DNA of 64,000 nt, taken from assembly GCA_947626585.1 (NCBI GenBank), contig CANQSU010000001.1, positions 11,768 through 75,767 on the forward strand, in the 5' to 3' direction. Under the pieces are notes generated by a model. That model saw only the letters and a list, made by a program, of their open reading frames with translations, made no database searches and was not told the DNA's origin. A program made the translations under genes and the position numbers. This stretch comes from an uncultured Oscillospiraceae bacterium (lineage in GTDB: Bacteria; Bacillota; Clostridia; Oscillospirales; Oscillospiraceae). Positions 1-64,000 of this stretch are shown here, one piece after another (positions within the stretch are counted from its first letter, which is position 1; every line of letters starts with the position of its first letter).

Positions 1-1651
1 ATTCGTTGGACGGTACGATATGGTCCTTCGCCAGGACCTGGTAGTCCAGGAGGCCGAACTCGGAGTCAAAGCCGTAGCGTTCCACATATTGGAGCAGCAT
101 GTTCGTGGCCTGGGTGATGTCGTTGCTGGCGCCGGTGGTCGGCGTCCCGAATTTTATTTCTTCGGATGCCCGGCCGGCGTAGGCGATCGTGACCTGCTTC
201 TGGAAGTCCTTTTGGGTCATGAACACGGACTCTTTGTCCGCGCCGAACACCGCTCCGCCAACGCCGGAGACCGTGCTTTGGATGCTGGCGCGTGAGATCG
301 GTTCGCCCATGAGCCACGTCATGACAGCGTGGCCGGCCTCGTGATAGGCGATGACCCGGCGGTCCTTCTCAAACTGCTCACGCTTGGAGCGGTTGCCCTT
401 GAAGATCTTCTTGTCGATGGCCTCTTCCAGGGCTTTCGCGTCGACGAATTCCGCGTTGTTCATCATGGCGATGATGCCGGCCTCGTTGCAGATCGCGGCG
501 ATGTCGGCGCCGGTGAAGCCGGGCGTCTGCAGGGCCAGGTTCTTGATGTCCAGGGCCGGGTCGATCTTGAGCGGTGCCAGGTAGTGCTTGAACAGGTCCG
601 CGCGGACTTTCCAGTCCCGGGGCGGGTTGACGGTAACCTGCCGGTCAAAACGTCCGGGGCGGACCAGGGCCTCGTCCAGTTTGTCGGCGCGGTTCGTGGC
701 GGCGATGACGAAGATCCCGGAACGGGACTCGAAGCCGTCCATCTGTTCCAGGAGGGCGTTGATGGTCTGCTCGTGTTCGGAGCTGGATTTGGCGCTGTCA
801 CGGGCGATGCCCACGGCGTCGATCTCGTCGATGAAGATCACGCAGGGAGCATTTTTCCGGGCCAGCTCGAACAAGTCGCGGACGCGGCGGGCACCCATGC
901 CGACGTACATTTCAATAAAAGCGGAGCCGGACTGTTCGATGAAGGGCACGCCGGCCTCGCCGGCGATGGCTTTGGCCAGCAGGGTCTTTCCTGTGCCGGG
1001 AGGGCCCTGGAGCAATAATCCCTTGGGGACCTTGGCACCGATGGCCTCGCCTTTCTTCGGGTCCTTCATCAGGTCCACGATAAACCTCAGATCCTCGATG
1101 ACCTCGTCCTGCCCAATGACGTCGGAGAATTTCACGTCACTGGTCTTGAGCAGGGCCTTTTTGTTTTTATCTGACAACATGCCCAGCGGGCCGCTGCGGA
1201 GCATCGCCATGAGCATGATGAGCATGAACACGGTGAAGAAGATGCTGAGCAGGTTCATGACCAGGTCTACGATGTTCTCGTTGTCGACCTGGGTGATCGT
1301 TGCCCCGCTCTCCAGGACGTCCTTCCGGAACTCTTCGTAAGCGGGGTATTTGACCAGTTTCTGATCTTCAATGGGGTACTGGTACTGCTGGCGTTCTTCC
1401 TCGGTCATATTTTTCGTCTCGTCGTTGAAGAACGTGACGGTCATGTACTCGTTGGCCTTGTTGTAGTAGACCGTGTCCACCTCGCCGGCGGCCAGCGCCT
1501 TTTCAAAGTCCGGATAGGACATGAATTCCGGCATTTCCTGGTTAAAGTTGTGCATGGCGCTTTGGATGAGGAAGATCCCGATGACGCAGACCAACACGCA
1601 GAGCCACATGTTCCGCTTGTTGTTGAAGAATTTTTCGAATTTGCCTCTCAT
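1..1651 (-). CDS. ftsH: FtsH-like membrane AAA+ zinc metalloprotease (3' end of the gene runs off the window start)
   Basis: My own minus-strand translation from ATG at 1651 (GGAGAC upstream). Absent from the ORF track because there is no stop in the window. Two TM segments, Walker A GPPGTGKT, Walker B CVIFIDEIDAVG, IAATNRADKLDEALVRPGRFDRQV, zinc site AYHEAGHAV. Confidence 0.9.
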   Translation of the reverse strand, partial: MRGKFEKFFNNKRNMWLCVLVCVIGIFLIQSAMHNFNQEMPEFMSYPDFEKALAAGEVDTVYYNKANEYMTVTFFNDETKNMTEEERQQYQYPIEDQKLVKYPAYEEFRKDVLESGATITQVDNENIVDLVMNLLSIFFTVFMLIMLMAMLRSGPLGMLSDKNKKALLKTSDVKFSDVIGQDEVIEDLRFIVDLMKDPKKGEAIGAKVPKGLLLQGPPGTGKTLLAKAIAGEAGVPFIEQSGSAFIEMYVGMGARRVRDLFELARKNAPCVIFIDEIDAVGIARDSAKSSSEHEQTINALLEQMDGFESRSGIFVIAATNRADKLDEALVRPGRFDRQVTVNPPRDWKVRADLFKHYLAPLKIDPALDIKNLALQTPGFTGADIAAICNEAGIIAMMNNAEFVDAKALEEAIDKKIFKGNRSKREQFEKDRRVIAYHEAGHAVMTWLMGEPISRASIQSTVSGVGGAVFGADKESVFMTQKDFQKQVTIAYAGRASEEIKFGTPTTGASNDITQATNMLLQYVERYGFDSEFGLLDYQVLAKDHIVPSNE

Positions 1652-1663
1652 TGTCTCCAAGTT

Positions 1664-1840
1664 TTATCCCTCCTCCTTGTCGTCACGGTGTTCCATTTGT
1701 TTTTGGCGGTTCCTGTCATATTTTGTTTTGTCCTTGAAAACGGCGGGCCTCGGCATGGGTTCCCGGGATGCCGTCCGCTTTATCATATCCAGTGTTGCCC
1801 TGTATTTTTCCGCAGGGCGGCGGTGCTGCCGTCTGCCCAT
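1664..1840 (-). CDS. small basic protein (58 aa), unknown function
   Basis: Internal ATG of track ORF 1664..2122, preceded by AGGAGG. The upstream part of that ORF is an Arg/Gly-rich shadow of 1867..2307. Confidence 0.35.
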   Translation of the reverse strand: MGRRQHRRPAEKYRATLDMIKRTASREPMPRPAVFKDKTKYDRNRQKQMEHRDDKEEG

Positions 1841-1866
1841 GTCCGGGCCTCCTTCCGTGTTTATTT

Positions 1867-2307
1867 TTAATTCCTGAGTACCAGGAGGGCCGCGACGATG
1901 TATGTCGCGCCCTTGGTGCAACCGTAGATCGTGTAGAGCAGGTCCATGTCCGCGTCGGATCCCAGGTCCCCCTGGGCCTTCAGGATCTGTGCCGCGGCAC
2001 CGAACCCGAAGCCGACGAGGACGACGGCCACGGGGACCAGCAGGGACCAGGGGAGCCGCGCGACGGCGCCCAGGGCCATGAACCCCGCGTATATCGCCAC
2101 GGCCATACGGTCGTAGACGCATTGTCGGTATAACTTGCCGAAGGGCGTCCCTGACGGGGGCAGGCTGCCCGTATTTTTATACTGGGTCCAGAAGTGGACG
2201 AACATGGGGAAGCGTTCGTCCATCTGCCGCTGGACCGGCCCCGTCATGATCTCGTAAACGGCACAGAAGAACAGCGGCAGGGCCGGAATGATGTATTGTT
2301 CGTTCAC
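1867..2307 (-). CDS. multi-pass membrane protein, unknown function
   Basis: Track ORF with several hydrophobic helices (LPLFFCAVYEI, VAIYAGFMALGAV, LLVPVAVVLVGFGFGAAA) and normal composition. Confidence 0.6.
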   Translation of the reverse strand: MNEQYIIPALPLFFCAVYEIMTGPVQRQMDERFPMFVHFWTQYKNTGSLPPSGTPFGKLYRQCVYDRMAVAIYAGFMALGAVARLPWSLLVPVAVVLVGFGFGAAAQILKAQGDLGSDADMDLLYTIYGCTKGATYIVAALLVLRN

Positions 2308-2324
2308 GGTTTCGTATCACCCCT

Positions 2325-2690
2325 TCAATCACATGACATGATGTCGCTTTCGTAGGCGGCCCGTTTCAGCTCCGCGTTTTTATAGACGACGCGGCGCAGC
2401 TCGTCCCCGGAAAGTTTGGGCCAGTCGACGGGCTCCATCGCCGTCAGGACGCCGTCCAGGAGGTCGTACAGTGAGAACCGGGGGTCGTCCTCGGCGAGCA
2501 TGGCCTGGGCGACCCGGTGGACGAAGTTCTTCCACGGCCGCCACAGGTGCGGGTTTTTGTTCATCCCGTTTTCGAGCCAGATGGACAGGGCCGTGGCCGT
2601 CTCAGATATCTCCACGCGGCGGCTGGTCTCCAGGTTCGGGTCCTGGGCCAGGCGGTCCATTTGCTTATTCTTATCCCAGTTCCAGAACAT
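2325..2690 (-). CDS. hypothetical protein
   Basis: Track ORF with balanced composition, packed against its neighbours. No family recognised. Confidence 0.55.
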   Translation of the reverse strand: MFWNWDKNKQMDRLAQDPNLETSRRVEISETATALSIWLENGMNKNPHLWRPWKNFVHRVAQAMLAEDDPRFSLYDLLDGVLTAMEPVDWPKLSGDELRRVVYKNAELKRAAYESDIMSCD

Positions 2691-2691
2691 A

Positions 2692-3204
2692 TCACGCCTC
2701 CTCGCAGCCGTTTACGTCCGTGGCCTCAGGGGACATCCATATGGCGTCCATCAGGACGGCTGTGTCACTCATGGCGTTGGCCTGCTCCATGGCTTTGGAT
2801 TCCGAGGCGGCGTGCACGCGGAGCGTCCCGGCCATGGCCACGGTGACGTCGTAAGGCGTGCCGTTCTCGTTGGACGGTGCCGTGCTGCGCGCCCTGAGCC
2901 ATCCGAGGATCCGTGCGGGGAACACGCCGCTCTCGTTGGCGGCGGCGCAGGACTCGGATTTCAGGATTGTGTCCAGGAACTCGGCGTCGGGGCTGTTTGC
3001 GGGGATATGGAACAGCGCGCGGATCTGGTTCGCGGCGGCCGTCTGGATCTGGTAAAGTCCGCCCATGACGTTCTGCTTATCATTGCTTCCGTCCACTTCC
3101 AGGCCGATGCGCTGGAGCGTGTCGATCATCTGTTCGGCGTGGTAAAAGGACCTCCAGGCCTCCGTCGCGAGGTCCCTGGTGATCTTATCATCATAGATGC
3201 GCAT
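2692..3204 (-). CDS. hypothetical protein
   Basis: Track ORF 2692..3249 trimmed to the MRIYDD start behind a GAGGAGGG RBS. Confidence 0.55.
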   Translation of the reverse strand: MRIYDDKITRDLATEAWRSFYHAEQMIDTLQRIGLEVDGSNDKQNVMGGLYQIQTAAANQIRALFHIPANSPDAEFLDTILKSESCAAANESGVFPARILGWLRARSTAPSNENGTPYDVTVAMAGTLRVHAASESKAMEQANAMSDTAVLMDAIWMSPEATDVNGCEEA

Positions 3205-3226
3205 GTTTGGCACCCTCCTCTCTTTT

Positions 3227-3979
3227 TCAGGTGTTGTCTTTCCTGGCAATGGGCTGCCAGAGGTTCAGCATTTTGCTGGAAAGCTCCAGGAGTTCCGCGG
3301 GGCGGACGAACTCCGTGTCGCCGACCATGTCAACGCGCCAGGGCTTCGAGAAGTCGACGATGGCGCCGGGGATCGAGACGACGCCCTGGACCTCATCATT
3401 CCAGCCGCGCCAGGTGAACGAGTTGGGGTCTCCCGGGTCGGGGACGACGACAAGTCTGCCGGGGTTGGCCTGGCAGAACTCGTCCAGCGTGTCCGCGTCC
3501 GTCGGTCCCTGGATGGACAGGGCCATCAGGACGTGCGCGGCGGGCCAGGAGCGGCGGATCGCGTCGCTGAAATAAGTCCCGTCCATGAGCTCCGGGTAGT
3601 TTTCCCTCACGGCGTCCGGGACGGCGCCGTTCCTGCGGAGCACGACGATCCCGGCGGTGCCGGCGTCGCCGACGGTGTTGATGATGGAGGTGTACGCCTC
3701 GGGAACGTTGATGGAGAGGTCCGCGATCTTCTCCGCAATGGCCTCCACGACCTGGTTGAACGGGGCCTGGCGCATGTACTGGATGTAGTCCGCGTCGGCG
3801 AGCTTCGTGTTCGCGGCTTTCTCATAGGCGGGGTCGTTGAAGTCGTCCCACGCCTCGCCGCAGTAAAATACGGGTTTCATGGCGTTCGCTTCGTCCTGAT
3901 CCGGCGTGGGGCCGATGGTGAGGGCCTGTGTTACAAGGCCAAGGGACGCGATGCTCTGTGTCACAATGTCGGTCTGCAT
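3227..3979 (-). CDS. hypothetical protein
   Basis: Track ORF 3227..4051 trimmed to the MQTDIV start behind an AAGGAG RBS. Confidence 0.55.
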   Translation of the reverse strand: MQTDIVTQSIASLGLVTQALTIGPTPDQDEANAMKPVFYCGEAWDDFNDPAYEKAANTKLADADYIQYMRQAPFNQVVEAIAEKIADLSINVPEAYTSIINTVGDAGTAGIVVLRRNGAVPDAVRENYPELMDGTYFSDAIRRSWPAAHVLMALSIQGPTDADTLDEFCQANPGRLVVVPDPGDPNSFTWRGWNDEVQGVVSIPGAIVDFSKPWRVDMVGDTEFVRPAELLELSSKMLNLWQPIARKDNT

Positions 3980-3995
3980 GGCAATTCTCCTTTCT

Positions 3996-4784
3996 TTATT
4001 CAGGCATCCGGACCAATTTGCGGATCCGGTAGTCCGGGTTCTGCTGTTCATAGTCGATGGCCGAACGCTCGTCGCGGAACGATTTCTTGAAGTCGTAATC
4101 GTAGACGCTGTCGCTGTTTTTGCCGCCGGCGTCCCAATTCTCGAACACGGCCCAGAATTCAGAGGATTCCGGCTTTTTCGCGGCCATGGCGGTGACGGCC
4201 CGGAACAGCTTTAGGAACCGGACGTCGAGGCTGGCGCCGAAGCGCAGGATGTCTATATCGGATTCCAGGCCCAGGCTTACGATCCGGTCGTGGGCCACAT
4301 GGAAGACGGAGCGGTACCGGCAGTGGTCCCCGGTGGACGCGGCGTCGACGAGGGCGCGGTACAGGCTCCAGAACTCGCTGTTCTTGTCGTTCTTCAGGTT
4401 CGGGCGGGCCATAAGGACGCTGCGCTTCCATTCGCCGAGCTCCTTCACGGCTGCCATGTAGTCGAAATGCACGAGCGCTCCGATGTTTGCGGGCCGGTAG
4501 CTGGTGATCTCGGACAGGTCGTCCAGGGTCATCTCGGCGAGCGCCTGGGGCGTCTTGTCCTGGAACCAGTCGAATGAGACGGCGTTTTCACCGGCCTCGA
4601 TGCGGACCCGGTGCGGGTCGCGGAAGGACAGTTCAGCGAGGATCTCGCTGTTATTTTCGAGTGTCCAGACGCGGAGGTGCTCCGTCCGCGTGTGCCGGAG
4701 GACGGCTTTGTCAAGGTTGCCGTCGTCCGCGAGCGGGTCCAGGCGTTCTCTCATAATATCGGCCACAAGTTTCGTATGGCTCAT
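3996..4784 (-). CDS. hypothetical protein
   Basis: Track ORF with an AGGAGG RBS and protein-like composition. No family recognised. Confidence 0.6.
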   Translation of the reverse strand: MSHTKLVADIMRERLDPLADDGNLDKAVLRHTRTEHLRVWTLENNSEILAELSFRDPHRVRIEAGENAVSFDWFQDKTPQALAEMTLDDLSEITSYRPANIGALVHFDYMAAVKELGEWKRSVLMARPNLKNDKNSEFWSLYRALVDAASTGDHCRYRSVFHVAHDRIVSLGLESDIDILRFGASLDVRFLKLFRAVTAMAAKKPESSEFWAVFENWDAGGKNSDSVYDYDFKKSFRDERSAIDYEQQNPDYRIRKLVRMPE

Positions 4785-4796
4785 AGTTTCTTCCTC

Positions 4797-5105
4797 CTAT
4801 GGGTTTGGGATGTACCGGTCCCGGGGCGGGTCGGCGTCTGTGACGAGGGCGCTGATGATCTGGTCGACCGTCTCGTAGCTGTCGGCCCATAGGGTGACGC
4901 CCCCATGGTCCCGGATCTTCTTGGCAACGGCGCGCTGCAGCGCCGTCGGCCTTTCCCCGGGCTTTTTGAGTTCCACGTACCAGGAGCGGCCGCCGTATAG
5001 CAGCAGACGGTCCGGGATGCCGTTCAGGCCGGTTTGTTTCGTGATGAATATGTTGTGCTGTTTGCATAGATTGAACAGCCTGTCTTCCACGGACGATTCC
5101 TTCAT
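4797..5105 (-). CDS. VRR-NUC family PD-(D/E)xK nuclease
   Basis: 102 aa. GIPDRLLLY ... WYVELKKPGERPTALQ matches the VRR-NUC core pattern (G-x-PD ... E-x-K ... Q). Confidence 0.7.
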   Translation of the reverse strand: MKESSVEDRLFNLCKQHNIFITKQTGLNGIPDRLLLYGGRSWYVELKKPGERPTALQRAVAKKIRDHGGVTLWADSYETVDQIISALVTDADPPRDRYIPNP

Positions 5106-5683
5106 AGTTTACCACCGTCCTCCGCGTTTGTAAACGTCAAAGCGTGTTCGTAGGCCTCCTGGTAGGTGGGCCATTTGATCACGTCGCCGTCCCGGACTTC
5201 GACGGCCCCGACGTGGGCATAGTAGTGTTCGCCGCCCGGGAACTTCGTGACCCGGATGTCGGACCGGCCGTAGCTTGGAAAAGAGAACCCGTCCCGGTCA
5301 GCGAAAGCGACGACCGGGGCGGGCAGGTGCGGGCACCAGCCGCCGTTGTCGTTGACATATATCGGGCCGGATCTCAGGGCGTCTACCTGGGACGACAGGA
5401 TGGTGCTGCTGATGTCCATTACGGACTGGATCGGCGAGATACCGCGGTTCGCCGCATGGTACCAGATGGCCTGGGACAGCGGCATTTCTTTCGGGTTTGG
5501 GCCGTGGTCCGGCGTTTGGGAATTAAATTCTTTCCCGTAAAGGATGTTCTGGAATGCCCGGCCGTAGGTGCCGTTATGGTGTTCGTGCCAGGCCAGCAGG
5601 CATTCCAGGGTGTCGATCTTGAGCCACCAGCCGCCAACCGTGTTTAATCTGCAGAACACGAAGCGGCGCTTCGGGGCGGTCAC
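5102..5683 (-). CDS. hypothetical protein
   Basis: Track ORF. Its GTG start overlaps the stop of the upstream RNase H gene (GTGA), which suggests translational coupling. Confidence 0.55.
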   Translation of the reverse strand: MTAPKRRFVFCRLNTVGGWWLKIDTLECLLAWHEHHNGTYGRAFQNILYGKEFNSQTPDHGPNPKEMPLSQAIWYHAANRGISPIQSVMDISSTILSSQVDALRSGPIYVNDNGGWCPHLPAPVVAFADRDGFSFPSYGRSDIRVTKFPGGEHYYAHVGAVEVRDGDVIKWPTYQEAYEHALTFTNAEDGGKL

Positions 5684-6315
5684 AGTCCCACGGCGGCCTT
5701 GGCCATGTAGTCCGCCTTCTCGTTGCCGGGGATTCCGGTGTGCGCCGCGACTTTTACGAATTCCAGGTCGATCTTGTCGGCCAGGCTCGCGACGTGTTCG
5801 GCGTACTTGATCGTGTACGGCTTGTTTGCCTGCCAGTCGCCAACGGCCCAGGCCCTGATCCCCTCGTAGTCGTAGTAGATGGTGAGGCGCCTGAGGCCGA
5901 GGTCCACGGCCAGATCCATGGCGGCCTGTGCTCCCAAAATTTCGCCGGCGACGTTGCGCATGGAGATCAGGTCCTGGTCTTCGGTGCTGCCGGAGAGCGG
6001 CATCTCCCTGCCGTCTGGAAGGACCAGGAATCCGCCGAAACCGGAAATCTTGGTCTTCGGGTTGTAAGACCCGTCCACGAAGGCGTAGGGCGGTTTCAAC
6101 TGGACGGGGTCCGTGACGGGTTTTGCCGCGGGCTTTTTACCGGCGGACGCGACGTCCTTGCCGTGCAGCCAGTCGAGCGCCTCGTCCTCCGTGACGAAGG
6201 ACTTGAATTTTGCCCCGGGATAGCCGTCGACCTGGGCCTTGCAGTCGTCCCAGGTGTAATAGATGCCGGGCGCGTAGCCTACGCGGACGGCGTAAAACTT
6301 CTGTTTCATCTTCAT
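5680..6315 (-). CDS. rnhA: RNase HI with N-terminal hybrid-binding domain
   Basis: N-terminus FYAVRVGYAPGIYYTWDDCKAQVDGYPGAKFKSF is the RNase H1/caulimovirus-type hybrid-binding domain (HBD). C-terminal half has the RNase H acidic residues (FVDGSY, AGEILG, HTGIPGNEKADYMA). Confidence 0.85.
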   Translation of the reverse strand: MKMKQKFYAVRVGYAPGIYYTWDDCKAQVDGYPGAKFKSFVTEDEALDWLHGKDVASAGKKPAAKPVTDPVQLKPPYAFVDGSYNPKTKISGFGGFLVLPDGREMPLSGSTEDQDLISMRNVAGEILGAQAAMDLAVDLGLRRLTIYYDYEGIRAWAVGDWQANKPYTIKYAEHVASLADKIDLEFVKVAAHTGIPGNEKADYMAKAAVGL

Positions 6316-6332
6316 GTTTCCTGGTCTCCTTT

Positions 6333-7007
6333 CTATTCCTGAAGTTCCCTGACCTGCTTTTTGAGTTCCCTGGCCAGGTTGTCCTCCGGGAGCCTGGTGC
6401 GCACGGGCAGGATGTAGCGTTCGGAATCGGGATCGCCGCCCGCGGCGCCGATGGAGGCGATTCGGACGGGGTCGTAATACTGGTCCGAGATGCTCAGGAC
6501 CACCGGCGGCATGAGCGGTCCGGCGTTGGCCTGCAGGGAGCGGGCGGCCGTGGCCAGCTTGAACGGGTTGATGCCGATGTGCAGCATCTGGGCGTCCGGC
6601 TTCCTGAGCTTTTCGTACACTGACTTGTAATCCTGGGGCGTTTCCGGCTGGTTCCAGAACATCGTCAGGATCTCGCTGTCCACGAAGCCGATGGCGAAGC
6701 TGATGCGCGAGTCAGAAACCCGGTACAGGTTTGCCGGCTGGTGCTTGAAATTCGATAGGCCGACCTCCGGGACGCCGACGTAGACGGAGAAGTCCTCGTA
6801 GACATCCAGGCCGGATCTTACGAATTCCCGGGCCAGTGTGTGGCCGTCGCAGGACCAGGCGGTGAGCGTGTTGGCGGCCTTGCTGCCTTCGAGGCAGATC
6901 ATGGCCTTGTTGCTCGGGAAGGCGTTTTTCTGGACAAAGGGTTTCAGGGCGTTGACGATCTTCTGGAACGTCGCCGTCTCGTGAAAATAACACAAAAGGC
7001 TTTCCAT
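6333..7007 (-). CDS. hypothetical protein, possibly a two-domain sliding-clamp-like processivity factor
   Basis: Track ORF 6333..7106 trimmed to the MESLLCYF start (GAGGTGG RBS). The pattern FQKIVNALKPFV...AMICLEGS...LTAWSCDGHTLA and INPFKLATAARSL loosely resembles beta-clamp domain starts. Function is weakly supported. Confidence 0.45.
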   Translation of the reverse strand: MESLLCYFHETATFQKIVNALKPFVQKNAFPSNKAMICLEGSKAANTLTAWSCDGHTLAREFVRSGLDVYEDFSVYVGVPEVGLSNFKHQPANLYRVSDSRISFAIGFVDSEILTMFWNQPETPQDYKSVYEKLRKPDAQMLHIGINPFKLATAARSLQANAGPLMPPVVLSISDQYYDPVRIASIGAAGGDPDSERYILPVRTRLPEDNLARELKKQVRELQE

Positions 7008-7030
7008 GGTTCCACCTCGATATAGAATTT

Positions 7031-7366
7031 TTAATCGCTGTTCTGCAGGTATGACGCGACCCAGTGCGTGCTGATGCCGTCGTCCGCGGGCCGGTTGCCG
7101 ATCCACTGGAACGAGATGCCGTTGCGCTCGAAGGCCCTGGTCGGGATCGCGTCCGGGTCAGGCGTGTCGTACGTCTTTTCGATCATGATCATGTCGAAGC
7201 TGCCCCAGGTGTAGGACTGTTCGCTTACCAGCTCCGGCTCCGGGAGTCCCGGGTCCGGCTCCTGCGCCAGCCGGAGGGCAAGGACGGCCACGGCGACGAA
7301 CAGGATGGCGACAAACACGACCAGGAGGAGCGGGTGGCGGATTTCTTCGGCGTTCTTATCGTTCAT
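7031..7366 (-). CDS. N-terminally membrane-anchored protein
   Basis: Track ORF with a single TM helix LLLVVFVAILFVAVAVLAL followed by a soluble domain. Confidence 0.6.
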   Translation of the reverse strand: MNDKNAEEIRHPLLLVVFVAILFVAVAVLALRLAQEPDPGLPEPELVSEQSYTWGSFDMIMIEKTYDTPDPDAIPTRAFERNGISFQWIGNRPADDGISTHWVASYLQNSD

Positions 7367-7370
7367 GATT

Positions 7371-7997
7371 TTAGTCCCTCGAAGCCTTCACGGCGTCCAC
7401 GAGGCCGTATTCGACGGCCTCCTCGGCGGTGAGCCAGTGGTCGCGGTCGGTGTCGACGGCGACCTGGGCGATGTCCTTGCCGGTGTTCTTGGCGATGATG
7501 CCGTTCAGGCGGTCCCTGGTGCGCTTGATATGGTCCGCGGCGATCATGATGTCGCTGGCCTGGCCCTGGGCGCCGCCGAGGGGCTGGTGGATCATGACTT
7601 CGGAGTTGGGCAGGCAGAAGCGCTTGCCCTTGGCGCCGGAGCAGAGCAGGAAGGCGCCCATGGAGGCGGCCATGCCGGTGCAGATCGTGCCGACGTCGGG
7701 CTTGATGAAGTTCATGGTATCGTAGATGCCGAGGCCGGCGGAGACGCTGCCGCCGGGAGAGTTAATATACAGCCAGATGTCGGCGTCGGGATTCTCGGAC
7801 TCCAGGAAGAGCAGCTGTGCCTTGATGATGCTGGCGGACATGTCGTTGACTTCCCCGTCCAGGAAGATAATGCGGTCCTTCATGATGCGGGAGAAGATGT
7901 CGTAGGCGCGCTCGCCGATGCTGGTCTTTTCCACAACGGTCGGGACAAGGTTCGCGGTGATGGCCGGCTGGCCATAGATGCTGGTGATGTTATACAT
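7371..7997 (-). CDS. clpP: ATP-dependent Clp protease proteolytic subunit ClpP
   Basis: Track ORF 7371..8177 trimmed to MYNITS (AGGAGA RBS). Canonical ClpP sequence with catalytic Ser in GMAASMGA, His in VMIHQP and Asp in DTDRDHW. Confidence 0.92.
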
Positions 7998-8013
7998 GGC
8001 TTTTCTCCTATTC

Positions 8014-8427
8014 TTATTTGTCCTCGTCGTCAAAGCAAGGATATTGTTCGTCCGGGTCGTCCCGGAAGTGTTCCCGGCACTCCGCGAGCATTTTCTGGTA
8101 CTGCTCGTCGGTGATCTCGGGGCCGGTGCTGCGCTGGCGTAGGTACGAAGGGTCGCAGACGCAGTTTTTGTACCCATATGGGCAGGTTGGCTTGTAGCGT
8201 TTTTCAGGTTCGACGATGACGCCTTCTTTTTTCAGCTCCCGTTTCGCCTTTGAGAGCAGGCTTTTATGGATGCAGTCCACGCAGGTCTTCTCGTCGACGA
8301 AGATCCGGCGGCATTTGCGCGGCGTGTCATAGCGGCAGGCGCCTTCGGCCTGCAGGCGCTGGGCGGCGATCTTCAGGGCGCGCTGTTCCAGCGTGTCGGT
8401 GCGTTTTTTAAGCATATCCGGCCTCAC
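8014..8427 (-). CDS. cysteine-rich hypothetical protein
   Basis: Track ORF with multiple Cys pairs ([16 protein letters not shown]). The start may be GTG at 8427 (GTGA overlap with the upstream stop) or ATG at 8415. Confidence 0.5.
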
Positions 8428-9254
8428 TTTCCGCTGAAGTAATGGTTCCCGACCCGGAACAGGGGCGTGCCATATTTTCCGTAATGGCCGGCGGTGAAAT
8501 AGAATACGCTGTAGTCGGTGCGGTTTTCCAGTTCCTCTTTCACGAGGTTGATGAAGTAATCCGTCACGGTGCAGCGGGCGGCACGGCCGTTTTCAAACGA
8601 CGAGAACTGGTGGGCCTGGTGGATCACGGCGATGATCTCGTCGGGCCAAGAGGCGTCGTCCATGCGGTTCAGGGCTGTGTCGATGACCAGGCGCTGGCCG
8701 TACTCCGGCTCGCCCTCGGCCTCGGCGACGCACATGAGGGCCAGTTCGTAAATCTGGTCGTCGTTCATGCCGCAGGACGCGGGTTCTATTGTCTCATCGG
8801 CATATTCCTGCACGGGTTCCGTGGCTTCTGTTGTTTCCGGGGCCGTGTCGGTTACGGTTTCTTCCGGGGCCGTGTCCGGCACGGTGTTTGTCACAGTTTC
8901 CTCCGGTACGGTGTTGGCCGCGGCAGGGTCCGTTACCTGCTCCGTAGTCTGGTTTTCGTCCACGACAGTAATTATATTCGGTGCCTCACTGACGATCGTG
9001 ATGGGCGTGACGTCTTCCGGCTGTATCGGGCAGGGCTCGACGACCGGGATGTCATCCGACGTCATGGCATACACGGGATTTGCATGGAAGCTGTCGGCGA
9101 TCATGATCCCGGCAACGGCCATCATGGCAGTCGCCGCGACGGCCATGATGGCAGCCATGATGCGGCGCCGCCTGAGGGCGCGGCGTTTTGCCATCATGCG
9201 GCGGCGGTACGCGGGCGTGCTGTGCAGCGTGACCGTATAGTGTTCAACGATCAT
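8424..9254 (-). CDS. membrane-anchored cell wall hydrolase (SleB/CwlJ Hydrolase_2-like C-terminal domain)
   Basis: N-terminal basic stretch plus a TM helix (IMAAIMAVAATAMMAVAGIMI), then a Thr/Pro/Glu-rich linker. C-terminus LALMCVAEAEGEPEYGQRLVIDTALNRM...VIHQAHQFSSF matches the SleB/CwlJ-type signature. Confidence 0.72.
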   Translation of the reverse strand: MIVEHYTVTLHSTPAYRRRMMAKRRALRRRRIMAAIMAVAATAMMAVAGIMIADSFHANPVYAMTSDDIPVVEPCPIQPEDVTPITIVSEAPNIITVVDENQTTEQVTDPAAANTVPEETVTNTVPDTAPEETVTDTAPETTEATEPVQEYADETIEPASCGMNDDQIYELALMCVAEAEGEPEYGQRLVIDTALNRMDDASWPDEIIAVIHQAHQFSSFENGRAARCTVTDYFINLVKEELENRTDYSVFYFTAGHYGKYGTPLFRVGNHYFSGK

Positions 9255-9256
9255 TT

Positions 9257-9706
9257 TTATTCCTCCGGTTTTATGTATTTTTCGTAGGCTTGGATCACGG
9301 CGTCCAGACCCGTGTCCGGGTCGGCGTAGTAGGGGATCAGGATCGTCTGCCCCTGGCGGATGTAGTCGAAGCTCCGGTTCGTTTTCTGGAGCAGGTTCAC
9401 GTACTGGCGAATGTCCGTGAATTCCGGGTTCAGGACGAAGAGGTCCTTGGCGATGGACCAGTAGGTGTCCCCGGACCGGACTTCGTACTCGGCGTAGCGA
9501 AGCTCCCGGCCGTAGTCGTTCATGGCGTTGCGGTCGCTGAGCCAGTGCGCGCCGTTGGCAAGCAGGACGCCGACGGCCAGGCCCATAAGGAATATGACGG
9601 TGACCACGATGGTTTCAGCATTGCGGGAAATGAACTTCCGGACCCTGCGGGGCAGGGTAGGCGTCTGTGCGCGGCGCCCGGCGCGGACGGTCATGGATGC
9701 TTGCAT
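9257..9706 (-). CDS. membrane-anchored LysM domain protein
   Basis: Track ORF 9257..9742 trimmed to MQAS behind a TAGGAGG RBS. Has a TM helix, then the LysM motif YEVRSGDTYWSIAKDL...IRQGQTILIP. Confidence 0.72.
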   Translation of the reverse strand: MQASMTVRAGRRAQTPTLPRRVRKFISRNAETIVVTVIFLMGLAVGVLLANGAHWLSDRNAMNDYGRELRYAEYEVRSGDTYWSIAKDLFVLNPEFTDIRQYVNLLQKTNRSFDYIRQGQTILIPYYADPDTGLDAVIQAYEKYIKPEE

Positions 9707-9789
9707 TTCGTTTCCTCCTATTTTCGGTTTTCTCCGGCACACACCTATGGGCCGTGCGCGGCGCGTCAGCGACGTGCACGGCTGTTTCC

Positions 9790-9842
9790 CATAAAAACAG
9801 GAAGGCCGGACGCCCGGTTTGCGCCAGGCATCCAGCCTTTCC
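9790..9842 (-). terminator. rho-independent terminator downstream of tRNA-like element 1
   Basis: On the minus strand, an approximately 19-bp GC-rich stem (GGAAAGGCUGGAUGCCUGG / CCGGGCGUCCGGCCUUCC) is followed by UGUUUUUAU. Confidence 0.6.
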
Positions 9843-9853
9843 TTTTCTACCCT

Positions 9854-9975
9854 TGGGAGACCGAGTCAGGGGAATCGAACCCCGGCACATAGGAGAGTGC
9901 CTTCCGTCCGTCCCCGGATTGCCTGTCCGCGGGCGGTTTTCGGCCGTATGGGTAATGAGCTTGTGGCGAAGCTCC
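9854..9975 (-). ncRNA. tRNA-like structured RNA candidate 1 (T-arm plus acceptor-like 3' end; not a canonical tRNA)
   Basis: The minus strand contains GGGGUUCGAUUCCCC (a T-arm consensus) followed by CUGACUCGGUCUCCCA. It lies in a 300-nt intergenic gap and is followed by a terminator. I could not fold a full cloverleaf. Confidence 0.3.
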
Positions 9976-10008
9976 TATGGCCGCGGCACTGGGCCGGGCC
10001 ACAGATGT

Positions 10009-11001
10009 TTATCCCGTCGCTTCCGGGACCGTGGGATCGTCGATCACCGCGTCCGGGGGCGGGGTCTCCTCACCGTCATCAACGGTGGGTTCAGCTTGTT
10101 CAGGTTCCGGCAGGGTCTTGCCGCCGGCATCCGGGTGCCCGTTGTATTCGGGATAAATGGCCCGGGCCAGGGACTGGATGTCCGGGTAGCGCTGCGTGAA
10201 CAGCTCCTGGACGGCGTAATTGTCAGCCGTGCCTACGAAGTACCGGTCTGCCTCATTGGGCTTGTCCAGGATGATATATTCTGCCGTGTAGTCCTGGAAC
10301 TCAGCATATTCTTCATCTTCGGAAAGTTTGTCCAGATGTACGATGTACACGGCACACGGGTTGCCGTTCAGGTCACAGGTCATGTATTTGTCGACCAGGG
10401 TGTAATCGTACTTTTTGAACCCGGTGGCGCCGCCGTCGGCGATCATGTCGTAGTAGCCGTTGTCGAACACGTAGTGGTACCAGCCCTGGCGCGTCCAGTG
10501 GAACAGGAGCGGCTCCGTGCCGGTCACGGCCGGGTCCTTGTCGGCCATCAGGATCTGGACGCCGCCCGTGACGGGATTGGCCTTGTATGAGGCGGGCACG
10601 TACATATGCGCGATGCGGTTGTGTTCCTCGCCGGGCTCCACGATGTAGTAGGACGTGCCGCCCGTATCTTCATAATTGTCGTTCTGGCCCTGCTGGTCCG
10701 GGTTTTTGTCCGGCTGGATGTTGGCACGGTTGAAGATGTCCTCATCCGTCTGTTCGGTGATCTGGCCGGGTTCCGGGGCCTGGGTCTCCTGCGTCTGGTC
10801 GGGCTGGTCCGGCTGCTGCGGCGTCGCCGGCGCCGACGGCAGGAACTGCCGGATCAGGAATACGGCGATGATGGCGACCAGGATGCCGCCAATGGCTTTG
10901 GTTTTTACCTGGTCCTTCTTCTCGGGGGACATCTCGTCCCATTTCTTGCGCCAGCCGGTCTTCGGCTTTTTCGGCGCGTCGGGTTTGTTCAGGTCTTTCA
11001 T
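10009..11001 (-). CDS. membrane-anchored hypothetical protein
   Basis: Track ORF with an AGGAGG-like RBS. Lys-rich N-terminus, TM helix GGILVAIIAVFLI, then a Pro/Gln/Asp-rich linker and a globular domain. Confidence 0.62.
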   Translation of the reverse strand: MKDLNKPDAPKKPKTGWRKKWDEMSPEKKDQVKTKAIGGILVAIIAVFLIRQFLPSAPATPQQPDQPDQTQETQAPEPGQITEQTDEDIFNRANIQPDKNPDQQGQNDNYEDTGGTSYYIVEPGEEHNRIAHMYVPASYKANPVTGGVQILMADKDPAVTGTEPLLFHWTRQGWYHYVFDNGYYDMIADGGATGFKKYDYTLVDKYMTCDLNGNPCAVYIVHLDKLSEDEEYAEFQDYTAEYIILDKPNEADRYFVGTADNYAVQELFTQRYPDIQSLARAIYPEYNGHPDAGGKTLPEPEQAEPTVDDGEETPPPDAVIDDPTVPEATG

Positions 11002-11570
11002 GTGTTGCCGTTACCTCCATTCTCGGCTTTGTCCGGGTCGTACCGGGGCCGCAGCGCCTCGAACGCCTTCCGGATGTCGGGCAGCCTGTCGTACAGGTTG
11101 TCGCCGGACTGGTTCAGGAGCATGGGCGAGAAGGACTCCCGCCCGGCGTTCTCTAGGCCGGTGACGATCTCCAGGGCGTATTCTGACGCCGACAGTACTT
11201 TTTCGATGGACGCGTCCGCCGTCACGTCGCCGCCCCAGGTCATGTTCAGGATGGCGTAGATGCAGGACTCCAGGGAGAGGCAGGCCTCTTCGAGTTCTGA
11301 GTTTTCCACGGCGTTGGCCCCGGCCAGCTGGATGCCGGTCGCGGCGTCTGAGAGCATGTCCCTGGTCTCCTGGACCGAGATGGTCAGGCGTTCGTACGGC
11401 TGCTCGTCGATGAGCCTGCCCAGCAGGCCGGACGCGGACTCCAGGCCCTGGAACGACCCGTCCATATAGAGCGTGCCGGTCTTCTCCTGGATGTCGCCGC
11501 GGACCATGTTCCGGAACGCGTCGACAATGGCGTACGCTTTTTTGATCTGTTCTTTTTCAGCGTCTGTCAC
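10998..11570 (-). CDS. hypothetical protein
   Basis: Track ORF with a GTG start behind AGGAGG. Its stop overlaps the next start. Confidence 0.55.
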   Translation of the reverse strand: MTDAEKEQIKKAYAIVDAFRNMVRGDIQEKTGTLYMDGSFQGLESASGLLGRLIDEQPYERLTISVQETRDMLSDAATGIQLAGANAVENSELEEACLSLESCIYAILNMTWGGDVTADASIEKVLSASEYALEIVTGLENAGRESFSPMLLNQSGDNLYDRLPDIRKAFEALRPRYDPDKAENGGNGNT

Positions 11571-11582
11571 GGGTTTTCCTCC

Positions 11583-11993
11583 TTACTTGTCATATAAGCC
11601 CTGTTCCCAGAAATCGGCGAGGCCCCATTCATAAAACGGGCTGACGATGGCAGTCGTGCCGTCCTGCGAGACGAGTGTTTCACACCAGTTGTTCTTCAGG
11701 AGCATTTCAAGGCCGGCCCAGTTGGCATCCGGCGTTGATCTCAATACAACGGCCGGCACCGCCCCGAAGCCCTCCGCCATGGTCTTCGGTTCCTCCAGGG
11801 CGCAGAAATGCGTTTCCGGGTATTTTATCCCCAGATTGGACCGGCGCCACTGGCGGTTCACGAGCGGGAGCAGGAGGTCCCAGTACCGCTGTTCGAAGTC
11901 GTCCTCCGGGTCCCGGAGCACGGCCGTATGGACGCCGTACTGGGGGTGCGGCCACTGCGGGACCGAGCTTTGTGTTATCATAACATGATTCAT
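11583..11993 (-). CDS. hypothetical protein
   Basis: Track ORF 11583..12005 trimmed to ATG (MNHVM) behind an AAAGGGGG RBS. Confidence 0.5.
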   Translation of the reverse strand: MNHVMITQSSVPQWPHPQYGVHTAVLRDPEDDFEQRYWDLLLPLVNRQWRRSNLGIKYPETHFCALEEPKTMAEGFGAVPAVVLRSTPDANWAGLEMLLKNNWCETLVSQDGTTAIVSPFYEWGLADFWEQGLYDK

Positions 11994-12008
11994 CCCCCTT
12001 TTCAAGAG

Positions 12009-13487
12009 TTATCTGTTCAGTTCGCGCCGGACGGCCTCCAGAAGGGCCTCGTTTCCGAAGTCTTTCTGGGCGAGCCCTTTTGCCACGGCTTCGTCGAACG
12101 TGTTCTGGGCGATGATCCGGTGGATGACGACCGGCTGTTTCTGGCCTTTTCGGTACAGGCGGCCGATGGTCTGCAGGTAGTGTTCCAGCGACCAGGGGAT
12201 CGAATACCAGATCAGGGTGGACCCGCCCTCCTGCAGGTTGATACCGTGGCAGTTGGACGCCGGCTGCAGGAGCATTACTTTGTATTCGCCGCGGTTCCAG
12301 GCGTCCTTCATTTCTTCGGACCCGTCGAACCAGACGATCTTGTTGCCCTGGCCCGGGTCGATGGTCTTCAGCAGGCGGTCCTTGTCGCACTGGAAGTGGT
12401 AGGCGATCAGGACGTTGCCGCCGGTGTTGTCGATCAAATACTGGGTCATGGCCAGCTTCTGGTTATGGATCTCATAGACGTTGTGGTCCTGGTCGTAGAT
12501 GGTCCCGGAAGCCATTTGCAGGAGCTTTGCTGCGAGGACGGCCGCGTTGGCAGGCGTCAGGAGCGTTTCCCCGTCGGACGTGCGGAAGCCGGCGAACGGG
12601 TCGATCTCCTCCAGGTCGAATACCCGCATGGTCCTGAGCTTGTTGTATTTGTCCATGGCGTCCTTCGGGAGCGGCACGCGGACGTCGTTAACCCTCATGG
12701 GCGGCAGCCCCAGGTCGGCGTGGACGGAGATGGCGATGTCGCTGATCTTGGCGAAGACTGTGTCCATGGCCCCCTGGTTCGGCTTCCAGCCGACGGCGTG
12801 GCCGTTGACGACCATGGTGGAGTGCATATAGTCGTTCCGGAAGTGGGTGATATAGCGCCCCAGGCGCTGGCCGCCGTCCAGGATCCGGATCTCGCTCCAG
12901 ATATCTTCGAGCGAGTTCGGCATCGGCGTGCCCGTGAGGCCGACGAGGCGGGGCGTGTGTGCGGCCAGGTCGATGATCGCCTGGGTGCGCTGGGTCTTGC
13001 CGCCCTTGAAGCTCTGGAACTCGTCGCAGACGATGAAGTCAAAGGGCCAGACGCGGTTCTGGATGCACCACTCGGAAAGGTCGCTGATGCGGTCCCTGGT
13101 GGTGATGAAGACATAGGTCGCGCCTTTCGGCGTCTGCGGGATGGCTTCGTAGAGGGGCTTCAGATCTTTTAATGGGATGATCATCTTCTTCCCGGTCTTG
13201 GGGTTGACGCGCTCCACCATGGAATAGCACTGGAACGGGAAGCCCCATTTCTTGACCTCGGCGTGCCAGGTGGTGCGGGCGATGGCCTTCGGGGCGACGA
13301 TGAGGACGTTCCGGCAGTCCAGGGCCGCGATGGCGGCCAGTGTCGTCAGGGTCTTGCCATAGCCGATGTCCAGGAACACGCCGCACTTATTGTGCTGAAT
13401 GATAAAGTCCCAGCATTTGATCTGATATGGCTCCATGGCCATGCGCACGGGCTGCGGGATGCGCCCGATATCCGGCTGCTGCAGCAT
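12009..13487 (-). CDS. SNF2/Rad54-family helicase
   Basis: DIGYGKT (motif I), VCDEFQ (motif II), LTGTPMPNSLEDIW (motif III), QTIGRLYRKGQ (motif VI). Confidence 0.88.
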   Translation of the reverse strand: MLQQPDIGRIPQPVRMAMEPYQIKCWDFIIQHNKCGVFLDIGYGKTLTTLAAIAALDCRNVLIVAPKAIARTTWHAEVKKWGFPFQCYSMVERVNPKTGKKMIIPLKDLKPLYEAIPQTPKGATYVFITTRDRISDLSEWCIQNRVWPFDFIVCDEFQSFKGGKTQRTQAIIDLAAHTPRLVGLTGTPMPNSLEDIWSEIRILDGGQRLGRYITHFRNDYMHSTMVVNGHAVGWKPNQGAMDTVFAKISDIAISVHADLGLPPMRVNDVRVPLPKDAMDKYNKLRTMRVFDLEEIDPFAGFRTSDGETLLTPANAAVLAAKLLQMASGTIYDQDHNVYEIHNQKLAMTQYLIDNTGGNVLIAYHFQCDKDRLLKTIDPGQGNKIVWFDGSEEMKDAWNRGEYKVMLLQPASNCHGINLQEGGSTLIWYSIPWSLEHYLQTIGRLYRKGQKQPVVIHRIIAQNTFDEAVAKGLAQKDFGNEALLEAVRRELNR

Positions 13488-13508
13488 GTTCCGGTCCCTC
13501 CTTTCGCA

Positions 13509-14036
13509 TTACTTTTCCGTGAGTTCGTAGTAACAGATCCTGCCGTCCCGTTTTTGGAACACGATCCTGTAACGGCGCTTCCACTGGCGGATCTCACGCA
13601 TGCAGTCAGAGACCGTTCCCCGGTACAAATATGGGTTGGAGTGGTCCGTGAACAGGAAGTGCATCATCGTCTGCTCCCGGTTGTCAAAGTAAGCCGTGAG
13701 CTTGCGGGGCAGGCCGTCGGCGGCCGCCTCGGCGATCGCGCCGGCCCAGTCCTGGTCGAACACCAGCGTGTCGAACGGGAGGTACGTCCCGGCGGGCAAG
13801 GGGTCCCACGGCGCGAAGTCGTCGTTGGTGAGTCCGTAGCCGCCGGACGGGACGACGCCGACCGGCAGGCCGTAGCTCCAGGCCTCCCGGGCGTCCGATA
13901 ATTTGACGCGGCGCACCCGGCCGTTCAGCACGTCCATATTGAGCCTGTGGTCGTTGAATTTCTGGCGCACGAGGCTGTTTTCGGGCTTCACGGCCGCCGT
14001 GTTCTTGGCCGCGTCGCGGTTTTCATAGTCATACAT
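13509..14036 (-). CDS. hypothetical protein
   Basis: Track ORF with protein-like composition. It overlaps the upstream gene end by 8 nt. Confidence 0.55.
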   Translation of the reverse strand: MYDYENRDAAKNTAAVKPENSLVRQKFNDHRLNMDVLNGRVRRVKLSDAREAWSYGLPVGVVPSGGYGLTNDDFAPWDPLPAGTYLPFDTLVFDQDWAGAIAEAAADGLPRKLTAYFDNREQTMMHFLFTDHSNPYLYRGTVSDCMREIRQWKRRYRIVFQKRDGRICYYELTEK

Positions 14037-14808
14037 GGCTTTGTTCTCCTATCTGGTATCCTTCCGGGCGCATCCGGTCGACGATCATCCGGATCAGGCT
14101 CCGGTGGCACAGGCTCTCGTCGTAGCAGGTACACAGGACCGCAATGGGCTTGGTGCGCGATTCACGTTCCAGCTGCCGGAGGGTTTTGAGCGGTTCGTCC
14201 TGCAGCATCTCCTGCAGGAATCTTGGCGCGAAAACCGTGTCGAACTTCTGTTTGTCCCATGTCCCGTTGGCCTTTTCCCGGCGGAACCAGAAGAACAGGT
14301 CTTTCGACGGGGAAAGTTCCGGGACGAGCCTGATGTTGCCGAAGGTGTCACGGATGTCCTTCGGGGCCGAGCGCATGCAGATCCAGGCCTCGGCGTATTT
14401 GGCCAGGGCGTCCTTCTCTTTGTAATAATTACCCGCGTAGACGCCGGGCGGCAGCAAGTTCATGCCGGCCAGCATCTCCTTTGTGACGACAAGGCCGGGG
14501 ATGGACTTTGACTCGAAATATTGCGCGTGCTTTTCGTTGAAATACCGGTCAAAGTCCATCCGCTGGCGGCAGGCGCGGAAGGCGCGCATGAGGGCCGCGT
14601 GCGTCTGTTCCCGGTCCGGGCCGAACAGTACGTAGTCCTCGCACATGTCCTCGGCCTTCGGGGCGGTGAAATAGGCGTAACGCGCCTTTTTCGCGGTACA
14701 TGGGCTGGAACGCTGGAAGTCAAGATATGCTTTTGCGAACGCCTGGAGCGAGTCCGTCGGGAATTCAGCCTCCTGTTCCGGCGTCAGCGTTATCTGGGGA
14801 AGGGGCAT
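14029..14808 (-). CDS. protein with C-terminal DUF488-like domain
   Basis: C-terminal LVPELSPSKDLFFWFRR...WDKQKFDTVFAPRFLQEM...PIAVLCTCYDESLCHRSLI resembles the DUF488 pattern (LaPS..L...w..F...Y..el ... LlC.c....CHR). Confidence 0.55.
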   Translation of the reverse strand: MPLPQITLTPEQEAEFPTDSLQAFAKAYLDFQRSSPCTAKKARYAYFTAPKAEDMCEDYVLFGPDREQTHAALMRAFRACRQRMDFDRYFNEKHAQYFESKSIPGLVVTKEMLAGMNLLPPGVYAGNYYKEKDALAKYAEAWICMRSAPKDIRDTFGNIRLVPELSPSKDLFFWFRREKANGTWDKQKFDTVFAPRFLQEMLQDEPLKTLRQLERESRTKPIAVLCTCYDESLCHRSLIRMIVDRMRPEGYQIGEQSHV

Positions 14809-15706
14809 TTTCTTCAGGTTCCTCCGTTTCTGTGTTTGTTTCTGCTTTGGGTTCCACCCAGTCGGGGAATTTTTCCCGCCACAGCGGCATGACGCTGTCC
14901 AGGTAGGTTTCCGTCCATGACTGGTCCGCCGGCGCCTGTCCCGATTTCGGGTACGGGTTCAGCCGGAACTCGTACTGGTCGTTGGCCTGCACGTCGTTCC
15001 CGTCCGCGTCGGTGCCTTCCGCGCCGATGTAGATGACCAGCCTGTCGGCCTTGATCTCCTCCACGCTGCGGACGGCCATGATCTTTGTCAGGTCCACGCA
15101 GACTTCAGCCGTGTTCTGTGTCGTCGTAAAATTATAGACGCTTGGCTTGTAGCTGTTGCCCTCCAGGTAGGCCATGATCCGGAGGAGCCCGCCCTCGCGC
15201 AGGTTGTCGTAGGCAGCCTTCACGGTGAACCATTTGTGGCCATTTTCATCGACCATGGCCCCGGCCTCGCTGGAGATGTACTCGTAGGAGGACAGGACCT
15301 GCATGTCGTAGGTCAGCTTCCCGTTGGACGCGGGCCGGAGGGAGAGGGTCACGTTCTGGCCGTCGTGTTCCTTCGGAAGGTCCACGGCCGCCCGCATGAC
15401 ATGGTTCGTCACGTCGTCGTAGATGTTGACGCCCTTGACCCATTTCCCGTCCAATTCGATCTGTACGTTCTCCGGCGGCGCGTCCTCGTAACCGATGTCG
15501 ATGGCCAGGTAGGACGGGCAGTTCACCGGGCCCAGGTCCAGCGTTTCCACGTGCTTGGCATACAGCCATTGCCCGTAGTCCGGCAGGATCTGGGCCACGG
15601 CGTACGTGACGGAGATCACGCAGCTGACCAGGATCAGCACGCATACCATGTTGAAGCAGCGCCTGGAGCGCCTCAGACGCTGCGACGTTCTCGGTTTTCT
15701 TGCCAT
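14765..15706 (-). CDS. N-terminally membrane-anchored hypothetical protein
   Basis: Track ORF with a basic N-terminus, TM helix MVCVLILVSCVISVTYAV and an acidic C-terminal tail. Confidence 0.58.
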   Translation of the reverse strand: MARKPRTSQRLRRSRRCFNMVCVLILVSCVISVTYAVAQILPDYGQWLYAKHVETLDLGPVNCPSYLAIDIGYEDAPPENVQIELDGKWVKGVNIYDDVTNHVMRAAVDLPKEHDGQNVTLSLRPASNGKLTYDMQVLSSYEYISSEAGAMVDENGHKWFTVKAAYDNLREGGLLRIMAYLEGNSYKPSVYNFTTTQNTAEVCVDLTKIMAVRSVEEIKADRLVIYIGAEGTDADGNDVQANDQYEFRLNPYPKSGQAPADQSWTETYLDSVMPLWREKFPDWVEPKAETNTETEEPEENAPSPDNADAGTGG

Positions 15707-15726
15707 CTTGGCGCCCCTTTCGTGAT

Positions 15727-18546
15727 TCAGTTGTCGTCTTCGGAAGCGTCGTCATCGTTGGCGCCGTCAGTGCCGTCGTGCGCGGCGACGTTGCACCAGT
15801 TGGCGTACGCGTTCTTCAGCAGTTCGATATAGTACCCGTCGTCCAGGTTGTCGATGAGGCTTTTGGCGACGGGCTCGGGGATCTCGTCCAGCGCCCGGTT
15901 GTAGATGAACATGTTCTGTTCCGGGTCGATGCGGGAGATCTTGATGACGCGGGTGTTCGTGTAGCGGTCAGGGTCCACGCCGTAGGCCCGGAGGACCTGG
16001 TCGGCGATGTCGTCGTGACCGGAGCCGCGGTTCTGCCCGTTTGCGATATACAGGTGGGCGCCTTCCTTGCGGATGGCGAAGATCCTGTTGTTGTGCTGGA
16101 ACGTCCGGACTTTGCCGTCGATCATGGCGAAGATGTACCGGACGCTGCCCTCCATGGAGTTGATGATCTGTTGGTACAGCATGAGGAGCTTGAGCGGGGG
16201 CAGGGACTGCTTGTAGCCGTCCAGGATCTCGGCCGCGTGGATCTCGTCAAAGGGCTGGTTCACGCTGTACTTGATCAGGTAGTCGACCAGCAGGCGGTCG
16301 ATCATGGCCGGGTGCGAGATCGCCTTGTTCGGAACGGGGCCGTCCCAGCAGGCCGTGTCACCGCCGGAGGCGGACAGGAGCTTGCCTTTGAGCGATACTT
16401 CAATGCGGTTGTTGGCGTCCTTAGACACCAACCGCATCTCCTCAGGCTCGATGTCAACGCCGATGTCGGCGGCCTCCCGGGCCAGGATCTCGCGGCAGCG
16501 GTCACGGTTGGACGCGTCGCAGACGGCGTAAAGGCCGTCTGTATTGGTACTGGTGATCTTGAAGCCCTCCAGGGTCTGTGCCTGGCCGATACGCCAGGTG
16601 AACATCTGGCCGATGAGCCGCATGGAGATGATGACGTTGTTCATCCGGATCGGGTTGTCGTAGGCAGTGTCCGAGGCGCCGGAGGCGGAGTTCAGGATCA
16701 GCTTGGTGCCCTCGCGCATGGTCTTATAGAAGTCACGCTCGGATTTGGGCCGGGACTGGTCCTTCATATACTTGCCGAAGGTGCCCTTGTTGTGGAACTG
16801 CTGGACATACCTGTCCTCGCCGAGGGCCGGGTTCTCGTAGGCCTTCATGTTCATCAGGAGGCACGGGTAGTAGGACGTGAAGTCCTCATGGTCGACCTCG
16901 TCGTCGGAACACCAGACGTAACGCTTGTTCAGCTGCCAGCTGCCGCCGGTCTTGGTCTTGTTGAAGGTGAAGAGCTCCACGGGCTTCGGGTACTTGATCT
17001 TCACCGTGATCTCGCCGGTGGCCTTGTCCTTGCTCAGGGTGACATAGTCGGAGCGCTTGTACTTTTCGCCGTCGATCGTCACGGTGGGCTTTAATTTCTT
17101 GAGTTCTTCTTCGGTGAAATGTCCGGTGAACGCCAGGACCTCGGCCATGCGCCTGTCGTAGGCCGCCAGCTCCTGGAGGTATTTCTCCTGGTTGTATTCG
17201 GCGCCGTGAATGCCGCCGATCCCGAAGTTGACGTAGGTGCGGGACGGGGTCCCGTCGGCGTTGAAGTACGGAACGGCTGTGCAGGGCATGGGGATGTCGG
17301 TGATCTTGCCCGGGTCCTTCGCGTCGAACAGATATGCCTGCTCGTAATGCTCGGAGTCGTCGTAATTGCGGCCCTCGATGGCGCCGTACCAGTCGAAGAT
17401 GGGCCCGAGGTACTTTTCCATGATCTCGGGGTGGTCACGGAATTTCTTTTCCGCCCAGGCACGGGTCTCCGCCAGGACGTTGCGCCCGGAGCCCTTGGGA
17501 TATTCGAAGCTGACCGCGGGGATGTCCTTGAGCCAGCCGTCGGGGCAGAGAACCCGCTGCGCGAACTTGGCGCTGGTGTCGTCGGCCCGCATGCGGTTGA
17601 TCCTCTGGGACTTCTTTCCGTCCTCCTCGGTCTTGAAGACCAGGTCGGGGTACGCGTCCAGAAGCCCCTTCTTGAGCTGGAACTGTGCGGCGTACGCCGG
17701 GTGCTCGAACAGGATGGACAGTTTCACGCAGTCGGACGCGTTGTAGGCGAACAGGTCGGCGATCTTGTCCGGGCCGGTGACCGGGGCGTCGCCCTTCACG
17801 ACCTCGTCCTCGAAGATGTCCATACCCATCATGCCCATGATGCGCTTCAACGGCATTTTATAGATCTTGTCGTTGACCTTCGCGGCGTCGATGTAGATGC
17901 CGGTGCGGAGCATGTTCTCGTAGATGTTCTTCTCCAACTCGTTCAGGGCGTCCTTCATGTTGTCACGGTAGCCGTTGAACAGGATGTTATTGAACCGCCG
18001 CATGGTGGCGGCCTCCGTCGGCATGAACCGCGGGATGCGGCCGGAGCCGGCAAAGCCCCAGGTCTCGTTGAAGTAGCTGGCCATCATGACGCAGTCGTAG
18101 TTCTGGGTATTGTAGCCGATCACGTACGGGAACCGCAGGTCGCGGTCCAGGTCGGTATGCTGTTTCGCAACCAGTCCCCGGAAGTCGTTTTCGTAGTCCT
18201 TCCCGAAGGCCCGCTTGTTGTCCACGCTGAACCAGTCCAGGATCAGGCGGTTGGCGTTTTCCGTGGACAGGTCCATGAAGCGGATCTCGGTCCTTTCCGG
18301 GTCCAGCTGCCTGTTCTTCTCAAAGACGCGGTCGCGGATCACCTGGCCCAGTTCCTTGGTCAGCTTCATGCCGTCGAACAGGTAGAAGAACACCATCCAG
18401 TCCTTGGGGTCGGCCTTGTCGCTGGAGAGCATTTCGGATTTCGGGAAGTACATGGCGAACATGAAGATGTTGGCCAGCGATTCGATGTCCCAGAAGGACA
18501 GGGGCCGCCCGTCCCGGGTACTGGCCTGGTTAGCTTGTTGGGACAT
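15727..18546 (-). CDS. family B DNA polymerase
   Basis: Track ORF 15727..18579 trimmed to MSQQ behind AGGAGGG. ExoI FWDIES, ExoII YNTQNYDCVMM, ExoIII YNASDCVKL, motif A DFTSYYPCLL, motif B KLILNSASGA, motif C TSTNTDGLY. Confidence 0.9.
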   Translation of the reverse strand: MSQQANQASTRDGRPLSFWDIESLANIFMFAMYFPKSEMLSSDKADPKDWMVFFYLFDGMKLTKELGQVIRDRVFEKNRQLDPERTEIRFMDLSTENANRLILDWFSVDNKRAFGKDYENDFRGLVAKQHTDLDRDLRFPYVIGYNTQNYDCVMMASYFNETWGFAGSGRIPRFMPTEAATMRRFNNILFNGYRDNMKDALNELEKNIYENMLRTGIYIDAAKVNDKIYKMPLKRIMGMMGMDIFEDEVVKGDAPVTGPDKIADLFAYNASDCVKLSILFEHPAYAAQFQLKKGLLDAYPDLVFKTEEDGKKSQRINRMRADDTSAKFAQRVLCPDGWLKDIPAVSFEYPKGSGRNVLAETRAWAEKKFRDHPEIMEKYLGPIFDWYGAIEGRNYDDSEHYEQAYLFDAKDPGKITDIPMPCTAVPYFNADGTPSRTYVNFGIGGIHGAEYNQEKYLQELAAYDRRMAEVLAFTGHFTEEELKKLKPTVTIDGEKYKRSDYVTLSKDKATGEITVKIKYPKPVELFTFNKTKTGGSWQLNKRYVWCSDDEVDHEDFTSYYPCLLMNMKAYENPALGEDRYVQQFHNKGTFGKYMKDQSRPKSERDFYKTMREGTKLILNSASGASDTAYDNPIRMNNVIISMRLIGQMFTWRIGQAQTLEGFKITSTNTDGLYAVCDASNRDRCREILAREAADIGVDIEPEEMRLVSKDANNRIEVSLKGKLLSASGGDTACWDGPVPNKAISHPAMIDRLLVDYLIKYSVNQPFDEIHAAEILDGYKQSLPPLKLLMLYQQIINSMEGSVRYIFAMIDGKVRTFQHNNRIFAIRKEGAHLYIANGQNRGSGHDDIADQVLRAYGVDPDRYTNTRVIKISRIDPEQNMFIYNRALDEIPEPVAKSLIDNLDDGYYIELLKNAYANWCNVAAHDGTDGANDDDASEDDN

Positions 18547-19219
18547 TACGGTCCCTCCTTTCGGTTTTGGTGTTGACAAAATTCTTGATCCGGTCGAACT
18601 CTTCCGGTGTCACGCGGATGCCGGAGTAGTGCCGTGCCACGATGTCGCAAACGTTGTGGTTCCCGTCCCGGGCGTGGCCCTTTGTGTGCTCGAACATGAT
18701 CGAAAGCCCGGAGCGGCGCGCCCGCTTGAAGGCGCTCCGCAGGTTCGTGTACGGGGCCCCTTTCCCGGCATACGCGTCCACGTTGGCGGCGCATACTGGG
18801 AGGGCTGCGCAGTCGTACCGGACCACGGCGTTTTTCACGGCCGGGAACGTGTCCAGCAGGACGGAGATCCCGATGGCCAGGGCATAGGCTTCGGCGTCGA
18901 CGGAGCTTGACGCCCGCACGCGGCGGCCGAAGGTCATGGTCCGGCCGTCCGACACGATGCGTATGCCCACGCCGCCGGTGCCGGCCTTGGCGTTATAGCT
19001 GCCGTCGGTCCATACGGTGACGGCGGCGCCGGGGTCCCTCTGGACTTCCTGGCGGATGGCCGCCTTCGCGGCGGCAACGTTCCGGTCGATGATGCTCCTT
19101 ACGAACACGTTTTCCGTGCAGGCGTAGGTGTTGAACAGGTCCCGGAGCTGCGCTTCCGCGAGGCGCCGCGCATGGGTGTTCTGCCGGTCACACTTCCCGG
19201 TAGTGGCCGTCTGGGCCAT
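18530..19219 (-). CDS. RNase H-like protein (second copy, divergent)
   Basis: VWTDGSYNAKAGTGGVGI, DAEAYALAIG and EHTKGHARDGNHNVCD follow the RNase HI D-E-D-D arrangement. Confidence 0.68.
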   Translation of the reverse strand: MAQTATTGKCDRQNTHARRLAEAQLRDLFNTYACTENVFVRSIIDRNVAAAKAAIRQEVQRDPGAAVTVWTDGSYNAKAGTGGVGIRIVSDGRTMTFGRRVRASSSVDAEAYALAIGISVLLDTFPAVKNAVVRYDCAALPVCAANVDAYAGKGAPYTNLRSAFKRARRSGLSIMFEHTKGHARDGNHNVCDIVARHYSGIRVTPEEFDRIKNFVNTKTERRDRNVPTS

Positions 19220-19724
19220 ATTCGAACACCTCCTTGCACAGGATCGGCGTGTCGTTCGGATACAGCGACGCGACCCTGTTGTTGATGCTGTCCACCATGC
19301 GCCGGATGATGGACGGCTTGAACTTGTTGCGGTCCGCCATCAGGACTTCGTCCAGCGTGATGAAGACGATGTAGTAGTCCATGGGGTCCATCGCCAGCGC
19401 CTTGAATACGGCTTCCCGGTTGTCCATGAGGAACATGGGGGCGCAGGGGACCTGCGTGTTGTCGGAACGGAGGCTTACGAAGTCGTTCTCCATGTTGCGG
19501 CGCAGGCGGTTCTTGCGCGTGTTCGCGATGGCGGACTTGATCAGTTCCGGATCTGCCTTCACTTCCTCCGGGGTGTACATCCCCCTCTCCTGGGAGAGTA
19601 TCCGGGGCGTGACGGGGACCAGATATAGAGCCCGGTCAGGATCCTTGAAATCCACCGGGGCCTTTTCGTGCCAGACGTCCGCATCGGGGAGCGCCGTGAC
19701 GGCAAGAAGGTACGGTTCATTCAT
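19188..19724 (-). CDS. hypothetical protein
   Basis: Track ORF with a TAGGAGA RBS. No family recognised. Confidence 0.52.
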   Translation of the reverse strand: MNEPYLLAVTALPDADVWHEKAPVDFKDPDRALYLVPVTPRILSQERGMYTPEEVKADPELIKSAIANTRKNRLRRNMENDFVSLRSDNTQVPCAPMFLMDNREAVFKALAMDPMDYYIVFITLDEVLMADRNKFKPSIIRRMVDSINNRVASLYPNDTPILCKEVFEYGPDGHYREV

Positions 19725-19745
19725 TTTGGCATTCTCTCCTATGGT

Positions 19746-21326
19746 TTATTTCCGGGTGATCCCTGCGTACGACGCGGCCAGGTCTTCCGGCCCGAGCGTG
19801 CAGCGTCTTTTCGGGTCCCTGCCGGTATAGGCCTTGGATTCCCACTTTTTCAGCTCGTACTGGATGATCAGCGGTTCCGGCTTGGACATCTTGGTGCCGA
19901 CGCGGTACTTCTTGTTGTTGTCGTCGGCGCATTCCCAGATCGTGGATTCCCGCTGGATGATCGTCTTGAGCGAGTTGATGAAGCTGAGCTTGGCCACCTG
20001 GCGGTCCTTCGGGAAGTTCTGCTCGTACCAGGACTTGTAAAGGTCGAACAGGAACGGGTACGGGACGAGGTCCCACGCGAATTCCGTCTCCATTTCGGAC
20101 CAGAACTGGCGGATCGGGTCGTTGATCTCCTTGTAGTCGTCCAGGGCGTGCACGCACGCGTCAGGTTCCGAGAGGTTGTAATAATCCATGTTCAGGACCT
20201 TGTGCATGACGTACTGCAGGACCCGCTTGTCGTGCAGGTATTCGTTCTTGATCGCCTTGTTCTCGCGTCCCGTGAAGGACTTGTTGAACGGCACGAAGAT
20301 CTGCCGGCGGTAGAACGAGTCGGACTTGTCGCGGACCTTGGGGTATTCGTTCAGGCACTGGATCATCATTCCGTGGAAACGGTAGTTTACAGGCTGTTCG
20401 AACTTCTTGTTGATGGTAATGACGTCGCCCGTGACAACGGCCTTCAGGTTGCCGACCTTGTCTATGTACGTCCCGACGTCGTTCTCGTCCGTGATGACGG
20501 CCTGCTTGCCGATCAGGGGGCTCAGCGCGAACTCCTTGGAGAAGTCGGACAGCGGGATGCTGGTATAGGACTTGTTCCCAAGCAGGTTGCGGAGCAGTTC
20601 GCAGTAGGTTCCCTTGCCGTTGTTCCCGATGGTCGAGAACAGCCATACGGTCTTGTTCCATTTGACATAGGGCCGCAGGACGGAGCCAGCCGTTTCCCAT
20701 AAGAGCTGGCATACCTGGTCGTCCACGGAGATGTCGCGCAGCCAGGCGTCCACGTCCCAGCCGTCAGGGAACGACGGTTTCACGGGGTTCTGGACGTAGT
20801 CCACGGCGGACTTGGACAGGAACACGTATTTCGGGTCAAAAGGCAGGATCTTTTTGGTCTGGTAGTTAAAAATGCCGTTGTTCACGGCGATCAGGTCGCG
20901 GTCGCTGTTGATGGGCACGTGTTCGCAGATCAGCATCAGGCGGCTCACCATCTCGTCCAGGTCCCGCTTGTTCAGCGTATTGTTCATCATGGTCGCGGCC
21001 TGGTAGAGCTCCTGGCGGTCTGTCTTGTAGATGCCTTCGGCTTCGTTGTAGACCCCGAGGATCGATGTGCCGCTGTCACCGTCCTCGATGACGCGGATGA
21101 TCATCGTCGCGTTCAGGATCTCCGCCACCTGTCCGAAATTCAGGTATTTCGGGCACTGGATCTTTGGGTCGCCGCGTGAGCTCGCGTTGTTTGCGTTGAT
21201 GACGCGGACCTTGATCCGCTTCATCAGGTCTTCTTCGATCGCCAGGTAATCTTTGCTGGGGTTTACCTTCAGATTGTTGACGACAGCGGTCGTCTCTTCC
21301 TGGGTGATCCTCTGGATCGTTTCCAA
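19746..21326 (-). CDS. D5 / P4-family primase-helicase (SF3 NTPase)
   Basis: Central Walker A STIGNNGKGT and Walker B AVITDEND, arranged as in phage/plasmid primase P4-family C-terminal domains and poxvirus D5 helicases. Confidence 0.78.
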   Translation of the reverse strand: METIQRITQEETTAVVNNLKVNPSKDYLAIEEDLMKRIKVRVINANNASSRGDPKIQCPKYLNFGQVAEILNATMIIRVIEDGDSGTSILGVYNEAEGIYKTDRQELYQAATMMNNTLNKRDLDEMVSRLMLICEHVPINSDRDLIAVNNGIFNYQTKKILPFDPKYVFLSKSAVDYVQNPVKPSFPDGWDVDAWLRDISVDDQVCQLLWETAGSVLRPYVKWNKTVWLFSTIGNNGKGTYCELLRNLLGNKSYTSIPLSDFSKEFALSPLIGKQAVITDENDVGTYIDKVGNLKAVVTGDVITINKKFEQPVNYRFHGMMIQCLNEYPKVRDKSDSFYRRQIFVPFNKSFTGRENKAIKNEYLHDKRVLQYVMHKVLNMDYYNLSEPDACVHALDDYKEINDPIRQFWSEMETEFAWDLVPYPFLFDLYKSWYEQNFPKDRQVAKLSFINSLKTIIQRESTIWECADDNNKKYRVGTKMSKPEPLIIQYELKKWESKAYTGRDPKRRCTLGPEDLAASYAGITRK

Positions 21327-21366
21327 CTCCCGAATCCCCTCCTTTCTTTCGGTATTTTCGGCATGG

Positions 21367-21744
21367 TCATGTCTGTGCCACCGGCTTTTCTAATTTGCGG
21401 CGGATGTTTTTCAGGTTCGAGCAGAGAAGGTTCCCGTTCAGCCCCAGGCACATCGCCTCCAGGCGGCCCGGCTCGGAAAGCAGCTCCTCTCGGGTCTGGT
21501 ACGGGTCGGAATCCAGCGCCGCGTCGACCAGCGTGACGACGTACTCCTCGGAGATCGTCTGCTTGAACATGATCTTCCTGTCGTGGCTGTGCGACTCGTT
21601 ATAAACGGTCACGCGGGTGCGGATCCTCTTCATGAGGCATTCCTCCACCCACAGCGGGTCGAAGCGGAGTTCGCCGCGGCGGATCATGTCCGCCACGGCG
21701 TCCGTCTCTTCCTTGGCTATGATGGCATAAGTCTCGGCCGGCAT
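21367..21744 (-). CDS. hypothetical protein, paralogous to the N-terminus of the D5-like helicase
   Basis: AKEETDAVADMI...EECLMKRIRTRVTV aligns by eye with TQEETTAVVNNL...EEDLMKRIKVRVIN of ORF 19746..21326. Confidence 0.55.
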   Translation of the reverse strand: MPAETYAIIAKEETDAVADMIRRGELRFDPLWVEECLMKRIRTRVTVYNESHSHDRKIMFKQTISEEYVVTLVDAALDSDPYQTREELLSEPGRLEAMCLGLNGNLLCSNLKNIRRKLEKPVAQT

Positions 21745-21785
21745 GTCCTCCAGCCTCCTTTCCGGCGGTATATCCGCGCCCTACC

Positions 21786-21814
21786 ATCGTAGCACATCTA
21801 TTGCATTTTTTCAA
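21786..21814 (-). promoter_or_regulatory. sigma-70/A-type promoter candidate for 21367..21744
   Basis: Minus strand reads TTGAAA, a 17-nt spacer, then TACGAT, within an AT-rich intergenic gap. Confidence 0.45.
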
Positions 21815-21896
21815 GGGGTATTTCAAAAATAATCCCTGTTGGACGGTGATTATTTCCAGGACATGCGATTTTTCTGTAAGAACATAAGTTCGTGTG

Positions 21897-22730
21897 TCAG
21901 GTCCTCGCGCGGGCCTCGAACTCCTCGTAGGTGTACGGTCCCTTGAGGACCTGCTGGTCGCGGCAGAATTTGCAGGAGCGCCTGCCGCAGCGGTGCGGGG
22001 CCTGGCGCACCTGGGCCATGGGCCGGGCGGTGAGGGACAGCTCGACGAACTCCAGGGCCTCGTTCAGCATCTCATCGGGGATCGTGACGACGCCGAAGTC
22101 GACGGGGTCCTCCTTGGTGATGTAGGCGATGTTGAACGGCAGGACGAGGCCGGTGTTCTGGCGGACGATCTCCCGGTAGATGGCGCCCTGGATGTCGTAG
22201 CCGTAGTTTTCGACAAACGTGACGCGTCGCTTCAGGAACTCGTTGAACTCCTCCTGGGCGGATTTTACGTACTTGAGGTCCGTGATCTGCACGCCGGGCT
22301 GGTAGTCGTCCATCTTGATCTTGAACGGGTGGCCGGCGATCTCGCCGGTCATGACGGCCTGGTGCTGCCCGGAGAGATAGGACATGAACACCGGGTCGCG
22401 CTTGGCGCGGGCGATGGCCTTGTCCGCGTCCTTGACGAACTGGTAGAAGCCCTTGCCGGATTTGAGCTTCAGGTCGGACTCGTTCTCCTCGACGAACTTC
22501 TTGAACGCGTCGTCGCTTTCGAACGCGGCGTCGACGTAGCCGCCGATGAGCAGGGCCTCGGTGCGCTCCTTCTCGCCGAGCAGGGCGGCCGCCTCGCAGG
22601 GATACGGCGCCGCCGGCATCCCGTAGACGGACTTGAACAGGGAATTGGACAGGTAGAGGACGTTTGCCTTTTCGGAGTAATAGTTCTCCGGCGTGAGCAC
22701 GAACGCCTCCTGGGCCTGTGTTTCGGGCAT
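21897..22730 (-). CDS. PD-(D/E)xK exonuclease (RecE/DUF3799-like)
   Basis: Track ORF 21897..22883 trimmed to MPETQ behind AAGGAGG. ITDLKYVKS and YDIQGAIYREI give the D..(D/E)xK ... QxxxY core. C-terminal Cys cluster HRCGRRSCKFC. Confidence 0.68.
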   Translation of the reverse strand: MPETQAQEAFVLTPENYYSEKANVLYLSNSLFKSVYGMPAAPYPCEAAALLGEKERTEALLIGGYVDAAFESDDAFKKFVEENESDLKLKSGKGFYQFVKDADKAIARAKRDPVFMSYLSGQHQAVMTGEIAGHPFKIKMDDYQPGVQITDLKYVKSAQEEFNEFLKRRVTFVENYGYDIQGAIYREIVRQNTGLVLPFNIAYITKEDPVDFGVVTIPDEMLNEALEFVELSLTARPMAQVRQAPHRCGRRSCKFCRDQQVLKGPYTYEEFEARART

Positions 22731-22746
22731 GGTGCTGCCTCCTTTC

Positions 22747-23430
22747 TCAGTCGTGGCTGCGCGGGACGCAGTCACGCGTTTCATAGTCGTAATGGTAATC
22801 GCCGGAATACGCGCATCCGTCGCAGTCGTTTGAAATGTCGCCGCCGAGCGGGCAGTCGTGGCCGTCGGTACCGTTGTACACATTCATGCCGACGATGGCG
22901 TCCGGGTACATGGTCTGGTCCTCCTTGGGAGGCTCGGGTTCCCGGTGGCCGCGCTTGTTGTCCATGACATAGTAGGCGTCGAGCCAGTTTTGGATATCAT
23001 AGTGCCCGTGGCAGAGCCCGCCCGTCGACAGGTTCATGGTCCACACGGTGTAGGTGCCGTCGTTTTTTACGGCAAGGACGGTCCAGAGGTACCAGTCGTC
23101 AGGGTGCTCGGACTGTTTCTCCACGCGGATGAGCGCGGGGCTGTACGCGGGGCTGACGGCGGCGGCCAGCTTCCTGGCCATGGACAGGGCGGACATCACC
23201 TGGGCCTCCCAGGGGAGCGCCGTAAAGGGTCCTTTTTCAAATCTTTCGGGTACGGGGCCGGGCAGGAGCTTCTGCAGGTCGTCCGGGTCAAGCCCGAGGG
23301 CTTCGAAGCGTTCCAGGCGCTTCAGGTACGTGACGAGCTCGCCCTCGGTGGTGCAGAAGTTGCCGTATCGGGACATGAGCTCGACATGGCCCGCGTTCAG
23401 CTCCCGGATCGCGGTCTTGAGAGGTACCAT
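22747..23430 (-). CDS. hypothetical protein with Cys/His-rich C-terminus
   Basis: Track ORF with a TAGGAGG RBS. No family recognised. Confidence 0.55.
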   Translation of the reverse strand: MVPLKTAIRELNAGHVELMSRYGNFCTTEGELVTYLKRLERFEALGLDPDDLQKLLPGPVPERFEKGPFTALPWEAQVMSALSMARKLAAAVSPAYSPALIRVEKQSEHPDDWYLWTVLAVKNDGTYTVWTMNLSTGGLCHGHYDIQNWLDAYYVMDNKRGHREPEPPKEDQTMYPDAIVGMNVYNGTDGHDCPLGGDISNDCDGCAYSGDYHYDYETRDCVPRSHD

Positions 23431-23498
23431 ATCTTCTTTTCCTCCTAAAATGTGGCCGGGGCACCCGGTCTTATATCACCAGGCGCCCCGGGCGTTGG

Positions 23499-24503
23499 TC
23501 AGGGCTGGGACGCGCGGTAGGCCTCGAAGTCCTTGAGCAGCTTCTCGCGGGTGCAGAACACGCACTCGGTGAACCGGGCACGGGTCAGCGCCACATAGGC
23601 GATCCGCTTGTTCTCATCGGACGAGGAGTAGGTGTTGCGTCCCGCCTCGGTGTTGATGAAGCAGGCGACATGGTCGTACTCCAGGCCCTTGACGCCGTGC
23701 ACGGTGCAGACCACGATGTCTGCGGACTGCTCCTTGAGCTTGGCGTTCTTGGCGTCCATGACCCGCTGGAGCAGGGTGTTCTTCTCGGTCTGCATGTCCA
23801 GCAGGGACAGCTGGAGCCGGCGGATTTCCTGGTCGCGCTTGTTGGGGTCGTTGAGGGCCGCCACGATCTTCGGGCCGTCGGCCATCTGCTCGGCCAGCCA
23901 GTCCAGGGTGATCTTGTTCACCGTCGGGCCGTTCTGGTTGTACCGGTTGCCGCCGCGGGCCGCAGCATTGATGCGGATGTTCTCGTCATGGACGGCGCGC
24001 TCGAACTCGCCCCAGTCCTTCACGGGGTTCGGGAGGAACTTGGGCAGGTTCTGGCCGATGGCAGACAGGATCACGATGTCGTTCCGGCGCTGGGACGTGA
24101 TGTTCTGGACGTTGTACTGGGACCCGTAGCGGGTGTGCAGGTAGTCGTAGAGCTTCAGGACGTCCTGCCCGGAGCGGGCGATGACGGCGATGCTCTGGCC
24201 GTGGCCGAGGCGGAGCTCCAGCCAGTCATCCAGGATCTTCATCGTGTCGGGATCCGTGACTTTGTCGTAGGTGTTCATGGTCACGGTGGCGTCCACCGCC
24301 TGCTTGGTGATCTGCATGACCTGGTTGGCCCGCAGGGTGGTCTTATGGGTGGACATGGTGCTGGACATCAGGTTCGCCACGTCCAGGATGATCTGGGTGG
24401 AACGGTGGTTGATGCTGAGGTCGAAGGTGTTGAACAGCTTGGTCAGGTTATTCAGGATGCGGGGGTCCGCGTCCCGGAATTCATACAACGTCTGGGCACA
24501 ATC
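23499..24503 (-). CDS. UvrD/PcrA-like SF1 helicase, exon 2
   Basis: In-frame extension of track ORF 23499..24488 to the predicted 3' splice site. Remainder of motif III DCAQTLYEFRDADP, motif IV INHRST, VCTVHGVKGLEYDHV, AYVALTRAR. Confidence 0.8.
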   Translation of the reverse strand, partial: DCAQTLYEFRDADPRILNNLTKLFNTFDLSINHRSTQIILDVANLMSSTMSTHKTTLRANQVMQITKQAVDATVTMNTYDKVTDPDTMKILDDWLELRLGHGQSIAVIARSGQDVLKLYDYLHTRYGSQYNVQNITSQRRNDIVILSAIGQNLPKFLPNPVKDWGEFERAVHDENIRINAAARGGNRYNQNGPTVNKITLDWLAEQMADGPKIVAALNDPNKRDQEIRRLQLSLLDMQTEKNTLLQRVMDAKNAKLKEQSADIVVCTVHGVKGLEYDHVACFINTEAGRNTYSSSDENKRIAYVALTRARFTECVFCTREKLLKDFEAYRASQP

Positions 24504-25210
24504 CGTTTTGACGCTTGTCTGGAGAAGAACTGTATGAATTTCTCATGTTTTGTATCGAGATAAACAGAAGCGTTTTTGTACAGGTAATCGTACAGGAGTT
24601 TGATGTCAGCTTTTTTACCGTACCGGAGAGATGACGTTTTGGGCGACTTTTTGTACCCTTTCATCGCCACGGTTGGCGTCGTTCCAGCTTCATGTGACAA
24701 CAGGTCTTTGAATTCCCGCATGAGTTTTTTGTCGCCAGTGAGCGACCATTCCTGACGCTGGATGTCGGATCTGGCTGTTTTCTGGACATATACGGACAGG
24801 CACCCGTCTCCGTCAAAATACCCTCTCACAAAGTGGTTCATCAGGTTTTTTCGGATTTTCGGAATGTGTGTTCGTATGCTTTTTGGCCCATATCCGAGTT
24901 TTTGCAGCGCTTCGCATAATGGACGGCAGTTGATGTCCAACTGGGCGACCGTGTGCCCGCTTTCATGGTACACTGGAACGATTTCATTGTCGGCAGATAT
25001 GGCTTCGCGAAACCGTTCGAGATGTTCGCGCTCATCCCATTTTTGGGTGACGCGAATGCGGTTCGGTCCGCTGGCACGTTTTGCCGTTTTGCTGATACTG
25101 CCGTCGGCCCAGAGGAACCCAAGCCAATAGGCTTTTTCCTGTGTGTCGATCTTGTCAAAGTAGTGCTCGTTGATGCTGTGTGTTCTGTTTATCTGCGTTG
25201 AGGTTTGCAT
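24452..25210 (-). CDS. LAGLIDADG homing endonuclease (intron-encoded)
   Basis: Track ORF 24452..25288 trimmed to MQTSTQ behind GGAGGAAAG. Two LAGLIDADG motifs, YWLGFLWADGSI and FVRGYFDGDGCL. The last ~17 codons overrun the predicted 3' splice site in another frame. Confidence 0.88.
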   Translation of the reverse strand: MQTSTQINRTHSINEHYFDKIDTQEKAYWLGFLWADGSISKTAKRASGPNRIRVTQKWDEREHLERFREAISADNEIVPVYHESGHTVAQLDINCRPLCEALQKLGYGPKSIRTHIPKIRKNLMNHFVRGYFDGDGCLSVYVQKTARSDIQRQEWSLTGDKKLMREFKDLLSHEAGTTPTVAMKGYKKSPKTSSLRYGKKADIKLLYDYLYKNASVYLDTKHEKFIQFFSRQASKRIVPRRCMNSGTRTPAS

Positions 25211-25676
25211 GACTTTCCTCCGTTCTCCATGTTGCTGACTATACCATCTTGTATGTCTTATTTTACCGAAAAATATCGGTTTTGTCAAGACCTACAAGCC
25301 CTTCGTTTTGCTTTGACAGGCTGACCCAGGCCTAATCTCAGCCTGGTGCTGACCCGATCATGCTTTCGGGCGCTACTCTACTTGCTTCGCGGCGGATTTT
25401 CATCCGTCCTTATTTTCAATCCTGCCGGGTTTCCGGCTCTTATGGATTTATAGCTTTCGACAGTCGATGAACCTTGTTCCGTCGTCTTTACGTTACGGCA
25501 CCTGGCTGCGTTTTCGTGATTGCCGCCGCTTTTTCCGGGCTTTTACCGTCCCCATGGCGTTATCCATGGTGCTGCCTGTTCTGTTTCCAGAACAGCGCGG
25601 TGCCGGGTGCGTTTTACATGCTCTCACATGTCGGTTTCCCGCAGTTAGTAGGGTTTAAGGTGGGCAATTATGCCTT
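24504..25676 (-). mobile_element. group I intron interrupting the UvrD-like helicase gene
   Basis: Helicase motif III is split between the two ORFs. The 5' exon end GUGGGU can pair with intron GCCCAC (25660-25665), giving a U-G pair at the splice site. The intron ends in G. About 400 nt of ORF-free sequence is rich in GAAA-capped hairpins. A homing endonuclease gene lies inside. Confidence 0.72.
25260..25288 (-). promoter_or_regulatory. promoter candidate inside the intron, upstream of the homing endonuclease ORF
   Basis: Minus strand reads TTGACA, a 17-nt spacer, then TAAAAT. Confidence 0.5.
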
Positions 25677-27320
25677 ACCCACGCAATAGATACTGATGTC
25701 GTTCAACATTGCCATTTTTAACATCGTCAGAAACTCCAAGCGGTTGGAGTCCTGGCTCTCGTCAATGACGATGTGCTCGATGTTGGGCTTCAGGACGGAC
25801 AGCTGGGTGTGGAACACGATGGGGTCCAGTTCCAGCGACGTGCAGTGCAGCATCTTCAGGATGCTCAGCAGGTTTGCCGCCTCAGGGTTGAGGCCGGTGT
25901 CCAGCATGTTGAGCAGCTGGGGCTGGCACGTATCGATGTTGTCGCAGTAGTTGACGAACTGCTGCAGGGCCTTGACGGTGCTGGTTTGCAGGATGTTCGC
26001 GTTCACCAGGTCGTCCATGCGGATCTTGAGCTTCTGCACAAAATCCGAATGGGCCACGATGTCCACGCGGGTGCCGCTGCCGTCGTCCAGGATCACATTG
26101 ACAAACGAATGGGTGAACTCGGCGATGGTGCTGGACTTGCAGTCCCGGAAGTTCTTTTTGATGTGCCCCGCCGCGGCCTTGGTGAAGCTCAGCACGAAGG
26201 TCTGCTTCATGTCGCAGCCGTTCTCCTCCATGAAGGCCAGACGGTGCATGATACAGGAGGACTTCCCGGTGCCGGCGCCGGCCGCCACGATGGTGATGCG
26301 GGAGGGCGATTCGATGGCCGCGATCTGCTCGGTGGTCAGGGTGATGGCCTTGGTGGTGTACTTTTTGCCCACGAGCTCCGGGATCTGGGCCGTCATGGCG
26401 CCCTGCATGTTGCTCAGGGTGTCGGCCAGGGACAGGGACATATTGGCATTCTTGAGCTGGGTGGCCTCGTCGCGGGTCCGGGCGTTGATGACGTCGATGA
26501 CGTCCGTCTGGTACAGGGCGAAGGGCAGGTTGACCAGGTTCAGGATCCGGTTGGCGTAGGCCAGCACCGGATAGCCGGCCGCGGACGCGGCCTGCAGGGC
26601 CTTCTTCAGGTCGCCCTGGGTCTTGATCAGCGCCAGTTCGGACATGATCAGGTCGTACATGCTGCGGGCGTTGTCCGCCGCCGCCAGGTTGGCGGAGTCG
26701 TCGGTCTTCACCGAGTAGCCGTTTTTGACCATGAAGGCGTTGATCTTGTTAAACGCGTTCGTGTACATGTCCAGGATCGGGTCCTTGGGACGCGGGCCGT
26801 TCACGTACAGGCCGTCGAACTTCTCGATCCAGCTGTTGGTGGGCATGCCCTCCTCGGCGACGATCAGGGTGTAATAGCCAAGGACGTAGTTGGTTGCGGC
26901 CTTGTAGACGTAGATCCTGTTCAGGAACAGGCGGGACCGGTAGGTCACGACCTGGCCGTCGGACGGGCGCTCGAACGTGGCAAAATGGTCCGTCATGGCG
27001 CAGAGCGGGGCAGGGACGCCGTTCTGGGCCGTCGCGTAGCCGGAGCAGAGCGAGATGTCCTGCCAGAGGGTGGTGTAGTTCCTGAGGTCGTCATGGACGT
27101 GGTGGGCGCGGTTCTCGCACTCGTACCGGTCGGCCATCAGGATGGAAACGGCGTTCTGGGACACGACGTCGCTGCCCCCGGCGAGGAGCGTCGAGCGCAA
27201 CAGCCCCTGGTTCACGCCGTTCCCGGTCAAAACAGAGTTATAGTCCTTGGGGCTGTACTGGGGCCCCGCGGCGGCCTGCCTGGCAACGGCAGTACCGGCA
27301 TCTTCCAAGATGATCGGCAT
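25677..27320 (-). CDS. UvrD/PcrA-like SF1 helicase, exon 1 (with a long N-terminal extension)
   Basis: Walker A AAGAGTGKSS and motif II VIDESQD. The track ORF 25668..27320 ends ...ISIYCVGKA*, reading 2 codons plus the stop into the intron. Confidence 0.8.
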
Positions 27321-27333
27321 ATATTCATTCCTC

Positions 27334-27636
27334 CTATAATTTTCTCGCGATTCGGTCGATTGCCGCCTGGAACGGCGTAAAGTCGGTCAGCGCCTCGTCG
27401 GCGTCCTGAAATTCTTCGAAACAGGGCCAGATCTCGCTGCCGAATCCGGATTCAAGTTCCCATTCGCGGAACAGGTCTTTCGGGTCGGCCTGGCCATCGG
27501 CTTCCTCGCGGTATTCCAGGACCGCGGTAACCAGGTCTTCCAGAGTATAGCCATGGGACATGAGCCAAAGCATGCGGAAGATCTCATACTTCGCATGCTC
27601 GTATCTGGCCCGTCCCGGCTTTTTGCTATCAGGCAT
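27334..27636 (-). CDS. hypothetical acidic protein
   Basis: Track ORF 27334..27651 trimmed to MPDSK behind GGAGG. Its ATG shares one nucleotide with the UDG stop (TGATG). Confidence 0.5.
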   Translation of the reverse strand: MPDSKKPGRARYEHAKYEIFRMLWLMSHGYTLEDLVTAVLEYREEADGQADPKDLFREWELESGFGSEIWPCFEEFQDADEALTDFTPFQAAIDRIARKL

Positions 27637-28316
27637 CAGGGGAGCCTCCAATCAACGGGCGACACGCCCATCATGGCCAGCATCCGGTTGGCCTTGGAAA
27701 AGGGCTTCGAGCCGAAGAAACCCTTGTCGGCGGAGAACGGCGACGGATGCGGTGACGTGATCAGGATCTTGTTCCGCTTCGGGTCCTGGACCGGCAGGCC
27801 GGCCAGTGCGTCGCGGGCGCTGCGGCCCCAGGCGATGAACACCACGGGCTTTTCCAGGCTTGCCGCGACCTTGAAGATCTGGTGGGTGAACCTGTCCCAG
27901 CCCCAGTTTGCGTGCGAGTTGCTCTGCCCGCGCTCGACCGTGAGGGTCGTGTTCAGGAGCAGCACGCCCTGGCGCGCCCAGGGGAGTAGGGATGTGGTCG
28001 TGGGGTACGGGCAGCCGGTGTCGGAGACCAGCTCCTTGAAGATATTCTGGAGGCTGGGCGGGGCCGGCGTCCCGTTTGTGACCGAGAAGCAGAGGCCCTC
28101 GGCCTGCCCCGGGTTGATGTACGGGTCCTGGCCGACTAGGACGACTTTTAACTTTTTCACGGGCGTCTCGTCAAGGGCCCGGAAGATCTTGTCCTGGGGC
28201 GGGTAGATCGTGTGCCCCTGGTGGCGGAGCGATTCCGCCTTGCCTGTGAGGGCGATGGCCAGTTCCAGGGTATCCTTGTCGAGATACTCGAACCAGTTTT
28301 TCGGCATTGTTCTCAT
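27636..28316 (-). CDS. ung: uracil-DNA glycosylase, family 1
   Basis: VLVGQDPYINPGQAEGLCFS (GQDPYH-type motif), LLLNTTLTV and SPHPSPFSA (HPSPLS motif). Confidence 0.9.
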   Translation of the reverse strand: MRTMPKNWFEYLDKDTLELAIALTGKAESLRHQGHTIYPPQDKIFRALDETPVKKLKVVLVGQDPYINPGQAEGLCFSVTNGTPAPPSLQNIFKELVSDTGCPYPTTTSLLPWARQGVLLLNTTLTVERGQSNSHANWGWDRFTHQIFKVAASLEKPVVFIAWGRSARDALAGLPVQDPKRNKILITSPHPSPFSADKGFFGSKPFSKANRMLAMMGVSPVDWRLP

Positions 28317-28591
28317 CTCTTTTCTGTGTTTGTGATCGTTGTTTTGTTCCAGCGTTCGATGGCCTGCCTGTCGGCTTTTGAAACGGCGCTTTCCGGGTCC
28401 GTGCGGTCCAGGTCCGGGTAGCCGGGTTCAACCGTGACCGTAAAATTTACCTTTGGGCCGCGTGCGCAGCAGGAGCGGCAGCGGACTTGGGAAATGTAGT
28501 TCTGCTCTGTGCCACGCAGCCTGGTAGCGTGAGAGTCGACATATGTCTTGTCAGAGCCACAGAACCAGCATTCATGGATGCCGTTTTTCAC
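28313..28591 (-). CDS. Lar-family restriction-alleviation-like zinc-ribbon protein
   Basis: CWFCG ... CRSCCARGP ... QAIERWNK reproduces the Lar-family pattern (CxxC ... CxxC ... AIxxWN). Confidence 0.58.
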   Translation of the reverse strand: MKNGIHECWFCGSDKTYVDSHATRLRGTEQNYISQVRCRSCCARGPKVNFTVTVEPGYPDLDRTDPESAVSKADRQAIERWNKTTITNTEKR

Positions 28592-28594
28592 ATC

Positions 28595-28792
28595 TCAGCC
28601 CTCCCACGGCCCGTCGAAGCTGTCGTCGATCGGGTACTGCCGGCCGCAGTTCTCGCATAACAGATGTGACACGGCTCTGCGGTGGCGACCTGTCTTATAT
28701 CGTATGCCCATGCTGGTCTGGGCGTACTCGAATTCCGTGAAGAAAATCGGAACGAGCGGGGTGCCGCATTTACATTCGCCGTATTTGTTCAT
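28595..28792 (-). CDS. small zinc-ribbon protein
   Basis: Track ORF 28595..29032 trimmed to MNKYGECKCG. Cys pairs CKC and CENC. The upstream part of the track ORF is Arg-rich shadow sequence. Confidence 0.42.
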   Translation of the reverse strand: MNKYGECKCGTPLVPIFFTEFEYAQTSMGIRYKTGRHRRAVSHLLCENCGRQYPIDDSFDGPWEG

Positions 28793-28809
28793 GTTGGCTG
28801 TCCTTTCCG

Positions 28810-29112
28810 TCACCAGTTGATCTTGAGTTTTTCCTCGTCGACCTTTGGCGCCTTTTCCTTTTCGTAATAGGGACAGTTGAATGCCTTGGCCATCAGGATG
28901 GCTTCCGGCTTTTCGTTGTTCTTGTACTGCATGCAGTTCTGAAAGTGATAGGGGATCCGGTGTTCGCAGGTGAAGCACTGGGAGTGCACGATCCGGCTTA
29001 CCTGTTCGTTTAGGCCGTCGTCGATTGCCCATTGCTCCTGGAGCGATAATTGATGTACGCCGGGGCGAAGCCGGTTCACGAGTCTTTTTAGAAATCCTGG
29101 TTTCTTCGTCAT
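28810..29112 (-). CDS. small Cys/His-rich protein
   Basis: Track ORF 28810..29181 trimmed to MTKKPG behind AAAGGAAAA. Contains CFTCEH and NCMQY ... NCPYY. Confidence 0.45.
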   Translation of the reverse strand: MTKKPGFLKRLVNRLRPGVHQLSLQEQWAIDDGLNEQVSRIVHSQCFTCEHRIPYHFQNCMQYKNNEKPEAILMAKAFNCPYYEKEKAPKVDEEKLKINW

Positions 29113-29181
29113 CTGTTTTCCTTTCTGGGATCCTGAAAGACGGCCGCCATTTATGATAACATAGACGGCGGCCGCCCGCAA

Positions 29182-30864
29182 TCAGATCTTGGACAAAATC
29201 ACGGAACGCGCCACGGGCGCCATGTCGGCGGGGCTGGCGATGCGGAGCTTGTCCTCGTCAGGGATGCCGAGGTCGTCCGGGATGGACGCGTATTTCGAGT
29301 GCTCGGCCTTCATGGACGCCACCATGCCGCGGACCATGCGTTCCGCGCCGTCGACCATTTCGGATGCGGACAGGGCGCGGATGGAGATCTTCGTCTGGGA
29401 GACCGGGTCACGGCGTGCGGCGAAGCCGATGGAACGGGACTGGTCGGAATCCTCGGAAACACAGAAAACGATGCATTTGCCGATGTCCACGGTCCGGTTG
29501 TCGGCGTATTTGATCAGTCCCGTCCCCATGGCGGACTCGAAAAAGTCGCGGACGACCGGGTGGCCCTTGTCCATGTTGTCGAGGATGATGATCTTCCTGG
29601 GGTTGGATTCCACGATGTCGAAGGGCATCTCCTGGCGGGAGTCGGAGCCGACGTAACCCATGGGCGAGCCGATAATTCTGTTCAGGCTGGGGGCGTCGGA
29701 ATAGTCCGCCAGGTCCAGGTACACCGGCTGCTCGTCGATGAGGGCGGCAGCCTGCTGGACCAGGGTGGTGCGGCCGGACTTGGGGTCGCCTTTGATATCA
29801 ATGCGGAACGGCTTGCCGGTGGGGAACAGGGCGTCGAAACGGACGTAGTCGCTGACCGTCTCATAGAGGTGGTCGATCACGTCGTCCCGGAAAAAGATCT
29901 TATCCTTTACAGCGTCGAAATCCGCGGGGACCGTGAAGCCCTGGCCCTTATTGTAGTTCTCCACGTGGGCCGCGTTGATGACCAGGGGCGTCGACTGCAT
30001 GTGCTGCTTGAGGGCGTCGTCTGTGCAGGTCATGATGTTGGCGTTACGCTGCAGCAGGGTGCTGGCGCAGACCTGGTCCAACAGCGTGATGGCATTGTCG
30101 GGACGGTGGCAGGTGATGGTCTTGGACTTTTCCGCCGCCTGGACGACCTTCATGGCCAGTCCGTTGGCAAAGCCGACGCCGTAGTGGGACGCCAGGGCCG
30201 GCATGGTGACCGTTTCGATGATGTCACGGGTCTGGTCCATGGAGAGCTCGCAGACCTGGACCTTGTTGAACCTCCGGTTGAAGGCGGGGTCTTCTAATAA
30301 AGACTTGGACTCTTGCAGGGTCGTGGCGCCGATCATCTTGATGCCGCCGCGGGCCATGGCAGGCTTGAGCATCTGGGAGACGCTGTCGTAGCCATGGCCG
30401 CCGCAGAGCTGGTGGATCTCGTCGATGAACAGGATGACTTTGTTGGACTCGCAGTACTCGACCACGGAGCGGACCTTCTCTTCGAGCTGGCCGCGGAAGC
30501 TGGTGCCGGCCATGAGGCTGGACAGGGGCAGCTCGTAGACGGTATAGTCGTTGAGCATGGACGTGTACGGGCTTTTCATGGCAATGAGCCGGGCGATCTC
30601 CTCGACAATGGCGGTCTTACCGGTGCCGGGGGCGCCCACAAGGAGCGAGCAGGACTTTTTGGACATCATCAGCTGGGAGACGACCTGGAAAACCTCGTGG
30701 TCGCGGTGTTTGACGGGCATGGCCTTGGCAAACTTCTTGTTGTAGTCGATGAGGAGCTCGGTGACGCCGGAGGCGTCCTGGGCCGCCTGGGCAGGCGTTA
30801 CGGCACCCGGAGGCGGCATGGAACCGGGAGCCTGGTTCTGATTATTTCTGAAGTCGAAAGGCAT
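29182..30864 (-). CDS. Clp/Hsp100-family AAA+ ATPase (ClpA/ClpB/ClpC-like, second module degenerate)
   Basis: LLVGAPGTGKTAIVEEIA (Walker A), VILFIDEIHQL (Walker B) and IGATTLQESKSLLEDPAFNRRF (Clp D1 signature). The second half has GDPKSGRTT and IIILDNMDK. Confidence 0.85.
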   Translation of the reverse strand: MPFDFRNNQNQAPGSMPPPGAVTPAQAAQDASGVTELLIDYNKKFAKAMPVKHRDHEVFQVVSQLMMSKKSCSLLVGAPGTGKTAIVEEIARLIAMKSPYTSMLNDYTVYELPLSSLMAGTSFRGQLEEKVRSVVEYCESNKVILFIDEIHQLCGGHGYDSVSQMLKPAMARGGIKMIGATTLQESKSLLEDPAFNRRFNKVQVCELSMDQTRDIIETVTMPALASHYGVGFANGLAMKVVQAAEKSKTITCHRPDNAITLLDQVCASTLLQRNANIMTCTDDALKQHMQSTPLVINAAHVENYNKGQGFTVPADFDAVKDKIFFRDDVIDHLYETVSDYVRFDALFPTGKPFRIDIKGDPKSGRTTLVQQAAALIDEQPVYLDLADYSDAPSLNRIIGSPMGYVGSDSRQEMPFDIVESNPRKIIILDNMDKGHPVVRDFFESAMGTGLIKYADNRTVDIGKCIVFCVSEDSDQSRSIGFAARRDPVSQTKISIRALSASEMVDGAERMVRGMVASMKAEHSKYASIPDDLGIPDEDKLRIASPADMAPVARSVILSKI

Positions 30865-31049
30865 GGCAATATTCCTCCTATGAGGCCCGCATTGTCATAC
30901 GAGCCTGTGATTTTGTGCGGCGCGTTCGTGCATGACGCATGGTTTTACCTTGATTCATAGCGAAAATTCGGAAAGGGCGGAGAGAAAGAACAACATTGGG
31001 GAACTTGGACTGGGATCGAGGATTTCATGATTGGTGACCATCCCGGGTT

Positions 31050-32340
31050 CCAGCGACGGATTTGGGAAGCAGGTCCATCGATGCGGCCCGCGGAGCTTGA
31101 GTCCGGAGCTTGGTTTCGAACCTGTCGTCCTGAGGAGGATGATCTCGACATCAACGATGACACTGAAGAGAGGATCCTGGAACGAGTTCGACGCCAAAGG
31201 ACCCTGGACTGCTGTAGGCCTCATCGGACGACAGCTGTATCGCGAAGCCACCGCGTGGTTCTGATGATCATCAGGATCTTCGCAGCGCTACGCGTTCATC
31301 CAGGAGCCTGCCTGGTAAGCATGTCTCATGAGATCCGGATCCACAGCATCTGGCAGCCTGAGCTTCTCCAGGTAACCAGTGTCGTACGGCAGGGTACCCT
31401 GCCGGCATGATCATGATCATGATCGTCGACCAGCTGGCATCGTTGGAATCTCGATCGCGATGTCGACTGCAAGTCCCTTCAGTGCACTATACTCCTCAGC
31501 TCTGCTGGAGACGCGTCTTCTTGCAGGTACCTTAGGTATCCGAAGAGCAACTGGAGTGCGTGCCCGCACGGAATGCCGTCTTCATCACAGCGTTCGCCAG
31601 GCCGGCTTCCGCGGATCCACGCATTGCTGCACCCGGAGGTCGCTGACTGATCAGTCGGATTTAAGCCTGCCAGGCACGAGTACTGCAGACCGAGTCTGGC
31701 GAGCCCTCAGGTCACCGGTATCCTGCTGCCTTCAGCTCAGCTCACTCGGGGCCTTGAGCCACGAGACGTCTTCAACGTTGCCGACCACCGTCACTTCAGT
31801 GGGCACCTAGGTGCTTGACATGCATGTCATTTGGTTCGCAATAATCCATCCCAGGCGTTATTCGTACGTTGTTCGTAATAATTACGAACATGTTCGTCAC
31901 CCGGGTTGCCGGACGAGCATGCCTTCGCACTGCGGATCCGCACCAGCTGGTAATCCGTCCTTACGGCCGTGATCACAACCAGTGATCTCCGGGATATCCC
32001 GCGGCTGTCACACTCAGTGCCGCGCGCAGGTAGATCTGTGACTGGGTCCTTAGCGACCTGACCGGACGTCAGATTCCATGATCATGGATTCTTCGTCCAC
32101 ACCATGGTTTCGAGATGAGCTCGCCATCGGCGCCTTGAGGCACCAGTGGCCATACCTGTACAGGTCAGACGCCTACGTCCCCAGATCCACGTGACTATCT
32201 GTCACCCAGAGACCGTTTGGAGTCTAATTATCCCGAATCCTGAAGGGGAGGCTGGAATGCGCATCCCAGGTATCCGGATCCGGGCCTGACCCCCGTCTTA
32301 TTTCGCTTCCTTCCTCCGGTCCCGCAGGGATCCGGAGGAA
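31050..32340. other. ORF-poor tract densely packed with perfect spacer-less palindromes (10-19 bp)
   Basis: Direct reading finds at least 14 perfect palindromes of 10 bp or longer between 31261 and 32283 (listed in the findings), plus many 6-8 bp ones. The track has no minus-strand ORF of 60 aa or longer between 31252 and 32634. Confidence 0.8.
31861..31900. promoter_or_regulatory. operator-like cluster of GTTCGT half-sites
   Basis: TTCGTACGTTGTTCGTAATAATTACGAACATGTTCGTCAC contains four TTCGTA/GTTCGT-type half-sites, including the 19-bp dyad GTTCGTAAT-A-ATTACGAAC (31871-31889). Confidence 0.4.
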
Positions 32341-32606
32341 GACGCACGCCTGCGCCGCACTCCCTGCGCCGGGAATGCGGTGTTATCATTGTTTTTTTTT
32401 CCGGCAGTCCGGCCCTGTCTCGTGGCTATACTGCAGGGCAAGTACAACGGTAAACGCAAAGCGGAACGCGGCCGAGGTGGCGCTTTTCATCGCCAATCCC
32501 CAATGCCGGCCCGGAATTGGTCCATTCAATCGTTTTCCGAAGTTAACGCGTCCGCCCCCCTCTATCCTATGGGGCGGACGCGTGCGGCCGTCTTGCCGGT
32601 TTCTTT

Positions 32607-32628
32607 CCAGCCGAGACGCTGGTTTTTT
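32607..32628 (+). terminator. plus-strand rho-independent terminator facing the reverse transcriptase operon
   Basis: CCAGC-cgagac-GCTGG followed by TTTTTT on the plus strand. The minus-strand reading has no U-run after the stem. Confidence 0.5.
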
Positions 32629-32634
32629 ATGCCG

Positions 32635-33270
32635 TCAGTTCAGACCGGGAACGGCGTTCAGCCGCTGCGTGTACAGCGCATGGCAGAGCCGGAAGAGCCG
32701 GTCGTCCACGGTGTGGTCCATGTCGGCCACGACCTCCATGGCACATTTCTTGAGCAGCGAGAGGGACTGTTCCGGGGTGGAGCATTTCGGCATGAGGAAG
32801 CCCTCGTATTTGATCCCGTAGGACAGGGTCACGAAGGCGCCGGTGTTCATCCAGCAGGACTTGTAGGTGTCCGGGCAGGAATACCTGTACTTGGCCTCGA
32901 ACGCCTTCACGTCCCGGCGGACGTTCTCAAGGGTCGGCTTATTTGACTTCCGGGGCGACGCCCAGAGGGTGAAACGGGCGCATAGCCGGTCCGCGTCACG
33001 GGCCAGGACCTTCTCATCCACCCCGGTGCCGGACATGGACATGACGATCTCGTCGACCATGTCCGTGAAGGCACGCTTGGGCCAGAAGAGGGAGTTCTCG
33101 GCCACGTGGTTCAGGGCGTCGTTCAGGTACTGTTTGCGCGTGCTGGAAAACCAGTAACGGCAGTAGCAGTCCAGCGCGGCGTCCGGGTCCTTGTGCAGGG
33201 CCAGGTCCATGGAACGGATGAAGTTGTCCCGGGTGGCCCTGCCGTTCACTTGTTTCCCAAGGTATTTCAT
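32635..33270 (-). CDS. hypothetical protein co-transcribed with the reverse transcriptase
   Basis: Track ORF 32635..33327 trimmed to MKYLGKQ behind AAAGGAG. It starts 19 nt after the RT stop. No family recognised. Confidence 0.58.
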   Translation of the reverse strand: MKYLGKQVNGRATRDNFIRSMDLALHKDPDAALDCYCRYWFSSTRKQYLNDALNHVAENSLFWPKRAFTDMVDEIVMSMSGTGVDEKVLARDADRLCARFTLWASPRKSNKPTLENVRRDVKAFEAKYRYSCPDTYKSCWMNTGAFVTLSYGIKYEGFLMPKCSTPEQSLSLLKKCAMEVVADMDHTVDDRLFRLCHALYTQRLNAVPGLN

Positions 33271-33289
33271 GTTTGGCAATATCTCCTTT

Positions 33290-34597
33290 CTACATGGCGT
33301 CCATGCCCATGGCACGGCTTCCGGCAAGCATCAGATTCGCATACGTGGTGTACGCCGCCGGCGCGTTCCGGTACAGGGACCTCATATAGGTAAGCGGCGT
33401 ATAGCCGTCGATGTGCGGGCGCTTTTTACGGTTTTCCGTGACGTTGCGGCCGCGCCCGCGCTGGATCACGCCGCCGTTCCCAGACTTGTTATATCCCAGG
33501 CCGCCCAGTTTCGTGCGGCCGGTGTCGCAGGCGCGCAGGCAGTCCAGGATGTAGGCATCCATCTGCTTCAGGTCCTGGACCGAAGTCAGGACCGGCAGGA
33601 TCCCTTCGGCGTAGCCGTAGCCGGATTCGCCCTTCTCGTAAAGCCACGAGGCGATCCGCGGCATGGCCTTTTCCGAGCCGGCGGGGTGCGCGGCGTCGAT
33701 GGTCCGGTCCCGGACGGCCTTCTGGAAGTTCCCGAGGCGTTTCTTTGACAGGGATATTTCCCCGTCACGCAGGGAAAAGCCGAGGAAGGTGAACCATTTG
33801 TCGTTGGTGAGCCGCTCGATCTTCTTCTGGTTCATGGACAGGCCCATGTCTTTCAGCATTTCAGAGCATGCCTCGAACGCGGCGTCGGCATGGGGTCCCA
33901 GGATCAGGATGTCGTCACTGTAGCGCCAGAAGCCAACGTCCAGCCTTGACATGGCGTCGTCCACCGGGTACAGGACGGAGTCCGCCAGGAAGGACGCCAC
34001 GGCACAGCCCTGGCGCAGGCTGGTGTACTTCTCGAACATGTGCCCGTCCAGCGCCTGGAGCCGGTCGTCGTGGTAATAAATATCTAACAGTGTCAGCAAT
34101 GCCGACGGGCCGAGGCGCGAGGCGACGGCTTCGAATACCTGTTCGATGTATTTCCGGTCGACCGTGTCGAAATACTTGGACAGGTCGATCTTCCAGCCGA
34201 TGTGGTCGAGACTTTGGCAGCTGGCCTTGATATATCTTGCCACTTCCCGGGCAACCTTGCCGCAGCCGACGCCTGATTTATAGGACATGCAGGACGGGTG
34301 GACCATGTCGGGACAGTAGCGGAACAGGGCCTCGTTGATCGCCGCGAACAGGATCCGGTCCTCGGCGGCGTTGACGTAGACGGTCCGCATGGTGCCGTCG
34401 TCCTTGGGGACCTGGGCCTCGTGGGGCGGCTTGATGGATTTCTTCCCGTCCTGGATCCTGGATTTCAGGGCGTCCCGATAATTCGGGTCGGTGAAGTCCT
34501 CCAAAATTTTTGTCTTGATGTGTTTTTCGGCGCCGCCGGCGATGGCTTTTTCCCAGATCGCATCATCGTCGAACAGCCTGTCAAGAAACGCGTCCAT
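33290..34597 (-). CDS. reverse transcriptase (RNA-directed DNA polymerase), class unassigned
   Basis: RT motifs VPKDDGTMRTVYV, AEDRILFAAI, KIDLSKYFDTVD, LRQGCAVASFLAD, RYSDDILILG, GLSMNQKKIE and FTFLGFSL. AAAGGAGG RBS. Confidence 0.88.
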   Translation of the reverse strand: MDAFLDRLFDDDAIWEKAIAGGAEKHIKTKILEDFTDPNYRDALKSRIQDGKKSIKPPHEAQVPKDDGTMRTVYVNAAEDRILFAAINEALFRYCPDMVHPSCMSYKSGVGCGKVAREVARYIKASCQSLDHIGWKIDLSKYFDTVDRKYIEQVFEAVASRLGPSALLTLLDIYYHDDRLQALDGHMFEKYTSLRQGCAVASFLADSVLYPVDDAMSRLDVGFWRYSDDILILGPHADAAFEACSEMLKDMGLSMNQKKIERLTNDKWFTFLGFSLRDGEISLSKKRLGNFQKAVRDRTIDAAHPAGSEKAMPRIASWLYEKGESGYGYAEGILPVLTSVQDLKQMDAYILDCLRACDTGRTKLGGLGYNKSGNGGVIQRGRGRNVTENRKKRPHIDGYTPLTYMRSLYRNAPAAYTTYANLMLAGSRAMGMDAM

Positions 34598-34614
34598 GCG
34601 GCGCCTCCTTTCGA

Positions 34615-34848
34615 TTAAATTTTACGGATCTCGTCTATCCCGTACAGGATCTCCCGCAGGGCATTGTTGTTGAGCGATACGAAGACCGAACCGGTGTCGG
34701 CGACAAATTTCACGGTTCCACGGTCACCAGGCTTCAGGTCCGTGAGCGGGTCAGCCGTTGAGACCAGTTCGATACGGGTCCCGGGCGGGTATTCGGCACG
34801 GAGCCTGTCAACGGTTTCCCTGGTTGGATATACGCACTGGCCGCCCAT
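34615..34848 (-). CDS. DUF4314-like small protein
   Basis: Track ORF 34615..34995 trimmed to MGGQCVYPTRE. RLRAEYPPGTRIELVSTADP...LKPGDRGTVKFVADTGSVFVSLNN...LYGIDEIRKI matches my recollection of the DUF4314 pattern. Confidence 0.6.
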   Translation of the reverse strand: MGGQCVYPTRETVDRLRAEYPPGTRIELVSTADPLTDLKPGDRGTVKFVADTGSVFVSLNNNALREILYGIDEIRKI

Positions 34849-34849
34849 G

Positions 34850-35245
34850 TCACGAAAGCCCCCATGTTTTCCTGAAATCCGCGACGTCCTCCGGGGCGAA
34901 CTCCGCGAGCCGGTCCAGGTCGAACCGGAAGACCGGGTACATGCCCATGCCGGAGAACGCGGTCTTTCCCGTGTCCTCGGCCAGGCGGTTGTCACGGATG
35001 AACTTCAGGACTTGGCGACGCATGTCGCCCGTAATGGCAGACTCGCCGGGCTCCATGGGGAATTCCGGGATGTTGACCGTCAGGTCGGCAACGGAGCCGG
35101 GACAGCCGTCCCCGTCATCACCGATGAGCCCGACGAACAGGCGGCCGTTGTCGCTGTATTTGGCGACCTCGATGCCGACCTTTTCGATGCGGCCGTTATA
35201 TCCGAGGTCGAAATCAAGGTTGTATTCCTGCTTTTCTTCTGCCAT
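34850..35245 (-). CDS. DUF4313-like protein
   Basis: GIEVAKYSDNGRLFVGLIGDDG...ADLTVNIPE...VLKFIRDNRLAEDTGKTAFSGMGMYPVFRF matches my recollection of the DUF4313 pattern seen in Firmicutes conjugative elements. Confidence 0.55.
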   Translation of the reverse strand: MAEEKQEYNLDFDLGYNGRIEKVGIEVAKYSDNGRLFVGLIGDDGDGCPGSVADLTVNIPEFPMEPGESAITGDMRRQVLKFIRDNRLAEDTGKTAFSGMGMYPVFRFDLDRLAEFAPEDVADFRKTWGLS

Positions 35246-35316
35246 GCCGATACCTCCTCATCTGGAAATTTGCATGGAAAACCCCGGTCCTGCGTGTCAC
35301 AGGGCCGGGGCGGGTT

Positions 35317-36900
35317 TCAGAACAGCACGCGCCATGGGTTGGGCAGCCTGTTGGCGAACTTCTCGGCATAAGACACCGAGGTGTCCTTGGTCGGGATGTA
35401 GTACAGGTTCTCCGGGTGCTTGATGTACCGGGGGACGTCCACATAGAAGTCCGAGATCAGGATGGACAGCTGGCGGCGGTTCTTTTTGGTCGCGTTGATA
35501 TAGTTCCAGACCTGGTCGATGGTGGTGCCGCCGGAGAGCTTGGGGATCTTCTCGATGTCCCGCTGGATCTGCGCCTGGGACCGGTTGCGGCAGCGGACGA
35601 CGGCCTCCTGGGAAATGTCCGTGGTGAAGCTGTTGAAGTAGATGTCGCAGTTGAGCTTCTTGGCGATGTCGATGATCATGGCCACGGAATCCTCGTAGTC
35701 CTTCTGGGAGATGGACCCGGAGGTGTCGACGTACAGGTGGATGTCCGGGTAGTACCCCAGGTCCATGCTGACGCCGGGCAGGTCGGGGTTCATGGGTTCG
35801 CGCCGGTTCGGCCTCTGGAACGTGTCGAAGTTATGATAGGTCGGGTTCTTGGAAACGTCGACGTTCTTCATCTTCTTTTCGATCTTCATGATCTTCTTCC
35901 GGACGCGGGCCATGTTGATGTTCTTGATGGCGAACTTGCCGGTGGAAGCCGAGAGCGACGACTTTGCCAGGACGTTGTTCAGCTGGTTCTGCAGGACGTT
36001 CATCTTCTGCATGGCCTTGTTGACGGTGCCGAGGCTGGCCATCTTGGCGAAGCTCAGGATGCGGGACTTGTCCAGCGCGGCCAGCTTGCCGACGTCGTTC
36101 TTCGCGGCCAGGAGCTCGGAGCTGGTGGCGCGGGAGAGCTTGCGGGCGTTGAAGGCCACGACCATGCTGGGCAGCAGGGACTCGATGGTCCGTGTCGGGA
36201 GGATCCGGTCCGCCCAGGCCTTGGTCAGCGCCGAGGTGATGATGCGCGCCTCGGAGTCCGGGTCGCAGCTTGCGTCCATGAGCTTGTAGTCGCTGCGCAG
36301 GATCAGGCCGTCGAAGACCTTGTTCTGCAGGTTGAAGTCCGTCGGGATCTCCTGCTTGCCGGCGGCCTTCAATAACGGGTTCACCATGGCCCGGAAGTTC
36401 TGGGCGTCCTGGTCGTCGTCCATGAGGACGAAGATGGCGTTGACGTTGTTGTAAAACGCGCCCAGGTTGGCCAGCAGCGCCGAGCGGTCCTGCTGGGACT
36501 TTGTCTGGTCGTAGAGCTTTGCCGCGTCGGACACGTCCGAGACGACGTAGACGACCTTGGCGCTGGGCTCGGGCAGGTGGTTCGCGCGCAGCATCTGGGA
36601 CAGGTAGACCGTGTCGATCTTGCCGTTGGCGTAGCCGGCCAGGCAGTTGGTGAAGATGGTGTCCAGGTCGCCCTGGGCTTGGCGGTCCACCAGGTTGGTG
36701 ATGATGGCGTTGGCGAAGATCTGCTTGCACAGGTCCGTCTCGTCCTGGGACAGGGCTTGGCAGGCGATGTCGTCGAACATCTGGTCCAGGATCTTGTCAA
36801 GCTCGTCGTTGATGTCCGTGCCGGAGTCCTGCTGGTATAGCTTCAGGGGCTGCAGGCTGTTGACCTGCAGTTTCCCCACGATCGTTTTCAGATCAGGCAT
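35317..36900 (-). CDS. von Willebrand factor A (VWA) domain protein
   Basis: C-terminal MIDAS motif HLYVDTSGSIS, then KLSGGTTI and SILISDF. Long helical N-terminal region. Confidence 0.72.
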   Translation of the reverse strand: MPDLKTIVGKLQVNSLQPLKLYQQDSGTDINDELDKILDQMFDDIACQALSQDETDLCKQIFANAIITNLVDRQAQGDLDTIFTNCLAGYANGKIDTVYLSQMLRANHLPEPSAKVVYVVSDVSDAAKLYDQTKSQQDRSALLANLGAFYNNVNAIFVLMDDDQDAQNFRAMVNPLLKAAGKQEIPTDFNLQNKVFDGLILRSDYKLMDASCDPDSEARIITSALTKAWADRILPTRTIESLLPSMVVAFNARKLSRATSSELLAAKNDVGKLAALDKSRILSFAKMASLGTVNKAMQKMNVLQNQLNNVLAKSSLSASTGKFAIKNINMARVRKKIMKIEKKMKNVDVSKNPTYHNFDTFQRPNRREPMNPDLPGVSMDLGYYPDIHLYVDTSGSISQKDYEDSVAMIIDIAKKLNCDIYFNSFTTDISQEAVVRCRNRSQAQIQRDIEKIPKLSGGTTIDQVWNYINATKKNRRQLSILISDFYVDVPRYIKHPENLYYIPTKDTSVSYAEKFANRLPNPWRVLF

Positions 36901-36937
36901 GCGTATGCGCCTCCTCTCTCAGAGTTTTGGCGCACGC

Positions 36938-38107
36938 TCATGCGCCATAGATCATCTTGAAGCTCTCCGCGATGGCCGTGCCGGAATTCACGATCTCCGC
37001 ATAGGCGTCGCGGTTGTACTCGCCGGAGTTGATGATGGTGGTCAGCTTCTGCTGGCCGCCGTCCACCAGCATGTTCTTGCCGTAGGTATGGACCAGCTCC
37101 CGCATATAGTCCGTGTAGTTGGCTGTGGTGTCGTAGACCATGTACAGGATGGCGGCGGAACGCTCCTGGTCGGTCAGGCCGGCGCAGATGCCCTGGATGT
37201 CGGTGAGGCGGCTGACGTTGATGAACTGGTCAATGACGGCGGGACGGGCGGGCGCCTCGATCTTGCTGGGGCTGACCAGCTTGAACTTGTTGGCCATGAT
37301 GGAAGTCACGACGGCCTCGGTGAACAGGGTGTCGCCGGTGAAGCCGGAGACGTACTCCTTCAAATCCTCCTCGCCCATGTTCATGACCATCTGGCCGTTG
37401 TCCAGCAGGGCGCGGTTGAGGCCCATGATGGTACGGGGCGTGGCGATCTGCTGGAAGTCGTTCTCATCCTCGGAGAAGATCTCCTCGTTGTTCTCGTCCA
37501 CGACGGCGTTGTGCTCTTGGTAGATCAGGTTGGGCTGGGTCTTCAGGAGCTCCTCGATGACGGGATGGATCTTGCCGAGGCCCAGGAACACGGTGGCGTC
37601 GGGCTGGCAGTGGCGGAGGATGAAACGAGTGGTGGAGGCCATATCCAGGGAAATCACGTTGCCGTCGTCGTTGCCGGCGGCGATCAGCTTGATGTTCTCG
37701 GGCAGGCGCTCGGTGCCGATCTTGCGGGCGGTGATGAAGGTCAGCAGGGCTGAAGTCACGGCGGCGGTGGTACGGTTGACCTCATCCAGGAACAGGACGA
37801 CGGTCTTGTTGGGGAACTCCTCGGCCTCCTCGATGGCCTCTTTTACGACGGCATGGGGGAAGAACACCTGCTTGGCCTGGGTGTTGCCCTTGTCGTCGGT
37901 ATAGGTCACGGTGCGGCAGCCGGTCAGGTCGGCCTGCATGGCGATCTGGTTGCAGAGGAGCTCATGGAAGCCCCAGCCGTTCTTCTCGCAGATGGACTTC
38001 ACGATGCTGGACTTGCCGATGCCGGGGGCGCCCAGCAGGAAGGGTATCAGGTTCCCGTTCTTCAGGTCAGACTCGATGATCTTGGTACCGGTAGCATTGA
38101 GTAACAT
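36938..38107 (-). CDS. MoxR/AAA_5-type AAA+ ATPase
   Basis: Walker A FLLGAPGIGKSS, Walker B VVLFLDEVNR and LIAAGNDDG. Adjacent to a VWA partner, as is typical for MoxR systems. Confidence 0.8.
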   Translation of the reverse strand: MLLNATGTKIIESDLKNGNLIPFLLGAPGIGKSSIVKSICEKNGWGFHELLCNQIAMQADLTGCRTVTYTDDKGNTQAKQVFFPHAVVKEAIEEAEEFPNKTVVLFLDEVNRTTAAVTSALLTFITARKIGTERLPENIKLIAAGNDDGNVISLDMASTTRFILRHCQPDATVFLGLGKIHPVIEELLKTQPNLIYQEHNAVVDENNEEIFSEDENDFQQIATPRTIMGLNRALLDNGQMVMNMGEEDLKEYVSGFTGDTLFTEAVVTSIMANKFKLVSPSKIEAPARPAVIDQFINVSRLTDIQGICAGLTDQERSAAILYMVYDTTANYTDYMRELVHTYGKNMLVDGGQQKLTTIINSGEYNRDAYAEIVNSGTAIAESFKMIYGA

Positions 38108-38208
38108 GGCAAAATATCTCCTTTTCGTTTTGATAAACGCATATTTTCAGGCTGCGGACAGAGAAACGGCACGGGGCAGCCCCCGTGCCGGTGTCTGTTC
38201 TTTATTTG

Positions 38209-38910
38209 TCAGGGTTCGGATGTGTCTGTCCCACCCGAACCGTTGTTCTTGGCATCCTCCTGCGCCTGGATGCCGGCGACTGTCCCGGGGTTGTTGGGGT
38301 CGCTCTGCATTCCGTCGGTCAGTTCGTCCAGCAGATCCTCGAACTCTTCCTGGTCGAAGCTCTCATCGTCGTCGGACACGGACGACCTGAGCTGTATCTC
38401 CGTACCGGAGTACATGACCGTCGGGACGTAGTTGATATCGTAATGTTCGATGAACGCCTGGCCGATGGGTGACCGGCTGAATACCACGTAGTACTCCGGC
38501 ATCTGGTCAAACGCCTGGATGGTCGGCAGGACCTTCTGGCAGTCTTCGCAGCCCATTCGGAACAGGACCACGCGGTAGCGGTCGAACTCGAAGCCTTCCG
38601 GGTTGCTGTCATAGATCGCCTGGAGCGCCTCGGTGTCCTCCGTCGTGACGGAGAAATACTTTTCAACGCCGGGTTCCCGCCAAGCCTCGTCGTAGAAGGC
38701 CCCATACTTCTGGTACCAGCTCCGGACGCCGCACCAGGCGGCGACGAGGACCGCGACCAGGGCCAGGAGGGCCAGGCTGGTCCGGGGCACCCATTTCGGG
38801 ACCGGTTCGTCCTTTTTGCGGCCGGCGCGGGACAGGACGGCGAACAGCAGGAACGCGATCACCGAGGCGACGAGCCCGCACTGCAGCCACTGCAGCATGC
38901 TCATTCTCAT
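38209..38910 (-). CDS. membrane-anchored thioredoxin-like protein (CxxC)
   Basis: Track ORF 38209..38991 trimmed to MRMSM. Two TM helices, then VVLFRMGCEDCQKVLP (CxxC in a thioredoxin-like context) and an acidic tail. Start uncertain. Confidence 0.5.
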   Translation of the reverse strand: MRMSMLQWLQCGLVASVIAFLLFAVLSRAGRKKDEPVPKWVPRTSLALLALVAVLVAAWCGVRSWYQKYGAFYDEAWREPGVEKYFSVTTEDTEALQAIYDSNPEGFEFDRYRVVLFRMGCEDCQKVLPTIQAFDQMPEYYVVFSRSPIGQAFIEHYDINYVPTVMYSGTEIQLRSSVSDDDESFDQEEFEDLLDELTDGMQSDPNNPGTVAGIQAQEDAKNNGSGGTDTSEP

Positions 38911-38942
38911 GTTCTTGACAAAGCTCCTTTCACATGGGCAGA

Positions 38943-39914
38943 TTATTCGAAGGTCTTTGCATAGACACGTTCGCTGGTGTAGAGAAGCCACGGCAGCCCG
39001 TTCCGGACCGTCTTGTGCTTCTCCCTGGAAGGCAGGACCTGCTTCAAGGCCATGTACACGAGCATGACCGCCTCTTCCTTGGTGAGGTTCAGCTGGTAGT
39101 GTTTACAGTCTTCGTCGATCATGTCCTGGGCCATGCGCTGGAGCTGGTAGTGCATCTTGGACGCGTACCCAAACTCGTAGCTTGACCAGTCCCCATGGAA
39201 GTCGCCGTCCACCGTCTTCGTGTACAGCATGTCGCAGAGGGAGTTGAACAGGTCGGCGTGCCTGCCGTCGAAGTTCGACAGCGCGGCGCGGTAGGTGTCT
39301 ATGCCGAGACTCTCGGCTACTTTGATATTGCCGTTGTCCATCATAGCACAAAAATCCTTCGTCGTCAACGGCTTCGACATGGCTTCGAGCAGTTCAGCGC
39401 TCCGTTTTGCAATGTCTGAGCCGTCGTCCGGGACCTGCGCGTTTTCCGGGATCTCCATGGAATAGGCCTTGTCGAACGTGATCTCGTTGCCGGTGAAGGT
39501 GCAGTGATGCGATGCGAGGACCTCGAACCATCTGGATGGGAACTTCATCACCCGCATTTCCTCCGGCGCCGGGAGCTTCAGGACCAGGTGAAAGCCTTTC
39601 CCGCTCAGGGACGTCTCCAGGTAGATGACCTCGTCGTGAAGCGACAGGAGCATGGCCCGGCGCAGGGCAGCGGGACAGGTCTTTTCGATGTCGAGCACGC
39701 AGACGGCCAGCTGCGACGTGTCCACGTACAGCGTCATGGGATACCCGGTCTTCACCGAAGCCTCGGAAGCCGTCTTGTAGTCGGTATAGCTTGAGTGGGA
39801 GCGCTTGTTGCTGGCGCCCCAGACGCGGCCACGCGCGAGCGCCCACATGTCGAGCGGTTCCTTGTCTTTTGAGACGCACCAGAGAGGCGCGTCACGGAGC
39901 CTTTGCGGGATCAT
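38943..39914 (-). CDS. AEP-type primase / primase-polymerase candidate
   Basis: CVLDIEK (metal-binding D-x-E) and ETSLSGKGFHLV (sGxGxH-type motif), as in archaeo-eukaryotic primase N-terminal domains. Confidence 0.55.
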   Translation of the reverse strand: MIPQRLRDAPLWCVSKDKEPLDMWALARGRVWGASNKRSHSSYTDYKTASEASVKTGYPMTLYVDTSQLAVCVLDIEKTCPAALRRAMLLSLHDEVIYLETSLSGKGFHLVLKLPAPEEMRVMKFPSRWFEVLASHHCTFTGNEITFDKAYSMEIPENAQVPDDGSDIAKRSAELLEAMSKPLTTKDFCAMMDNGNIKVAESLGIDTYRAALSNFDGRHADLFNSLCDMLYTKTVDGDFHGDWSSYEFGYASKMHYQLQRMAQDMIDEDCKHYQLNLTKEEAVMLVYMALKQVLPSREKHKTVRNGLPWLLYTSERVYAKTFE

Positions 39915-40161
39915 CCGCCGGGCCTCCTTTCTGCCGCAAGCCCGTCACGGGCGGTACGGCGGTGTGTTTCGGTGCTTTTCTTTCCAGAAAAAAGTAGCCC
40001 GCCCGCAGTTGTTGTTCCACGGACGGGCTGCTTTTTAAGGAGATGAAAAACAATGACTGCTTTTTTTTAGCTGTCACGTCTGGCTGGCTTATCGCGTCCC
40101 GGACCTGTATTCCGTTACATGGCCCGGGACGCCGGTTATCTCAACCGTTACGCCGCGCCGA

Positions 40162-40893
40162 TCAGTTGCCGGAGGCTTTGAACTGGGCCAGCAGCTGGTC
40201 GAAGGTGCTGTTGGAGGGAGCGGTGGTGCTGCCCACGGGCTCGGGATCGGTCTCGACCTCGGCCTGCACGTCAGAGACGGGGGTCTCGTCGGCGACGCCG
40301 TTGGCGGTGGCCACGTCGTTCTTGACGGCGACCTGGCGGGCGGGCAGGCTGATGGTGTCATCGGCCACCTCATAGCCCTTCACGCCGAAGTTGCCGGTGA
40401 AGACCTGGATCTCCGCATCGCAGATGACGACGGCGTTCAGGCCGACGCCCGCGCCGAACTTGGTCTCGAAGTAGTTGAGCTCCAGCTCGACGTTGCTGCC
40501 GGGAGCCAGCTCGTTGCCGTTCAGGTTGACCTTGTGCAGCTTGCCCTCGGCGTCCTTCTTGTAGACGCGAACCTCCTGGCCCTTGGAGATGCAGGAGAAG
40601 TACTTCTTGCCTTTGTTCTCCTCTTTCTTGGACTCGTAGATGCGGGAGCCCAGGTAGGCCGCCAGATAGGTTTCGGACTCGTCGGTCTTGTCGAAGATCA
40701 GGGCGGTGGTGGGATCGTCCACGGCGATGGTCATCTTGAAGTACGGATCCTTGCTGGGGTACTTGGTGAACTGGTTGGCACGGTCCAGCTCGTCGCCGGC
40801 GATCTTCGCGGCGATGCGGCTGAAGTCTACCTGGCCCTTCACGAGGACGCGGGTGCGGGGTTTGATCTTGGAACTGATTTCACTGAGTTTCAT
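40162..40893 (-). CDS. hypothetical protein, possible ssDNA-binding protein
   Basis: Track ORF 40162..41088 trimmed to MKLSEI behind AAAAGGAG. First gene of the minus-strand arm, next to the primase, with a disordered acidic/Thr-rich C-terminus. The SSB assignment rests on position and loose resemblance only. Confidence 0.4.
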   Translation of the reverse strand: MKLSEISSKIKPRTRVLVKGQVDFSRIAAKIAGDELDRANQFTKYPSKDPYFKMTIAVDDPTTALIFDKTDESETYLAAYLGSRIYESKKEENKGKKYFSCISKGQEVRVYKKDAEGKLHKVNLNGNELAPGSNVELELNYFETKFGAGVGLNAVVICDAEIQVFTGNFGVKGYEVADDTISLPARQVAVKNDVATANGVADETPVSDVQAEVETDPEPVGSTTAPSNSTFDQLLAQFKASGN

Positions 40894-40927
40894 GTTCGTA
40901 GTCTCCTTTTCTGTAATAAATTTGGCT

Positions 40928-40971
40928 GCGTTCCATTCGCGGCGTTCCATTCGCGGTAATCCCATTCGCTG
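40928..40971. repeat. tandem 14-bp repeats (about 3 copies) in the leader of 40162..40893
   Basis: GCGTTCCATTCGCG GCGTTCCATTCGCG GTAATCCCATTCGCTG, read directly. Confidence 0.7.
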
Positions 40972-41081
40972 TGTACGTTCGCCGTTTACTGGATATATCA
41001 AGGCGACATGCGCCGAGATACCATCAGTAGGTGGTTTGCGCGATCCCGTGAAAAATTCCACCGAAATCGTGCTGGCGGGGC

Positions 41082-41110
41082 TTGACAACCGCCATGTTTT
41101 ATTTTATTAT
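41082..41110 (+). promoter_or_regulatory. consensus-like promoter for the plus-strand arm
   Basis: TTGACA (41082-41087), a 17-nt spacer, then TATTAT (41105-41110). Confidence 0.6.
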
Positions 41111-41112
41111 AA

Positions 41113-41141
41113 ATAATATCACAGGCCGCCCCGGCTGTCAA
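41113..41141 (-). promoter_or_regulatory. consensus-like promoter for the minus-strand arm, face-to-face with the plus promoter
   Basis: Minus strand reads TTGACA (41141-41136), a 17-nt spacer, then TATTAT (41118-41113). Confidence 0.6.
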
Positions 41142-41202
41142 GCACTAAAATGCGCCGGAACGGGACAAAATGTGTGAAATATTCCAACCAGGAGGTAGAG
41201 CT

Positions 41203-42423
41203 ATGTTTCTGTTCCACAGAACCAGGCGCAAGAAGCGCGGGCAGGCCCAGACGCGCGGCGGGATCGACGACCTCGACACGATGGACCTGGAACAGCCCGC
41301 ACAGGACGAGGCATACGCCGAGGGCCCCGCGGACGGCGCCGACAGTTACGACGAGCCCGTGTACGAGGACGACGCCGAAGACGGCGCGCCCTGGGACGAC
41401 GGGGAAGACAGTTTTCCCGACAGGTCCACGGAGGACGAAGGCAACGGCTATGACGTCCAGGACGACGTCCATAACGGCGCCTGTGACGATGACGCCGGTG
41501 AGGAGCCCCCGGGACCGTCGTTCGACCGGTATGACGCCCGGAACATCCGGAGCCGCAGGGAGGAGCCGAAAGGCAGGGGCGAGCCCCGGGCCAGGACGGG
41601 TCCCAGTGACCGCCGTCCCGTCGACGAGAAGACGAAGTACCGGGCGTTCACTGTGGCATGCGGGATCGCCTGCGTCCTTGGCGTCGCGGCGATCGGGTTC
41701 GGCACGTACTCCATCGTGAACGGGTTTTCGTTCGGCCCGGAGCCGGGCTACGCGCTGCCGGACCAGACGTCCCAGAACGTCTACTACGACGCGGCGGGAC
41801 GGACCCACGTGAACGTCTACATCACGAGGGGCGACGACAAGCAGATCAACATCTATGTCGACCAGGACGGGAACGTCCGCTTCGAGACGGACGAGGACAA
41901 GCCGTCACAGGGCGGCGAGACGAAGCCCGGAGAGGGCGAAGCCACGGATCCCGGCGGCGAGGCCACGGACCCGGGCGGCGGGACGAAACCCGGCGAGGGT
42001 GATGTGCCCGGCAGTGAAACCACGGATCCCGGCGGCGAGACAAAGCCCGGCGAGGGCGAGACGACTCCCGGCGGGGAAGATGAAACGCCGGGTGCTGGCG
42101 AACAGCCCGGCGGGGAAGGGACAAAGCCTGACGAGGGCACGAAGCCGAACCCCGGTGACAGCGTCCACCAGAAGGTGACCTCGGAGCAGGAGAAAGCCCT
42201 GCTCGACGCGATGCGCGAGCGGATCGCCAACGGGCAGAGCGGGTTTTTGGAGTCCGACGCGGTCTATGTCGTCCAGAGGGGCGACACGCTGACGTACATC
42301 TCGAACCTGACCGGATTCTCCGTCGACTTCCTGGCCGAGTACAACCATATCAAGGACAAGAACCTGATCATCACGTCCGAGTCCATCCGCTACCCGACCT
42401 TTACCGAGGCCGGCACGCCCTGA
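41203..42423 (+). CDS. membrane protein with acidic N-terminus, Gly/Pro/Thr/Glu repeats and C-terminal LysM domain
   Basis: Track ORF 41170..42423 trimmed to MFLFH behind AGGAGG. TM helix FTVACGIACVLGVAAIGFG, GETKPGEGE(A/T)TDPGG repeats, and the LysM motif YVVQRGDTLTYISNLTG...IITSESIRYP. Confidence 0.7.
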   Translation: MFLFHRTRRKKRGQAQTRGGIDDLDTMDLEQPAQDEAYAEGPADGADSYDEPVYEDDAEDGAPWDDGEDSFPDRSTEDEGNGYDVQDDVHNGACDDDAGEEPPGPSFDRYDARNIRSRREEPKGRGEPRARTGPSDRRPVDEKTKYRAFTVACGIACVLGVAAIGFGTYSIVNGFSFGPEPGYALPDQTSQNVYYDAAGRTHVNVYITRGDDKQINIYVDQDGNVRFETDEDKPSQGGETKPGEGEATDPGGEATDPGGGTKPGEGDVPGSETTDPGGETKPGEGETTPGGEDETPGAGEQPGGEGTKPDEGTKPNPGDSVHQKVTSEQEKALLDAMRERIANGQSGFLESDAVYVVQRGDTLTYISNLTGFSVDFLAEYNHIKDKNLIITSESIRYPTFTEAGTP

Positions 42424-42434
42424 TCCATAAAACC

Positions 42435-42481
42435 ATCCCCCGGTCCGCCTGGTGCACAAGACGGACCGGGGGATCTTTTTG
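42435..42481. terminator. bidirectional rho-independent terminator
   Basis: ATCCCCCGGTCCG / CGGACCGGGGGAT stem followed by CTTTTT on the plus strand. The minus-strand reading is followed by GTTTTAT. Confidence 0.7.
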
Positions 42482-42487
42482 GAGATT

Positions 42488-42648
42488 TGGGGAGCATAGG
42501 GAATCGAACCCCGTGTCAAGCGGTCACCCGCAAGCCCTTTCCGTGCGTCGCTTTCGCCTGTCACCCGCTACCCGCCTGCACCTGCAGCCTGGGGACTCGG
42601 ACCCCAACGGACGGAACGCCGGACCCTTCACCGAGAAGGTCAGCTCCC
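42488..42648 (-). ncRNA. tRNA-like structured RNA candidate 2 (about 160 nt)
   Basis: Minus-strand 5' GGGAGC pairs with 3' GCUCCC-CA. Contains a D-arm-like hairpin CCUU-CUCGGUGA-AGGG, internal hairpins with GUGA and GAAA loops, and the T-arm ACGGGGUUCGAUUCCCU. It is too long, and its anticodon arm too unclear, for a normal tRNA. Confidence 0.35.
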
Positions 42649-42716
42649 ATGTCTTTTGTATAAGATTTTGCGGTGCGCGCCCGGACGTCCGGACACACTC
42701 CGCGGTTTTCTTTCAG

Positions 42717-42748
42717 GGCTGGGCATGCGCGCCAGCGCGTGCCCAGCC
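42717..42748. repeat. hairpin copy A with conserved 14-nt loop
   Basis: GGCTGGGCA-TGCGCGCCAGCGCG-TGCCCAGCC. Confidence 0.65.
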
Positions 42749-42890
42749 GCCGCCCAAAGGGCCAAACCGTAGGCACGTTTGCGCCCGCAAGCCGCCGTGG
42801 GACGCACCCCAACGGTGCCGCGGCTGGCAGCCGGACCGTGCCTGTTGGCTTTCCGTCCGGCCGTGCGCGGTGGTCCCGCGGTTATTTTTC

Positions 42891-42926
42891 GAGCCCCGGC
42901 ATGCGCGCCAGCGTGTGCCGGGGCTC
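42891..42926. repeat. hairpin copy B with conserved 14-nt loop
   Basis: GAGCCCCGGCA-TGCGCGCCAGCGTG-TGCCGGGGCTC. The loop and left flank match copy A. The stem sequence differs but stays complementary. Confidence 0.65.
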
Positions 42927-43004
42927 CTTCCGGCAATAAAAAGTCCGGCGGGGGCAGCCCAAAAACAGGCCTCCGCATAGGCAAACTCCCCCGGTGGCCG
43001 TTTT

Positions 43005-43470
43005 GAGAACGTTACATTTTTTCGATGTTGCAAGTTGTTCGTTTTTGTGTCAAAATCGCAAAAAGTGCAAGAATCATTACAGTTTTTCTTGCGGCCGAGT
43101 CGAAAATGGTACTGCATTTTTTTCGTGTTTTTCGAAAGCCTGAAAATGGAAACGTTACAAGAAAGTGTAGAAATTTCTACAGTTTTTGGCATCCATGTTG
43201 CTAACTCCGTTACAGAGCGTTACACAAAAAATCGCAAAAACTGCAAAAATCTTTGCATAAATTTTTTTGTAACGTTTGTAACGTTAAAATTAGTATTATA
43301 TACGCGCGTGAGAAAACGCCATACTAAGGGTTTGAAAAATGAACGTTACAAACGTTACAAAAAAATTTCTGCTATAATTCTTACATTTTTTCGAAAATTT
43401 TTGTAACAGCGTGTAACGTGAGAACGTTACAAACTTGAAAAGTGCAAGAATTGTTACATTTTCTTGTAAC
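43005..43470. repeat. AT-rich iteron field (AACGTTAC / GTTACA repeats); probable replication origin or centromere
   Basis: At least 13 exact GTTACA/TGTAAC hexamers, mostly as (G/A)AACGTTACA and several in tandem (43268-43282, 43344-43359, 43402-43431). Also longer direct repeats AAAAGTGCAAGAAT..TTACA (43061 and 43438) and AAAATCGCAAAAA(G/C)TGCAA (43052 and 43227), and the palindrome GTAGAAATTTCTAC. Confidence 0.8.
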
Positions 43471-43626
43471 GTTCTCAAACGGCGTGTTTGAAAACCCTCG
43501 AAAAAATGCAATGCGTGTATTTGAGGCCGTGCGGGACGCGCTGTTTCGCGGACTCCCCACGTGGCTTTGTACCGGCGGCCGGATGCGGTTCCTGCCGCTC
43601 CCAGAGTGTGAAAGCGCGAAACACCC

Positions 43627-43655
43627 TTGACAACGGGGCGTCCCGGCTATATATT
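43627..43655 (+). promoter_or_regulatory. promoter candidate for 43756..46266
   Basis: TTGACA, a 17-nt GC-rich spacer, then TATATT. Confidence 0.55.
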
Positions 43656-43755
43656 ATATACATACGACATGCCGGCCGCCGCGGCGTTTTGCGCTGCGCG
43701 CGGCGGGACGGGGTTCGGAACGGCCCCGCTGCCGGCAGGACAGGAGGATGACAAG

Positions 43756-46266
43756 ATGTCTGAGAATAGAAGCGGCACGAGATACCATGAGATGGACGCG
43801 GGGTGCATGACGGCGTTCCGCGATTTTTTGGGGCGGGCGAACGCCCTGCCCGGCGTCAGGGTCCACCTGACGGGCATTTACCGGCGGGCGTATAACGACG
43901 TCCAGAAGCAGGACGGGAAGGCCGGGACGCGGCTCGTACTGGAGTTCTCCGGGGCACCGTCCAACCAGACGTACTACACGTTCCACATGCCGGAGCTGCA
44001 CGGGAAGAACCAGTACGCCAAGTCACTGCACCTGGTCCCGGACGGCAGGAACGAACCGGTCGAGGCATTCACCGGCGTATCCGGCAAGGCCGCCCGGGGG
44101 AACGTCGCCCCGGTGAAGGACGGCAGGTCCGCTGCCGGCGTGAACTACGCCGTGGCCAGGGCCATGAACTCGATGGACTTCTCCGGTCTTTTCCGTGACG
44201 GGCGTGATGTCAGTACCGGATGGATGGAGGAGTCCCCCGGATATCAGCGCAAGGCGGACCTGGCCGTGGCCATGCGGGAGCGTGACGCGGACGAGGCCCT
44301 GGCGGATATCTTTGGGAAACTGTCGCGCGGCGAGGACATCCCGGGGTACCCCGGTTCCGGGACGGATCCCAAGTTCGTGTCCGCGGCGCTGAACATCCGG
44401 CATATGGGGGACGCCGAGACCGTGTCCGGTATGCCTGAGCTGCGGGAGGCCGAGAAGGCACGGTACCGGGAGATCGAGGGGATGCTGGGCCTTGACGATC
44501 TGTACGGCGTCCTTTCCGACATCAGCGCGGGGCTCTCCCGCCGGCCCATGGAGGCGCCGGACCTGGACGGGTATTTCTCCGACGGCGCACGCGGGCAGCG
44601 GGCCGCGCAGGGGCTTTCGAATTTATGCTTCCTGAAGCACGTGATGGACGACGGGGACTATGTCGTGCGCGACAGGCGCGGCTCCGTCGTGACGGCGGGC
44701 GTCCGGGAGGAGCCGGACAACCCGAGCCTGGACAAGTCCGGCATTTTCTACCGTGGCTGCATGGCGTCCGACGAGGCGGGCATCGACCGGGAGATCCAGA
44801 GGAGGAACGACGAGGGCCGTTCCGATGTCGTGCCGCTGTTCGCGTACCAGAAGCTGCGCCATGACGCCAGCCAGGACGTGGGGTTCGACCGGAGCAAGAT
44901 CGAGCGGCTCCGGGACTATGACCGCTACCGGCTGTTCCGCAGCGCGGCGCTGGGCGAGGACTTCGGGAAGCCGTCCGGGATGCCGCGGGTGACCGTCGGG
45001 TATTCCGGCGACTTGGACGGGCGCCTGACGACGGACAACCTGACGGCGACGCTGCCGGACGGGAACAGGGTCCCGCTGGCGGAGTATTTCACCAACCCGG
45101 CGTACGGGGTTGGGCCGCAGAGGGACCGCCTGTTCGGGAGCGGCCGGTTCCCGATGATCTCGTATGCCTTACAGAAAGAGCACGACGGTTTTTCCGGTGT
45201 GATGGCGAACGCCCTGAAACTTTTGGACCCGAAGAACAAGGCCGTGCCCATGGACTTGGCGGAGTTGGAGCTCGCCATCTTCACCGACCCGAAATTCGGG
45301 GCGGACTGGGCGAACAACATTGTCCGTGGCGCCACCGGCGGGCAGCGGACCATGGACGACGTGGAACACGAGTTTTACCGGAACAGGCTGCGCTCCCTGG
45401 ATGCCAGCGGCGGCAAGGAGTGCTTCCGGATCCTGGGGTACAGCCTGGAGACGGCTGTCGGCTACCCGAGCATCGGGACAGGGTGCACGAGGTTCGGGCG
45501 GTGCCAGGCGCATGACGCCGGGGTGGACGGCTGGAAGCCGCCCATCGTCGGCAGGCCGTCCCAGACGGCGAACGGATTCCGGCGGGCCGACGCCGAGCGG
45601 GCCCTGTATGACCAGGCGTTCCACGGAGAGACGTCCCCGTCCGCGAAGCTGTACAGCGACACGGTGGCCGCCATGTCCCGGGAGGCACTGGCCGCGTCCG
45701 ACGAGGACGGGGCGGTCCGCGGGTCGTCCAAGATGAACGACTTCATCGTGCTGTGCGAGTGCTATGGCGGGGACAGCGCGGAGCGGATCCAGGCGATCCG
45801 TGACGATGTGGAGAAGGCTTACGCCGGGTCCCGTGACGCGATGCTGTACCGGCCCAAGGACCGCGTAGAAGCCGAGTGCGTCGGCGCCGTGTTCGGACCG
45901 GACGTACCGCTTGAGGCGGCGGCGGTGCCCTACGGCAGCCAGAAGACGGACGACGGCTTCCTGTCCGTGCTTAAACATGGCATCGAGGCGCAGGGGCCGG
46001 ATGCCGCTGATAGATTAAAATCGAAGGTGCTTGGGTCCATGGCCGCAGCGGCCCTGCGGTCCGACACCCAGTCCGACCCGCGGTACGGCGGGCTCTCCAT
46101 GCGGGCGTATTCCGAATTGCCCGGGGAGGCGGAGAGTGTTATCACGCGGGCCCTGGCGAAGCCGGCGCCGACGGACCATGAGCTGCTCATGGGGCGGCTG
46201 GACCGCGCCGCGGCGGGCGTGTCCGGACAGGACGGCCCTGAGCATGTTGATGAACTTGGCAGCTGA
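43756..46266 (+). CDS. large hypothetical protein (836 aa) adjacent to the iteron field; candidate initiator by position only
   Basis: Track ORF 43627..46266 trimmed to MSENRSG behind AGGAGG. Protein-like composition. No motif recognised. Confidence 0.65.
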   Translation: MSENRSGTRYHEMDAGCMTAFRDFLGRANALPGVRVHLTGIYRRAYNDVQKQDGKAGTRLVLEFSGAPSNQTYYTFHMPELHGKNQYAKSLHLVPDGRNEPVEAFTGVSGKAARGNVAPVKDGRSAAGVNYAVARAMNSMDFSGLFRDGRDVSTGWMEESPGYQRKADLAVAMRERDADEALADIFGKLSRGEDIPGYPGSGTDPKFVSAALNIRHMGDAETVSGMPELREAEKARYREIEGMLGLDDLYGVLSDISAGLSRRPMEAPDLDGYFSDGARGQRAAQGLSNLCFLKHVMDDGDYVVRDRRGSVVTAGVREEPDNPSLDKSGIFYRGCMASDEAGIDREIQRRNDEGRSDVVPLFAYQKLRHDASQDVGFDRSKIERLRDYDRYRLFRSAALGEDFGKPSGMPRVTVGYSGDLDGRLTTDNLTATLPDGNRVPLAEYFTNPAYGVGPQRDRLFGSGRFPMISYALQKEHDGFSGVMANALKLLDPKNKAVPMDLAELELAIFTDPKFGADWANNIVRGATGGQRTMDDVEHEFYRNRLRSLDASGGKECFRILGYSLETAVGYPSIGTGCTRFGRCQAHDAGVDGWKPPIVGRPSQTANGFRRADAERALYDQAFHGETSPSAKLYSDTVAAMSREALAASDEDGAVRGSSKMNDFIVLCECYGGDSAERIQAIRDDVEKAYAGSRDAMLYRPKDRVEAECVGAVFGPDVPLEAAAVPYGSQKTDDGFLSVLKHGIEAQGPDAADRLKSKVLGSMAAAALRSDTQSDPRYGGLSMRAYSELPGEAESVITRALAKPAPTDHELLMGRLDRAAAGVSGQDGPEHVDELGS

Positions 46267-46288
46267 TGTTGGATATATGCCGTTCCTT

Positions 46289-46324
46289 CCGTCCCGGAGG
46301 TTTCTCCGGGGCGGATTTTTTTTT
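46289..46324 (+). terminator. rho-independent terminator
   Basis: CCGTCCCGGAG-gttt-CTCCGGGGCGG followed by A and nine T. Confidence 0.75.
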
Positions 46325-46345
46325 CTATTATTTTTAATATTTATA

Positions 46346-46374
46346 TTGATTTTTGTTCGTCTTGGTGGTATGAT
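46346..46374 (+). promoter_or_regulatory. promoter candidate for the partition-gene operon
   Basis: TTGATT, a 17-nt spacer, then TATGAT. Confidence 0.55.
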
Positions 46375-46431
46375 GGTAGAAAAGCGGCGGGCATGCCTGC
46401 CGGTTTGTATTGGAGGAAGGAGGCCTGCGAC

Positions 46432-46854
46432 ATGAAATGCCCCATGTGCGGCGACGAGATCGTGAACGGGCGGTGCCGGTTCTGCGGCTACGTGCCTACG
46501 AAGGAGGACATGGACGCCATCGCGAAATGGGAGCTGCAGAAGTCCCAGATCAAGCGGGAGGCCGGTCCTGTCGACTTCACGCCGAAGCGTAAGAAGCCGA
46601 AGGCATCCGGTACGAAGACCGTGACGGTCAGGCGTTTTGAAAAGGCGGAACATGCGCCAGCTAAATTCATGGACAGCAAGAACGCCGCCAAGTTTTTTGA
46701 GCCGGAGCCGGCGCCGGACCGCGCCAGGAAGCCCGTGAAGGAGAAGAAGGCGCTTGGGATCATGAAGATCGTGATCCTGGTTTACGTGATCGGGTTCCTG
46801 GTCTCGTTCTTCGGGGCACTGGCCAAGATCCTGGCCATGCTGTCAGTCGGCTGA
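46432..46854 (+). CDS. zinc-ribbon protein with C-terminal TM helix
   Basis: Track ORF 46393..46854 trimmed to MKCPMCG behind GGAGGAAGGAGG. CPMCG...CRFCG, Lys-rich middle, TM helix IVILVYVIGFLVSFFGAL. Confidence 0.6.
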   Translation: MKCPMCGDEIVNGRCRFCGYVPTKEDMDAIAKWELQKSQIKREAGPVDFTPKRKKPKASGTKTVTVRRFEKAEHAPAKFMDSKNAAKFFEPEPAPDRARKPVKEKKALGIMKIVILVYVIGFLVSFFGALAKILAMLSVG

Positions 46855-46886
46855 ACAAAATTTTTGAAGATTGGAGGGAATCACAA

Positions 46887-47114
46887 ATGAGCGAGCCGGT
46901 GAAACGGGTGAAAGGGCGGCCCAGCGGCCAGACGAAGGTCGGCCGGACTATCTCCTGCTACATCAGGAGCGACATCTATGACGCCCTTGTCAGACACTGT
47001 GAGCGGACCGGGCAGACGAAGACCATGGCCATCGAACGGGCGATCGAGAAGATGACCAGGGAAAACGGCGCCTGGTTTCCTGACAAAGAGGACGGAGGTG
47101 AGACTGCCACATGA
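46887..47114 (+). CDS. ribbon-helix-helix (CopG/ParR-like) DNA-binding protein
   Basis: 75 aa. TISCYIRSDIYDALVRHCERTGQTKTMAIERAIEKM fits a beta-strand, helix, helix RHH layout. Confidence 0.65.
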   Translation: MSEPVKRVKGRPSGQTKVGRTISCYIRSDIYDALVRHCERTGQTKTMAIERAIEKMTRENGAWFPDKEDGGETAT

Positions 47115-47926
47115 TGCGATCCGTCCACATTTTCTTTTCCGAGGACGACGATGTCGTCAAGCAGTTCCTGGAGAGCCAGTCCAACAAGTCCCGCTCGATC
47201 CGCATGTTGATCCAGGGGTTCGTTGCGAACACTCGGGGGCTGCAGAGCATGGACGGCAGGGAGATCCAGGACGTCACCAAGATGGACCTGCTGGCGCTTC
47301 TGGACAGCACGGACAACCTGCCGGAGCTCGGCGAGGCGGCCAGGCGGGAGCTGGAACGGCTCTCGTCCACGGGCGAGCGGCGCCGCGGGGTCATGGAGAA
47401 GGGCCGCGAGAAGCTGCAGGAGGTCCGGAACCAGCCCAAGGAGGACGTCGTCACGATCCCTGATGACGACGCTGAGCCGGAACGGCCTGCACAGGACGTT
47501 GTGACCGTGCCTGACGAGGAGCCGGAGGCCGTTCTTGACGAGGGGCCTGCGGCTGCCGTGGAGGCGTCTGCCCGTGATGAGGGGCCTGAAGATATCCCGG
47601 ATGTCGTGCGGGACGAGGGGCCCACGGATGACGGCGGCGAGAAGGACGACATGCCCGACGTGATCGCCGACAGCGCCCACAAGCCGGTGGTCCAGAGGCG
47701 CCGGGAAGAAGTCCAGGGCGGCGGCGTGTCCTCGTTCTTCGACGACGTAGAGCCGGCGGGCCGGGGGTCGTTCGGCGCGGCGGCGACTCCGCAGAGTGTT
47801 AACGAGGTGAACCGCAGGGCCAAGGAAGTCGACGATAAGGCCGCGTATAACCGCGAGTTCGACGGCGAGACCGTCGATACCAGCGGCATGAGCGAGGAGG
47901 ACCTCAAGGCAGCGCTGGGTCTGTGA
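47111..47926 (+). CDS. RHH-like N-terminus with long acidic tail; candidate ParR-type adaptor
   Basis: SVHIFFSEDDDVVKQFLESQSNKSRSIRMLIQGFV (RHH-like), then Asp/Glu/Pro-rich repeats (DVVTIPDDD, DVVTVPDEE). Lies immediately upstream of the actin-like ATPase. Confidence 0.5.
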   Translation: MMRSVHIFFSEDDDVVKQFLESQSNKSRSIRMLIQGFVANTRGLQSMDGREIQDVTKMDLLALLDSTDNLPELGEAARRELERLSSTGERRRGVMEKGREKLQEVRNQPKEDVVTIPDDDAEPERPAQDVVTVPDEEPEAVLDEGPAAAVEASARDEGPEDIPDVVRDEGPTDDGGEKDDMPDVIADSAHKPVVQRRREEVQGGGVSSFFDDVEPAGRGSFGAAATPQSVNEVNRRAKEVDDKAAYNREFDGETVDTSGMSEEDLKAALGL

Positions 47927-47997
47927 CCGGAACCACGGAAACCAGCGTGTCGATACCATGAAAATGTCTGAAAATATTTCAAGGAGGAAAGCGAACC

Positions 47998-49254
47998 ATG
48001 ATCAATGCCGGCATTGACGTCGGGAACGGGTATGTGAAGGCCCTGGTCAAGAACCCCGACATGGACAAGAAGGCGCAGGCGGTCGACATCCCCAGCGCCA
48101 CGTCCACGATCTCTTCCCGGGAGGCCAAGATCGAGGCCAAGGACGAGATCAAGATCAAGAACTTTTTCAACGACATCTACAACCTGATGGAGGTGTCCTT
48201 CGACTCCCCGATGATCACGGAGACGGACCACGCCTACATCGGCCTGCGGGCCGTGCGGTCCGCCAACCCGACGGAGGAGTTCAACCTGCGGGAGGGGCAC
48301 CGTTCCAAGTCCGAGACGGAGCTGTCCGCGAAGCTGATGCTGTCTGTGTTGGCCGGCAAGGCCCTGTCGGACTACTGGGCCAAGAACAAGAAGCTGCCCG
48401 GGGAGGGTGAGACGATCCCCGCCAAGGTGCGGCTGGCGTTCTCCCTGCCGATCTCCGAGTACGTCGAGAAGCGCGACACCGCCATCCAGAACTACACGTC
48501 TTCGCCGCACATCGTGCACATCCACAATTTCGACCGGGTGGTCACGGTAAAAGTTGACGTCGTGTCAGCCCGTGTGATGCCGGAGGGCGCCAGCGCCCAG
48601 TTCGCCATCGCCGCGAAGGGCGAGAAGTTCATCGAGGCGATGATCAAGGACATGTACAGCAATGGGCTGTCGCTGCCGGAGGGGATCACCGCCGCCGATA
48701 TCGCAAGTGCCCAGGGCATCATCGGGATCGACATCGGCGAGGGCACGGTGAACTTCCCGATCTACCAGGACCTGATGTTCAACGCCGACACGTCCCAGAC
48801 GCTGAATAAGGGCTACGGGCACGTCCTGGACGCCGCCGTGGCCAATTTGGAGTCGAAAGGTCAGCCGTATCATAACAGGAAGCAGCTGGCGGACGCCCTG
48901 GAGAACGCCAAGGTGAAGCCCCTGCTGCGCGCCCGTGCGAGGCCCGCGTTCGAGGCGGTCAACGACGAGATCGGGATCTTCGTCAAGGACGTGGCCAAGA
49001 AGTGCCGCGACGTGCTGAACATCGCAGGCGGCCTGGCCGAGGTCATCTACGTGTACGGCGGCGGGGCGACGCCTGTAAAGGACAAGCTGTACCCGGCCCT
49101 GATCGACGCGGTGAAGACCGTGTTCGGCGAGGACGGCGCGAGCTTCCCGATCCTGTACCTGGATTCCCGTTACTCCAGGTGGCTGAACCGCGACGGCCTG
49201 TACCTGCTGTGCGACGATGGGCCGAGGAGCGCGGAAGACCTGACCAACGTGTGA
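47998..49254 (+). CDS. ParM/Alp-family actin-like segregation ATPase
   Basis: Actin-fold motifs GIDVGNGYVK (phosphate 1), GIDIGEGTVNF (phosphate 2) and VYVYGGGA (adenosine). Confidence 0.85.
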   Translation: MINAGIDVGNGYVKALVKNPDMDKKAQAVDIPSATSTISSREAKIEAKDEIKIKNFFNDIYNLMEVSFDSPMITETDHAYIGLRAVRSANPTEEFNLREGHRSKSETELSAKLMLSVLAGKALSDYWAKNKKLPGEGETIPAKVRLAFSLPISEYVEKRDTAIQNYTSSPHIVHIHNFDRVVTVKVDVVSARVMPEGASAQFAIAAKGEKFIEAMIKDMYSNGLSLPEGITAADIASAQGIIGIDIGEGTVNFPIYQDLMFNADTSQTLNKGYGHVLDAAVANLESKGQPYHNRKQLADALENAKVKPLLRARARPAFEAVNDEIGIFVKDVAKKCRDVLNIAGGLAEVIYVYGGGATPVKDKLYPALIDAVKTVFGEDGASFPILYLDSRYSRWLNRDGLYLLCDDGPRSAEDLTNV

Positions 49255-49261
49255 TTTGGCG

Positions 49262-49290
49262 TTGACAGGACGCGCCTGACGGGCTATAAT
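49262..49290 (+). promoter_or_regulatory. perfect consensus promoter for the adhesin gene
   Basis: TTGACA (49262-49267), a 17-nt spacer, then TATAAT (49285-49290). Confidence 0.7.
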
Positions 49291-49358
49291 CAGGTTACGG
49301 CCGCTTGCGGCCAGCAGATATAACCAAAAAATCTTTAAGAGCAAAGGAGATTACCAGT

Positions 49359-52300
49359 ATGCATGCAAAGCAAGTTTTGAAGCGGGGCCTATCCAGGCTC
49401 TTGGTTCTGGCGATGGCATTTTCCATGCTTTCCGGCACGCTGCCGCTTACATCCGTGACGGCGGAGGCGGCGGAGGAAAGCCCGTTGAAGCCGGAAGGCA
49501 AGCACCTGTACATCCAGATGCTGGACAGCGACGTGTACGGCGCTGACAAGGACGAAATGACGACCCAGACTCCGCAGGATCGTGGTGCCGGCTGGGCTTC
49601 CAAGGTCTGGGGCAGCACGTCGATCACCCATTTCCTGAGTGCGCCTGAGGGCCTGGCGACTATGGACGTGCGGCACTTCATCGTCTATGATCTTGGCGAG
49701 AAGGACAAGAGCACGAATTTCAATGGCAATATCGGTGAGCTTTTGAAAGAGAAAAGTGCTGACGGTTCCTATGGCACGAAGGATGCGTTCAAGGAGAACG
49801 ATTGCTATGGGACGGATGGCACTCAGACGTACATTAAGATCGCTTGCCTTGCCGGGGTGGCAGGGCATGAGGGCCATCTTTCCAAATTGAAGGCGTCCAA
49901 GTTCGAGGTTGATGGTACGCCTGTGGTGTCGACTGTCAACGGTATTACCCGGATCTACATGGACATCGACCTGAGTGAGTGGAATAAGCTGCAGTCGGAC
50001 CATTTTTACGTGATCGTCGAGGACTATGACAAGGAGCCCGGCTACGGGTACCTGAAGAATACTGCTGCCGGGACGGACATGTCTGCCGCTGACGAGCGCG
50101 GCTGGCAGATGATATTTAAGTGGCATGCATCGAGCGGTAATGCAGATGACCAGTATATCATTTGTAACGTCAAGAGTAACGGCCTGTGGCAGAGCTATGA
50201 TAAAGGTGGCTCTGAGGCCAAGAACGAGGCCGTTGGTACGGGCAATCAGCCGTTACATAATGAGCCTGCTCGCGGCGGGTTCACGTTCAACGTGAAGGAC
50301 CTTGAGGCGGCGCAGTACGGCGATACATATGACGGCATGAGCCAGGGCATCGGCGACCTGGACGGGGCCGTGTTCGCCGTGTTCAACATCAACCCGAATG
50401 CCCCCAGCGCCGAGGCCATGAAGAATGGTGACGTGACCGGCTACGTCGTCGTCGATGAGGATGGCCAGAACGGTATTGACGACGAGGAAGACCAGATATT
50501 TTACCCGGCGTATACGTATGACACCGTGATCCAGGCCTACACGGATTACTTGAACGCGTGCATGGAGGCCGACAAGATCCAGACCGGCCCTACCGGCCAG
50601 GATAAGAGCATTGCCTACAACGGCGTTTACGGCCTTGAGCCGGACACGCTTGGCATTACCGGCACCAAGGATTATTTCGTGCTCGGTTCCGCGGAGAACC
50701 CGATCGTGCCGTGCATGGTGCTGGGCACCAAGGACGGCGTCGTTACCACCGGTTCCCGCGCGCTGCCCGTCGGTAATTACCTTGTCCTGCAGGTGAAATC
50801 AGGCGCTGGTTATTACATCGACGAGAATTTCCGTCCCATCGTCACGATCGGCGAGTTTGGCGCTGACGGTGACAGTGTTTACGGTTACGGCAACGCTTAT
50901 CCTACGAGCATGAAGTCGTCCAATTTTGATCAGTTCCAGAAAGGCGCGTCCGGACATGGGTTCGTGAAGACGGATTCCCCCGTGTTCTATATGCCGGCGC
51001 AGCATACCGGCAGCGAGATCGTGCTTGGCGACATGACCAAGTTGAGTTTCGTCGTGAACAACGGCTCCATTACGACCGGGCAGTCTGGCCTGAACACGAT
51101 GACGAACGGCGTGGCCGACAAGTATGTCGACGCCGGTTCCGATCATTACGCTGCTTATCCCAATGACGGCAAGTACGTGATCCAAACCAGCGGCGGCGAG
51201 GCCGTGTCCAGTGGCAAGAACCGGTTCGACCAGTGGGCGTCCGGATCCGACAATACGAGTGTTGGGTTCCGCCGCGTTCCGAAGCTGGGTTACAGCCGGC
51301 TGACCGCATGGCAGGCGCCGATGCGTGCGGGCATCATGCTGATGCTTGGCGATGCGAATGATTTGAGGCTGAATACAGGCGACGCGAATTATGTCGGCGA
51401 GCCCCAGGGCGATGGCGATTTCCTGGGCACCGTGTTCCGCGTGCGGCCGTACAATGTGGACGAGTGGTACAAAGGCGGCGGTAAGGCCAAGGTTGAGAAT
51501 TTGCTCAAGAACCAGGTTGTGACGAACACTTGGGACAGCGGTAGCAAGCACTTCGCGCTGTTTGGCAGCCAGAATATGACTCAGAAGGGCATTACCTACG
51601 ATTATGATGACACAATCTATGGTGAGTACAAGGCCCAGGTCGACTCTAAGGGCCAGTATTTCGTGAACATCCCTGTTGATGAGCTTCCGTACGGCATTTA
51701 CCAGATCACCCAGGTCGTGACCGGCGAGGGTTATGGTAATGATGGTGCCGGTGGTGCCGCAGACTATGATGACTGGACCGCGATGCACTATGAGGAAGTG
51801 ACTGTGACAGCCTTGTTTGTGTATGAGGAGAACCATATCAGCGCGAACTATGGTTCTGATACGATCACTGGGAAGAGCGGTAATGAAGAGAAAACGAAAG
51901 TCCGCGAGCCGTACCAGCGCGGCACGGTGCAGTACCTGCCCCAGACGCTGGTCCGCGGCGGCATGCTGTTCACCGCGGAGCCCGGCGAGACGGTCGAGGA
52001 TCCCAGCAAGGTCGAGCTGGAGATCACCGTGTACAACGTTTCCAAGCATTACGTGTACGTCGACCAGGACAAGAAGGGCGAGGACGGCAAGGTTGCCGAC
52101 GGCGCCCAGTCCGAGCTGACGATCAAAGACAAGATCCCGACGGCGAACACCGTCTGGAACAACCGGATCATGAAGGACGCCATGGCGGCGAGGACCGTGA
52201 CTGACCTGAACAAGGTCCTGAGCGACTCCACGTTCGCGAAGTCCAAGGTCTACACCACCGGGCACGTCACCCTTGGCGACCTGCAGGGCGGCATCATGGC

Positions 52301-55076
52301 CGACGTTTACCGGAACCTGCCTTACGGCACATACGTGATGGCAGTGACGTACCTGACCAACGGGTACACCACCACGACCCCGCTGATCGCCATGGGCACC
52401 ATCGGCGGCACGGCGGACGAGGACAGCAACCCGTATGACCCTGAGTACGACCCTGATTTTGAGCCGGCCACGGACAACAAGTCCCAGTTGGAGTTCAACG
52501 TGGTTGTCGAGGATGTGTCCAAGGTTCCCGAGGTCCATACCACGCTGCTCGACGCAGGCTACCGGATCGATTCCACGCCGGTAAAAACCGCGCAGGGGAT
52601 CGTCGACCGGGTCGAGCTGTCCAACCTGCTGCCGAACAAGACCTATTACGCTTACAGCGTCCTGGTCGGCGCGGACGGGCAGATCATCCCCGGTACTGGG
52701 ATCGTGTCCCAGAGCCTGACCGGATATATTGACAGCAGCCATAACCCTGTTGACGACCAGATGGCGTCCAACCTGAAGGGCATCGTGGCCAGCGGCCTGT
52801 CCTACAATACCGTGACTGGGCGCTCCCAGTCCGCGTACACCGCATGGCTGGACAGCGTGTCCACGATCACCGGGTCTATCAACGACTCCCTGCTTCCCGA
52901 CCTGATCGCGAAGGCCAAGGAGGCCGCCAATACTGACCCGCAGAACGACATCTTCTACAACCAGGTGATGGCGCGGCTGCGCTACCTGGCCGACCCGAAG
53001 GACGCCCAGGGCAGCAGCCTGAACGGCACGGCCATCGTCGAGATGCGCCATGATAACATTGACGCGACTAAGCTGGAGGGCCAGGACGTCGTAGGCTTCC
53101 TGTTCTTGTGTCAGGCCAACGAGCCCAACCCGGCGGTGCTTTCCGCCACCAGCGTCGACGCGATCCGCGTCGCGGCCGGCACCAGCCTGAAGGCGCAGCA
53201 TTACAGCCTGTATGACGAGAACCAGACCGTGCACATCGCGACCTTGGACATCAGCGCCCAGGCCAGCCTGAGCGGCGGCAAGGAGATCGACCCGACCGAG
53301 ACGGTCAAGGCGACCATCACCGCCGGGAACCTGTACCCGGGCAACACTTACGTCGTGCGTGCCGTCCTGAAGGACGAGTCCGGCAACAACATCAAGGGCG
53401 CGGACGGCAACGACCTGGTGGTCGAGCGTTCGTTCCGTGCCTCCGGCAAGTCCCAGGTGCTGGACAACGTCGTGTTTGACGGCCTTGACGCAGCCAAGTA
53501 CAACGGCCAGAGGCTGACCGTCTACGCGGACCTGTACCGTACCGTGACCACCGGTGGCGTGACCACTGAGTATTGGCTGGTCGCGAAGGGTGACCCCGAC
53601 TCCCTTGGCTACGAGGCCGGCGGCGAGGACCCCGGCAAGAACCAGGTGGACGTGCTGGCGCCTACCGTGACGACCGTGTTCACGACTTTCCGTGGCGATA
53701 AGACCGCGAATTTCGATACGGACATTGCCTTGAAGGACACCGTGCACTACGAGAACCTGATCCCCGGCGCGCATTACAGCGCCGTGCTGACCGTGATGAC
53801 CGAGGACGGGCTGCCCGCCGTTGACGACAACGGGAAGGGCATCACCGTGACCCAGGACTTCATCGCGGACATCGAGACGAAGGACCTGGAGCTGGTGACC
53901 CTGGCCATTTCCGGCAAGGCACTGGAGGGCATGGAGCTTGTCGCCTACAACGACCTGTACCGGACGGACAACAACAAGCGCATCGTGGTGGCCGAGGAGC
54001 ACGACCTGCATGACCGGTCCCAGACGATCTACGCCACCGGCACGACCGCGACCGTGTACATCAGCACCACGGCCCTGAGCGACGAGACAAACTCCCATTA
54101 CCTGCCGGCGTTCAACGGCACCAAGGCAACGGATACCGTGATCATCCGGAACCTGGAGCCTGAGACGACCTACACCCTGAAGACCGAGCTGGCGTACGCC
54201 GCCAACGGGCGTACCGTGACCCAGTTCGCGCCGCTGACCCAGACCGTCAAGTCTGACAAGGACGGGCTCGTCCGCGTCGACGTGCCCCTGACGATCAACA
54301 GCGAGATCATGGCCGGCGAGGCAATTGTCGTGTATGAGACGCTGCTTGACGCCGAGGGCATCGAGACCATCGCGGAGCACCGTGACCGTGCCGACCTGTC
54401 CCAGACGCTGTACGTGTCCGGCCTGGACACCCTGGCGACCGACGAGTCCGGTGGCAGCCACCTGGTCGAGCCGGTCAAGACCCAGCATGACGACGTGTTC
54501 TACAAGACCGACACTAACACCGGGGACCTGACCCAGAACGTCAAGACCACTTACAGCTACCAGGCTACCGTGCGTGACCGCGTGTGGTTCGACAACCTGG
54601 TGCCCGGGAACAAGTATGAGGTCGAGACGACCGTGGTGGCCCAGAAGAACGGCGCCGTGGTCGGCAGCATGACCAAGAACTTTACGCCGAAGTCCGCCAC
54701 CGGTTCCTTCACGGTCTATATCGACCTGGACGTGACGAATTTCGTCGGGCAGAAGCTGGTGGTCTATGAGACCATCACGGACGCCTACACGGGCAAGATC
54801 ATCGCGGTCCACGAGGACATCGACGACGAGGACCAGACCGTGACGATCCTGGCCCCGGAGGCCGAGACGAAGCCGGACGAGACGAAGCCCGAGGAGACCA
54901 CCAAGCCGGACGAGACGACGCCGACTGACAACAGCGGCAAGCCTGACAACACCGGCAAGGACATCCAGACGGGAGTCGACGAGCTCTACGGCCGTTACTT
55001 CCTGATCGCCGCGATCCTGGCGGCCGTTGCCGCCGCCGGCGGATTCCTGTACTACTGGAAGAAGCGCCGTGGCTAA
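49359..55076 (+). CDS. giant cell-wall-anchored adhesin with repeated Ig-like (VaFE / ester-bond-type) domains
   Basis: Track ORF 49305..55076 trimmed to MHAKQV behind AAAGGAG. Signal peptide LLVLAMAFSMLSGTLPLTSVTAEA. At least 6 repeats of a module ending ...G(Q/M)xL(V/T)VY(E/A/N)(D/T)L(Y/L). C-terminal sorting-signal layout DIQTG, then hydrophobic FLIAAILAAVAAAGGFLYY, then KKRRG. Confidence 0.85.
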   Translation: MHAKQVLKRGLSRLLVLAMAFSMLSGTLPLTSVTAEAAEESPLKPEGKHLYIQMLDSDVYGADKDEMTTQTPQDRGAGWASKVWGSTSITHFLSAPEGLATMDVRHFIVYDLGEKDKSTNFNGNIGELLKEKSADGSYGTKDAFKENDCYGTDGTQTYIKIACLAGVAGHEGHLSKLKASKFEVDGTPVVSTVNGITRIYMDIDLSEWNKLQSDHFYVIVEDYDKEPGYGYLKNTAAGTDMSAADERGWQMIFKWHASSGNADDQYIICNVKSNGLWQSYDKGGSEAKNEAVGTGNQPLHNEPARGGFTFNVKDLEAAQYGDTYDGMSQGIGDLDGAVFAVFNINPNAPSAEAMKNGDVTGYVVVDEDGQNGIDDEEDQIFYPAYTYDTVIQAYTDYLNACMEADKIQTGPTGQDKSIAYNGVYGLEPDTLGITGTKDYFVLGSAENPIVPCMVLGTKDGVVTTGSRALPVGNYLVLQVKSGAGYYIDENFRPIVTIGEFGADGDSVYGYGNAYPTSMKSSNFDQFQKGASGHGFVKTDSPVFYMPAQHTGSEIVLGDMTKLSFVVNNGSITTGQSGLNTMTNGVADKYVDAGSDHYAAYPNDGKYVIQTSGGEAVSSGKNRFDQWASGSDNTSVGFRRVPKLGYSRLTAWQAPMRAGIMLMLGDANDLRLNTGDANYVGEPQGDGDFLGTVFRVRPYNVDEWYKGGGKAKVENLLKNQVVTNTWDSGSKHFALFGSQNMTQKGITYDYDDTIYGEYKAQVDSKGQYFVNIPVDELPYGIYQITQVVTGEGYGNDGAGGAADYDDWTAMHYEEVTVTALFVYEENHISANYGSDTITGKSGNEEKTKVREPYQRGTVQYLPQTLVRGGMLFTAEPGETVEDPSKVELEITVYNVSKHYVYVDQDKKGEDGKVADGAQSELTIKDKIPTANTVWNNRIMKDAMAARTVTDLNKVLSDSTFAKSKVYTTGHVTLGDLQGGIMADVYRNLPYGTYVMAVTYLTNGYTTTTPLIAMGTIGGTADEDSNPYDPEYDPDFEPATDNKSQLEFNVVVEDVSKVPEVHTTLLDAGYRIDSTPVKTAQGIVDRVELSNLLPNKTYYAYSVLVGADGQIIPGTGIVSQSLTGYIDSSHNPVDDQMASNLKGIVASGLSYNTVTGRSQSAYTAWLDSVSTITGSINDSLLPDLIAKAKEAANTDPQNDIFYNQVMARLRYLADPKDAQGSSLNGTAIVEMRHDNIDATKLEGQDVVGFLFLCQANEPNPAVLSATSVDAIRVAAGTSLKAQHYSLYDENQTVHIATLDISAQASLSGGKEIDPTETVKATITAGNLYPGNTYVVRAVLKDESGNNIKGADGNDLVVERSFRASGKSQVLDNVVFDGLDAAKYNGQRLTVYADLYRTVTTGGVTTEYWLVAKGDPDSLGYEAGGEDPGKNQVDVLAPTVTTVFTTFRGDKTANFDTDIALKDTVHYENLIPGAHYSAVLTVMTEDGLPAVDDNGKGITVTQDFIADIETKDLELVTLAISGKALEGMELVAYNDLYRTDNNKRIVVAEEHDLHDRSQTIYATGTTATVYISTTALSDETNSHYLPAFNGTKATDTVIIRNLEPETTYTLKTELAYAANGRTVTQFAPLTQTVKSDKDGLVRVDVPLTINSEIMAGEAIVVYETLLDAEGIETIAEHRDRADLSQTLYVSGLDTLATDESGGSHLVEPVKTQHDDVFYKTDTNTGDLTQNVKTTYSYQATVRDRVWFDNLVPGNKYEVETTVVAQKNGAVVGSMTKNFTPKSATGSFTVYIDLDVTNFVGQKLVVYETITDAYTGKIIAVHEDIDDEDQTVTILAPEAETKPDETKPEETTKPDETTPTDNSGKPDNTGKDIQTGVDELYGRYFLIAAILAAVAAAGGFLYYWKKRRG

Positions 55077-55090
55077 CCCCATGACGATGA

Positions 55091-55118
55091 ACGGGAGGGC
55101 GCAAGCCCTCCCGTTTTT
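55091..55118 (+). terminator. rho-independent terminator after the adhesin gene
   Basis: ACGGGAGGGC-GCAA-GCCCTCCCGT followed by TTTT. Confidence 0.8.
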
Positions 55119-55134
55119 AACGTCCAGGACGTGC

Positions 55135-55163
55135 TTGACAAACGACCGTTCCTGATGTATGAT
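55135..55163 (+). promoter_or_regulatory. promoter for the sortase operon
   Basis: TTGACA, a 17-nt spacer, then TATGAT. Confidence 0.65.
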
Positions 55164-55227
55164 GTATTCGTGATATTTCCCCTTATACTGTATGAAAATG
55201 TATGAGAACCCGAAAGGAGACACCCAT

Positions 55228-56283
55228 ATGGCAAAACAGCTGACCCAGCCCGGGTCAAAGGCGCCGAAAAAGAAGCCCGGGGCCATGGCATTCATTTTCC
55301 CGCTGATCCTATTGCTGCTTCTCGGCACGGCCGGGTGGTTTTTGTATTCAGGCCTGCAGGACTACAACACGATGCGGAACATGGTCCTGACGTGGGAGCA
55401 GGTGGTCCACGTCGCGGACACGGAGGACCCTGACGCCCCGACGGAATACGTCGAGGTCCAGCTCGGGCACAACGCCGGGACGGAGAACGGCGAGCCCGGC
55501 GAGACGGCCCCGGTCGCCACGACGAAGCAGGCGGCCCTGCAGCCCAAGGAAGATTACCTGTACCGGCCGATCAACCTGGCCGCGCTGCGGGCCCTGAACC
55601 CGGACGTCGACGGCTATATCTACATACCGAACAGCAGCGTCGACTACCCGGTGATGAAGGAGCCGGAACCTGAAAAATATTACTACCTGGACCACAACAT
55701 CAACAAGGAATACGACCGGTACGGCGCTATTTTTGAGATCAGTGACTTGGAGCGAGGTTTGCCATCCATGGACAATCCGCTGACCTGGATGTTCGGACAC
55801 CACATGGCATCCGGGTCCATGTTCGCGACACTGTATAATTATGAGGACGAGGACTTCTATGACAACCCGATCTACGTCTATCATGACGACTGGCGGGCCG
55901 AGTACGAGGCTTTCGGCTACTGCCTGGTCGGGGAGACGGATCCTGCGTACGACTTCGACGGGTACGCCCGCGGGACGGACGATTACCAGGAGCTGCTGGA
56001 TTACCTGAAGTCCAAGAATGCCATGAAGAAGGACAAGGGTTGGCCGGACAAGGACGACGACGTGCTGATCCTATCGACCTGCTACGGCGGCGCGGGGACG
56101 TCCTGGCGGATGATCTTATTGTGCCGCGAGGTGCGCCGGGCCATGGTACCTGACTATTACGAGAACGAGTGGGAGGTCGACCAGTACGGCGGCGACAAGA
56201 CGCCTGTGCCGGAGAGCGAGCTCACCGGCGAGAAGCCCGAGAACCCCGTGTCCGGCATGGACGGGATCATGGGTAGTGACTGA
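55228..56283 (+). CDS. srtB: class B sortase
   Basis: Track ORF 55192..56283 trimmed to MAKQL behind AAAGGAGA. TM anchor, LNPDVDGYIYIPNSSVDYPVMK, DRYGAIF, FGHHM, catalytic LILSTCY. Confidence 0.82.
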   Translation: MAKQLTQPGSKAPKKKPGAMAFIFPLILLLLLGTAGWFLYSGLQDYNTMRNMVLTWEQVVHVADTEDPDAPTEYVEVQLGHNAGTENGEPGETAPVATTKQAALQPKEDYLYRPINLAALRALNPDVDGYIYIPNSSVDYPVMKEPEPEKYYYLDHNINKEYDRYGAIFEISDLERGLPSMDNPLTWMFGHHMASGSMFATLYNYEDEDFYDNPIYVYHDDWRAEYEAFGYCLVGETDPAYDFDGYARGTDDYQELLDYLKSKNAMKKDKGWPDKDDDVLILSTCYGGAGTSWRMILLCREVRRAMVPDYYENEWEVDQYGGDKTPVPESELTGEKPENPVSGMDGIMGSD

Positions 56284-56301
56284 GATCGGAGGTGATGTGA
56301 C

Positions 56302-56661
56302 GTGGCAAGGAAAGAGAGTGACAAGCGCATCACGGCGACGCTGGACGCCGACATGTACCGCAAGCTGTGCAACCTGGCTGAGCGGAAGGACGAGTCCCTG
56401 TCCGACGTCCTGCGGGAGGCCGTGGACCTGCTGATCCGGTACGACAACGAGGACTATTACCCGTTGGCAAGGATCGAGGCGGCCAGGGTGAACCAGATGG
56501 TGGACCTGATGGCGAGCATGTCGTCCAAACTGGACAACGTGAGCAAGTACATGGTGGAGGGCTTCACCTCCATCCTGAACGTGACGAACGGCGACGCGCC
56601 CAACTACCTGCAGCGCGTCATGGACGAGGACGACCCGGACAGGATCGTCCGGGATGAATGA
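56302..56661 (+). CDS. ribbon-helix-helix protein (MobC/CopG-like)
   Basis: GTG start behind GGAGGTGA. RITATLDADMYRKLCNLAERKDESLSDVLREAVDLL fits the RHH layout. Confidence 0.6.
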   Translation: MARKESDKRITATLDADMYRKLCNLAERKDESLSDVLREAVDLLIRYDNEDYYPLARIEAARVNQMVDLMASMSSKLDNVSKYMVEGFTSILNVTNGDAPNYLQRVMDEDDPDRIVRDE

Positions 56662-56679
56662 CCGGGGAGGTGACGGACG

Positions 56680-58062
56680 ATGCCGGGACTTGATGTATCT
56701 GAAATATTGCGGCAATGGGATGACGGAAAAGAAAAGGACCTGGAGCGGGACGACGCCAGGGAGGCCGTCAGGTCGATCCGGAACAAGGCCGAGGCGGCCG
56801 TCCGGAAGGACCGGGCCGAGGAGCTGGTGGACAACAACATCGGCGACCCGTCCCTGGAGCATGAACTGCGGGTCGCAGCCGGCGGCGGGTCTTCTTCGGC
56901 CGAGAACGCGGAGACGCAGCGGCTGATGAACATCGCCCGGGGCAGGCACCAGCCTCCGGAACCCGAGCCGGAAAAAGAAGAAGAGGGCGAGTACGACAAG
57001 AAGCCGACGGTCTACGAATACCAGCGGCGGATGGCGGCGAGGCTCTCCAACGCGTTGGCGGCGCGGAACGTGCAGAAGCTGATCATTATCAACAACCGGG
57101 CCAACCTGCGCAAGGGCCTGCCCGGGATCCAGAAGCCGGCCGTGAAAGGGCAGACCAGCACCATCACGATCCCGACGGCGCTGCTTCGCAGGGTACAGCA
57201 GGAGGTCGGGGCGCTGTCGTCCAAGGCGAACCAGAACGAGATCATGACGGGGTTCCTGTACTGGTATTTCGGGCAGCCGGAGGAGGTGTCGTTCCCGTCA
57301 GACGACGCGTTTTCCCGCGTGCGGGAGATCACGGCCAACCTGGACGAGACCGCTTCCCCGGCGCGGGCCGGGAAGGCAGGGAACAGCGCCGTGATGGAGC
57401 TGCGGGACCTGGTGGCCGAGAATTCCAGCCGGCTGGACGCGATGTTCGATTTATATCAAAGGATGGCCGCGCTGTTCGGGAAGCTGGACCGGAAGGTGGA
57501 TGGGGCGACGATCGCCGCCATCTACGCCATGCTGAACGGTATGGGGTCCTACACGCCGGTCATGGGCCCGGGCCAGCCGCTGGACACCCTGGACGTCATG
57601 GCGGGCGGCAACTCGTTCACGATCCTGGAGCTGATCCAGTCGGCGACGGAGTACATCGCCCGGCGGGATGGCAGGCGGATCTACGAGGCGAAGTTCAAGA
57701 AGGCCCAGTCCCCGTATACATATGCCTCCGACAAGCCGAAGTACGGTCAGCAGACGTACCAGGAGCCCGAGCCGGAGGAGCCTGATTACGACGGTCCTGA
57801 CGAGGACGGAGATGACGAGGACGATTACTACGGCTACGAGTCGCTCCCGTACGTCGACGACCTGCCCGAGGATGACGACGGCTACAACGACATGATCGGC
57901 GGCGGGGACGCCATGGCCGACGCTGATTACGGCGACAACGCCGGCGGCGGCGACGACGCGGCCGGCGAGCTGATGAAGCGGCAGCGCGAGGCGAAGTGGC
58001 TGGACGAGATCGGGAAGAACTTTTCCGGGAAGGTCATCAACGGCGATAAAAAACAATCGTGA
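56680..58062 (+). CDS. hypothetical protein with internal RHH-like segment and very acidic C-terminal region
   Basis: Track ORF with a GGGGAGG RBS. STITIPTALLRRVQQEV...NQNEIMTGFLYWYF, and a poly-acidic stretch PEEPDYDGPDEDGDDEDDYYGYE. Confidence 0.58.
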   Translation: MPGLDVSEILRQWDDGKEKDLERDDAREAVRSIRNKAEAAVRKDRAEELVDNNIGDPSLEHELRVAAGGGSSSAENAETQRLMNIARGRHQPPEPEPEKEEEGEYDKKPTVYEYQRRMAARLSNALAARNVQKLIIINNRANLRKGLPGIQKPAVKGQTSTITIPTALLRRVQQEVGALSSKANQNEIMTGFLYWYFGQPEEVSFPSDDAFSRVREITANLDETASPARAGKAGNSAVMELRDLVAENSSRLDAMFDLYQRMAALFGKLDRKVDGATIAAIYAMLNGMGSYTPVMGPGQPLDTLDVMAGGNSFTILELIQSATEYIARRDGRRIYEAKFKKAQSPYTYASDKPKYGQQTYQEPEPEEPDYDGPDEDGDDEDDYYGYESLPYVDDLPEDDDGYNDMIGGGDAMADADYGDNAGGGDDAAGELMKRQREAKWLDEIGKNFSGKVINGDKKQS

Positions 58063-58081
58063 CTTATGGGTGGGAAACGTC

Positions 58082-58110
58082 TTGACGTTTCCCATCCACG
58101 CGTATATAAT
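58082..58110 (+). promoter_or_regulatory. promoter overlapping a hairpin
   Basis: TTGACG, a 17-nt spacer, then TATAAT. The -35 element lies in the loop and 3' arm of the inverted repeat GGGAAACGT/ACGTTTCCC. Confidence 0.6.
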
Positions 58111-58157
58111 ATATAAACAAGGCTTTTTGCAAATCGTTAGATAAAGGAGTGTACGCT

Positions 58158-59264
58158 ATGGCTGATGATAACAAGACCCAGGGCACCGATTTCCTGGGAG
58201 GCGACGGCGGGACGGGGGCCAACGTCAATGAGGCGAATAGCGCCGCCGAGGCCGGCCGCGCGGCAGAGGCACAGGAGTCCTCGGCCTATTCGAAATATGT
58301 GAAGTCCGTCAAGGCATTCGAGGACGGCGTCAAGAAGACGCAGGAGAGCGTCAAGAAGGCCCAGCAGGACGCGCAGAGCCAGAACGCCGATGAGGTGGCG
58401 AATTCCACCATGGAGAAGACCGGCGGCGAGCCCATCAGCTTTAGCGAGGCGCTGGCCATGGTGGACAACGAGAAGGCGGCCAACAAGGCTCTGCGGCAGA
58501 CCGAGATGACCGCCCTCAAGGATACGGCGACGGACCTTGGAAGCGTCGTCCTGGAAGGCGGCAAGGTCCTCTGGAACCAGGCGAAGGACACTGGCCGGGG
58601 AATCCTGGACACGATCAAGTCGCCCCAGGGCCTTGGCACGCTTGCCGTTGGCGGCGCCCTTGGCGCGATGTTCGAGAACACGGACCTTGTTTCCGGCGTG
58701 AGCGAGAACCTGCTCAAGATCCTGTCCGGCAACAAGGCCTTGGAAGAGGGCAACGAGACGGAAGCCGACGAAAAATATATCGGCGGGTACGACCCTGAGA
58801 ACCTTGAGCAGAGCGCTTATGAGGACGCCCTTGGGGAGACCGGGCAGACGTCCTATGATGACGAGACGATGCAGGGCGAGACGGCCGAGGGCAAGGACAT
58901 CGAGAACGACGGGTACATCGCCCACCACGACAGCAACGACGCGCTCAATTCCAGCGAGGAGGACCTGGAAAACCTATCCCACCTGAACCAGGAGGACGCG
59001 GACACCTCGTGGCTGGACACTATCGGGAAGCTCATGGAGGATTACGACAAGGAGGACGGCTCCATGTCGCTGATCGGCGCCATCGGGCAGGGCCTCCAGG
59101 AGGTCACGCTGGGCGACGGCGCCGGCGCGCTGGGCACGGTGGCCGAAGTCGTCAAGCAGACGACCAGCGCGATGGACCGCCTGAACGCGGCCGCCGCGGA
59201 GACGGACCGGAACGAGGCCGAGAAGCAGGAGCAGGACGACGGCCCCGGTTACGGGAAGCCCTAA
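58158..59264 (+). CDS. hypothetical acidic protein
   Basis: Track ORF 58149..59264 trimmed to ATG behind AAAGGAG. No family recognised. Confidence 0.58.
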   Translation: MADDNKTQGTDFLGGDGGTGANVNEANSAAEAGRAAEAQESSAYSKYVKSVKAFEDGVKKTQESVKKAQQDAQSQNADEVANSTMEKTGGEPISFSEALAMVDNEKAANKALRQTEMTALKDTATDLGSVVLEGGKVLWNQAKDTGRGILDTIKSPQGLGTLAVGGALGAMFENTDLVSGVSENLLKILSGNKALEEGNETEADEKYIGGYDPENLEQSAYEDALGETGQTSYDDETMQGETAEGKDIENDGYIAHHDSNDALNSSEEDLENLSHLNQEDADTSWLDTIGKLMEDYDKEDGSMSLIGAIGQGLQEVTLGDGAGALGTVAEVVKQTTSAMDRLNAAAAETDRNEAEKQEQDDGPGYGKP

Positions 59265-59334
59265 TACACGTAATAAACTGCCCCGGTTTTCCGGGGCGGC
59301 ATGATGAAACATATGAATAAAGGAGGAACTGATC

Positions 59335-59874
59335 ATGGAACGAGAAGTCTATGAGAAAAGCCGCACAGACCTTGTCACCGATTTCGGCATTGCCGTGCAT
59401 GACGATGACGAGGCCGCGGCCCGGAAGGCCGCGAAGGGGCTGGTCCAGCTGATGTGGGACAACAAGGGCAGCATCCGCCTGGACGCCTATGACACGGACA
59501 TTGATGAGGTGTCCCTGGACCTGGACGCGGACGACGTCGCAGCCCTCGGGGGCGTGCATGACATGCTGGAGGAACACTATCCTGACAGCGACAACCGTCC
59601 CGAGAACCTGTTGGACCTGTCCAAGCACTTCTGGTACGACACGCGGGCCGAGATGCTGCGCGAGCAGGTCCGTGACGCGCTGTCCGACCAGTTTGACGAG
59701 TACCTGGACGACTGGTCCGACCGGAAGGGCGATCCGAAGCTGGCCGTGCACAACGCGCCGGACGGATTCAAAAAAGAGGAAAGCCCCGCCTACCAGAAGC
59801 TGATGGCCATGGCCGACGAGATCGACGGCGGCGAAGGCGAGGGCGACGATGTCGATTACGGCATCGGGATGTGA
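59335..59874 (+). CDS. small highly acidic protein
   Basis: Track ORF with an AAAGGAGG RBS. Asp/Glu-rich throughout (DDDEAA, DTDIDEVSLDLDADD, DEYLDDWSD, GGEGEGDDVDYG). Confidence 0.6.
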   Translation: MEREVYEKSRTDLVTDFGIAVHDDDEAAARKAAKGLVQLMWDNKGSIRLDAYDTDIDEVSLDLDADDVAALGGVHDMLEEHYPDSDNRPENLLDLSKHFWYDTRAEMLREQVRDALSDQFDEYLDDWSDRKGDPKLAVHNAPDGFKKEESPAYQKLMAMADEIDGGEGEGDDVDYGIGM

Positions 59875-59889
59875 CGGGAGGTGCGAGGC

Positions 59890-60885
59890 ATGGGGGCGTA
59901 CCTGAAACACGTGGCAAAACGGCAGTATAACGCCACCGTCGCCCGCTCGAAGTTTTACGACAAGTGTGTCGAGGCCAAGGGCGGCGAGCTGACCAATGAC
60001 GAGTGGCGCCTGGAGCAGATGCTGGATGCCGACGGTCCTTACGGGGCCATGTGCCTGACGAAGACCGGCCTGGGGGATTACGGGTATACCGACTCCGGCG
60101 ACCGGATGCGGGAGGAGCTTCTGGAGAAGAGCACCCGCCATTACGTCGAGGGCGAGGTGAATGAGAACCTGCAGCGACGTTTATACGGGGCCGGGTTCGA
60201 GTGCAGGCCTGCCAACCTGGGTGGGAAGGCCTATACGGAGATCGTGCACGACCCGGGGGCGCCGGACATCCTGCAATGGGAGACAGGGAACAAGGCCGGC
60301 TTTAAGCGGGCCATGGACACCTATGGGCTCAGCAGGGACGTCCAGTGGCTGGAGGGGCACGGCAAGGTCGGCACGTACGCCCACGACCTGCGGGCGGCCG
60401 CCGTCTCGCTCAACGAGGCGGTCAAGTCCGGGGACGAGGAAAAGTCCCTGGGCGCCCAGCAGGACCTGGTCAAGACGGTGTTCAACCGGCACGGGCACGT
60501 CGACATCGAGGTGGACCCACAGACGAACAGGATGTTCGTGGCGTCGGCCAGCCTGACCCTGAATTCAAAAGAGAAGTCCATCCTGGAAAACGCCCATCAG
60601 TACATGCAGGAGAAGTTCGGGAAGGACGCGTCCATGGCGGGCGTGTCCTTTGGAGACACGATCCCGCAGGGCGAGGGGCTGGACCGGCAGACCGGGGAGC
60701 ACCTGGACAAGCAGCTGGGCACCTTGTACGACGAGTATGACGCCGTGCACGAGTACAAGCACGCCAGTGTCGAAGCCGAGACGCCGAAGAAACAGGGCGC
60801 GTTTTCCAAGCTGATGGGATTCCTGCGCCGCGACGACCCCGACGGGGCCGGGAAAGGGGAGGTTGAAAATGAGTTCGCTGACTGA
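59890..60885 (+). CDS. hypothetical protein, paralog A
   Basis: Track ORF 59881..60885 trimmed to ATG behind GGGAGG. Shares LQRRLYGAGFEC...TEIVHDPGAPDILQWETGNKAGF and a C-terminal FSKLMGFLRRDD motif with the next ORF. Confidence 0.6.
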   Translation: MGAYLKHVAKRQYNATVARSKFYDKCVEAKGGELTNDEWRLEQMLDADGPYGAMCLTKTGLGDYGYTDSGDRMREELLEKSTRHYVEGEVNENLQRRLYGAGFECRPANLGGKAYTEIVHDPGAPDILQWETGNKAGFKRAMDTYGLSRDVQWLEGHGKVGTYAHDLRAAAVSLNEAVKSGDEEKSLGAQQDLVKTVFNRHGHVDIEVDPQTNRMFVASASLTLNSKEKSILENAHQYMQEKFGKDASMAGVSFGDTIPQGEGLDRQTGEHLDKQLGTLYDEYDAVHEYKHASVEAETPKKQGAFSKLMGFLRRDDPDGAGKGEVENEFAD

Positions 60886-62344
60886 CATCGCCGCCATGCA
60901 GAATTCCGTGACGGAATCCATGGGCAAGGCAAAAAAGGACCATATCATCAAGGACGCCTGGGACCTGGAGATGATGCTCTCCGGGCCGTTCCAGGCCGCC
61001 GGCATCGCCGGGCAGGGCGCCTACGGGTACGAGGACATCCCGGATTCCATGGCGGCGTTCCGGAACGGGATGCTGGACGACTCCAAGCGGCACCTGGTGC
61101 AGCACCCGCTGAACGACGACCTGAGGCGGCGCCTCTACATGGCCGGGTTCGAATGCTCCGCCTGGGACAAGGACACGGGGACGACGGAGATCACCCACGA
61201 CCCGTACGCCCCGGGCCTGGAACAATGGAATTCGGGCGACAAGGCCGGGTTCCTGCTGGCCATGGACCAGTACATGCTGGAGCGCAAGCGGAATTATTCC
61301 GTCGAACACACGGAGAGCTTCGGGTTCGAGGAGGACCTGGCCAGGGTCCACAGGACGTTCATGGACGCCACGGCCAAGGTCCCGGCCGAGTACGCGTCCA
61401 AGGACGTGAGCCGCGATAACCGGGACGCCGCGATCCGGGCCGCCGGCGAGACCATGGACACCATCTGGCGCTACAAGGGCTCCTGCGACGCCGTGAAGGG
61501 CGACGACCCGCGCAACCCGTACAACATCCAGATCAACATGACCAGGCAGGAATGGGGCATCATCGGCCGCATGAGCCAGCAGATGGAGAACACCGTCGGT
61601 GGCGGGATCGGGTTCGTCCAGGCCGAGGGGATGAACAAGTTCTTCGACATGCAGCAGATTCCGGATGAAGACCGGTGGGCGTTCCTGATGAAGTGCGATT
61701 CCATCGTCGATACCCAGGTGAAGGATTACAACGCCTGCTGCCCCGGGTTCGTTCCCAGTGTCGACACGCTGGTGAGCAACGTCACGAAGCAGACCACGCG
61801 GGACGGCCTGACGAGGATCCCGTTCATCGGCGCGGCGATCGAGGCGGACCTGTGCATCAAGGAAGGAGACAAGGACGGGGCGATGCGCGCCCATGACCAG
61901 TTCCTGACCTCCCTGGCCGAATCCAGGGCGACGTTTGAAATTTCCGAGAGCGGCAGGAGCGTCAAGTCGTTCAGCCTGAACCTGACGGACGCCGAGAAGG
62001 AGCTGGTCGGGAAGCTCCATCAGGAGGCCCGCAACGCGTTCAAGGACGAGGGCGTGTTCAACGAGGAGTATGTCACGTCCGAACGGTTCGGCAAGGATAA
62101 GCCGTACAGCACCGACCTGTACTGCCAGATCTCCGGCGCGCTGCTGGATGCCAAGAACGAGTTTGACAAGGAGCACCCGGCGACTGAGCCGAAGGAGCCT
62201 GCGGCCGGCCGGTTCACGGTTTCGGAGCCGGCGCAGGAGAAGCCCGCCAGGGGCTTCGCGAAGCTCATGGGCCTGCTGCGGCGTAACGACCGTGAGGACC
62301 GGCAGACCGATGACTACGGGCTGGACGGCGTCGACGACGTCTGA
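60869..62344 (+). CDS. hypothetical protein, paralog B
   Basis: Track ORF 60863..62344 trimmed to ATG behind GGGGAGG. LRRRLYMAGFEC...TEITHDPYAPGLEQWNSGDKAGF and C-terminal FAKLMGLLRRND. Confidence 0.6.
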   Translation: MSSLTDIAAMQNSVTESMGKAKKDHIIKDAWDLEMMLSGPFQAAGIAGQGAYGYEDIPDSMAAFRNGMLDDSKRHLVQHPLNDDLRRRLYMAGFECSAWDKDTGTTEITHDPYAPGLEQWNSGDKAGFLLAMDQYMLERKRNYSVEHTESFGFEEDLARVHRTFMDATAKVPAEYASKDVSRDNRDAAIRAAGETMDTIWRYKGSCDAVKGDDPRNPYNIQINMTRQEWGIIGRMSQQMENTVGGGIGFVQAEGMNKFFDMQQIPDEDRWAFLMKCDSIVDTQVKDYNACCPGFVPSVDTLVSNVTKQTTRDGLTRIPFIGAAIEADLCIKEGDKDGAMRAHDQFLTSLAESRATFEISESGRSVKSFSLNLTDAEKELVGKLHQEARNAFKDEGVFNEEYVTSERFGKDKPYSTDLYCQISGALLDAKNEFDKEHPATEPKEPAAGRFTVSEPAQEKPARGFAKLMGLLRRNDREDRQTDDYGLDGVDDV

Positions 62345-62362
62345 ACGTAATATGCGGCATGG

Positions 62363-62393
62363 AAACCCGTCCCGAAAACCGGGGCGGGTTTTT
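62363..62393 (+). terminator. rho-independent terminator
   Basis: AAACCCGTCCCG-aaaac-CGGGGCGGGTTT stem running into a T-run. Confidence 0.7.
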
Positions 62394-62419
62394 CCATGCG
62401 AAAAATTTGAAAAAGGGTG

Positions 62420-62448
62420 TTGACAGGCGGGGCCTTTGATATTATAAT
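62420..62448 (+). promoter_or_regulatory. perfect consensus promoter for the topoisomerase gene
   Basis: TTGACA (62420-62425), a 17-nt spacer, then TATAAT (62443-62448). Confidence 0.7.
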
Positions 62449-62523
62449 AAAACAAGAGCGAACACTTTTATATAAAGTTGTTTTCTTTTATGGATTTTTA
62501 ATCGAAAGGAGAGATGACTGCCT

Positions 62524-64000
62524 ATGATTGCAATATTGGCCGAGAAGCCCAGCGCCAAGCGCAACATGCAGAAGGCGTTCGGCGGCGACAGCGGCACGTT
62601 CAACGGCGAGCAGTTCATGCTCTGTAACGCCAGGGGCCACCTGTACGAGTTCGCCAAGCCTGAGAAGCAGGTCCATTCTTCCGTGTCGGAGAAGTACCGG
62701 AGATGGGACCTGTCCAACCTGCCCTGGGACCCGGACGAGTTCACCTGGAAGTATGTCAAGCAGGAGGACGTGGACGACGTCCTGGACGAGATCCGCAAGA
62801 CCTTCATGAAGTGCGATGAGATCTGTATCGCGACGGACGACGACCCGTCCGGCGAGGGGACGCTGCTTGCCGGCGAGATCATCATCAACCTGGGGTTTGA
62901 CGGGAAGAAGAAGATCTCACGGATGTTCTTCGCGGACGAGAGCCCGAAGGAATTGCAAAAGGCGTTCAAGAACCGCAAGCACTTCAACAGCGTGCAGGAC
63001 GACCCTGATTATATTAAGGCCCTGTACCGGGCGAAGTGGGACATGCTGAGCATGCAGTTCACCCGCATTGCCACGAAGTGCGGCGACGGCAAGTCCGTCC
63101 TGCGGCAGGGGCGCCTGAAGTCCGCCATGATCCTTCTGGTGGGCGACCAGTTGGCGAAAGTGGCGGCTTACAAGGCTACGCCGTATTTCCAGTACCGGTT
63201 CCAGGACGCCAACGGGAACGTGTTTTCCGACCCGAAGGAGCCGACGTTCCCGGACGAGAAATCCGTGCCCAAGGGCAAATATATGGACTCCAAGGTCATC
63301 GCCGATCCGAAGGTCCGCAAGAAGTCCCCGCCGCCCAAGCTGATCGACCTGGCCACGCTGTCTGCCAGATTGTCCAGCAAGGGCTTCAAGGCGAAGGACG
63401 TCCTGGCCACGTACCAGAAGATGTACGAGGCGCAGGTGGTAAGCTACCCGCGTACTGAAGATAAAGGCGTGACCCCGGAGCAGTTCAACGAGCTGCTGCC
63501 GCTGGTGGACAAGATCGCTAAGGTCGTGGGCGTCAACCCAGCGGTCCTGACGCACCGGACGCCCCGTGCCGGCTTCGTGAAAGAAGGCATGGCCCATGGC
63601 GCCAACAGGCCCGGGCCGAAGGTCCCGGATAATCTCAAGGATCTGGTGTTGTACGGCAAGTGCGCGCCGGACATCTACGAGATCCTGGCCCGGTCCTACC
63701 TGGCCATGCTGTGCGAGGACTACGAGTACGATTCCCAGGACGCGCGCCTGGAGAAATACCCGAGCTTCAAGGGGCACGTGAACGTGCCCGCGTTCGCCGG
63801 CTGGAAGGCCGTGTATAACGACGACAGCGACCCGGACGACGGAAAGGCGTTCGCGGCAACCGCGTCACCGTTCGTGTACAAGGGCTTCCCGCCCAAGCCC
63901 CAGGCCCCGACGATGAAGTGGCTGATGAACCAGCTGGACAAGGCCAACGTCGGGACGGGCGCCACGCGGACCAGTACTTACGCCGAGGTGACCAACGACT
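62524..64000 (+). CDS. topB: type IA DNA topoisomerase (topoisomerase III-like), 3' end beyond the window
   Basis: My own translation from ATG at 62524 (AAAGGAGAG RBS). Absent from the track because there is no stop in the window. Toprim IAILAEKPS and IATDDDPSGEG, catalytic-Tyr region KDVLATYQKMYEAQVVSYPRTEDKG, and GTGATRTSTYAEV. Confidence 0.85.
   Translation, partial: MIAILAEKPSAKRNMQKAFGGDSGTFNGEQFMLCNARGHLYEFAKPEKQVHSSVSEKYRRWDLSNLPWDPDEFTWKYVKQEDVDDVLDEIRKTFMKCDEICIATDDDPSGEGTLLAGEIIINLGFDGKKKISRMFFADESPKELQKAFKNRKHFNSVQDDPDYIKALYRAKWDMLSMQFTRIATKCGDGKSVLRQGRLKSAMILLVGDQLAKVAAYKATPYFQYRFQDANGNVFSDPKEPTFPDEKSVPKGKYMDSKVIADPKVRKKSPPPKLIDLATLSARLSSKGFKAKDVLATYQKMYEAQVVSYPRTEDKGVTPEQFNELLPLVDKIAKVVGVNPAVLTHRTPRAGFVKEGMAHGANRPGPKVPDNLKDLVLYGKCAPDIYEILARSYLAMLCEDYEYDSQDARLEKYPSFKGHVNVPAFAGWKAVYNDDSDPDDGKAFAATASPFVYKGFPPKPQAPTMKWLMNQLDKANVGTGATRTSTYAEVTND

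Follow-up and report, generated by a model that had tools for sequence, protein, structure and literature searches.

We propose that the insert described here is very probably a mobile, IA-like group I intron that interrupts an SF1 (UvrD-like) phage helicase gene within motif III. The gene lies on the minus strand of the window, the whole 64,000-nt stretch of DNA that was analysed, and is split inside motif III. One open reading frame, 27320..25668, ends in ...ISIYCVGKA*, and a second, 24488..23499, extends upstream in frame as DCAQTLYEFRDADP. The original prediction had been that a UvrD-like SF1 helicase gene is broken at this motif and that joining 25677 to 24503 restores it; the coordinates and strings are all present. 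The join of T25677 to G24503 keeps the frame (1644 + 1005 nt), reads ...ISIYCVG|DCAQTLYEFRDADP and yields an 882-aa SF1 helicase from two exons:

25677..27320, minus strand: helicase exon 1, 548 codons, with the N-terminal domain, motifs I and II and the first half of motif III, ending ...IYCVG
23499..24503, minus strand: helicase exon 2, 334 codons and stop, starting DCAQTLYEFRDADP, with the second half of motif III and then the UvrD_C domain

Exon 1 matches Pfam UvrD-helicase (E 7.6e-14) and can be aligned with homologues as far as its last residue; exon 2 matches Pfam UvrD_C (E 7.2e-16). Comparison with intron-less homologues, a check suggested at the outset, bears out the split: approximately 25 full-length proteins (885-973 aa) run without a gap across the proposed junction, contiguous at that exact residue (...IYIVGDCAQTLYEFRDADP, also quoted as …IYIVG|DCAQTLYEFRDADP), which fixes the boundaries of the insertion. 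Approximately 15 homologue clusters stop early at ...VGKA*, like the window helicase.

The intron boundaries are set by these homologues, by 12 distinct intron copies that occupy the identical insertion site and by the P1/P10 pairing. The insert has the 1173 nt first ascribed to it, and its G+C fraction is 0.46-0.53 against approximately 0.62 in the flanks. The proposed pairing of the exon end GUGGGU with GCCCAC, which places a U.G at the splice site, and the terminal G were both found. GCCCAC corresponds to intron nucleotides 12-17 (25665..25660), P1 is paired at 6/6 positions in 16/16 copies, and the 3'-terminal nucleotide (24504) is G in the same proportion. P10, which forms 6 bp with exon 2, is likewise fully paired in 16/16 copies and displays two-sided compensatory changes at three positions. 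Four of the 12 same-site copies are ORF-less (501-518 nt). The ORF-free RNA that had been estimated at about 400 nt is indeed hairpin-rich and devoid of ORFs, containing CUGUUCUG-GAAA-CAGAACAG, but the stretch before ATG 25210 measures 466 nt. Along the transcript the features are:

24504..25676, minus strand: group I intron, 1173 nt, starting AAGGCAUAAUUGCCCAC and ending ...GCGUCAAAACG
25677..25682, minus strand: P1 5' strand, the final six nt of exon 1, GUGGGU; U25677, in the U.G wobble, marks the 5' splice site
25660..25671, minus strand: internal guide sequence AUAAUU|GCCCAC; the P10 strand 25671..25666 adjoins the P1 3' strand 25665..25660
25651..25653, minus strand: P3 5' strand CCC, followed by J3/4 UACUAAC; invariant, no covariation, placed as in the Rfam alignment of the sister intron L089
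25638..25643, minus strand: P element UGCGGG (P4 5' strand), followed by J4/5 AAA; matches Rfam consensus AAUUGCGGgAAA
25527..25634, minus strand: P5 (CCG/CGG) and large P5 extension; compensatory change in most pairs (helices 5-11)
25504..25521, minus strand: Q element AAUC[ACGAAAA]CGCAGCC (J5/4, P4 3' strand and start of P6)
25471..25506, minus strand: P6/P6a hairpin; compensatory change in 5/12 pairs (helix 12)
25460..25473, minus strand: R element GGUUCAUCGACUGU (J6/7 and P7 5' strand GACUGU); matches Rfam consensus GGUUCAaAGACUA
25317..25454, minus strand: peripheral domain between P7 and P3' (helices 14-20)
25454..25372, 25370..25353 and 25351..25317, minus strand: P7.1 three-way junction, P7.2 hairpin and an extra hairpin, here named P7.3
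25299..25301, minus strand: P3 3' strand GGG, immediately abutting P8
25248..25298, minus strand: P8, a 12-bp stem with a 27-nt loop holding the promoter-like hexamers; compensatory change in 8/12 pairs (helix 21)
25260..25288, minus strand: sigma-70-type promoter-like site, TTGACA (25288..25283), 17-nt spacer, TAAAAT (25265..25260)
25237..25247, minus strand: S element AUGGUAUAGUC (J8/7 and P7 3' strand AUAGUC); Rfam consensus GAUAUAGUC with 2 extra nt
25223..25229, minus strand: P9 5' strand UGGAGAA, pairing with 24520..24526
24452..25221, minus strand: homing-endonuclease gene in the P9 loop, with RBS GGAGG (25221..25217), ATG 25210, 252 codons and a stop ending at 24452
24520..24526, minus strand: P9 3' strand UUCUCCA, closing the ORF-containing loop
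24498..24504, minus strand: intron terminal G (24504) and P10 exon strand GAUUGU (24503..24498), from the P1/P10 pairing comparison

The insert folds as a group I core, as had been anticipated: helices follow the canonical order with strong covariation, and the P, Q, R and S elements, also in canonical order, match the Rfam consensus. Across the 12 copies, 97.5% of cells in 120 proposed pairs are paired, with compensatory change at 50 of the pairs, although the copies are related and the cell counts thus exceed the number of independent events. Slid controls gave 4-8 compensatory pairs, and 0/500 shuffles scored as high as the real alignment. P9 is paired at 7/7 positions in 12/12 copies and carries three compensatory changes in one of them (L020, CGGGAAA/UUUCCCG). 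P7 pairs are standard in 12/12 copies (helix 13). Because P3 comprises just three invariant G-C pairs and one further possible pair, and P7 is invariant except for a one-sided G.U to A-U change, these pseudoknot helices are best regarded as placed by position and homology, not by covariation. The P5 extension consists of a hairpin (25631..25616) and a three-way arm (25611..25527) with a GAAA tetraloop. The canonical AAUCCGCAGCC is uninterrupted in the sister clade, but the Q element here is broken by 7 inserted nt. The IA-like features are the absence of P2 and a P7.1/P7.2-type domain between P7 and P3'.

How is this RNA connected to known group I introns? The Rfam Intron_gpI search, also suggested beforehand, succeeded in part: with the E-value limit raised to 10 it still gave no match on the window, and with the limit at 1 none on the ORF-less copies, but it matches the closest same-site sister introns. 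These were found with model R1, a core model made from the trimmed window-intron core, whose short calibration makes its E-values rough. R1 detects the sister introns L030, L089, L064 and L094, located at the same motif-III site in a distant helicase clade, with 77-84 bits (E 1e-20 to 1e-22), and Rfam Intron_gpI matches them over the full model length with 43-48 bits (E 4e-9 to 1.6e-7; E 1.5e-9 for L089 searched alone). As controls, T4 td and nrdB score 40.3 and 35.7 bits with the Rfam model. R1 also matches introns above the Rfam gathering threshold, for instance L026 (R1 E 9e-8, Rfam 94.4 bits), and T4 td and nrdB, though weak (E 0.15 and 0.3), are still the top 2 of its 26 matches. A tie between the window intron and the Rfam group I introns is supported through the R1-detected sisters. 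The claim that the insert is a group I intron agrees with a structured RNA that has P1 with U.G, P10, a terminal G and covarying core helices. The case for the intron is well supported, but selfish elements of this sort are commonplace, and what is new is one more member of the family.

The ORF in the P9 loop (25210..24452, 252 aa) is the double-motif LAGLIDADG protein foreseen in the original prediction, on which Pfam LAGLIDADG_3 (E 1.7e-9), PHROG 4645 (E 1.8e-42) and the two motifs, AYWLGFLWADGS and VRGYFDGDGC, agree. Phage proteins whose annotation is intron-encoded or 'mobile intron' endonuclease share 29-35% identity with it, and it is under purifying selection (dN/dS 0.08-0.23 among 8 copies). 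The mechanical ORF start, TTG 25288, falls within the -35 hexamer; the true start is almost certainly ATG 25210, 3' of the GGAGG ribosome-binding site. The reported overlap of the last ~17 codons with exon 2 is real: the ORF enters exon 2 by 52 nt (17 codons and stop) in a different frame. In sister copies the ORF ends with TAA or TGA, 2 nt short of the 3' splice site; the overlap is a stop-codon loss specific to the window lineage.

The TTGACA-17-TAAAAT string described upstream of this ORF is present, with 11/12 consensus matches and a predicted transcription start near 25253. It is the sole such site in 22000..29000 and is kept in the P8 loop of 8/8 ORF-bearing copies versus 0/4 ORF-less copies, whose P8 hairpins are short and unrelated. 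The window has 8 such near-consensus promoter-like sites, against 0.1 expected by chance. The endonuclease is probably self-promoted, a reading that gains added support from hexamers and 17-nt spacing tied to the ORF and from the same promoter type elsewhere. It is possible, if rather unlikely, that the string is instead an RNA element, serving as a platform for a LAGLIDADG maturase or as a tertiary contact, and that the endonuclease is translated from the pre-mRNA or the excised intron. The string occupies the RNA loop of a helix in the catalytic domain, and the AUUCGG portion of its spacer is conserved too; some LAGLIDADG proteins are maturases, with a bacterial example cited (PMC3984707); and sister introns L030 and L064 retain a homologous ORF but have no comparable insert in P8. 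However, conservation in 8/8 copies comprises exactly two hexamers and a 17-nt spacer, the 5' half of which varies freely without covariation. The 7 further near-consensus sites in the phage have the same type and spacing (0.1 expected), and intron-internal promoters are known to drive T4 intron endonucleases (PMC2988022).

Two other readings concern the whole locus. The mobE insertion splits nrdA in Aeromonas phage Aeh1, and on this model the helicase would be a naturally split, two-polypeptide enzyme and the insert a non-splicing, free-standing homing-endonuclease cassette. Every intron-bearing locus is gene-called as two separate helicase ORFs and Rfam does not match the window copy, but we consider this reading extremely unlikely. 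The break is inside motif III, the halves join in frame, exact to the residue, exon 2 begins with neither an ATG nor a ribosome-binding site, and the gene-called starts of the second half vary between loci. Moreover, conservation and helix covariation extend over the 466 nt preceding the ORF and over the final 36 nt, and the helices include the exon-pairing P1/P10; a free-standing cassette has no need of them. ORF-less copies (424-518 nt) are also kept at the same site. Very unlikely, too, is a decayed, splicing-dead relic that leaves the helicase of this phage a pseudogene. The oddities of the window clade (the 7-nt Q insertion, 2 extra J8/7 nt, a weak P3 and a large peripheral insertion) and a score under anything that Rfam reports would suit such a relic; these odd features are nevertheless common to all 12 copies and so are old and tolerated. 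Twelve intron-bearing lineages, with 30-40% protein-sequence difference between them, keep the two exons intact and conserved, and the helices are maintained throughout by compensatory changes.

As a mobile group I intron, the element invites comparison with its relatives. The sister introns, from IMG/VR contigs, are either ORF-bearing (L030 and L064, 1061 nt) or ORF-less (L089 and L094, 424-425 nt). They share the insertion point ...IVG|D..QTLYEFR, the P3, P, R and P7.1 sequences (GUUAAACCCUACUAA.UGCGGGAAA, GGUUCAUCGACU.UCGAAAG, GCAAGUAGAGUAGC) and a homologous LAGLIDADG ORF in L9, with ORF-less derivatives in both clades. They differ in residing in a distant helicase clade, where the exon-2 start DASQTLYEFRSANPKALN resembles P0060, a distant homologue with 25% identity to P0001, a full-length relative of the window helicase. 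They also lack the P7.3 hairpin and the P8 promoter insert, have the elements AAUCCGCAGCC and GAAGAUAUAGUC in canonical form and carry a G.U in P1 where the window has G-C; their P10 sequence is changed yet paired, and, unlike the window copy, they are Rfam-detectable. The T4 introns td and nrdB, self-splicing and of group I, likewise interrupt phage genes of DNA metabolism. The window intron resembles them in its predicted splicing, in having, by the Rfam alignment, a P7.1/P7.2 domain placed between P7 and P3', in its patchy distribution among related phages and in its peripheral-loop endonuclease ORF, transcribed in T4 from intron-internal promoters (PMC2988022). In contrast, the T4 enzymes are GIY-YIG or HNH rather than LAGLIDADG, and the td/nrdB core after the ORF is contiguous and Rfam-detectable. 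The window intron has no P2, its R1 similarity to T4 is weak, and its ORF lies in L9 with the promoter in a separate loop, L8, and J8/7, P7' and P9 between them. Kayvirus (Staphylococcus; for example the MSA6 rec intron with I-MsaII) and Bacillus phage 0305phi8-36 (DNA polymerase III alpha intron) also have interrupted replication/recombination genes, though other ones, and the LAGLIDADG proteins encoded in those introns share 29-31% identity with the window ORF. The R element GGUUCAACGACUAUCGAAAAG is common to MSA6 and the window intron, but the MSA6 ORF is placed between R and S, whereas that of the window follows P7', and the R1 similarity of MSA6 is marginal (E 0.076). In the databases the endonuclease comes closest, at 33-35% identity, to the 'mobile intron protein' of crAss-like gut phages (cr116_1 and others) and Lak megaphages. 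In cr116_1 an R1 core match (E 0.0012) directly follows the ORF; its element differs in having an exonuclease gene on one side and an anaerobic ribonucleotide reductase gene on the other, with the ORF ahead of the core, in a record without an annotated intron.

How might the intron operate? The helicase pre-mRNA would fold into a ribozyme, whose guide sequence AUAAUUGCCCAC would form P1 with the last nucleotides of exon 1, placing U.G at the splice site, and P10 with the first nucleotides of exon 2. P7 would hold an external guanosine, which would attack after U25677; the terminal G (24504) would then replace it and the exons would be ligated, giving the 882-aa helicase with its VGDCAQTLYEFRDA motif intact. 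The P9-loop double-motif LAGLIDADG endonuclease would probably be expressed from its own sigma-70-type promoter in the P8 loop, on an mRNA that could not splice, because it would begin inside the ribozyme core. When a related phage with an intron-less helicase allele co-infects, the enzyme would be expected to cleave that allele where VG|D is encoded, whereupon the intron-bearing allele would serve as repair template and the intron would be copied in (homing). Three observations favour mobility: intron-bearing and intron-less alleles are interleaved in the helicase tree, a patchy distribution, the insert is poorer in G+C than its flanks, and at flanking synonymous sites the divergence from an intron-less allele peaks right at the junction. 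The junction peptide of the ligated helicase would be ...IYCVGDCAQTLYEFR. An example of an intron-less allele, L021, has the junction ...ATCGTGGGC|GACTGCGCGCAG.

Based on sequence analysis, we interpret the insert in the phage SF1 helicase gene as a real and well-defined mobile group I intron, which carries a LAGLIDADG homing-endonuclease gene and interrupts helicase motif III; splicing, promoter use and homing are predicted. The locus is arranged as follows:

27320 to 25677, minus strand: exon 1 of the helicase gene
25676 to 24504, minus strand: intron, 1173 nt
24503 to 23499, minus strand: exon 2 of the helicase gene

Every string quoted in the original prediction lies on the minus strand where it had been placed. 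The ORF at 27320..25668 (minus strand) ends in ...ISIYCVGKA*, and the ORF at 24488..23499 (minus strand), when extended upstream in frame, reads DCAQTLYEFRDADP. Joining T25677 to G24503 fuses 1644 nt to 1005 nt with the frame kept and yields an 882-aa protein in which ...ISIYCVG runs directly into DCAQTLYEFRDADP...; the spliced RNA would read ...AUUGCGUGGGU followed by GAUUGUGCCCAG across the exon junction. Pfam recognizes UvrD-helicase and AAA_19 in exon 1 and UvrD_C in exon 2, and only once the exons are joined do the UvrD/Rep-like SF1 motifs I, II and III and the C-terminal domain stand in one polypeptide. The proposal that the join recreates motif III is borne out by alignment, as the restored VGDCAQTLYEFRDA is exactly that of contiguous homologues. 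When the joined protein was used as query, ~25 clusters of 885-973 aa matched at 100% query cover and 59-73% identity, and ~15 further clusters of ~550 aa matched over the first 62% of the query only. The full-length, intron-less proteins align without a gap at the proposed junction (...ISIYIVGDCAQTLYEFRDADPRILNNLTKLF), so that the comparison with homologues originally suggested places the insertion point in motif III. All the short homologues terminate in ...VGKA*, the same as in the window. G+C makes up 0.46-0.53 of the insert and ~0.62 of its flanks. The helicase is called as two truncated genes in all fetched intron-bearing loci (11 gene-called contigs), and in ~15 protein clusters overall; recognition of the intron would restore one 882-aa replication or repair helicase. 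Its neighbourhood is a phage replication module.

Genes of the replication module around the helicase
AAA+ ATPase
uracil-DNA glycosylase-like protein, probable
LPD24 protein
PD-(D/E)XK exonuclease
D5-type primase
DNA polymerase

Among the fetched contigs there are 12 distinct copies of the insert, each flanked by GTGGGT and GATTGY; eight contain the ORF (1172-1189 nt) and four lack it (loci L009, L013, L018 and L020; 501-518 nt). What the ORF-less copies keep is the first ~440 nt, with ATG and ribosome-binding site, and the final ~50 nt; selection at the RNA level therefore acts on these two segments. With four sister-clade introns from IMG/VR contigs, 16 copies could be compared at the splice sites, for which the rules on P1, P10 and the terminal G are set out in PMC3984707. 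The P1 helix that had been proposed, GUGGGU/GCCCAC with a U25677.G25665 wobble at the 5' splice site, is paired at 6/6 positions in 16/16 copies, and the expectation that the intervening sequence ends in G (24504 in the window) holds equally in all 16. The guide sequence is contiguous, AUAAUU preceding GCCCAC without a break. P10 (AUAAUU/GAUUGU) arises from pairing of its 5' half with nucleotides 1-6 of exon 2; this helix adjoins the P1 strand and is likewise paired at 6/6 positions in 16/16 copies. Three P10 positions have changed on both sides: A-U to G-C in L013 and L020, and U.G to G-C and A-U to C-G in the clade of L030, a sister intron.

Folding of the whole insert, from P1 to P10, gave a core in canonical order: P3, P4, P5 (extended), P4', P6, P7, P7.1-7.3, P3', P8, P7', P9. 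RNAalifold on 11 copies proposed 118 pairs, of which 46 show compensatory change. Three of its helices (UGC.GG with GUCAGCA, GCG/CGC and UCGA/UCGA) conflict with P4, P5 and P7 and were dropped; the final structure, with conflicting helices replaced, has 120 pairs including the P7 pseudoknot and P10. In this structure 97.5% of cells are paired and 50/120 pairs show change on both sides, compared with 4-8 pairs after a shift of the 3' partners by 1-3 columns; in 500 shuffles the level of 50 was never attained.

Helices of the intron RNA: sequence or form, and variation among copies
P1: GUGGGU/GCCCAC, U.G at the splice site; invariant in the window clade
P2: absent
P3: CCC/GGG; invariant
P4: UGCG/CGCA; U-A to U.U (pair lost) in 5 copies
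P5: CCG/CGG; in five copies G-C replaces C-G
P5 extension: big three-way arm with GAAA tetraloop; covarying
P6/P6a: hairpin; covarying
P7: GACUGU/AUAGUC; changed on one side only
P7.1-P7.3: P7.1 (three-way), P7.2 (hairpin) and one additional hairpin, from P7 to P3'; covarying
P8: long hairpin; covariation in 8/12 pairs
P9: UGGAGAA/UUCUCCA, closing the ORF-holding loop; 7/7 paired in 12/12 copies, with three compensatory changes in L020

The absence of P2 is permitted in the group I family (PMC3984707). P7 is paired in 12/12 copies and shows no compensatory change, its sole variation being one-sided (G.U to A-U in L001 and L017). P3 consists of three invariant G-C pairs, possibly with a C-G beyond a two-base mismatch, and also shows no compensatory change. 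The placement of both helices agrees with the Rfam alignment of the sister intron L089. We adopted CCC/GGG as P3 because Rfam puts the L089 P3' strand, UGAUGGGC, immediately before P8; the window counterpart is CGAAGGGC. An alternative P3, ACCCUAC/GUAGAGU, forms more pairs (6/7), but would insert three hairpins between P3' and P8 and contradicts the L089 alignment. L001 and L017, which are not sister copies, share two changes (A3 columns 248 and ~467; window 25462 and ~25243): one turns GACUGU into GACUAU (G to A, 5' strand of P7), and the other, also G to A, lies in J8/7, two nucleotides 5' of UAUAGUC; no standard pair links both positions. By inspection, the P9 3' strand UUCUCC(A) has two possible partners, the P9 5' strand UGGAGAA or the endonuclease ribosome-binding site GGAGGA 3 nt further on (window 25217-25229 and 24517-24526). 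Given this alternative pairing, formation of P9 may affect access of ribosomes to the ORF.

Is the insert a member of the group I family? The core elements UGCGGGAAA, CGCAGCC, GGUUCAUCGACU and UAUAGUC match the Rfam consensus.

Core elements of the window intron and the Rfam consensus
P: window AACUGCGGGAAACC; consensus AAUUGCGGgAAAcC
Q: window AAUC, 7-nt insertion ACGAAAA, then CGCAGCCA; consensus AAuCCGCAGCCAA
R: window AGGUUCAUCGACU; consensus AgGUUCAaAGACUA
S: window AAGAUGGUAUAGUC, 2 extra nt; consensus AAGAUAUAGUC

The Rfam covariance search that had been suggested as a check went against expectation, as the window intron has no direct match at E up to 10. The group I model Intron_gpI (RF00028) found nothing in the whole window at the gathering score, searches of 24350-25800 and 25195-25695 at E up to 10 returned no group I match and only chance-level ones (dinG, snoTBR5 and an RNase P fragment), and no ORF-less copy was matched by RF00028 at E up to 1. 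Rfam found nothing in the annotated LAGLIDADG-intron loci of phages MSA6, 0305phi8-36 and cr116_1 either. The MSA6 core is split by its ORF, which made that control uninformative, and the T4 td and nrdB introns were therefore taken as the control; at 40.3 and 35.7 bits, these too fall short of the gathering score of 50. We attribute the direct miss to an insertion of 7 nt in Q, a lengthened J8/7, a P7.1-7.3 domain of ~140 nt and a P5 extension of 100 nt.

Family membership was reached through a chain of two steps. A covariance model of the trimmed core of the 12 copies (R1; 158 positions, 37 pairs) has the intron as its sole match within the window. An exact 30-nt pattern of the R element occurs in 2 rabbit-gut MAG contigs and in 0 viral contigs; a degenerate pattern, GGTTCANNGACTNTCGAAAG, was needed to reach the sister clade and led to 80 IMG/VR loci being fetched. 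On these, R1 matches four introns, L030, L089, L064 and L094 (77-84 bits; E 1e-20 to 1e-22). The same four are matched in turn by the complete RF00028 model with 42.8-48.1 bits (E 4e-9 to 1.6e-7; 1.5e-9 for L089 alone), at least as high as the T4 control scores. This chain upholds the claim of a group I intron. R1 also matches introns that Rfam scores above gathering (L026, L045, L068 and L063; E 1e-7 to 1e-4), among them L026 6214-6342 (R1 E 9e-8, Rfam 94.4 bits). Weaker matches, which lead in the same direction, were obtained to the T4 td and nrdB cores, which rank as the top 2 of 26 with filters off (E 0.15 and 0.3), to the annotated rec intron of Staphylococcus phage MSA6 (E 0.076), and to crAss-like phage cr116_1 at a site directly after its LAGLIDADG gene. 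Our assignment to group I thus rests on the splice-site rules, covariation and the two-step homology chain, with a direct Rfam match absent. Between GACUGU and the P3' strand GGG lie P7.1, P7.2 and one more hairpin, all covarying; extra P7.1 and P7.2 helices in this place mark subgroup IA. The window clade is a concrete false negative of the Rfam group I model, which does detect the sister clade at the same site, and the 16 aligned covarying copies could seed a better model for gut-phage introns.

The distribution of the intron fits a mobile element. An intron-less allele, L021, reads ATCGTGGGC joined directly to GACTGCGCGCAGACC (site ...ATCTACATCGTGGGCGACTGCGCGCAGACCCTG). In a neighbour-joining tree built from the N-terminal portion of the helicase, alleles with and without the intron intermingle, as would be expected from repeated gain or from precise loss. 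At third codon positions, the identity of intron-bearing alleles to this single intron-less sequence is lowest in the ten codons either side of the junction (0.62 and 0.40) and mostly 0.6-0.9 farther away; the divergence, seen against one intron-less sequence, is in keeping with a distinct exon context, one that suits P1 and P10 and was co-converted with the intron. The window sequence occurs in rabbit-gut metagenomes, and DNA contigs from those runs cover both intron junctions in the intron-bearing form only; an intron-less joint was sought in these contigs and none was found, and a search for RNA sequencing runs holding the window sequence likewise returned none. Comparison of the region and the core with 50,697 phage records by megablast and blastn gave no match. 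A 364-nt contig from the source runs shares only window 25436-25466 (31 nt, R element and P7.1) and diverges on both sides into sequence that is related yet different; the same sample therefore contains a second, more divergent intron of the family.

Two rival explanations deserve consideration. The gene might be a split helicase that does not splice, into which a free-standing endonuclease cassette has been inserted. This would not account for the exact in-frame break within motif III, for an exon 2 without a start signal, for a conserved and covarying RNA that pairs with both exons, or for the persistence of ORF-less copies, and we consider it extremely improbable. Only marginally less improbable is a dead intron that has ceased to splice, since both exons are intact in 12 lineages and compensatory change keeps the helices. 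Other classes of element were rejected on sequence grounds. An intein is contradicted by the stop two codons past the junction (...VGKA*) and by an ORF frame that differs from that of both exons; a group II intron by the termini, AAGGC and ACG rather than GUGYG...AY, by the LAGLIDADG nature of the ORF and by the lack of an Rfam group II match. Translational bypass was also ruled out.

The endonuclease ORF in the group I intron starts at ATG 25210, after GGAGG at 25221..25217; the start given by the ORF lister, TTG 25288, falls inside the -35 hexamer and was rejected. The double-motif LAGLIDADG ORF of the original prediction was recovered as a 252-aa product with two motifs, AYWLGFLWADGS and HFVRGYFDGDGC, each with an acidic residue; it matches Pfam LAGLIDADG_3 (E 1.7e-9, above cutoff), LAGLIDADG_1 slightly below its cutoff, and PHROG 4645 (E 1.8e-42). 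It shares 29-35% identity with annotated intron-encoded or 'mobile intron' endonucleases of crAss-like phages, Bacillus phage 0305phi8-36 and Staphylococcus Kayvirus phages, and 33% with unannotated stretches of Lak megaphage records. Endonuclease searches of viral and metagenome contigs gave distant relatives only (27-36% identity), unusable for covariation, and a comparison with PDB chains returned nothing below E 0.28, hence no close solved structure. The eight ORF copies are 61-93% identical in protein sequence with dN/dS of 0.08-0.23, so the protein is under selection; these ratios and the patchy distribution of the intron are indirect grounds for predicting that the enzyme cuts intron-less alleles site-specifically. 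As a new LAGLIDADG enzyme whose natural target is long and defined, it is a candidate for use as a rare-cutting nuclease. The overlap of the ORF with exon 2 is real and measures 52 nt. Four copies, L011 (whose product has 234 aa), L014, L017 and L019, have a stop codon that leaves 2 nt to the 3' splice site. In the window copy, L001, L003 and L015 the triplet at that place is AAA, and the ORF continues into exon 2. The overlap is therefore incidental, the consequence of one lineage having lost this stop codon.

A promoter-like site, TTGACA-17-TAAAAT at 25288..25260 (11/12 consensus positions), lies in the terminal loop of P8. TTGAC or TTAAC, the 17-nt spacer and TAAAAT are kept in 8/8 ORF-bearing copies, while the 5' half of the spacer varies; the site is present in 0/4 ORF-less copies, where L018 retains the -35 part only and the others have short unrelated P8 hairpins. 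Promoter and ORF are thus gained or lost together. Eight window sites have at least 11/12 matches, every one with a 17-nt spacer, against 0.1 expected by chance.

Sigma-70-type sites in the window: 25288, 41082, 41141, 43627, 49262, 55135, 58082, 62420

From this excess, the phage seems to rely on strict-consensus promoters of the primary sigma factor of its host, spaced by 17 nt. Such promoters fit a Firmicute-type host, and one related contig was binned with Oscillospiraceae; another was binned with Muribaculaceae, so binning is unreliable. The most AT-rich stretch of the window (42980-43500, G+C 0.33) contains dense direct and inverted repeats of GTTACA/TGTAACG, such as AACGTTACAAACGTTACA. 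Situated between divergent gene blocks and beside the near-consensus promoters 41082(+), 41141(-) and 43627(+), it could be a replication origin or a regulator-binding array.

What would a promoter in this position mean for expression of the endonuclease? Promoters inside introns that drive endonuclease genes are established for T4 (PMC2988022). The window intron differs in having promoter and ORF in separate loops, L8 and L9, with the P8', J8/7, P7' and P9 strands between them. We infer that TTGACA-17-TAAAAT acts as the endonuclease promoter. A transcript from ~25253 would miss P1 through the P8 5' strand and be unable to splice, and the core strands P8', J8/7, P7' and P9 would form the 5' leader of the mRNA for the endonuclease. 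Because the promoter lies inside the ribozyme, endonuclease transcripts would never splice and expression would be fully uncoupled from that of the helicase. We propose, with our judgement evenly balanced, that the cassette is of two pieces, a host-type promoter in L8 and the ORF in L9, interleaved with the ribozyme, and that the clade is an IA variant missed by current covariance models. Such a variant would be marked by the ~140-nt P7.1-7.3 domain, the 7-nt Q insertion and the absence of P2. The points of interest are the invisibility to Rfam, a P8-loop promoter that comes and goes with the ORF, and a target site common to distant helicases; current understanding is not overturned by these findings.

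The sister introns occupy the same insertion point, ...LFIVG followed by DASQTLYEFRSANPKALN, in a distant helicase clade. Two have a homologous LAGLIDADG ORF (1061 nt) and two lack it (424-425 nt).

Sister-clade intron loci
L030: 4905-5965
L089: 5613-6036
L064: minus strand
L094: minus strand

Unlike the window clade, they have an exon 2 that resembles P0060, a distant homologue of the window helicase, a G.U at one position of P1, a different P10 sequence in which pairing is compensated, and, in the ORF-bearing forms, an ORF that is retained with no promoter insert in P8. The nearest full-length proxies of both helicase clades, P0001 and P0060, share only ~25% protein identity. On present sequences, the intron family therefore comprises at least 16 sequenced copies from two helicase clades, all inserted at a single site in motif III. 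This shared site, together with the intein-like insert described next, illustrates how homing elements follow the best-conserved DNA within replication genes. P0060 (1254 aa) has a ~340-aa insert with LAGLIDADG_3 at residues ~349-689, between AGTGKA and THNSS inside Walker A (motif I), presumably an intein; with introns in motif III, the same protein family has thus been invaded at both motifs.

Related elements were also seen elsewhere. The R1 match in cr116_1 (L023 2666-2822; MT774389.1 28806-28962) is full-length with E 0.0012, in a place where Rfam finds nothing and no intron is annotated; it lies downstream of the 'mobile intron protein' LAGLIDADG gene, between exonuclease and anaerobic ribonucleotide reductase genes. 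Group I introns confirmed by Rfam also form arrays, nearly back to back, at L045 1124-3611, L065 1640-2767 and L026 3683-8763. L045 has six matches (1124-1403, 1421-1687, 1708-1997, 2259-2534, 2850-3120 and 3361-3611), some separated by gaps of ~20 nt, L065 has three intron matches in 1.1 kb, and L026 has at least six.

Follow-up and report, generated by a model that had tools for sequence, protein, structure and literature searches.

Why should more than a kilobase of gene-free DNA beside a reverse transcriptase (RT) gene be filled with perfect, spacer-less palindromes? The tract that raises this question lies in an RT-adjacent gap of 1770 nt without coding signal in the window analysed here (the whole stretch of 64,000 nucleotides); the equivalent gap in syntenic relatives measures ~1.75-2.1 kb. 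As a first-pass annotation of the sequence had stated, no minus-strand ORF of at least 60 aa is present between 31252 and 32634, and the plus-strand ORFs at 31027-31410 and 31379-31810 have a GC3 of 0.59, compared to 0.8-0.9 in real genes. The neighbours named by that annotation were largely recovered. The RT gene beside the tract and the genes for DUF4314 (34615-34995) and DUF4313 (34850-35245) were confirmed, while the reported Lar-like gene is represented only by a sub-threshold match in an ORF at 28313-28591 (E = 0.0015; 19 bits versus a cut-off of 28.6), 2.3 kb away from the tract.

The window contains phage-type replication genes according to PHROG matches (DNA polymerase, RNase H, primase and Clp-type ATPase). 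No capsid or terminase genes were seen within its 64 kb; the lengths of related contigs go up to 200-330 kb. Further genes of the element code for ClpP, which accompanies the Clp-type ATPase, for a RecE-like exonuclease (DUF3799; 21897-22883) near the tract, and for an RNase H1 (5680-6315) that has a hybrid-binding domain and could release cDNA from RNA. Downstream of the tract, AUAGGAGG followed by ATG is conserved in the alignment of the 3' block of relatives, and the arms of the small hairpin in this ATPase leader vary in a compensatory manner, as read by eye. Distant homologues of the ATPase (at most 37% identity) on many IMG/VR contigs are accompanied by neither tract nor RT, and viral contigs scanned with the ATPase as the single query protein gave no match. 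Searches for tRNA and tmRNA genes were negative, and blastn with the tract as query found no match in plasmid or phage collections.

The palindromes themselves were confirmed. All 14 that had been listed initially were verified at their given positions, and four others accompany them, namely TCTCATGAGA (31324), ACGAACATGTTCGT (31884), ACCAGCTGGT (31942) and CATGATCATGATCATG (31406); GTTCGTAATAATTACGAAC is a palindrome of odd length with A at its centre. Between 31000 and 32300, perfect palindromes of at least 6, 8, 10, 12 and 14 bp number 68, 36, 19, 12 and 7, respectively, versus expectations of ~21-31, 5.5-8.4, 1.5-2.4, 0.3-0.7 and 0.1-0.2 under order-1 to order-5 Markov models (~0.5 for the 12 palindromes of at least 12 bp) and maxima of 50, 21, 8, 4 and 3 in 1000 simulations per model. 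A comparable density in the rest of the window, which would have made the tract unexceptional, was absent: in every length class, the densest 1-kb sliding windows of the entire 64 kb are those overlapping the tract, and outside the gap palindromes of at least 8, 10 and 12 bp occur at 4.4, 1.6 and 0.32 per kb. The longer the palindromes, the stronger the enrichment, up to 18 bp, which is far past the size of recognition sites. The palindromic part, ~31000-32290, is narrower than the interval first delimited (30865-32634), and both edges of the gap are conserved and free of palindromes.

The tract is also rich in classical 6-bp type II restriction sites, as had been noticed. It contains 41 of the 64 hexamer palindromes, with other 1.3-kb windows averaging 15.7 and reaching at most 23, and GATC occurs at 15.4 per kb compared to 6.5 per kb elsewhere. 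Uniform random sampling of 68 sites would yield an estimated ~42 distinct hexamers, so a polylinker-like design in which each site appears once was rejected. Palindrome centres show no periodicity, including a hidden 150-nt period; no direct-repeat family has a copy within the tract, and no relevant tandem repeats were found.

The nature of the symmetry constrains what the tract can be. Only inverted repeats with a spacer of zero are enriched (6.4-fold), those with loops of 2-14 nt are not, and there is no G·U strand signal inside the tract (134 G·T versus 111 A·C, p = 0.16). Local folding is no better than that of the coding flanks. The symmetry is thus strictly Watson-Crick, spacer-less and strand-neutral, and the absence of a G·U signal and of excess folding indicates that the tract is neither a chain of short hairpins, as initially proposed, nor itself a structured RNA. 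One giant hairpin was likewise rejected, since only local palindromes and a possible sub-domain of ~370 nt were found. In Rfam searches, the whole window gave no match at gathering thresholds and the region 30600-32900 gave only chance-level matches under permissive settings (E of at least 0.5); no curated covariance model, including those of ROOL, GOLLD and group I/II introns, matches. The earlier suggestion of a large structured ncRNA holds for the flanking scaffold described below and fails for the tract.

Comparison with related elements establishes that palindrome density, rather than primary sequence, is what is kept. Ten syntenic loci (L001, L002, L071, L073, L076, L077/78, L081, L165, L166 and the partial L079/80), with RT identities of 49-91% and GC contents of 40-64%, retain the enrichment while the sequence turns over, and the enrichment persists where 4-fold sites are saturated. 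The palindrome-dense, gene-free tract is a genuine feature that related gut phage-like elements share. Its palindromic core keeps a length of ~1.2-1.4 kb across the clade, no relative carries an intact gene in its place, and wherever both could be seen in a relative, tract and RT branch occurred together. On a different backbone, L003, a palindrome-rich spacer lies between the RT and a gene of the canonical sORF family. Nearly all palindrome types are enriched across the ten tracts; the favoured ones are GATC- and CCGG-centred in all ten (GGATCC 6.7-fold, TCCGGA 6.5-fold, TGATCA 5.1-fold), and ATCCGGA/TCCGGAT is found in nine to ten of them.

At short distances, the palindromes are partly preserved. 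In the closest pair, palindromic positions are more conserved than others (0.83 versus 0.75 and 0.78 versus 0.72). Unchanged palindromes are about twice as frequent as unchanged control segments, and symmetric double substitutions are seen, such as CAGGGTACCCTG / CAAGGTACCTTG. Identity over the whole gap between the window and L071 is 0.80-0.86, compared to 0.69-0.83 at 4-fold sites, and core identity to L001 is ~0.5. Between more distant relatives, the positions of individual palindromes turn over almost completely. Hypermutation was rejected, as the divergence of the whole gap in the closest pair is close to the 4-fold-site rate. Judged from these alignments, the insert appears to be under modest purifying selection with turnover.

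The identity of the RT provides the context for these observations. The 435-aa protein matches the PADLOC model RT_UG27 with E = 8.5e-138 over positions 2-421 of the 420-position profile, the next best model being UG26 (5e-33), and R225-Y-S-D-D229 is invariant in the family alignment. The closest models after UG27 are UG26, UG17 and Drt9; with respect to retron-type RTs, the best PADLOC matches are UG27, UG26, generic RT and UG17, and no retron model is among the 25 best. UG27 systems consist of an RT, the accessory proteins sORF and bORF, and a long intergenic ncRNA array (bioRxiv 10.64898/2026.09.22.753630; PMC9226505). Canonical units are ~135-167 nt long, and their central hairpins give rise to 50-100-nt ssDNA that starts at the AUC of AUCN7UANAG, so that arrays yield hairpin cDNAs; both accessory proteins were required in the two canonical systems tested (bioRxiv 10.64898/2026.09.22.753630).

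The 211-aa ORF directly after the RT gene has no match in Pfam, PHROG or PADLOC. It is a candidate relative of the large accessory protein bORF: in hhalign comparisons its family reaches weak profile-profile scores with the canonical bORF family (E = 2.7e-4 to 5.6e-4, probability 30-42%), and L167_209, a canonical bORF (E = 2e-29), also matches the 211-aa family profile (E = 1.5e-4). An exhaustive profile search with the 211-aa family retrieved clade members only and reached no canonical bORF. No sORF homologue was detectable near the RT with the sORF profile, which counts against assignment of the gap to a UG27 system. The only match of an enriched sORF profile is a DUF488-domain ORF 17 kb away (14029-14808, E = 7e-6), probably reflecting an extra domain in one seed sequence.

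The gap can be read as two units with the features of UG27 ncRNA (Table 1). The 5' and 3' scaffolds of unit 2 form long-range helices on the minus strand that bracket the tract exactly. On alignment A7, scaffold positions are paired in 96.7% of cells, compared to 84.6 +/- 1.2 in shuffles (0 of 500 reached this value) and 33-51% when the register was slid. Two-sided changes occur in 19 of 38 scaffold pairs versus 8.9 +/- 1.7 in shuffles, and in five of six pairs in helix L1a. The G·U pairs of these helices fit the RT-sense strand only, and RNAalifold predicts the same helices de novo. Hairpin H1 has its 5' strand and loop within the linker between the units; its 3' strand overlaps helix L1a at 32358-32360. 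A pseudoknot between a 5' CGCAU and the 3' AUGCG of the motif was dropped, as A7 showed no covariation by eye.

Table 1. Positions of the ncRNA units, the insert and the flanking genes in the window.
Feature	Position	Strand	Basis
Double AAA+ ATPase, ClpB/ClpA-like, 560 aa, downstream of tract	29182..30864	-	Pfam AAA, AAA_2; phrog_4871 E = 9e-65
Leader preceding the ATPase gene, with a small GC hairpin and an AGGAGG ribosome-binding site	30865..30914	-	3'-block alignment
Unit 2, whole, 1446 nt	30915-32360	-	Nested helices L1a, L1b, L2
Unit 2 3' scaffold	30915..30965	-	Covariation
Unit 2 3' strands	L1a 30915-30923; L1b 30927-30933; L2 30959-30965	-	
Unit 2 3' loop: motif UAAAACCAUGCGUCA and AUC	30933-30947 (motif); 30952-30954 (AUC)	-	
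Palindrome-dense, fast-evolving insert within helix L2, 1335 nt; predicted reverse-transcription template	30966..32300	-	
Unit 2 5' scaffold	32301..32360	-	Covariation in A7; RNAalifold de novo
Unit 2 5' strands	L2 32301-32307; L1b 32342-32348; L1a 32352-32360	-	
Hairpin H2	32310-32341	-	Unit 2 5' scaffold
Local hairpin H1	32358-32377	-	94.6% paired; 4/7 pairs with compensatory changes
A-rich linker between units 1 and 2, with A9 run	32361..32402	-	Alignments A2, A7
Unit 1, structured, sequence-conserved, canonical-sized, 195 nt	32403..32597	-	RNAalifold, 7 clade members
Unit 1 closing helix	32586-32597 with 32403-32414	-	Alignment columns 79-90 with 296-307, compensatory changes
Unit 1 3' motif UAUAGCCACGAGACA	32416-32430	-	Exact match to TANAGNNAYGNGNCA
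Unit 1 inner hairpin	~32548-32585	-	Alignment columns 96-105 with 116-123, compensatory changes
Orphan ORF directly after RT, 211 aa; candidate short bORF homologue	32635..33270	-	Present in every clade member
UG27-class reverse transcriptase, 435 aa, YSDD	33290..34597	-	Pfam RVT_1 E = 3e-18; PADLOC RT_UG27

Both units carry the UG27 3' motif UANAGnnAYGnGnCA at their 3' ends, just before the 3' strand of the closing helix. TANAGNNAYGNGNCA occurs in one to three copies per canonical array, always in RT sense, and only twice in the 83 unrelated loci L082-L164 (an estimated ~1.1 Mb); it is nearly specific to UG27 arrays. The motif of unit 1 is also found at the homologous position in L073-75, L076 and L081. 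That of unit 2, UAAAACCAUGCGUCA, has one mismatch in the window, and its homologue is exact in L001, L073-75 and L079-81. In canonical units, the basal helix next to the 3' motif covaries as well, as verified here. The AUC-to-UANAG spacing, in contrast, is 2-3 nt below canonical, and AUC is not conserved in all members; together with the mismatch in the unit 2 motif of the window, both count against reading the locus as a UG27 array.

The system resembles canonical UG27 loci in its YSDD RT, its apparently phage-like carrier from the gut, the long intergenic non-coding region beside the RT, the covarying basal helix that closes each unit with the 3' motif before its 3' strand, the sequence-diverse, fast-evolving central part and, possibly, a bORF relative. 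It differs in having no array of ~150-nt units: neither the window nor any clade member contains AUCNNNNNNNUANAG, whereas the 39 canonical-array loci have four to eight regularly spaced copies ~150-190 nt apart. A canonical-unit profile gave no match in the clade (3.7 bits at best in the window with filters off, versus up to 52.8 bits for held-out arrays). Since MAFFT fails to align the variable hairpins, this covariance model contains no base pairs and served only as a sequence profile; with filters off, its best matches fall on the 3' scaffold of unit 2 (model positions 115-151). There are only two units, the second containing a 1.3-kb insert instead of a 50-100-nt hairpin, spacer-less palindromes are 6.4-fold enriched versus 0.9-fold in canonical arrays, the insert has no excess folding energy compared to z values of about -2 in canonical arrays, and no sORF was found. 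L167, with canonical sORF and bORF and a single 737-nt unit bounded by canonical end motifs, is an intermediate between canonical UG27 and this clade.

Based on the UG27 class of the RT, the covarying helices and 3' motif around the tract and its co-occurrence with the RT branch, the tract is linked in function to the RT next to it, most likely as an RT-associated ncRNA or cDNA template. This much of the original proposal, an RT-linked RNA or ssDNA decoy displaying hairpins, is supported; the hairpins and the decoy are not. We regard it as probable that the tract forms the insert in an ncRNA unit of UG27 type. A more complete model, offered tentatively, would make the 1.77-kb gap the ncRNA module of a UG27 RT system on a large phage-like element of gut Firmicutes. 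The gap would be transcribed from the minus strand, in the same sense as the RT gene, as a two-unit array whose second unit has the 1335-nt insert in place of its central hairpin. The RT, probably together with the 211-aa protein, would start DNA synthesis near the AUC in the 3' loop of unit 2, and the insert would then be copied into multi-copy ssDNA with the plus-strand sequence of the window. Selection would keep the density of Watson-Crick, spacer-less self-complementary segments and not particular sequences; copies of the product, being identical, could therefore anneal to each other or fold on themselves to form numerous short duplexes without mismatches, which would correspond to the 'diverse hairpin cDNAs' of canonical arrays. 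If reverse transcription of the insert and selection for self-complementarity are counted in, the model in its entirety is plausible rather than probable. The insert folds like coding DNA, and its product would be unlike the stable hairpin cDNAs of canonical systems, a point against it.

Alternatively, the palindromes could be a mutational by-product without a function of their own, which we consider unlikely. Templated mutation, by fold-back or template switching of the RT or a DNA polymerase and possibly with cDNA recombining into the template, would write palindromes, and the observed density would represent a steady state of birth and decay. Between the window and L071, the tract has 11 mismatch runs of at least 4 nt versus 1.2 expected, as well as 34 indels, while the RT-gene control shows no excess (two runs of at least 3 nt versus 2.4 expected). 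Half of the clusters of at least 3 nt overlap a palindrome, in nine of these ten cases one present in one sequence only, and some changes copy the neighbouring arm (GAAGGCAGCAG to GAAGGCCTTCC). Such clustered, arm-copying substitutions could mean a mutational process instead of selection. The roughly geometric palindrome lengths (ratio ~0.55 per extra bp versus 0.25 by chance), the near-complete positional turnover among distant relatives and the nearby genes for an RT and a RecE-like exonuclease fit the same view. Against it stand the higher, not lower, conservation of palindromic positions in the closest pair, canonical UG27 arrays, which are also RT templates and have no spacer-0 excess in 34 kb, and a tract length kept despite the deletion bias expected for useless DNA; moreover, we know of no write-back activity for UG27, and misalignment next to indels may account for some of the clusters.

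It is quite improbable that the tract acts instead as duplex DNA in cis, possible roles being packaging, replication, the binding of symmetric dimeric proteins at an array of sites, or methylation read-out. Its strictly Watson-Crick, strand-neutral symmetry without wobble fits such an element as well as it fits the UG27 model, and the lack of excess RNA folding and the preference for GATC- and CCGG-centred palindromes in all ten tracts speak for it. However, operator, pac and ori arrays repeat one motif, whereas here nearly all palindrome types are enriched and only the closest relatives share the positions of individual sites. RNA-type covarying helices containing G·U pairs, together with UG27 motifs, also surround the tract, which follows the RT lineage even on a second backbone and is not located at the strand switch and skew change near 41 kb. 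The RNA-type covariation and the rapid site turnover equally disfavour the origin, cruciform and regulator-site readings suggested at the outset. Phage P1 pac, a Dam-regulated cluster in which the single hexamer TGATCA is repeated within ~160 bp, is similar as a local cluster of TGATCA/GATC-type palindromes in a phage non-coding region, and differs in that the present tract has nearly all types over 1.3 kb, fast turnover, RNA-type helices and UG27 motifs.

An anti-restriction decoy, in which the tract or its RT-made DNA copies titrate host restriction enzymes or methyltransferases with type II-like sites, is very unlikely. The diversity of classical sites, the sub-threshold Lar-like ORF, and the ClpP and Clp-type ATPase of the element would agree with it, and the restriction-type avoidance of sites in the rest of the genome implies that restriction pressure exists. 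UG27 RTs also produce abundant ssDNA (bioRxiv 10.64898/2026.09.22.753630) and an anti-defence role has been proposed for them (Mestre et al. 2022, PMC9226505). However, the hexamers most avoided in the genome are also absent or rare in the tract (observed/expected: AAGCTT 0/11.4, CTCGAG 0/10.2, TTTAAA 0/5, CTATAG 0/3.7, ATCGAT 3/12.3), avoidance and tract abundance are not anticorrelated (rho = +0.18 in the window and +0.14 in the pooled clade, neither significant), and hexamer usage in the tract follows that of the flanks (rho = 0.64). The enrichment extends to 18 bp, beyond recognition sites, and a fold-back hairpin would leave the central 4 nt, the core of the site, unpaired. With only ~6% of the hexamer palindromes of the window, the tract cannot serve as a sink in cis as dsDNA. 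Phage genomes normally avoid palindromes, and a literature search for palindrome-rich decoys in phages returned only papers on palindrome avoidance. A decayed gene or neutral spacer with palindromes arising by chance or composition, for which the scarcity of ORFs and a divergence at or above the synonymous rate might speak, is negligible given an enrichment far beyond every Markov background that recurs in ten relatives at 40-64% GC, indels that are not multiples of three, a conserved length and the lack of an intact gene in any relative.

Among known RT systems other than UG27, retrons use an msr/msd ncRNA and an RT to generate multi-copy, self-complementary ssDNA, with RNase H involved in maturation. 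Similar to retrons, the RT studied here lies beside its own putative structured ncRNA, with closing inverted repeats that bracket the template of a predicted product; however, it belongs to UG27 and not to the retron clade, the template is ~1.3 kb compared to <200 nt, and no Rfam retron match, branching-G architecture or known retron-type effector was identified. A diversity-generating retroelement was rejected, as the RT is not of that type and there is no template/variable repeat pair and no direct-repeat copy in the tract. DRT2/UG2 and DRT9/UG28 are class 2 UG RTs that likewise copy a neighbouring ncRNA into DNA. They are host defences whose small scaffolded templates yield long or concatemeric cDNA, whereas the present system is on a mobile element and its predicted template is long and palindrome-dense.

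UG27 is among the most abundant RT families of gut phages, and the 'Minerva' preprint lists more than 14,000 UG27 loci and demonstrates short hairpin cDNAs as output of the family, to which its authors assign no biological role (bioRxiv 10.64898/2026.09.22.753630). The clade described here represents a natural experiment in which the closing helix and the 3' motif are kept and the template is swapped for 1.3 kb of DNA that maintains no property other than dense, perfect and sequence-diverse dyad symmetry. This suggests that UG27 systems require a product that is self-complementary and not one of a given sequence. No phage precedent was found in the literature for a conserved kilobase-scale tract selected for generic palindromicity. 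Somewhat speculatively, and with rather low probability in our estimate, the product may be a long or heterogeneous multi-palindromic ssDNA; since every stretch of it complements itself regardless of sequence, molecules of the same sequence would anneal to one another, or prime their own extension, to give branched or duplex DNA. If true, this would provide a sequence-independent 'instant dsDNA' or nucleic-acid network from a single strand and constitute a new class of output for prokaryotic RTs. In this reading, fold-back errors of the RT that recombine into the template might help to keep the template palindrome-rich. More generally, a UG27 unit can be ~10 times longer than current covariance models allow, and surveys that use those models will therefore miss such loci.

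The gap between the ATPase gene and the 211-aa ORF that follows the reverse transcriptase (RT) gene has no credible coding potential, as the first-pass annotation had proposed, and the palindromes it listed were all recovered at their positions, together with several additional ones. Perfect even-length palindromes were counted in the tract (31000-32300) and compared with Markov models of orders 1-5, for which either the tract or the whole window was the training sequence, with 1000 simulations per model. The background check that had been called for leaves an excess far above the simulations: 68 palindromes of at least 6 bp were observed (expected 21-31; simulation maximum 50), 36 of at least 8 bp (5.5-8.4; 21), 19 of at least 10 bp (1.5-2.4; 8), 12 of at least 12 bp (0.3-0.7; 4) and 7 of at least 14 bp (0.1-0.2; 3). 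The suspected uniqueness of this density also holds, as the highest-ranking 1-kb sliding windows across the 64 kb all overlap the tract in every length class. Forty-one of the 64 hexamer palindrome types are present, compared with a mean of 15.7 and a maximum of 23 in other 1.3-kb windows. Since uniform random sampling of 68 sites would, by our estimate, give about as many distinct types (42) as the 41 observed, the tract represents a broad sample of all palindromes rather than a designed one-of-each set. It is neither an artefact nor an ordinary intergenic region.

Relatives were fetched via both flanking genes, RT and ATPase, which yielded ten further syntenic loci (L001, L002, L071/72, L073-75, L076, L077/78, L079-81, L165 and L166) with RT identities to the window of 49-91% and GC contents of 40-64%. 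Their common gene order comprises a LysM gene on the opposite strand, MoxR AAA, a 527-aa VWA-like protein, DUF4313/DUF4314 in some loci, the RT, an ORF of ~210 aa, a gene-free gap of ~1.75-2.1 kb, a ClpB-like AAA+ ATPase and a UvrD helicase. Every gap contains 33-46 hexamer palindromes per kb, compared with 13-18 in its own flanks, and 34-44 distinct types. The gap of L081 is longer (~2.25 kb) and might contain extra structure. The RT and the 211-aa ORF have close relatives on contigs of up to 200-330 kb.

In seven pooled tracts of this clade (9.6 kb) compared with 95 kb of flanks, perfect inverted repeats with 5-nt arms are 6.4 times as frequent at spacer 0 and 1.9 times as frequent at spacer 1, and show no enrichment at spacers 2-14 (0.5-1.8-fold). 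At the first mismatch beside each palindrome, G·T (134) is as frequent as A·C (111), folding z-scores of 150-nt tract windows (-0.4 to -1.0) are the same as those of coding flanks, and one giant hairpin was ruled out for the tract. Together, these observations identify strict Watson-Crick dyad symmetry as the property that was selected or generated. They argue against the earlier proposals that the tract presents many short hairpins, since loop-containing repeats are not enriched, or that it is itself a large structured RNA, since it has no stable RNA fold. Across ten pooled tracts, 657 hexamer palindromes were observed where their own order-1 models predict 233, a 2.8-fold excess that is broad across types, with GGATCC, TCCGGA, TGATCA and GGTACC as favourites and CTAG-containing sites still depleted. 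Two inverted-repeat segments inside the insert could, as judged from sequence, pair to close a sub-domain of ~300 nt.

The RT belongs to the UG27 class and is full-length (PADLOC E = 8.5e-138; YSDD motif). UG27 RTs have been described as class 2 UG/Abi RTs that are carried by phages and accompanied by two accessory genes and a putative ncRNA (PMC9226505). In canonical systems, the intergenic region consists of arrayed ~150-nt units that differ in sequence, and the central hairpin of each gives rise to a 50-100-nt hairpin ssDNA whose synthesis starts at the AUC of AUCNNNNNNNUANAG; their biological role is unknown, and some clades carry structured units not captured by published models (bioRxiv 10.64898/2026.09.22.753630, September 2026). 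In fetched Bacteroidales loci serving as a positive control, including L063 from Alistipes putredinis, whose UG27 system is among the five tested in that preprint, the AUCNNNNNNNUANAG motif recurs every ~150-190 nt directly after the RT. It has zero copies in the window and all clade-mates. Likewise, a canonical-unit profile that detects held-out arrays, among them divergent ones from Firmicutes, gave no match in the clade, also with filters off. In 34 kb of canonical arrays, spacer-0 repeats are not enriched (0.9x), in contrast to the 6.4-fold excess of the clade tracts, and folding is in clear excess (z ~-2), whereas the clade tract has no such folding excess. The window lacks the array feature that defines the canonical family.

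Comparison of the window with its close relative L001, in which the flanks share 86-90% nucleotide identity, gave a blastn alignment interrupted exactly at 31003-32230. On finer alignment, the two tracts are collinear and strongly diverged, and both edges are conserved non-palindromic blocks. In the closest pair, the window and L071, divergence is roughly at the synonymous rate (whole-gap identity 0.80-0.86; 4-fold-site identity 0.69-0.83). Individual palindromes show modest conservation in this pair: identity is 0.83 at palindromic positions versus 0.75 elsewhere, and identical palindromes are about twice as frequent as identical control segments. Between more distant relatives, palindromes are mostly replaced. 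Symmetry-preserving changes are few, such as CAGGGTACCCTG to CAAGGTACCTTG and GAC-ATGCAT-GTC to GAC-TCCGGA-GTC, and change is clustered, with 11 mismatch runs of at least 4 nt versus 1.2 expected (RT-gene control: 2 runs of at least 3 nt versus 2.4 expected). Half of the clusters of at least 3 nt make or remove a palindrome, at times by copying the neighbouring arm. Across relatives it is the property that is conserved, and not the sequence. Such clustered, arm-copying changes, along with a geometric distribution of palindrome lengths, would be expected if the palindromes were by-products of templated mutation, such as fold-back by the RT or a polymerase, possibly with write-back. However, palindromic positions are conserved more, not less, than others, and canonical arrays are not palindromic, which makes this origin unlikely.

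Covariation supports helices within the conserved 5' block, and segments of this block pair with the conserved 3' block across ~1.4 kb on the minus (RT-sense) strand (helices L1a, L1b and L2; see table). In an alignment of eight clade members made without structural reference, paired cells amount to 96.7%, compared with 84.6 ± 1.2% in shuffles (none of the 500 as high as observed) and 33-51% in slid registers. Changes on both sides affect 19 of the 38 pairs (8.9 ± 1.7 in shuffles), with compensatory changes in five of the six L1a pairs. G·U pairs are compatible with the RT-sense strand only, and RNAalifold predicted the same long-range helices de novo. The palindromic tract is exactly enclosed by L2.

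The loop between L2 and L1b (AUGAAUCAAGGUAAAACCAUGCGUCAU; clade consensus GAAWCAA-RG-UAAAG-nn-AUGYGnCA) resembles the canonical UG27 cDNA-start region, AUCAAn5UAAAGnnAUGUGCCA. A composite motif, TANAGNNAYGNGNCA, is present in one to three copies in canonical arrays, RT-sense in every case, and has two background matches in 83 unrelated phage loci (L082-L164; ~1.1 Mb by our estimate). Within the clade it occupies two homologous places, the 3' end of the tract (one mismatch in the window; exact in L001, L073-75 and L079-81) and the end of the 5' block (exact in the window; also in L073-75, L076 and L081). The paired UANAGnnAYGnGnCA copies in the 5' block and after the tract of clade members, such as L081 (4966-5049 and 6911-6933) and L073 (9251-9265 and 10822-10836), suggest a two-unit model. 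When 79 kb of clade loci were scanned with filters off, the best match of the canonical profile and two more top matches fell on the 3' block at the same model positions. The 5'-block motif lies just before the 3' strand of a predicted closing helix, and canonical units were verified to be closed by a covarying basal helix beside the same motif. Based on the bracketing helices, the motif at both units and the likeness to the canonical basal helix, the gap would be a two-unit array, and the tract is likely to be an insert within an ncRNA unit of UG27 type. A further one-mismatch motif copy within the 211-aa ORF may be due to chance; eight such matches were found in the window versus 3.65 expected.

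Features of the gap and of other parts of the window
Feature	Position	Strand	Remark
Unit 1 (proposed)	32403-32597		195 nt
Unit 2 (proposed)	30915-32360		1446 nt; central hairpin replaced by 1335-nt palindromic insert
Insert	30966-32300		
Helix L1a	32352-32360 (5'), 30915-30923 (3')	minus	
Helix L1b	32342-32348 (5'), 30927-30933 (3')	minus	
Hairpin H2	32310-32341	minus	between L1b and L2
Helix L2	32301-32307 (5'), 30959-30965 (3')	minus	
Unit-2 3' loop			UAAAACCAUGCGUCA and AUC (30952-30954)
Predicted closing helix	32586-32597 with 32403-32414		
Motif, 3' end of tract	30933-30947		
Motif, end of 5' block	32416-32430		
Motif copy in 211-aa ORF	32739-32753	minus	TCAAGAAATGTGCCA
Inverted-repeat segments	31130-31171 with 31474-31499		CTGAGGAGGAT...CACTGAAGAGA pairing with TCCCTTCAGTG...ATACTCCTCAG
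RNase H1	5680-6315	minus	Cauli_VI + RNase_H
ClpP	7371-8177		
DUF488-N3a ORF	14029-14808	minus	259 aa
Split helicase	23499-27320	minus	N-terminal part 25668-27320; C-terminal part (UvrD_C) 23499-24488
Endonuclease ORF	24452-25288		278 aa; phrog_4645
Lar-like ORF	28313-28591	minus	92 aa
Direct-repeat pair	42700-42919		44 nt, at 42700 and 42876; 82% identical
Low-GC island	43035-43406		
16-bp palindrome	43166		TGTAGAAATTTCTACA
Actin-like and 1923-aa proteins	47998-55076	plus	

A cis-element acting as duplex DNA, such as a pac site, an origin or a binding-site array, would be compatible with strict Watson-Crick symmetry. This explanation is quite improbable, as site turnover is hard to reconcile with it, nearly all palindrome types are enriched, and an RNA-type scaffold frames the tract.

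Two loci on other backbones support a tie between the clade and canonical UG27 systems, both having single long spacers in place of arrays. L167 (RT 45% identical) encodes both a canonical sORF (E = 1e-35) and a canonical bORF (E = 2e-29) and carries a single 737-nt unit (8258-8994), with the canonical 5' AGCACA at its start and UAAAGAAAUGUGCCA at its end; its spacer is weakly palindrome-enriched (19 versus 12.4 hexamers, P = 0.07). In L003 (RT 44% identical), the RT is separated from an sORF-family gene by a palindrome-rich spacer of ~600 nt (9400-10000), with 35 hexamer palindromes per kb versus ~12. The 211-aa ORF belongs to an orphan family confined to the clade, which in profile-profile comparison only weakly resembles the C-terminal part of bORF (E ~3-6e-4; one bridging match via L167). 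A profile search detected no sORF near the RT, and the system is thus a reduced or remodelled UG27 variant. A distant 259-aa ORF with a DUF488-N3a domain is matched by the sORF profile (E = 7e-6) when that profile includes the 328-aa L003 protein, probably through a shared extra domain rather than as a true sORF.

Outside 30865-32634, palindromes are avoided (all hexamers, O/E 0.84): AAGCTT (11.4 expected), CTCGAG (10.2), TTTAAA (5.0) and CTATAG (3.7) are absent, ATCGAT occurs 3 times (12.3 expected), and CTAG is found only twice in 62.7 kb. This avoidance is of the restriction type. The first-pass annotation had suggested, among other readings, that the tract could give rise to an anti-restriction decoy, near a Lar-like gene. 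The 92-aa ORF concerned does match nearly the whole Lar profile, at a sub-threshold level (E = 0.0015; 19.2 bits versus a cut-off of 28.6). The decoy itself fared poorly and is very unlikely: AAGCTT and CTCGAG are missing from the tract as from the rest of the window, tract abundance does not anticorrelate with avoidance, and enrichment increases with length well past recognition-site size. A decayed gene or a chance effect was excluded.

Elsewhere in the window, which also encodes ClpP, a UvrD-like helicase is split around an endonuclease ORF whose GC3 is low (0.55) and which lies where GC drops locally. In relatives it is a single ORF of 880-912 aa, except in L077, where a split likewise occurs and a LAGLIDADG gene is close by; the split resembles the insertion of a homing endonuclease or of an intron/intein. 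The 43-44 kb bin (GC 0.48) includes a low-GC island with an ORF of GC3 0.33; the island contains a 16-bp palindrome, adjoins a direct-repeat pair, lies close to a gene-orientation switch near 41 kb and may be a regulatory or origin region. Downstream of an actin-like (ALP/ParM-type) protein, the window encodes a 1923-aa protein containing three T-Q ester-bond domains; such cargo is uncommon in phages and points to functions in adhesion or in plasmid-like maintenance. An RNase H1 with an N-terminal hybrid-binding domain could release RT cDNA from RNA, or may merely be part of a replication module.

The model with the best support would have the gap transcribed from the minus strand and folded into the scaffold; the RT would initiate in the unit-2 3' loop and copy the insert into ssDNA of plus-strand sequence. 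Selection in the insert would act on self-complementarity, independent of sequence, so that the copies would be able to form many short perfect duplexes, within a molecule or between identical ones. Of this model, the RNA-level scaffold around the tract, as part of a UG27 system, is backed directly by sequence. By analogy with canonical units, we infer that the insert would be reverse-transcribed, and a role of the palindromes in making a self-complementary product is put forward as a hypothesis. The full chain, from UG27-type insert through its reverse transcription to selection for self-complementarity, is plausible yet falls somewhat short of probable. The tract belongs to a known kind of system, a UG27 RT plus ncRNA, in which a giant unit with a palindrome-saturated insert represents an architecture so far undescribed.

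Follow-up and report, generated by a model that had tools for sequence, protein, structure and literature searches.

A divergent UG27-family reverse transcriptase, with a conserved candidate accessory ORF and a structured non-coding tract, on a plasmid-like element of gut Clostridia

Results

Organization of the reverse transcriptase locus

The window, i.e., the whole 64-kb stretch of DNA that was analyzed, carries on its minus strand a 435-aa ORF coding for a UG27-family reverse transcriptase (RT; 33290..34597). The genes upstream are, in this order, those for a MoxR-like AAA protein, a VWA protein, DUF4313 and DUF4314. The last one ends at position 34615, leaving a gap of 17 nt to the RT ORF, and a 211-aa ORF on the same strand (ATG at 33270, end at 32635) begins 19 nt after it. 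Both the gaps and the gene order described in an earlier note on this DNA were confirmed on the sequence. Beyond the 211-aa ORF lies a palindrome-rich tract of 1770 nt (30865..32634), within which no coding-like ORF was found; it is the sole long non-coding stretch that adjoins the RT gene, and it sits within a block of replication and repair genes (UDG, UvrD, primase and DNA polymerase). No terminator-like sites were detected on the minus strand between the MoxR gene and the tract.

The RT gene, the 211-aa ORF directly after it and a long intergenic tract (1.8–2.3 kb) were found together in all 14 related loci, at RT identities down to 49%, which bears out the co-occurrence that the earlier note had proposed to look for. 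That note had also counted DUF4313 and DUF4314 as members of the operon. Both are missing between the VWA and RT genes in 10 of the 14 loci (L004, L006, L026, L028, L030, L031 and L037–L040; the upstream flank of L034 was left out) and, judged by this distribution, they are not part of the RT unit.

The reverse transcriptase belongs to the UG27 family

The RT sequence includes TSLRQGCAVASFLAD, the catalytic box RYSDDILILG and GGLGYNKSGNGGVIQRGRGRN, and the protein has extensions at both its N- and C-termini. Pfam RVT_1 matches residues 63–275 (E 3.3e-18), and the PADLOC profile RT_UG27 matches nearly the whole protein (residues 2–421 aligned to profile positions 3–418 of 420; E 8.5e-138, 458 bits). 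The scores against other PADLOC RT profiles were 112 bits for UG26, the second best, 71 bits for Drt9 and 35 bits for Drt2. A search for homologues at E ≤ 1e-20 yielded 2777 proteins, and the RT of the Bacteroides phage BS-TP1 shares 43% identity with that of the window. The residues Y226, S227, D228 and D229 are invariant among 32 RTs of the clade, and a C-terminal Gly/Arg motif (GGLGY...RGxGRN) is common to the window RT and the canonical UG27 RTs. Since the profile match runs from end to end and scores far above every other RT family, the protein is, by its sequence, a full-length UG27 member, i.e., a class 2 UG/Abi RT.

The earlier note had taken the RT either for a member of an unclassified class or for a divergent group-II-like enzyme, a proposal that the full-length UG27 match contradicts (458 versus 112 bits). 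A new class, or a group-II-like, retron or diversity-generating retroelement (DGR) RT recruited by the mobile element, is extremely improbable, even considering the terminal extensions and a weak likeness to group II intron RTs found on plasmids (24% identity, with 66% of the protein aligned), because the match to UG27 is so far above the rest and the C-terminal motif is common to the canonical UG27 RTs. The same note had set aside the three known contexts, and in this respect it was right. No Rfam family matched at the gathering threshold in the window, nor at E ≤ 5 in 30700–32800, so that neither intron RNA nor a retron family was detected; the gaps flanking the RT gene are just 17 and 19 nt, and its best PADLOC matches are UG groups. 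Within 10 kb on either side of the RT gene there is no template/variable repeat pair as expected for a DGR, and direct repeats of at least 40 nt in the same range consist only of an in-gene tandem repeat, P-loop motifs and a 44-nt intergenic pair.

Two candidate accessory proteins

UG27 was described in 2022 by Mestre et al. as an RT accompanied by a long intergenic non-coding RNA (ncRNA) and two accessory proteins, with no association with defense islands (PMC9226505). According to Li et al. (2026), the UG27 RT uses the central hairpins of a neighboring ncRNA array as templates for single-stranded DNA (ssDNA) of 50–100 nt; this product is RT-dependent, it requires the RT and both accessory proteins, and a YSDD to YSAA mutant serves as the control (bioRxiv 10.64898/2026.09.22.753630). 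The canonical loci used here for comparison were those of phage BS-TP1 (L001) and two IMG/VR loci (L022 and L023).

The 211-aa protein (32635..33270) is all-helical, and independent gene calls in the relatives likewise gave 211 aa. Comparison of its family with the alignment of the UG27 large accessory protein (bORF) by hhalign gave probabilities of 90.5–94% (E 1e-6 to 1e-7). The match is limited to the last ~70–90 residues of the ~300–390-aa bORF alignment, and the N-terminal half of the 211-aa ORF has no significant bORF match. The bORF HMM scored 30 bits on the protein, and a HMMER profile search of 1.84 billion proteins with the 211-aa family retrieved that family only and no bORFs. The kinship is drawn from the profile–profile scores, and on these the 211-aa protein is probably a shortened homologue of bORF that corresponds to its C-terminal part. 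The family is rare (~48 clusters among 5.8 billion proteins) and has a mean column identity of 55%. Its AF2 model has a pLDDT of 89.8, and fold searches with this model gave no match in PDB or BFVD.

No homologue of the UG27 small accessory protein (sORF) was found among the conserved neighbors within about 5–10 kb of the RT gene, and DUF4313, DUF4314, the MoxR, VWA and ClpB-like AAA proteins and three upstream families showed no relation to either sORF or bORF. A sORF-like domain was found farther away, in a 259-aa protein encoded on the minus strand at 14029..14808. Its N-terminal ~115 aa are sORF-like, and a DUF488-N3a domain (E 4.7e-17) makes up the C-terminal half. The family of this protein matched the sORF alignment with 95.9% probability (hhalign, E 5.2e-9, 98 columns), and the two have in common the motifs S-x-P, YF-x-A, R-x2-A-x3-L and L-x-L-x-K-x-W. 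The distance to the RT gene, 18.5 kb, is inside the 20-kb co-location limit used in bioRxiv 10.64898/2026.09.22.753630, and in two other elements a sORF-like/DUF488 gene is also found ~18 kb from the RT gene. Based on these profile matches, the N-terminal domain is likely a sORF homologue and a candidate part of the RT system. Searching the literature on DUF488 yielded no hint of its function.

The host element

The window ORFs include a ParM-like protein, a sortase, a T-Q ester adhesin and a topoisomerase, and the nearest relatives of its DNA polymerase are on large actinobacterial plasmids. No phage structural genes were recognized among the ORFs tested against PHROGs and Pfam, in a window that covers 64 kb of an element of at least 180 kb, and the clade was not found in IMG/VR. 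From its gene content, the host element looks plasmid-like and not phage-like; the carriers are large plasmid-like elements of gut Clostridia of roughly 140–280 kb.

A conserved leader with covarying helices

The part of the tract that follows the 211-aa ORF is a conserved structured leader of ~400 nt (32230..32634, minus strand). It comprises a hairpin, P1 (32546–32583), an invariant CAYUGGGGA motif (32497–32505) and a three-helix core, after which comes (A)AGCGRAAA-YAAGA. The leader is nearly invariant among the window, L002 and L005, and it can be aligned across loci whose RTs are only 49–58% identical. Inspection of each sequence showed a P1 hairpin of 10–15 bp, with differing sequences and no U-run behind it, in all 14 loci. 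RNAalifold returned no consensus for the upstream half of the leader, owing to misaligned stems.

Covariation was found in the core (model R1; 32288..32376, minus strand), with 20 base pairs in the three helices. In the alignment, 94.6% of the cells are paired versus 79% in shuffled alignments, none of 500 shuffles reached the observed value, and slid controls gave 52% at most. Changes on both sides were seen in 15 pairs, and the G-U pairs are on the RT strand only. Taken together, the compensatory changes and the strand of the G-U pairs point to selection on an RNA. The R1 covariance model found exactly one copy per clade locus (64–91 bits), none in the canonical UG27 loci and no further copies in the tract; consequently, the leader is not an array unit. 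Several relatives have AUC-N8-(U/C)AAGA after the main hairpin of the leader, which resembles the canonical hairpin-AUC-N8-UANAG; the window has AGG at the position of the AUC. A 53-aa ORF inside the leader (32228–32389) was rejected as coding, its ATG being missing in L002, and the ORFs called within the tracts of the relatives have no protein similarity to one another.

A variable middle and a conserved distal end

The middle of the tract (31005..32229, minus strand) is a fast-evolving, hairpin-rich candidate template region. Its identity is ~78% between loci with 91%-identical RTs, and distant loci show no similarity. It is enriched in GATC-centered palindromes, among them GGATCC, TGATCA and GATCATGATC: GGATCC was observed 31 times in five tracts versus 2.6 expected, and the density of GATC is 12 per kb in the tract versus 6.3 per kb in the flanks. 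In the low-GC relatives GATCATGATC predominates and GGATC is infrequent; a sequence logo centered on GGATC revealed no motif reaching beyond it. The consensus fold of the window, L002 and L005 has an energy of -324.5 kcal/mol versus -251 to -280 in 20 column shuffles. Single-sequence folding energies did not separate the tract (z-scores -3.0 and -2.5) from an RT coding control (-2.3).

A canonical UG27 unit of ~135–170 nt has a central hairpin between UUYA and AUC-N-UANAG (bioRxiv 10.64898/2026.09.22.753630). Searches of the tract's RT strand gave no match to the AUC...UANAG motif, even allowing one mismatch, and the tract lacks a ~150-nt periodicity. Applied to BS-TP1 and L023 as positive controls, these searches recovered 8 evenly spaced units in each. 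Compared with the canonical central hairpins, those of the tract are shorter and more imperfect. AUC-N7-UANAG, as printed in bioRxiv 10.64898/2026.09.22.753630, had zero matches even in the canonical phage. The 8 BS-TP1 units were recovered with AUC-N8-UANAG, and the units of L022 and L023 read CAUCGUAAA...UGAAG with N9; hence, either the spacing of the motif is variable or it was printed one N short. A covariance model from a pseudo-unit alignment of the canonical units was dropped, as MAFFT had misaligned the stems.

The last ~140 nt of the tract (30865..31004, minus strand), just upstream of the ClpB-like AAA gene, are the sole distal part with nucleotide conservation between distant loci. 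They are probably the promoter or 5′ UTR of this gene, and it is uncertain that they belong to the RT system.

These features raise the question of whether the tract, instead of being the template of the UG27-like RT, could be a regulatory region or a DNA element acting in cis (replication origin, partition site or promoter/5′ UTR of the ClpB-like AAA gene), in which case the GATC-rich palindromes would be protein-binding sites. The surrounding replication and repair genes, the palindrome enrichment, the conservation of the final ~140 nt and the missing canonical periodicity are compatible with such a role. Nonetheless, it is unlikely, because the leader has compensatory changes and G-U pairs on the RT strand only and the tract always comes after the RT gene and the 211-aa ORF (14/14). 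In addition, the region at 41–43.6 kb, with a strand switch, an AT-skew flip and a low-GC intergenic region bearing repeats, is a better origin candidate than the tract.

Discussion

The RT family membership, the gene order, the conservation and the RNA covariation described above are the basis on which we propose that the locus is a divergent UG27 RT system of gut Clostridia, hosted by a large plasmid-like element, in which hairpins of the tract are copied to ssDNA. We consider this reading likely. By analogy with the UG27 systems studied so far, a long minus-strand transcription unit (MoxR-like, VWA, ..., RT and 211-aa protein) would continue into the 1.77-kb tract. The RT would partner with the bORF-like 211-aa protein, and probably also with the sORF-like domain, whose gene is 18.5 kb distant; together they would copy hairpin parts of the tract RNA into short hairpins of single-stranded DNA. 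The ~400-nt leader may act as a protein-binding scaffold or be the founding template unit, and the fast-evolving middle may be the source of variable templates. The earlier note had suggested that the tract could supply the RNA template; it is indeed the best candidate and would fit the ncRNA-array model of UG27. Transcription of the tract, cDNA synthesis, the boundaries of the template and any biological role are inferred from these comparisons.

Loss of the canonical unit motifs, the missing adjacent sORF and the truncated bORF could also be read as signs of a decaying or domesticated UG27 remnant that makes no cDNA, the tract being a degenerated array and the leader having taken another role; in canonical systems, deletion of either accessory gene abolishes the cDNA (bioRxiv 10.64898/2026.09.22.753630). 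A remnant is distinctly unlikely given that the RT, the 211-aa protein and the leader are under evident constraint at RT identities of 49–91%, the catalytic residues are invariant, the 211-aa family keeps 55% mean column identity, the synteny is strict in 14 loci and the sORF-like domain has been kept on the same elements.

A more specific form of the active system can be imagined, in which UG27 has been rewired on giant plasmid-like elements: the partners of the RT would be a minimal bORF-like protein and, encoded at a distance, a fusion of sORF with DUF488, and its GATC/GGATCC ssDNA hairpins would be decoys or ligands in counter-defense or host manipulation. One long ncRNA would then combine a dedicated ~400-nt scaffold with a hypervariable template region, and the targets of the hairpins would be host GATC-recognizing proteins (restriction, Dam, MutH or SeqA-like). 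All parts of this joint reading being true at once is rather unlikely.

The biochemical output of UG27 was described only recently, and the system proposed here pairs the RT with a minimal version of the large accessory protein. It could reveal which parts of UG27 are essential, the candidates being the C-terminal domain of bORF, the core of sORF and the junction between hairpin and AUC. For possible binding partners of the cDNA hairpins, the bias toward GATC palindromes in the variable region is a clue. The locus also suggests that UG27 is present on plasmid-like elements, beyond phages.

Among known systems, retrons are similar, by analogy with UG27, in that an RT copies part of a neighboring structured ncRNA into short ssDNA with the participation of accessory proteins. 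They differ from the window locus, which has no msr/msd match, a non-coding region of ~1.8 kb located downstream of the RT gene and its best profile score with UG27. DRT2/UG2 and DRT9/UG28 also have a stand-alone RT, no integrase or intron RNA, and an adjacent structured ncRNA that serves as the template, as is proposed for the tract here; unlike the system proposed here, they make long or concatemeric cDNA and have a role in defense (bioRxiv 10.64898/2026.09.22.753630).

The closest resemblance is to canonical UG27. Both have a full-length RT that carries YSDD and the C-terminal GGLGY...RGxGRN motif, and in both a long hairpin-rich non-coding tract adjoins the RT gene on the RT strand and the carrier is a mobile element of gut bacteria. 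The candidate counterparts of the two canonical accessory proteins are, in the window locus, a probably bORF-related protein and a sORF-like domain on the same element. The window locus departs from the canonical ones in that its bORF-like protein has just 211 aa with C-terminal similarity only, its sORF-like domain is non-adjacent and fused to DUF488-N3a, and its element is plasmid-like in appearance and not in IMG/VR. In place of the array of 135–170-nt hairpin-AUC...UANAG units there is a single-copy ~400-nt leader with a variable GATC-palindrome part. By these traits it is a distinct UG27 variant, which recurs in 14 of 14 related loci, and it offers a second RNA architecture to set beside that of canonical UG27.

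Family and Gene Order

The RT gene (33290..34597, minus strand) encodes a 435-aa protein that contains TSLRQGCAVASFLAD, RYSDDILILG and GGLGYNKSGNGGVIQRGRGRN, and Pfam RVT_1 spans its residues 63-275 (E 3.3e-18). On the same strand it is preceded by genes for a MoxR-like AAA protein (36938-38107), a VWA-like protein (35317-36900), DUF4313 (34850-35245) and DUF4314 (34615-34848, limits from the gene calls of relatives), the last ending 17 nt before the RT start. A 211-aa ORF (33270..32635, minus strand) starts 19 nt past the RT stop and is followed by a tract of 1770 nt (30865-32634), with many inverted repeats and no ORF of coding-like composition, and then by a ClpB-like double-AAA gene (29182-30864, minus strand). 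The earlier note had described the RT with its motifs, both gaps, the 211-aa ORF and the ORF-free, inverted-repeat-rich tract accurately.

Among the PADLOC models, RT_UG27 was matched over its full length (profile positions 3-418 of 420, 458 bits, E 8.5e-138), and the runner-up families were UG26 (112 bits), UG17 (72 bits) and Drt9 (71 bits). The RT is thus not of an unclassified class, one of the options proposed from the sequence alone; its family is already known, and the lead of the UG27 match over all others makes the rival assignment to another RT class very unlikely. Setting aside group II introns, retrons and DGRs had been correct: the Rfam search of the window returned zero RNA family matches, so no group II intron or retron RNA, no template/variable repeat pairs were found near the RT, and the flanking gaps are just 17 and 19 nt.

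UG27 is a class 2 UG/Abi RT that occurs mainly in predicted phages of gut Bacteroidetes and Firmicutes, shows no enrichment in defence islands, and is associated with two protein clusters without known function and a putative structured ncRNA in the adjoining intergenic region (Mestre et al. 2022, PMC9226505). According to a preprint (September 2026, bioRxiv 10.64898/2026.09.22.753630), UG27 loci comprise the RT, a small accessory protein (sORF), a large one (bORF) and an array of ncRNA units, diverse in sequence and ~135-167 nt each. Hairpins of the neighbouring ncRNA are converted into short ssDNA by the RT and the accessory proteins, which requires YSDD and both accessory genes (bioRxiv 10.64898/2026.09.22.753630).

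A search at E<=1e-20 yields 2777 RT homologues, which fall into tiers: one cluster 91% identical, ~48 clusters at 48-61%, and then many at 42-47% that correspond to the canonical type. Fourteen distinct loci of the window's type (the near clade) were fetched, on contigs of 78-280 kb; by MAG binning, one belongs to Oscillospiraceae and one to Muribaculaceae. All 14 share the order 244 aa, ~320 aa, ~260 aa, MoxR-like (389 aa), VWA (527 aa), RT (~430 aa), ~210 aa, 1.8-2.3 kb without a conserved ORF, ClpB-like (~562 aa) and UvrD. The co-occurrence of RT, 211-aa ORF and tract, singled out in the earlier note as worth checking, thus holds in 14/14 loci. The VWA-RT gap is a variable slot in which DUF4313 and DUF4314 are passengers, since apart from the window just its three closest relatives have them there. 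In locus L038 (4532-4996) the slot (window 34615-35245) holds an unrelated 154-aa ORF, and in the remaining loci with upstream genes read it holds no called ORF.

Accessory Proteins

Neighbour genes were clustered across 26 loci. Canonical loci encode an sORF of 98-209 aa (328 aa in locus L007) and a bORF of 282-396 aa; near-clade loci lack both families and have the ~210-aa family (f5) in their place. In profile-profile comparison, the C-terminal 70-90 residues of f5, around KYRYxCPDTYxSCWMNTGAYVTLSYGIKYEG, align to the C-terminal region of bORF, around FKGAGAYYTLxNxIMFH (90.5-94% probability, E 1e-6 to 1e-7), and the bORF HMM gives 30 bits against the 211-aa ORF. Homology of f5 to bORF is graded as probable, not proven, because the N-terminal half of f5 had no significant match and a HMMER profile search of 1.84 billion representatives reached nothing beyond the small f5 family itself. 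AF2 predicts f5 with confidence (pLDDT 89.8) as an all-helical protein, and the model has no fold relatives in PDB or BFVD.

No sORF homologue was found among the conserved RT neighbours. The sORF HMM flagged a 259-aa ORF at 14029..14808, on the RT's strand (minus). When family alignments were compared, the N-terminal ~100 residues of this protein matched sORF with 95.9% probability (E 5.2e-9, 98 columns), recovering the sORF invariants S-x-P, YF-x-A, R-x2-A-x3-L and L-x-L-x-K-x-W. A DUF488-N3a domain makes up the C-terminal half of the protein. Two other elements, with RTs 89% and 52% identical, also have this gene at ~18 kb from the RT, flanked by DNA polymerase and SNF2 helicase genes; in the 52% element the N-domain is a separate 112-aa ORF. 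Judging by these alignments, the element seems to have all three UG27 protein types, rearranged and partly fused.

The Non-Coding Tract

The tract has three parts. The leader (~32230-32634, minus strand) is near-invariant in close relatives, where a stretch of ~110 nt reaches 100% identity, above the coding flanks, and it can be aligned across the entire near clade. Shortly past the f5 stop, every near-clade locus has a hairpin of 10-15 bp that differs in sequence and has no U-run, followed by CAYUGGGGA, which is invariant, and then by a three-helix core. Within this core (32288-32376), 94.6% of cells pair versus 79% in shuffles (0/500 reach it), and both sides have changed in 15 of the 20 pairs (slid controls <=52%). 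Its G-U pairs sit on the RT strand, indicating that the RNA is transcribed in the same direction as the RT. Searched with a covariance model of the core, each near-clade locus gives a single match (64-91 bits), no tract gives a second, and canonical loci give none.

The middle (~31005-32229, minus strand) evolves fast: it is ~78% identical, with indels, between loci whose RTs are 91% identical. Between distant loci there is no recognisable similarity at the DNA or protein level; therefore, the middle is non-coding and the ORFs called in relatives' tracts are spurious. Its consensus fold from three alignable sequences reaches -324.5 kcal/mol (-251 to -280 in 20 column shuffles), with 278 pairs (202+-19) and 68 compensatory pairs (48+-9); single-sequence folding z-scores for the tract were uninformative. 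GATC-centred palindromes are enriched (GGATCC 31 observed vs 2.6 expected, TGATCA 6-fold), GATC reaches a density of 12 per kb (flanks, 6.3 per kb), and CCATGATCATGG or GATCATGATCAT recurs in 11/14 loci. An unlikely rival reading takes the tract for a cis-acting DNA region or origin; the palindromes speak for it, and the compensatory changes in the leader core, with G-U pairs on the RT strand, speak against it. The last ~140 nt before the AAA gene are conserved and most simply represent its promoter or leader. Across the window and related loci, CTAG occurs at 0.06 per kb in coding parts and 0.81 per kb in non-coding tracts.

Canonical arrays served as positive controls and agreed with the published description. 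In Bacteroides phage BS-TP1 the array consists of eight units at intervals of 141-180 nt; seven show a clear long hairpin of 65-96 nt, and AUCGA-N6-UANAG begins 0-7 nt after it. Of the two IMG/VR loci, L023 has eight units of hairpin-CAUCGUAAA..UGAAG, and L022 has nine sites with a motif of this type, six with a clear hairpin. The 3' motif reads AUC-N8-UANAG in BS-TP1 (7222-8570) and CAUCGUAAA-N4-UGAAG in L022 (9240-11044) and L023 (9213-10565). Since the spacer measured is N8 or N9 and the preprint prints AUC-N7-UANAG, either the spacing is clade-specific or one N was dropped in printing. Neither the canonical motif nor a ~150-nt periodicity is present in the window tract. In several relatives the main leader hairpin is followed by AUC-N8-(U/C)AAGA, a junction similar to the canonical hairpin-AUC-N8-UANAG; in the window, AGG stands instead of AUC. 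A decayed remnant is an unlikely rival explanation, favoured by the loss of the canonical motif and opposed by the gene order and the leader conserved throughout the near clade.

The reading with the best support is that the locus is a UG27 system and works in the published way. Transcription would read through from the MoxR-like gene into the tract, consistent with the finding of no minus-strand terminator-like sites between them, and the RT and accessory proteins would copy hairpins of the adjoining ncRNA into short ssDNA. The main leader hairpin with its AUC-like 3' junction is the most canonical-looking candidate for copying, and the variable middle would be the analogue of the diverse array. 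We infer the steps from a structured RNA linked to the RT to the making of cDNA. An RNase H1 gene (5680-6315, minus strand; Cauli_VI and RNase_H domains) in the same element could process the RT's RNA-DNA hybrids.

Carrier Element

The window encodes a family-B-like DNA polymerase, a D5-type primase-helicase, SNF2 and UvrD helicases, UDG, a PDDEXK exonuclease, RNase H1, ClpP, FtsH-like and ClpB-like ATPases, a ParM-like actin, a sortase, a 1923-aa T-Q ester adhesin, a LysM protein and a topoisomerase. No phage structural genes were recognised in the window, which is a third or less of the element. Large actinobacterial plasmids carry the polymerase's nearest annotated relatives, at 30-34% identity and 90-98% coverage; phages gave a single weak match, and the near clade is absent from IMG/VR. 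For these reasons the element, judged on a third or less of its length, looks like a large plasmid or phage-plasmid. PLSDB contains no UG27 RT. If the carrier is plasmid-like, the known range of UG27 hosts widens.

Other features of the window were observed. The cargo at 47998-56283 (plus strand; ParM-like actin, sortase and the 1923-aa surface protein with three T-Q ester-bond domains) is plasmid- or conjugative-element-like rather than phage. The FtsH-like protease, ClpP and ClpB-like double-AAA protein (1-1660, 7371-8177 and 29182-30864, minus strand) and the MoxR-VWA pair are an unusual proteostasis load for a mobile element. An intergenic region of ~1.2 kb (42424-43626) with the window's lowest GC (0.48) lies at the switch of gene orientation and AT skew, contains a pair of 44-nt direct repeats (42700 and 42876, 176 nt apart), and may be a replication origin or a divergent control region. 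The UvrD-like helicase gene (23499-27320, minus strand) is interrupted by a ~1.1-kb insert of lower GC (~24489-25667), which leaves an N-part of 550 aa and a C-part of 329 aa and contains a LAGLIDADG endonuclease ORF (24452-25288, PF14528 E 1.7e-9). The helicase gene is uninterrupted (882 aa) in the 91%-related locus L002, which suggests a mobile intron-like or homing-endonuclease insertion; Rfam found no group I intron there.

The feature is real, and what is new is the arrangement of parts within a known UG27 kind. Unlike canonical UG27 systems, the locus combines a minimal bORF (the probable f5 homologue) and an apparently displaced and fused sORF with a leader-plus-variable RNA in place of a regular array, on a carrier that looks plasmid-like.
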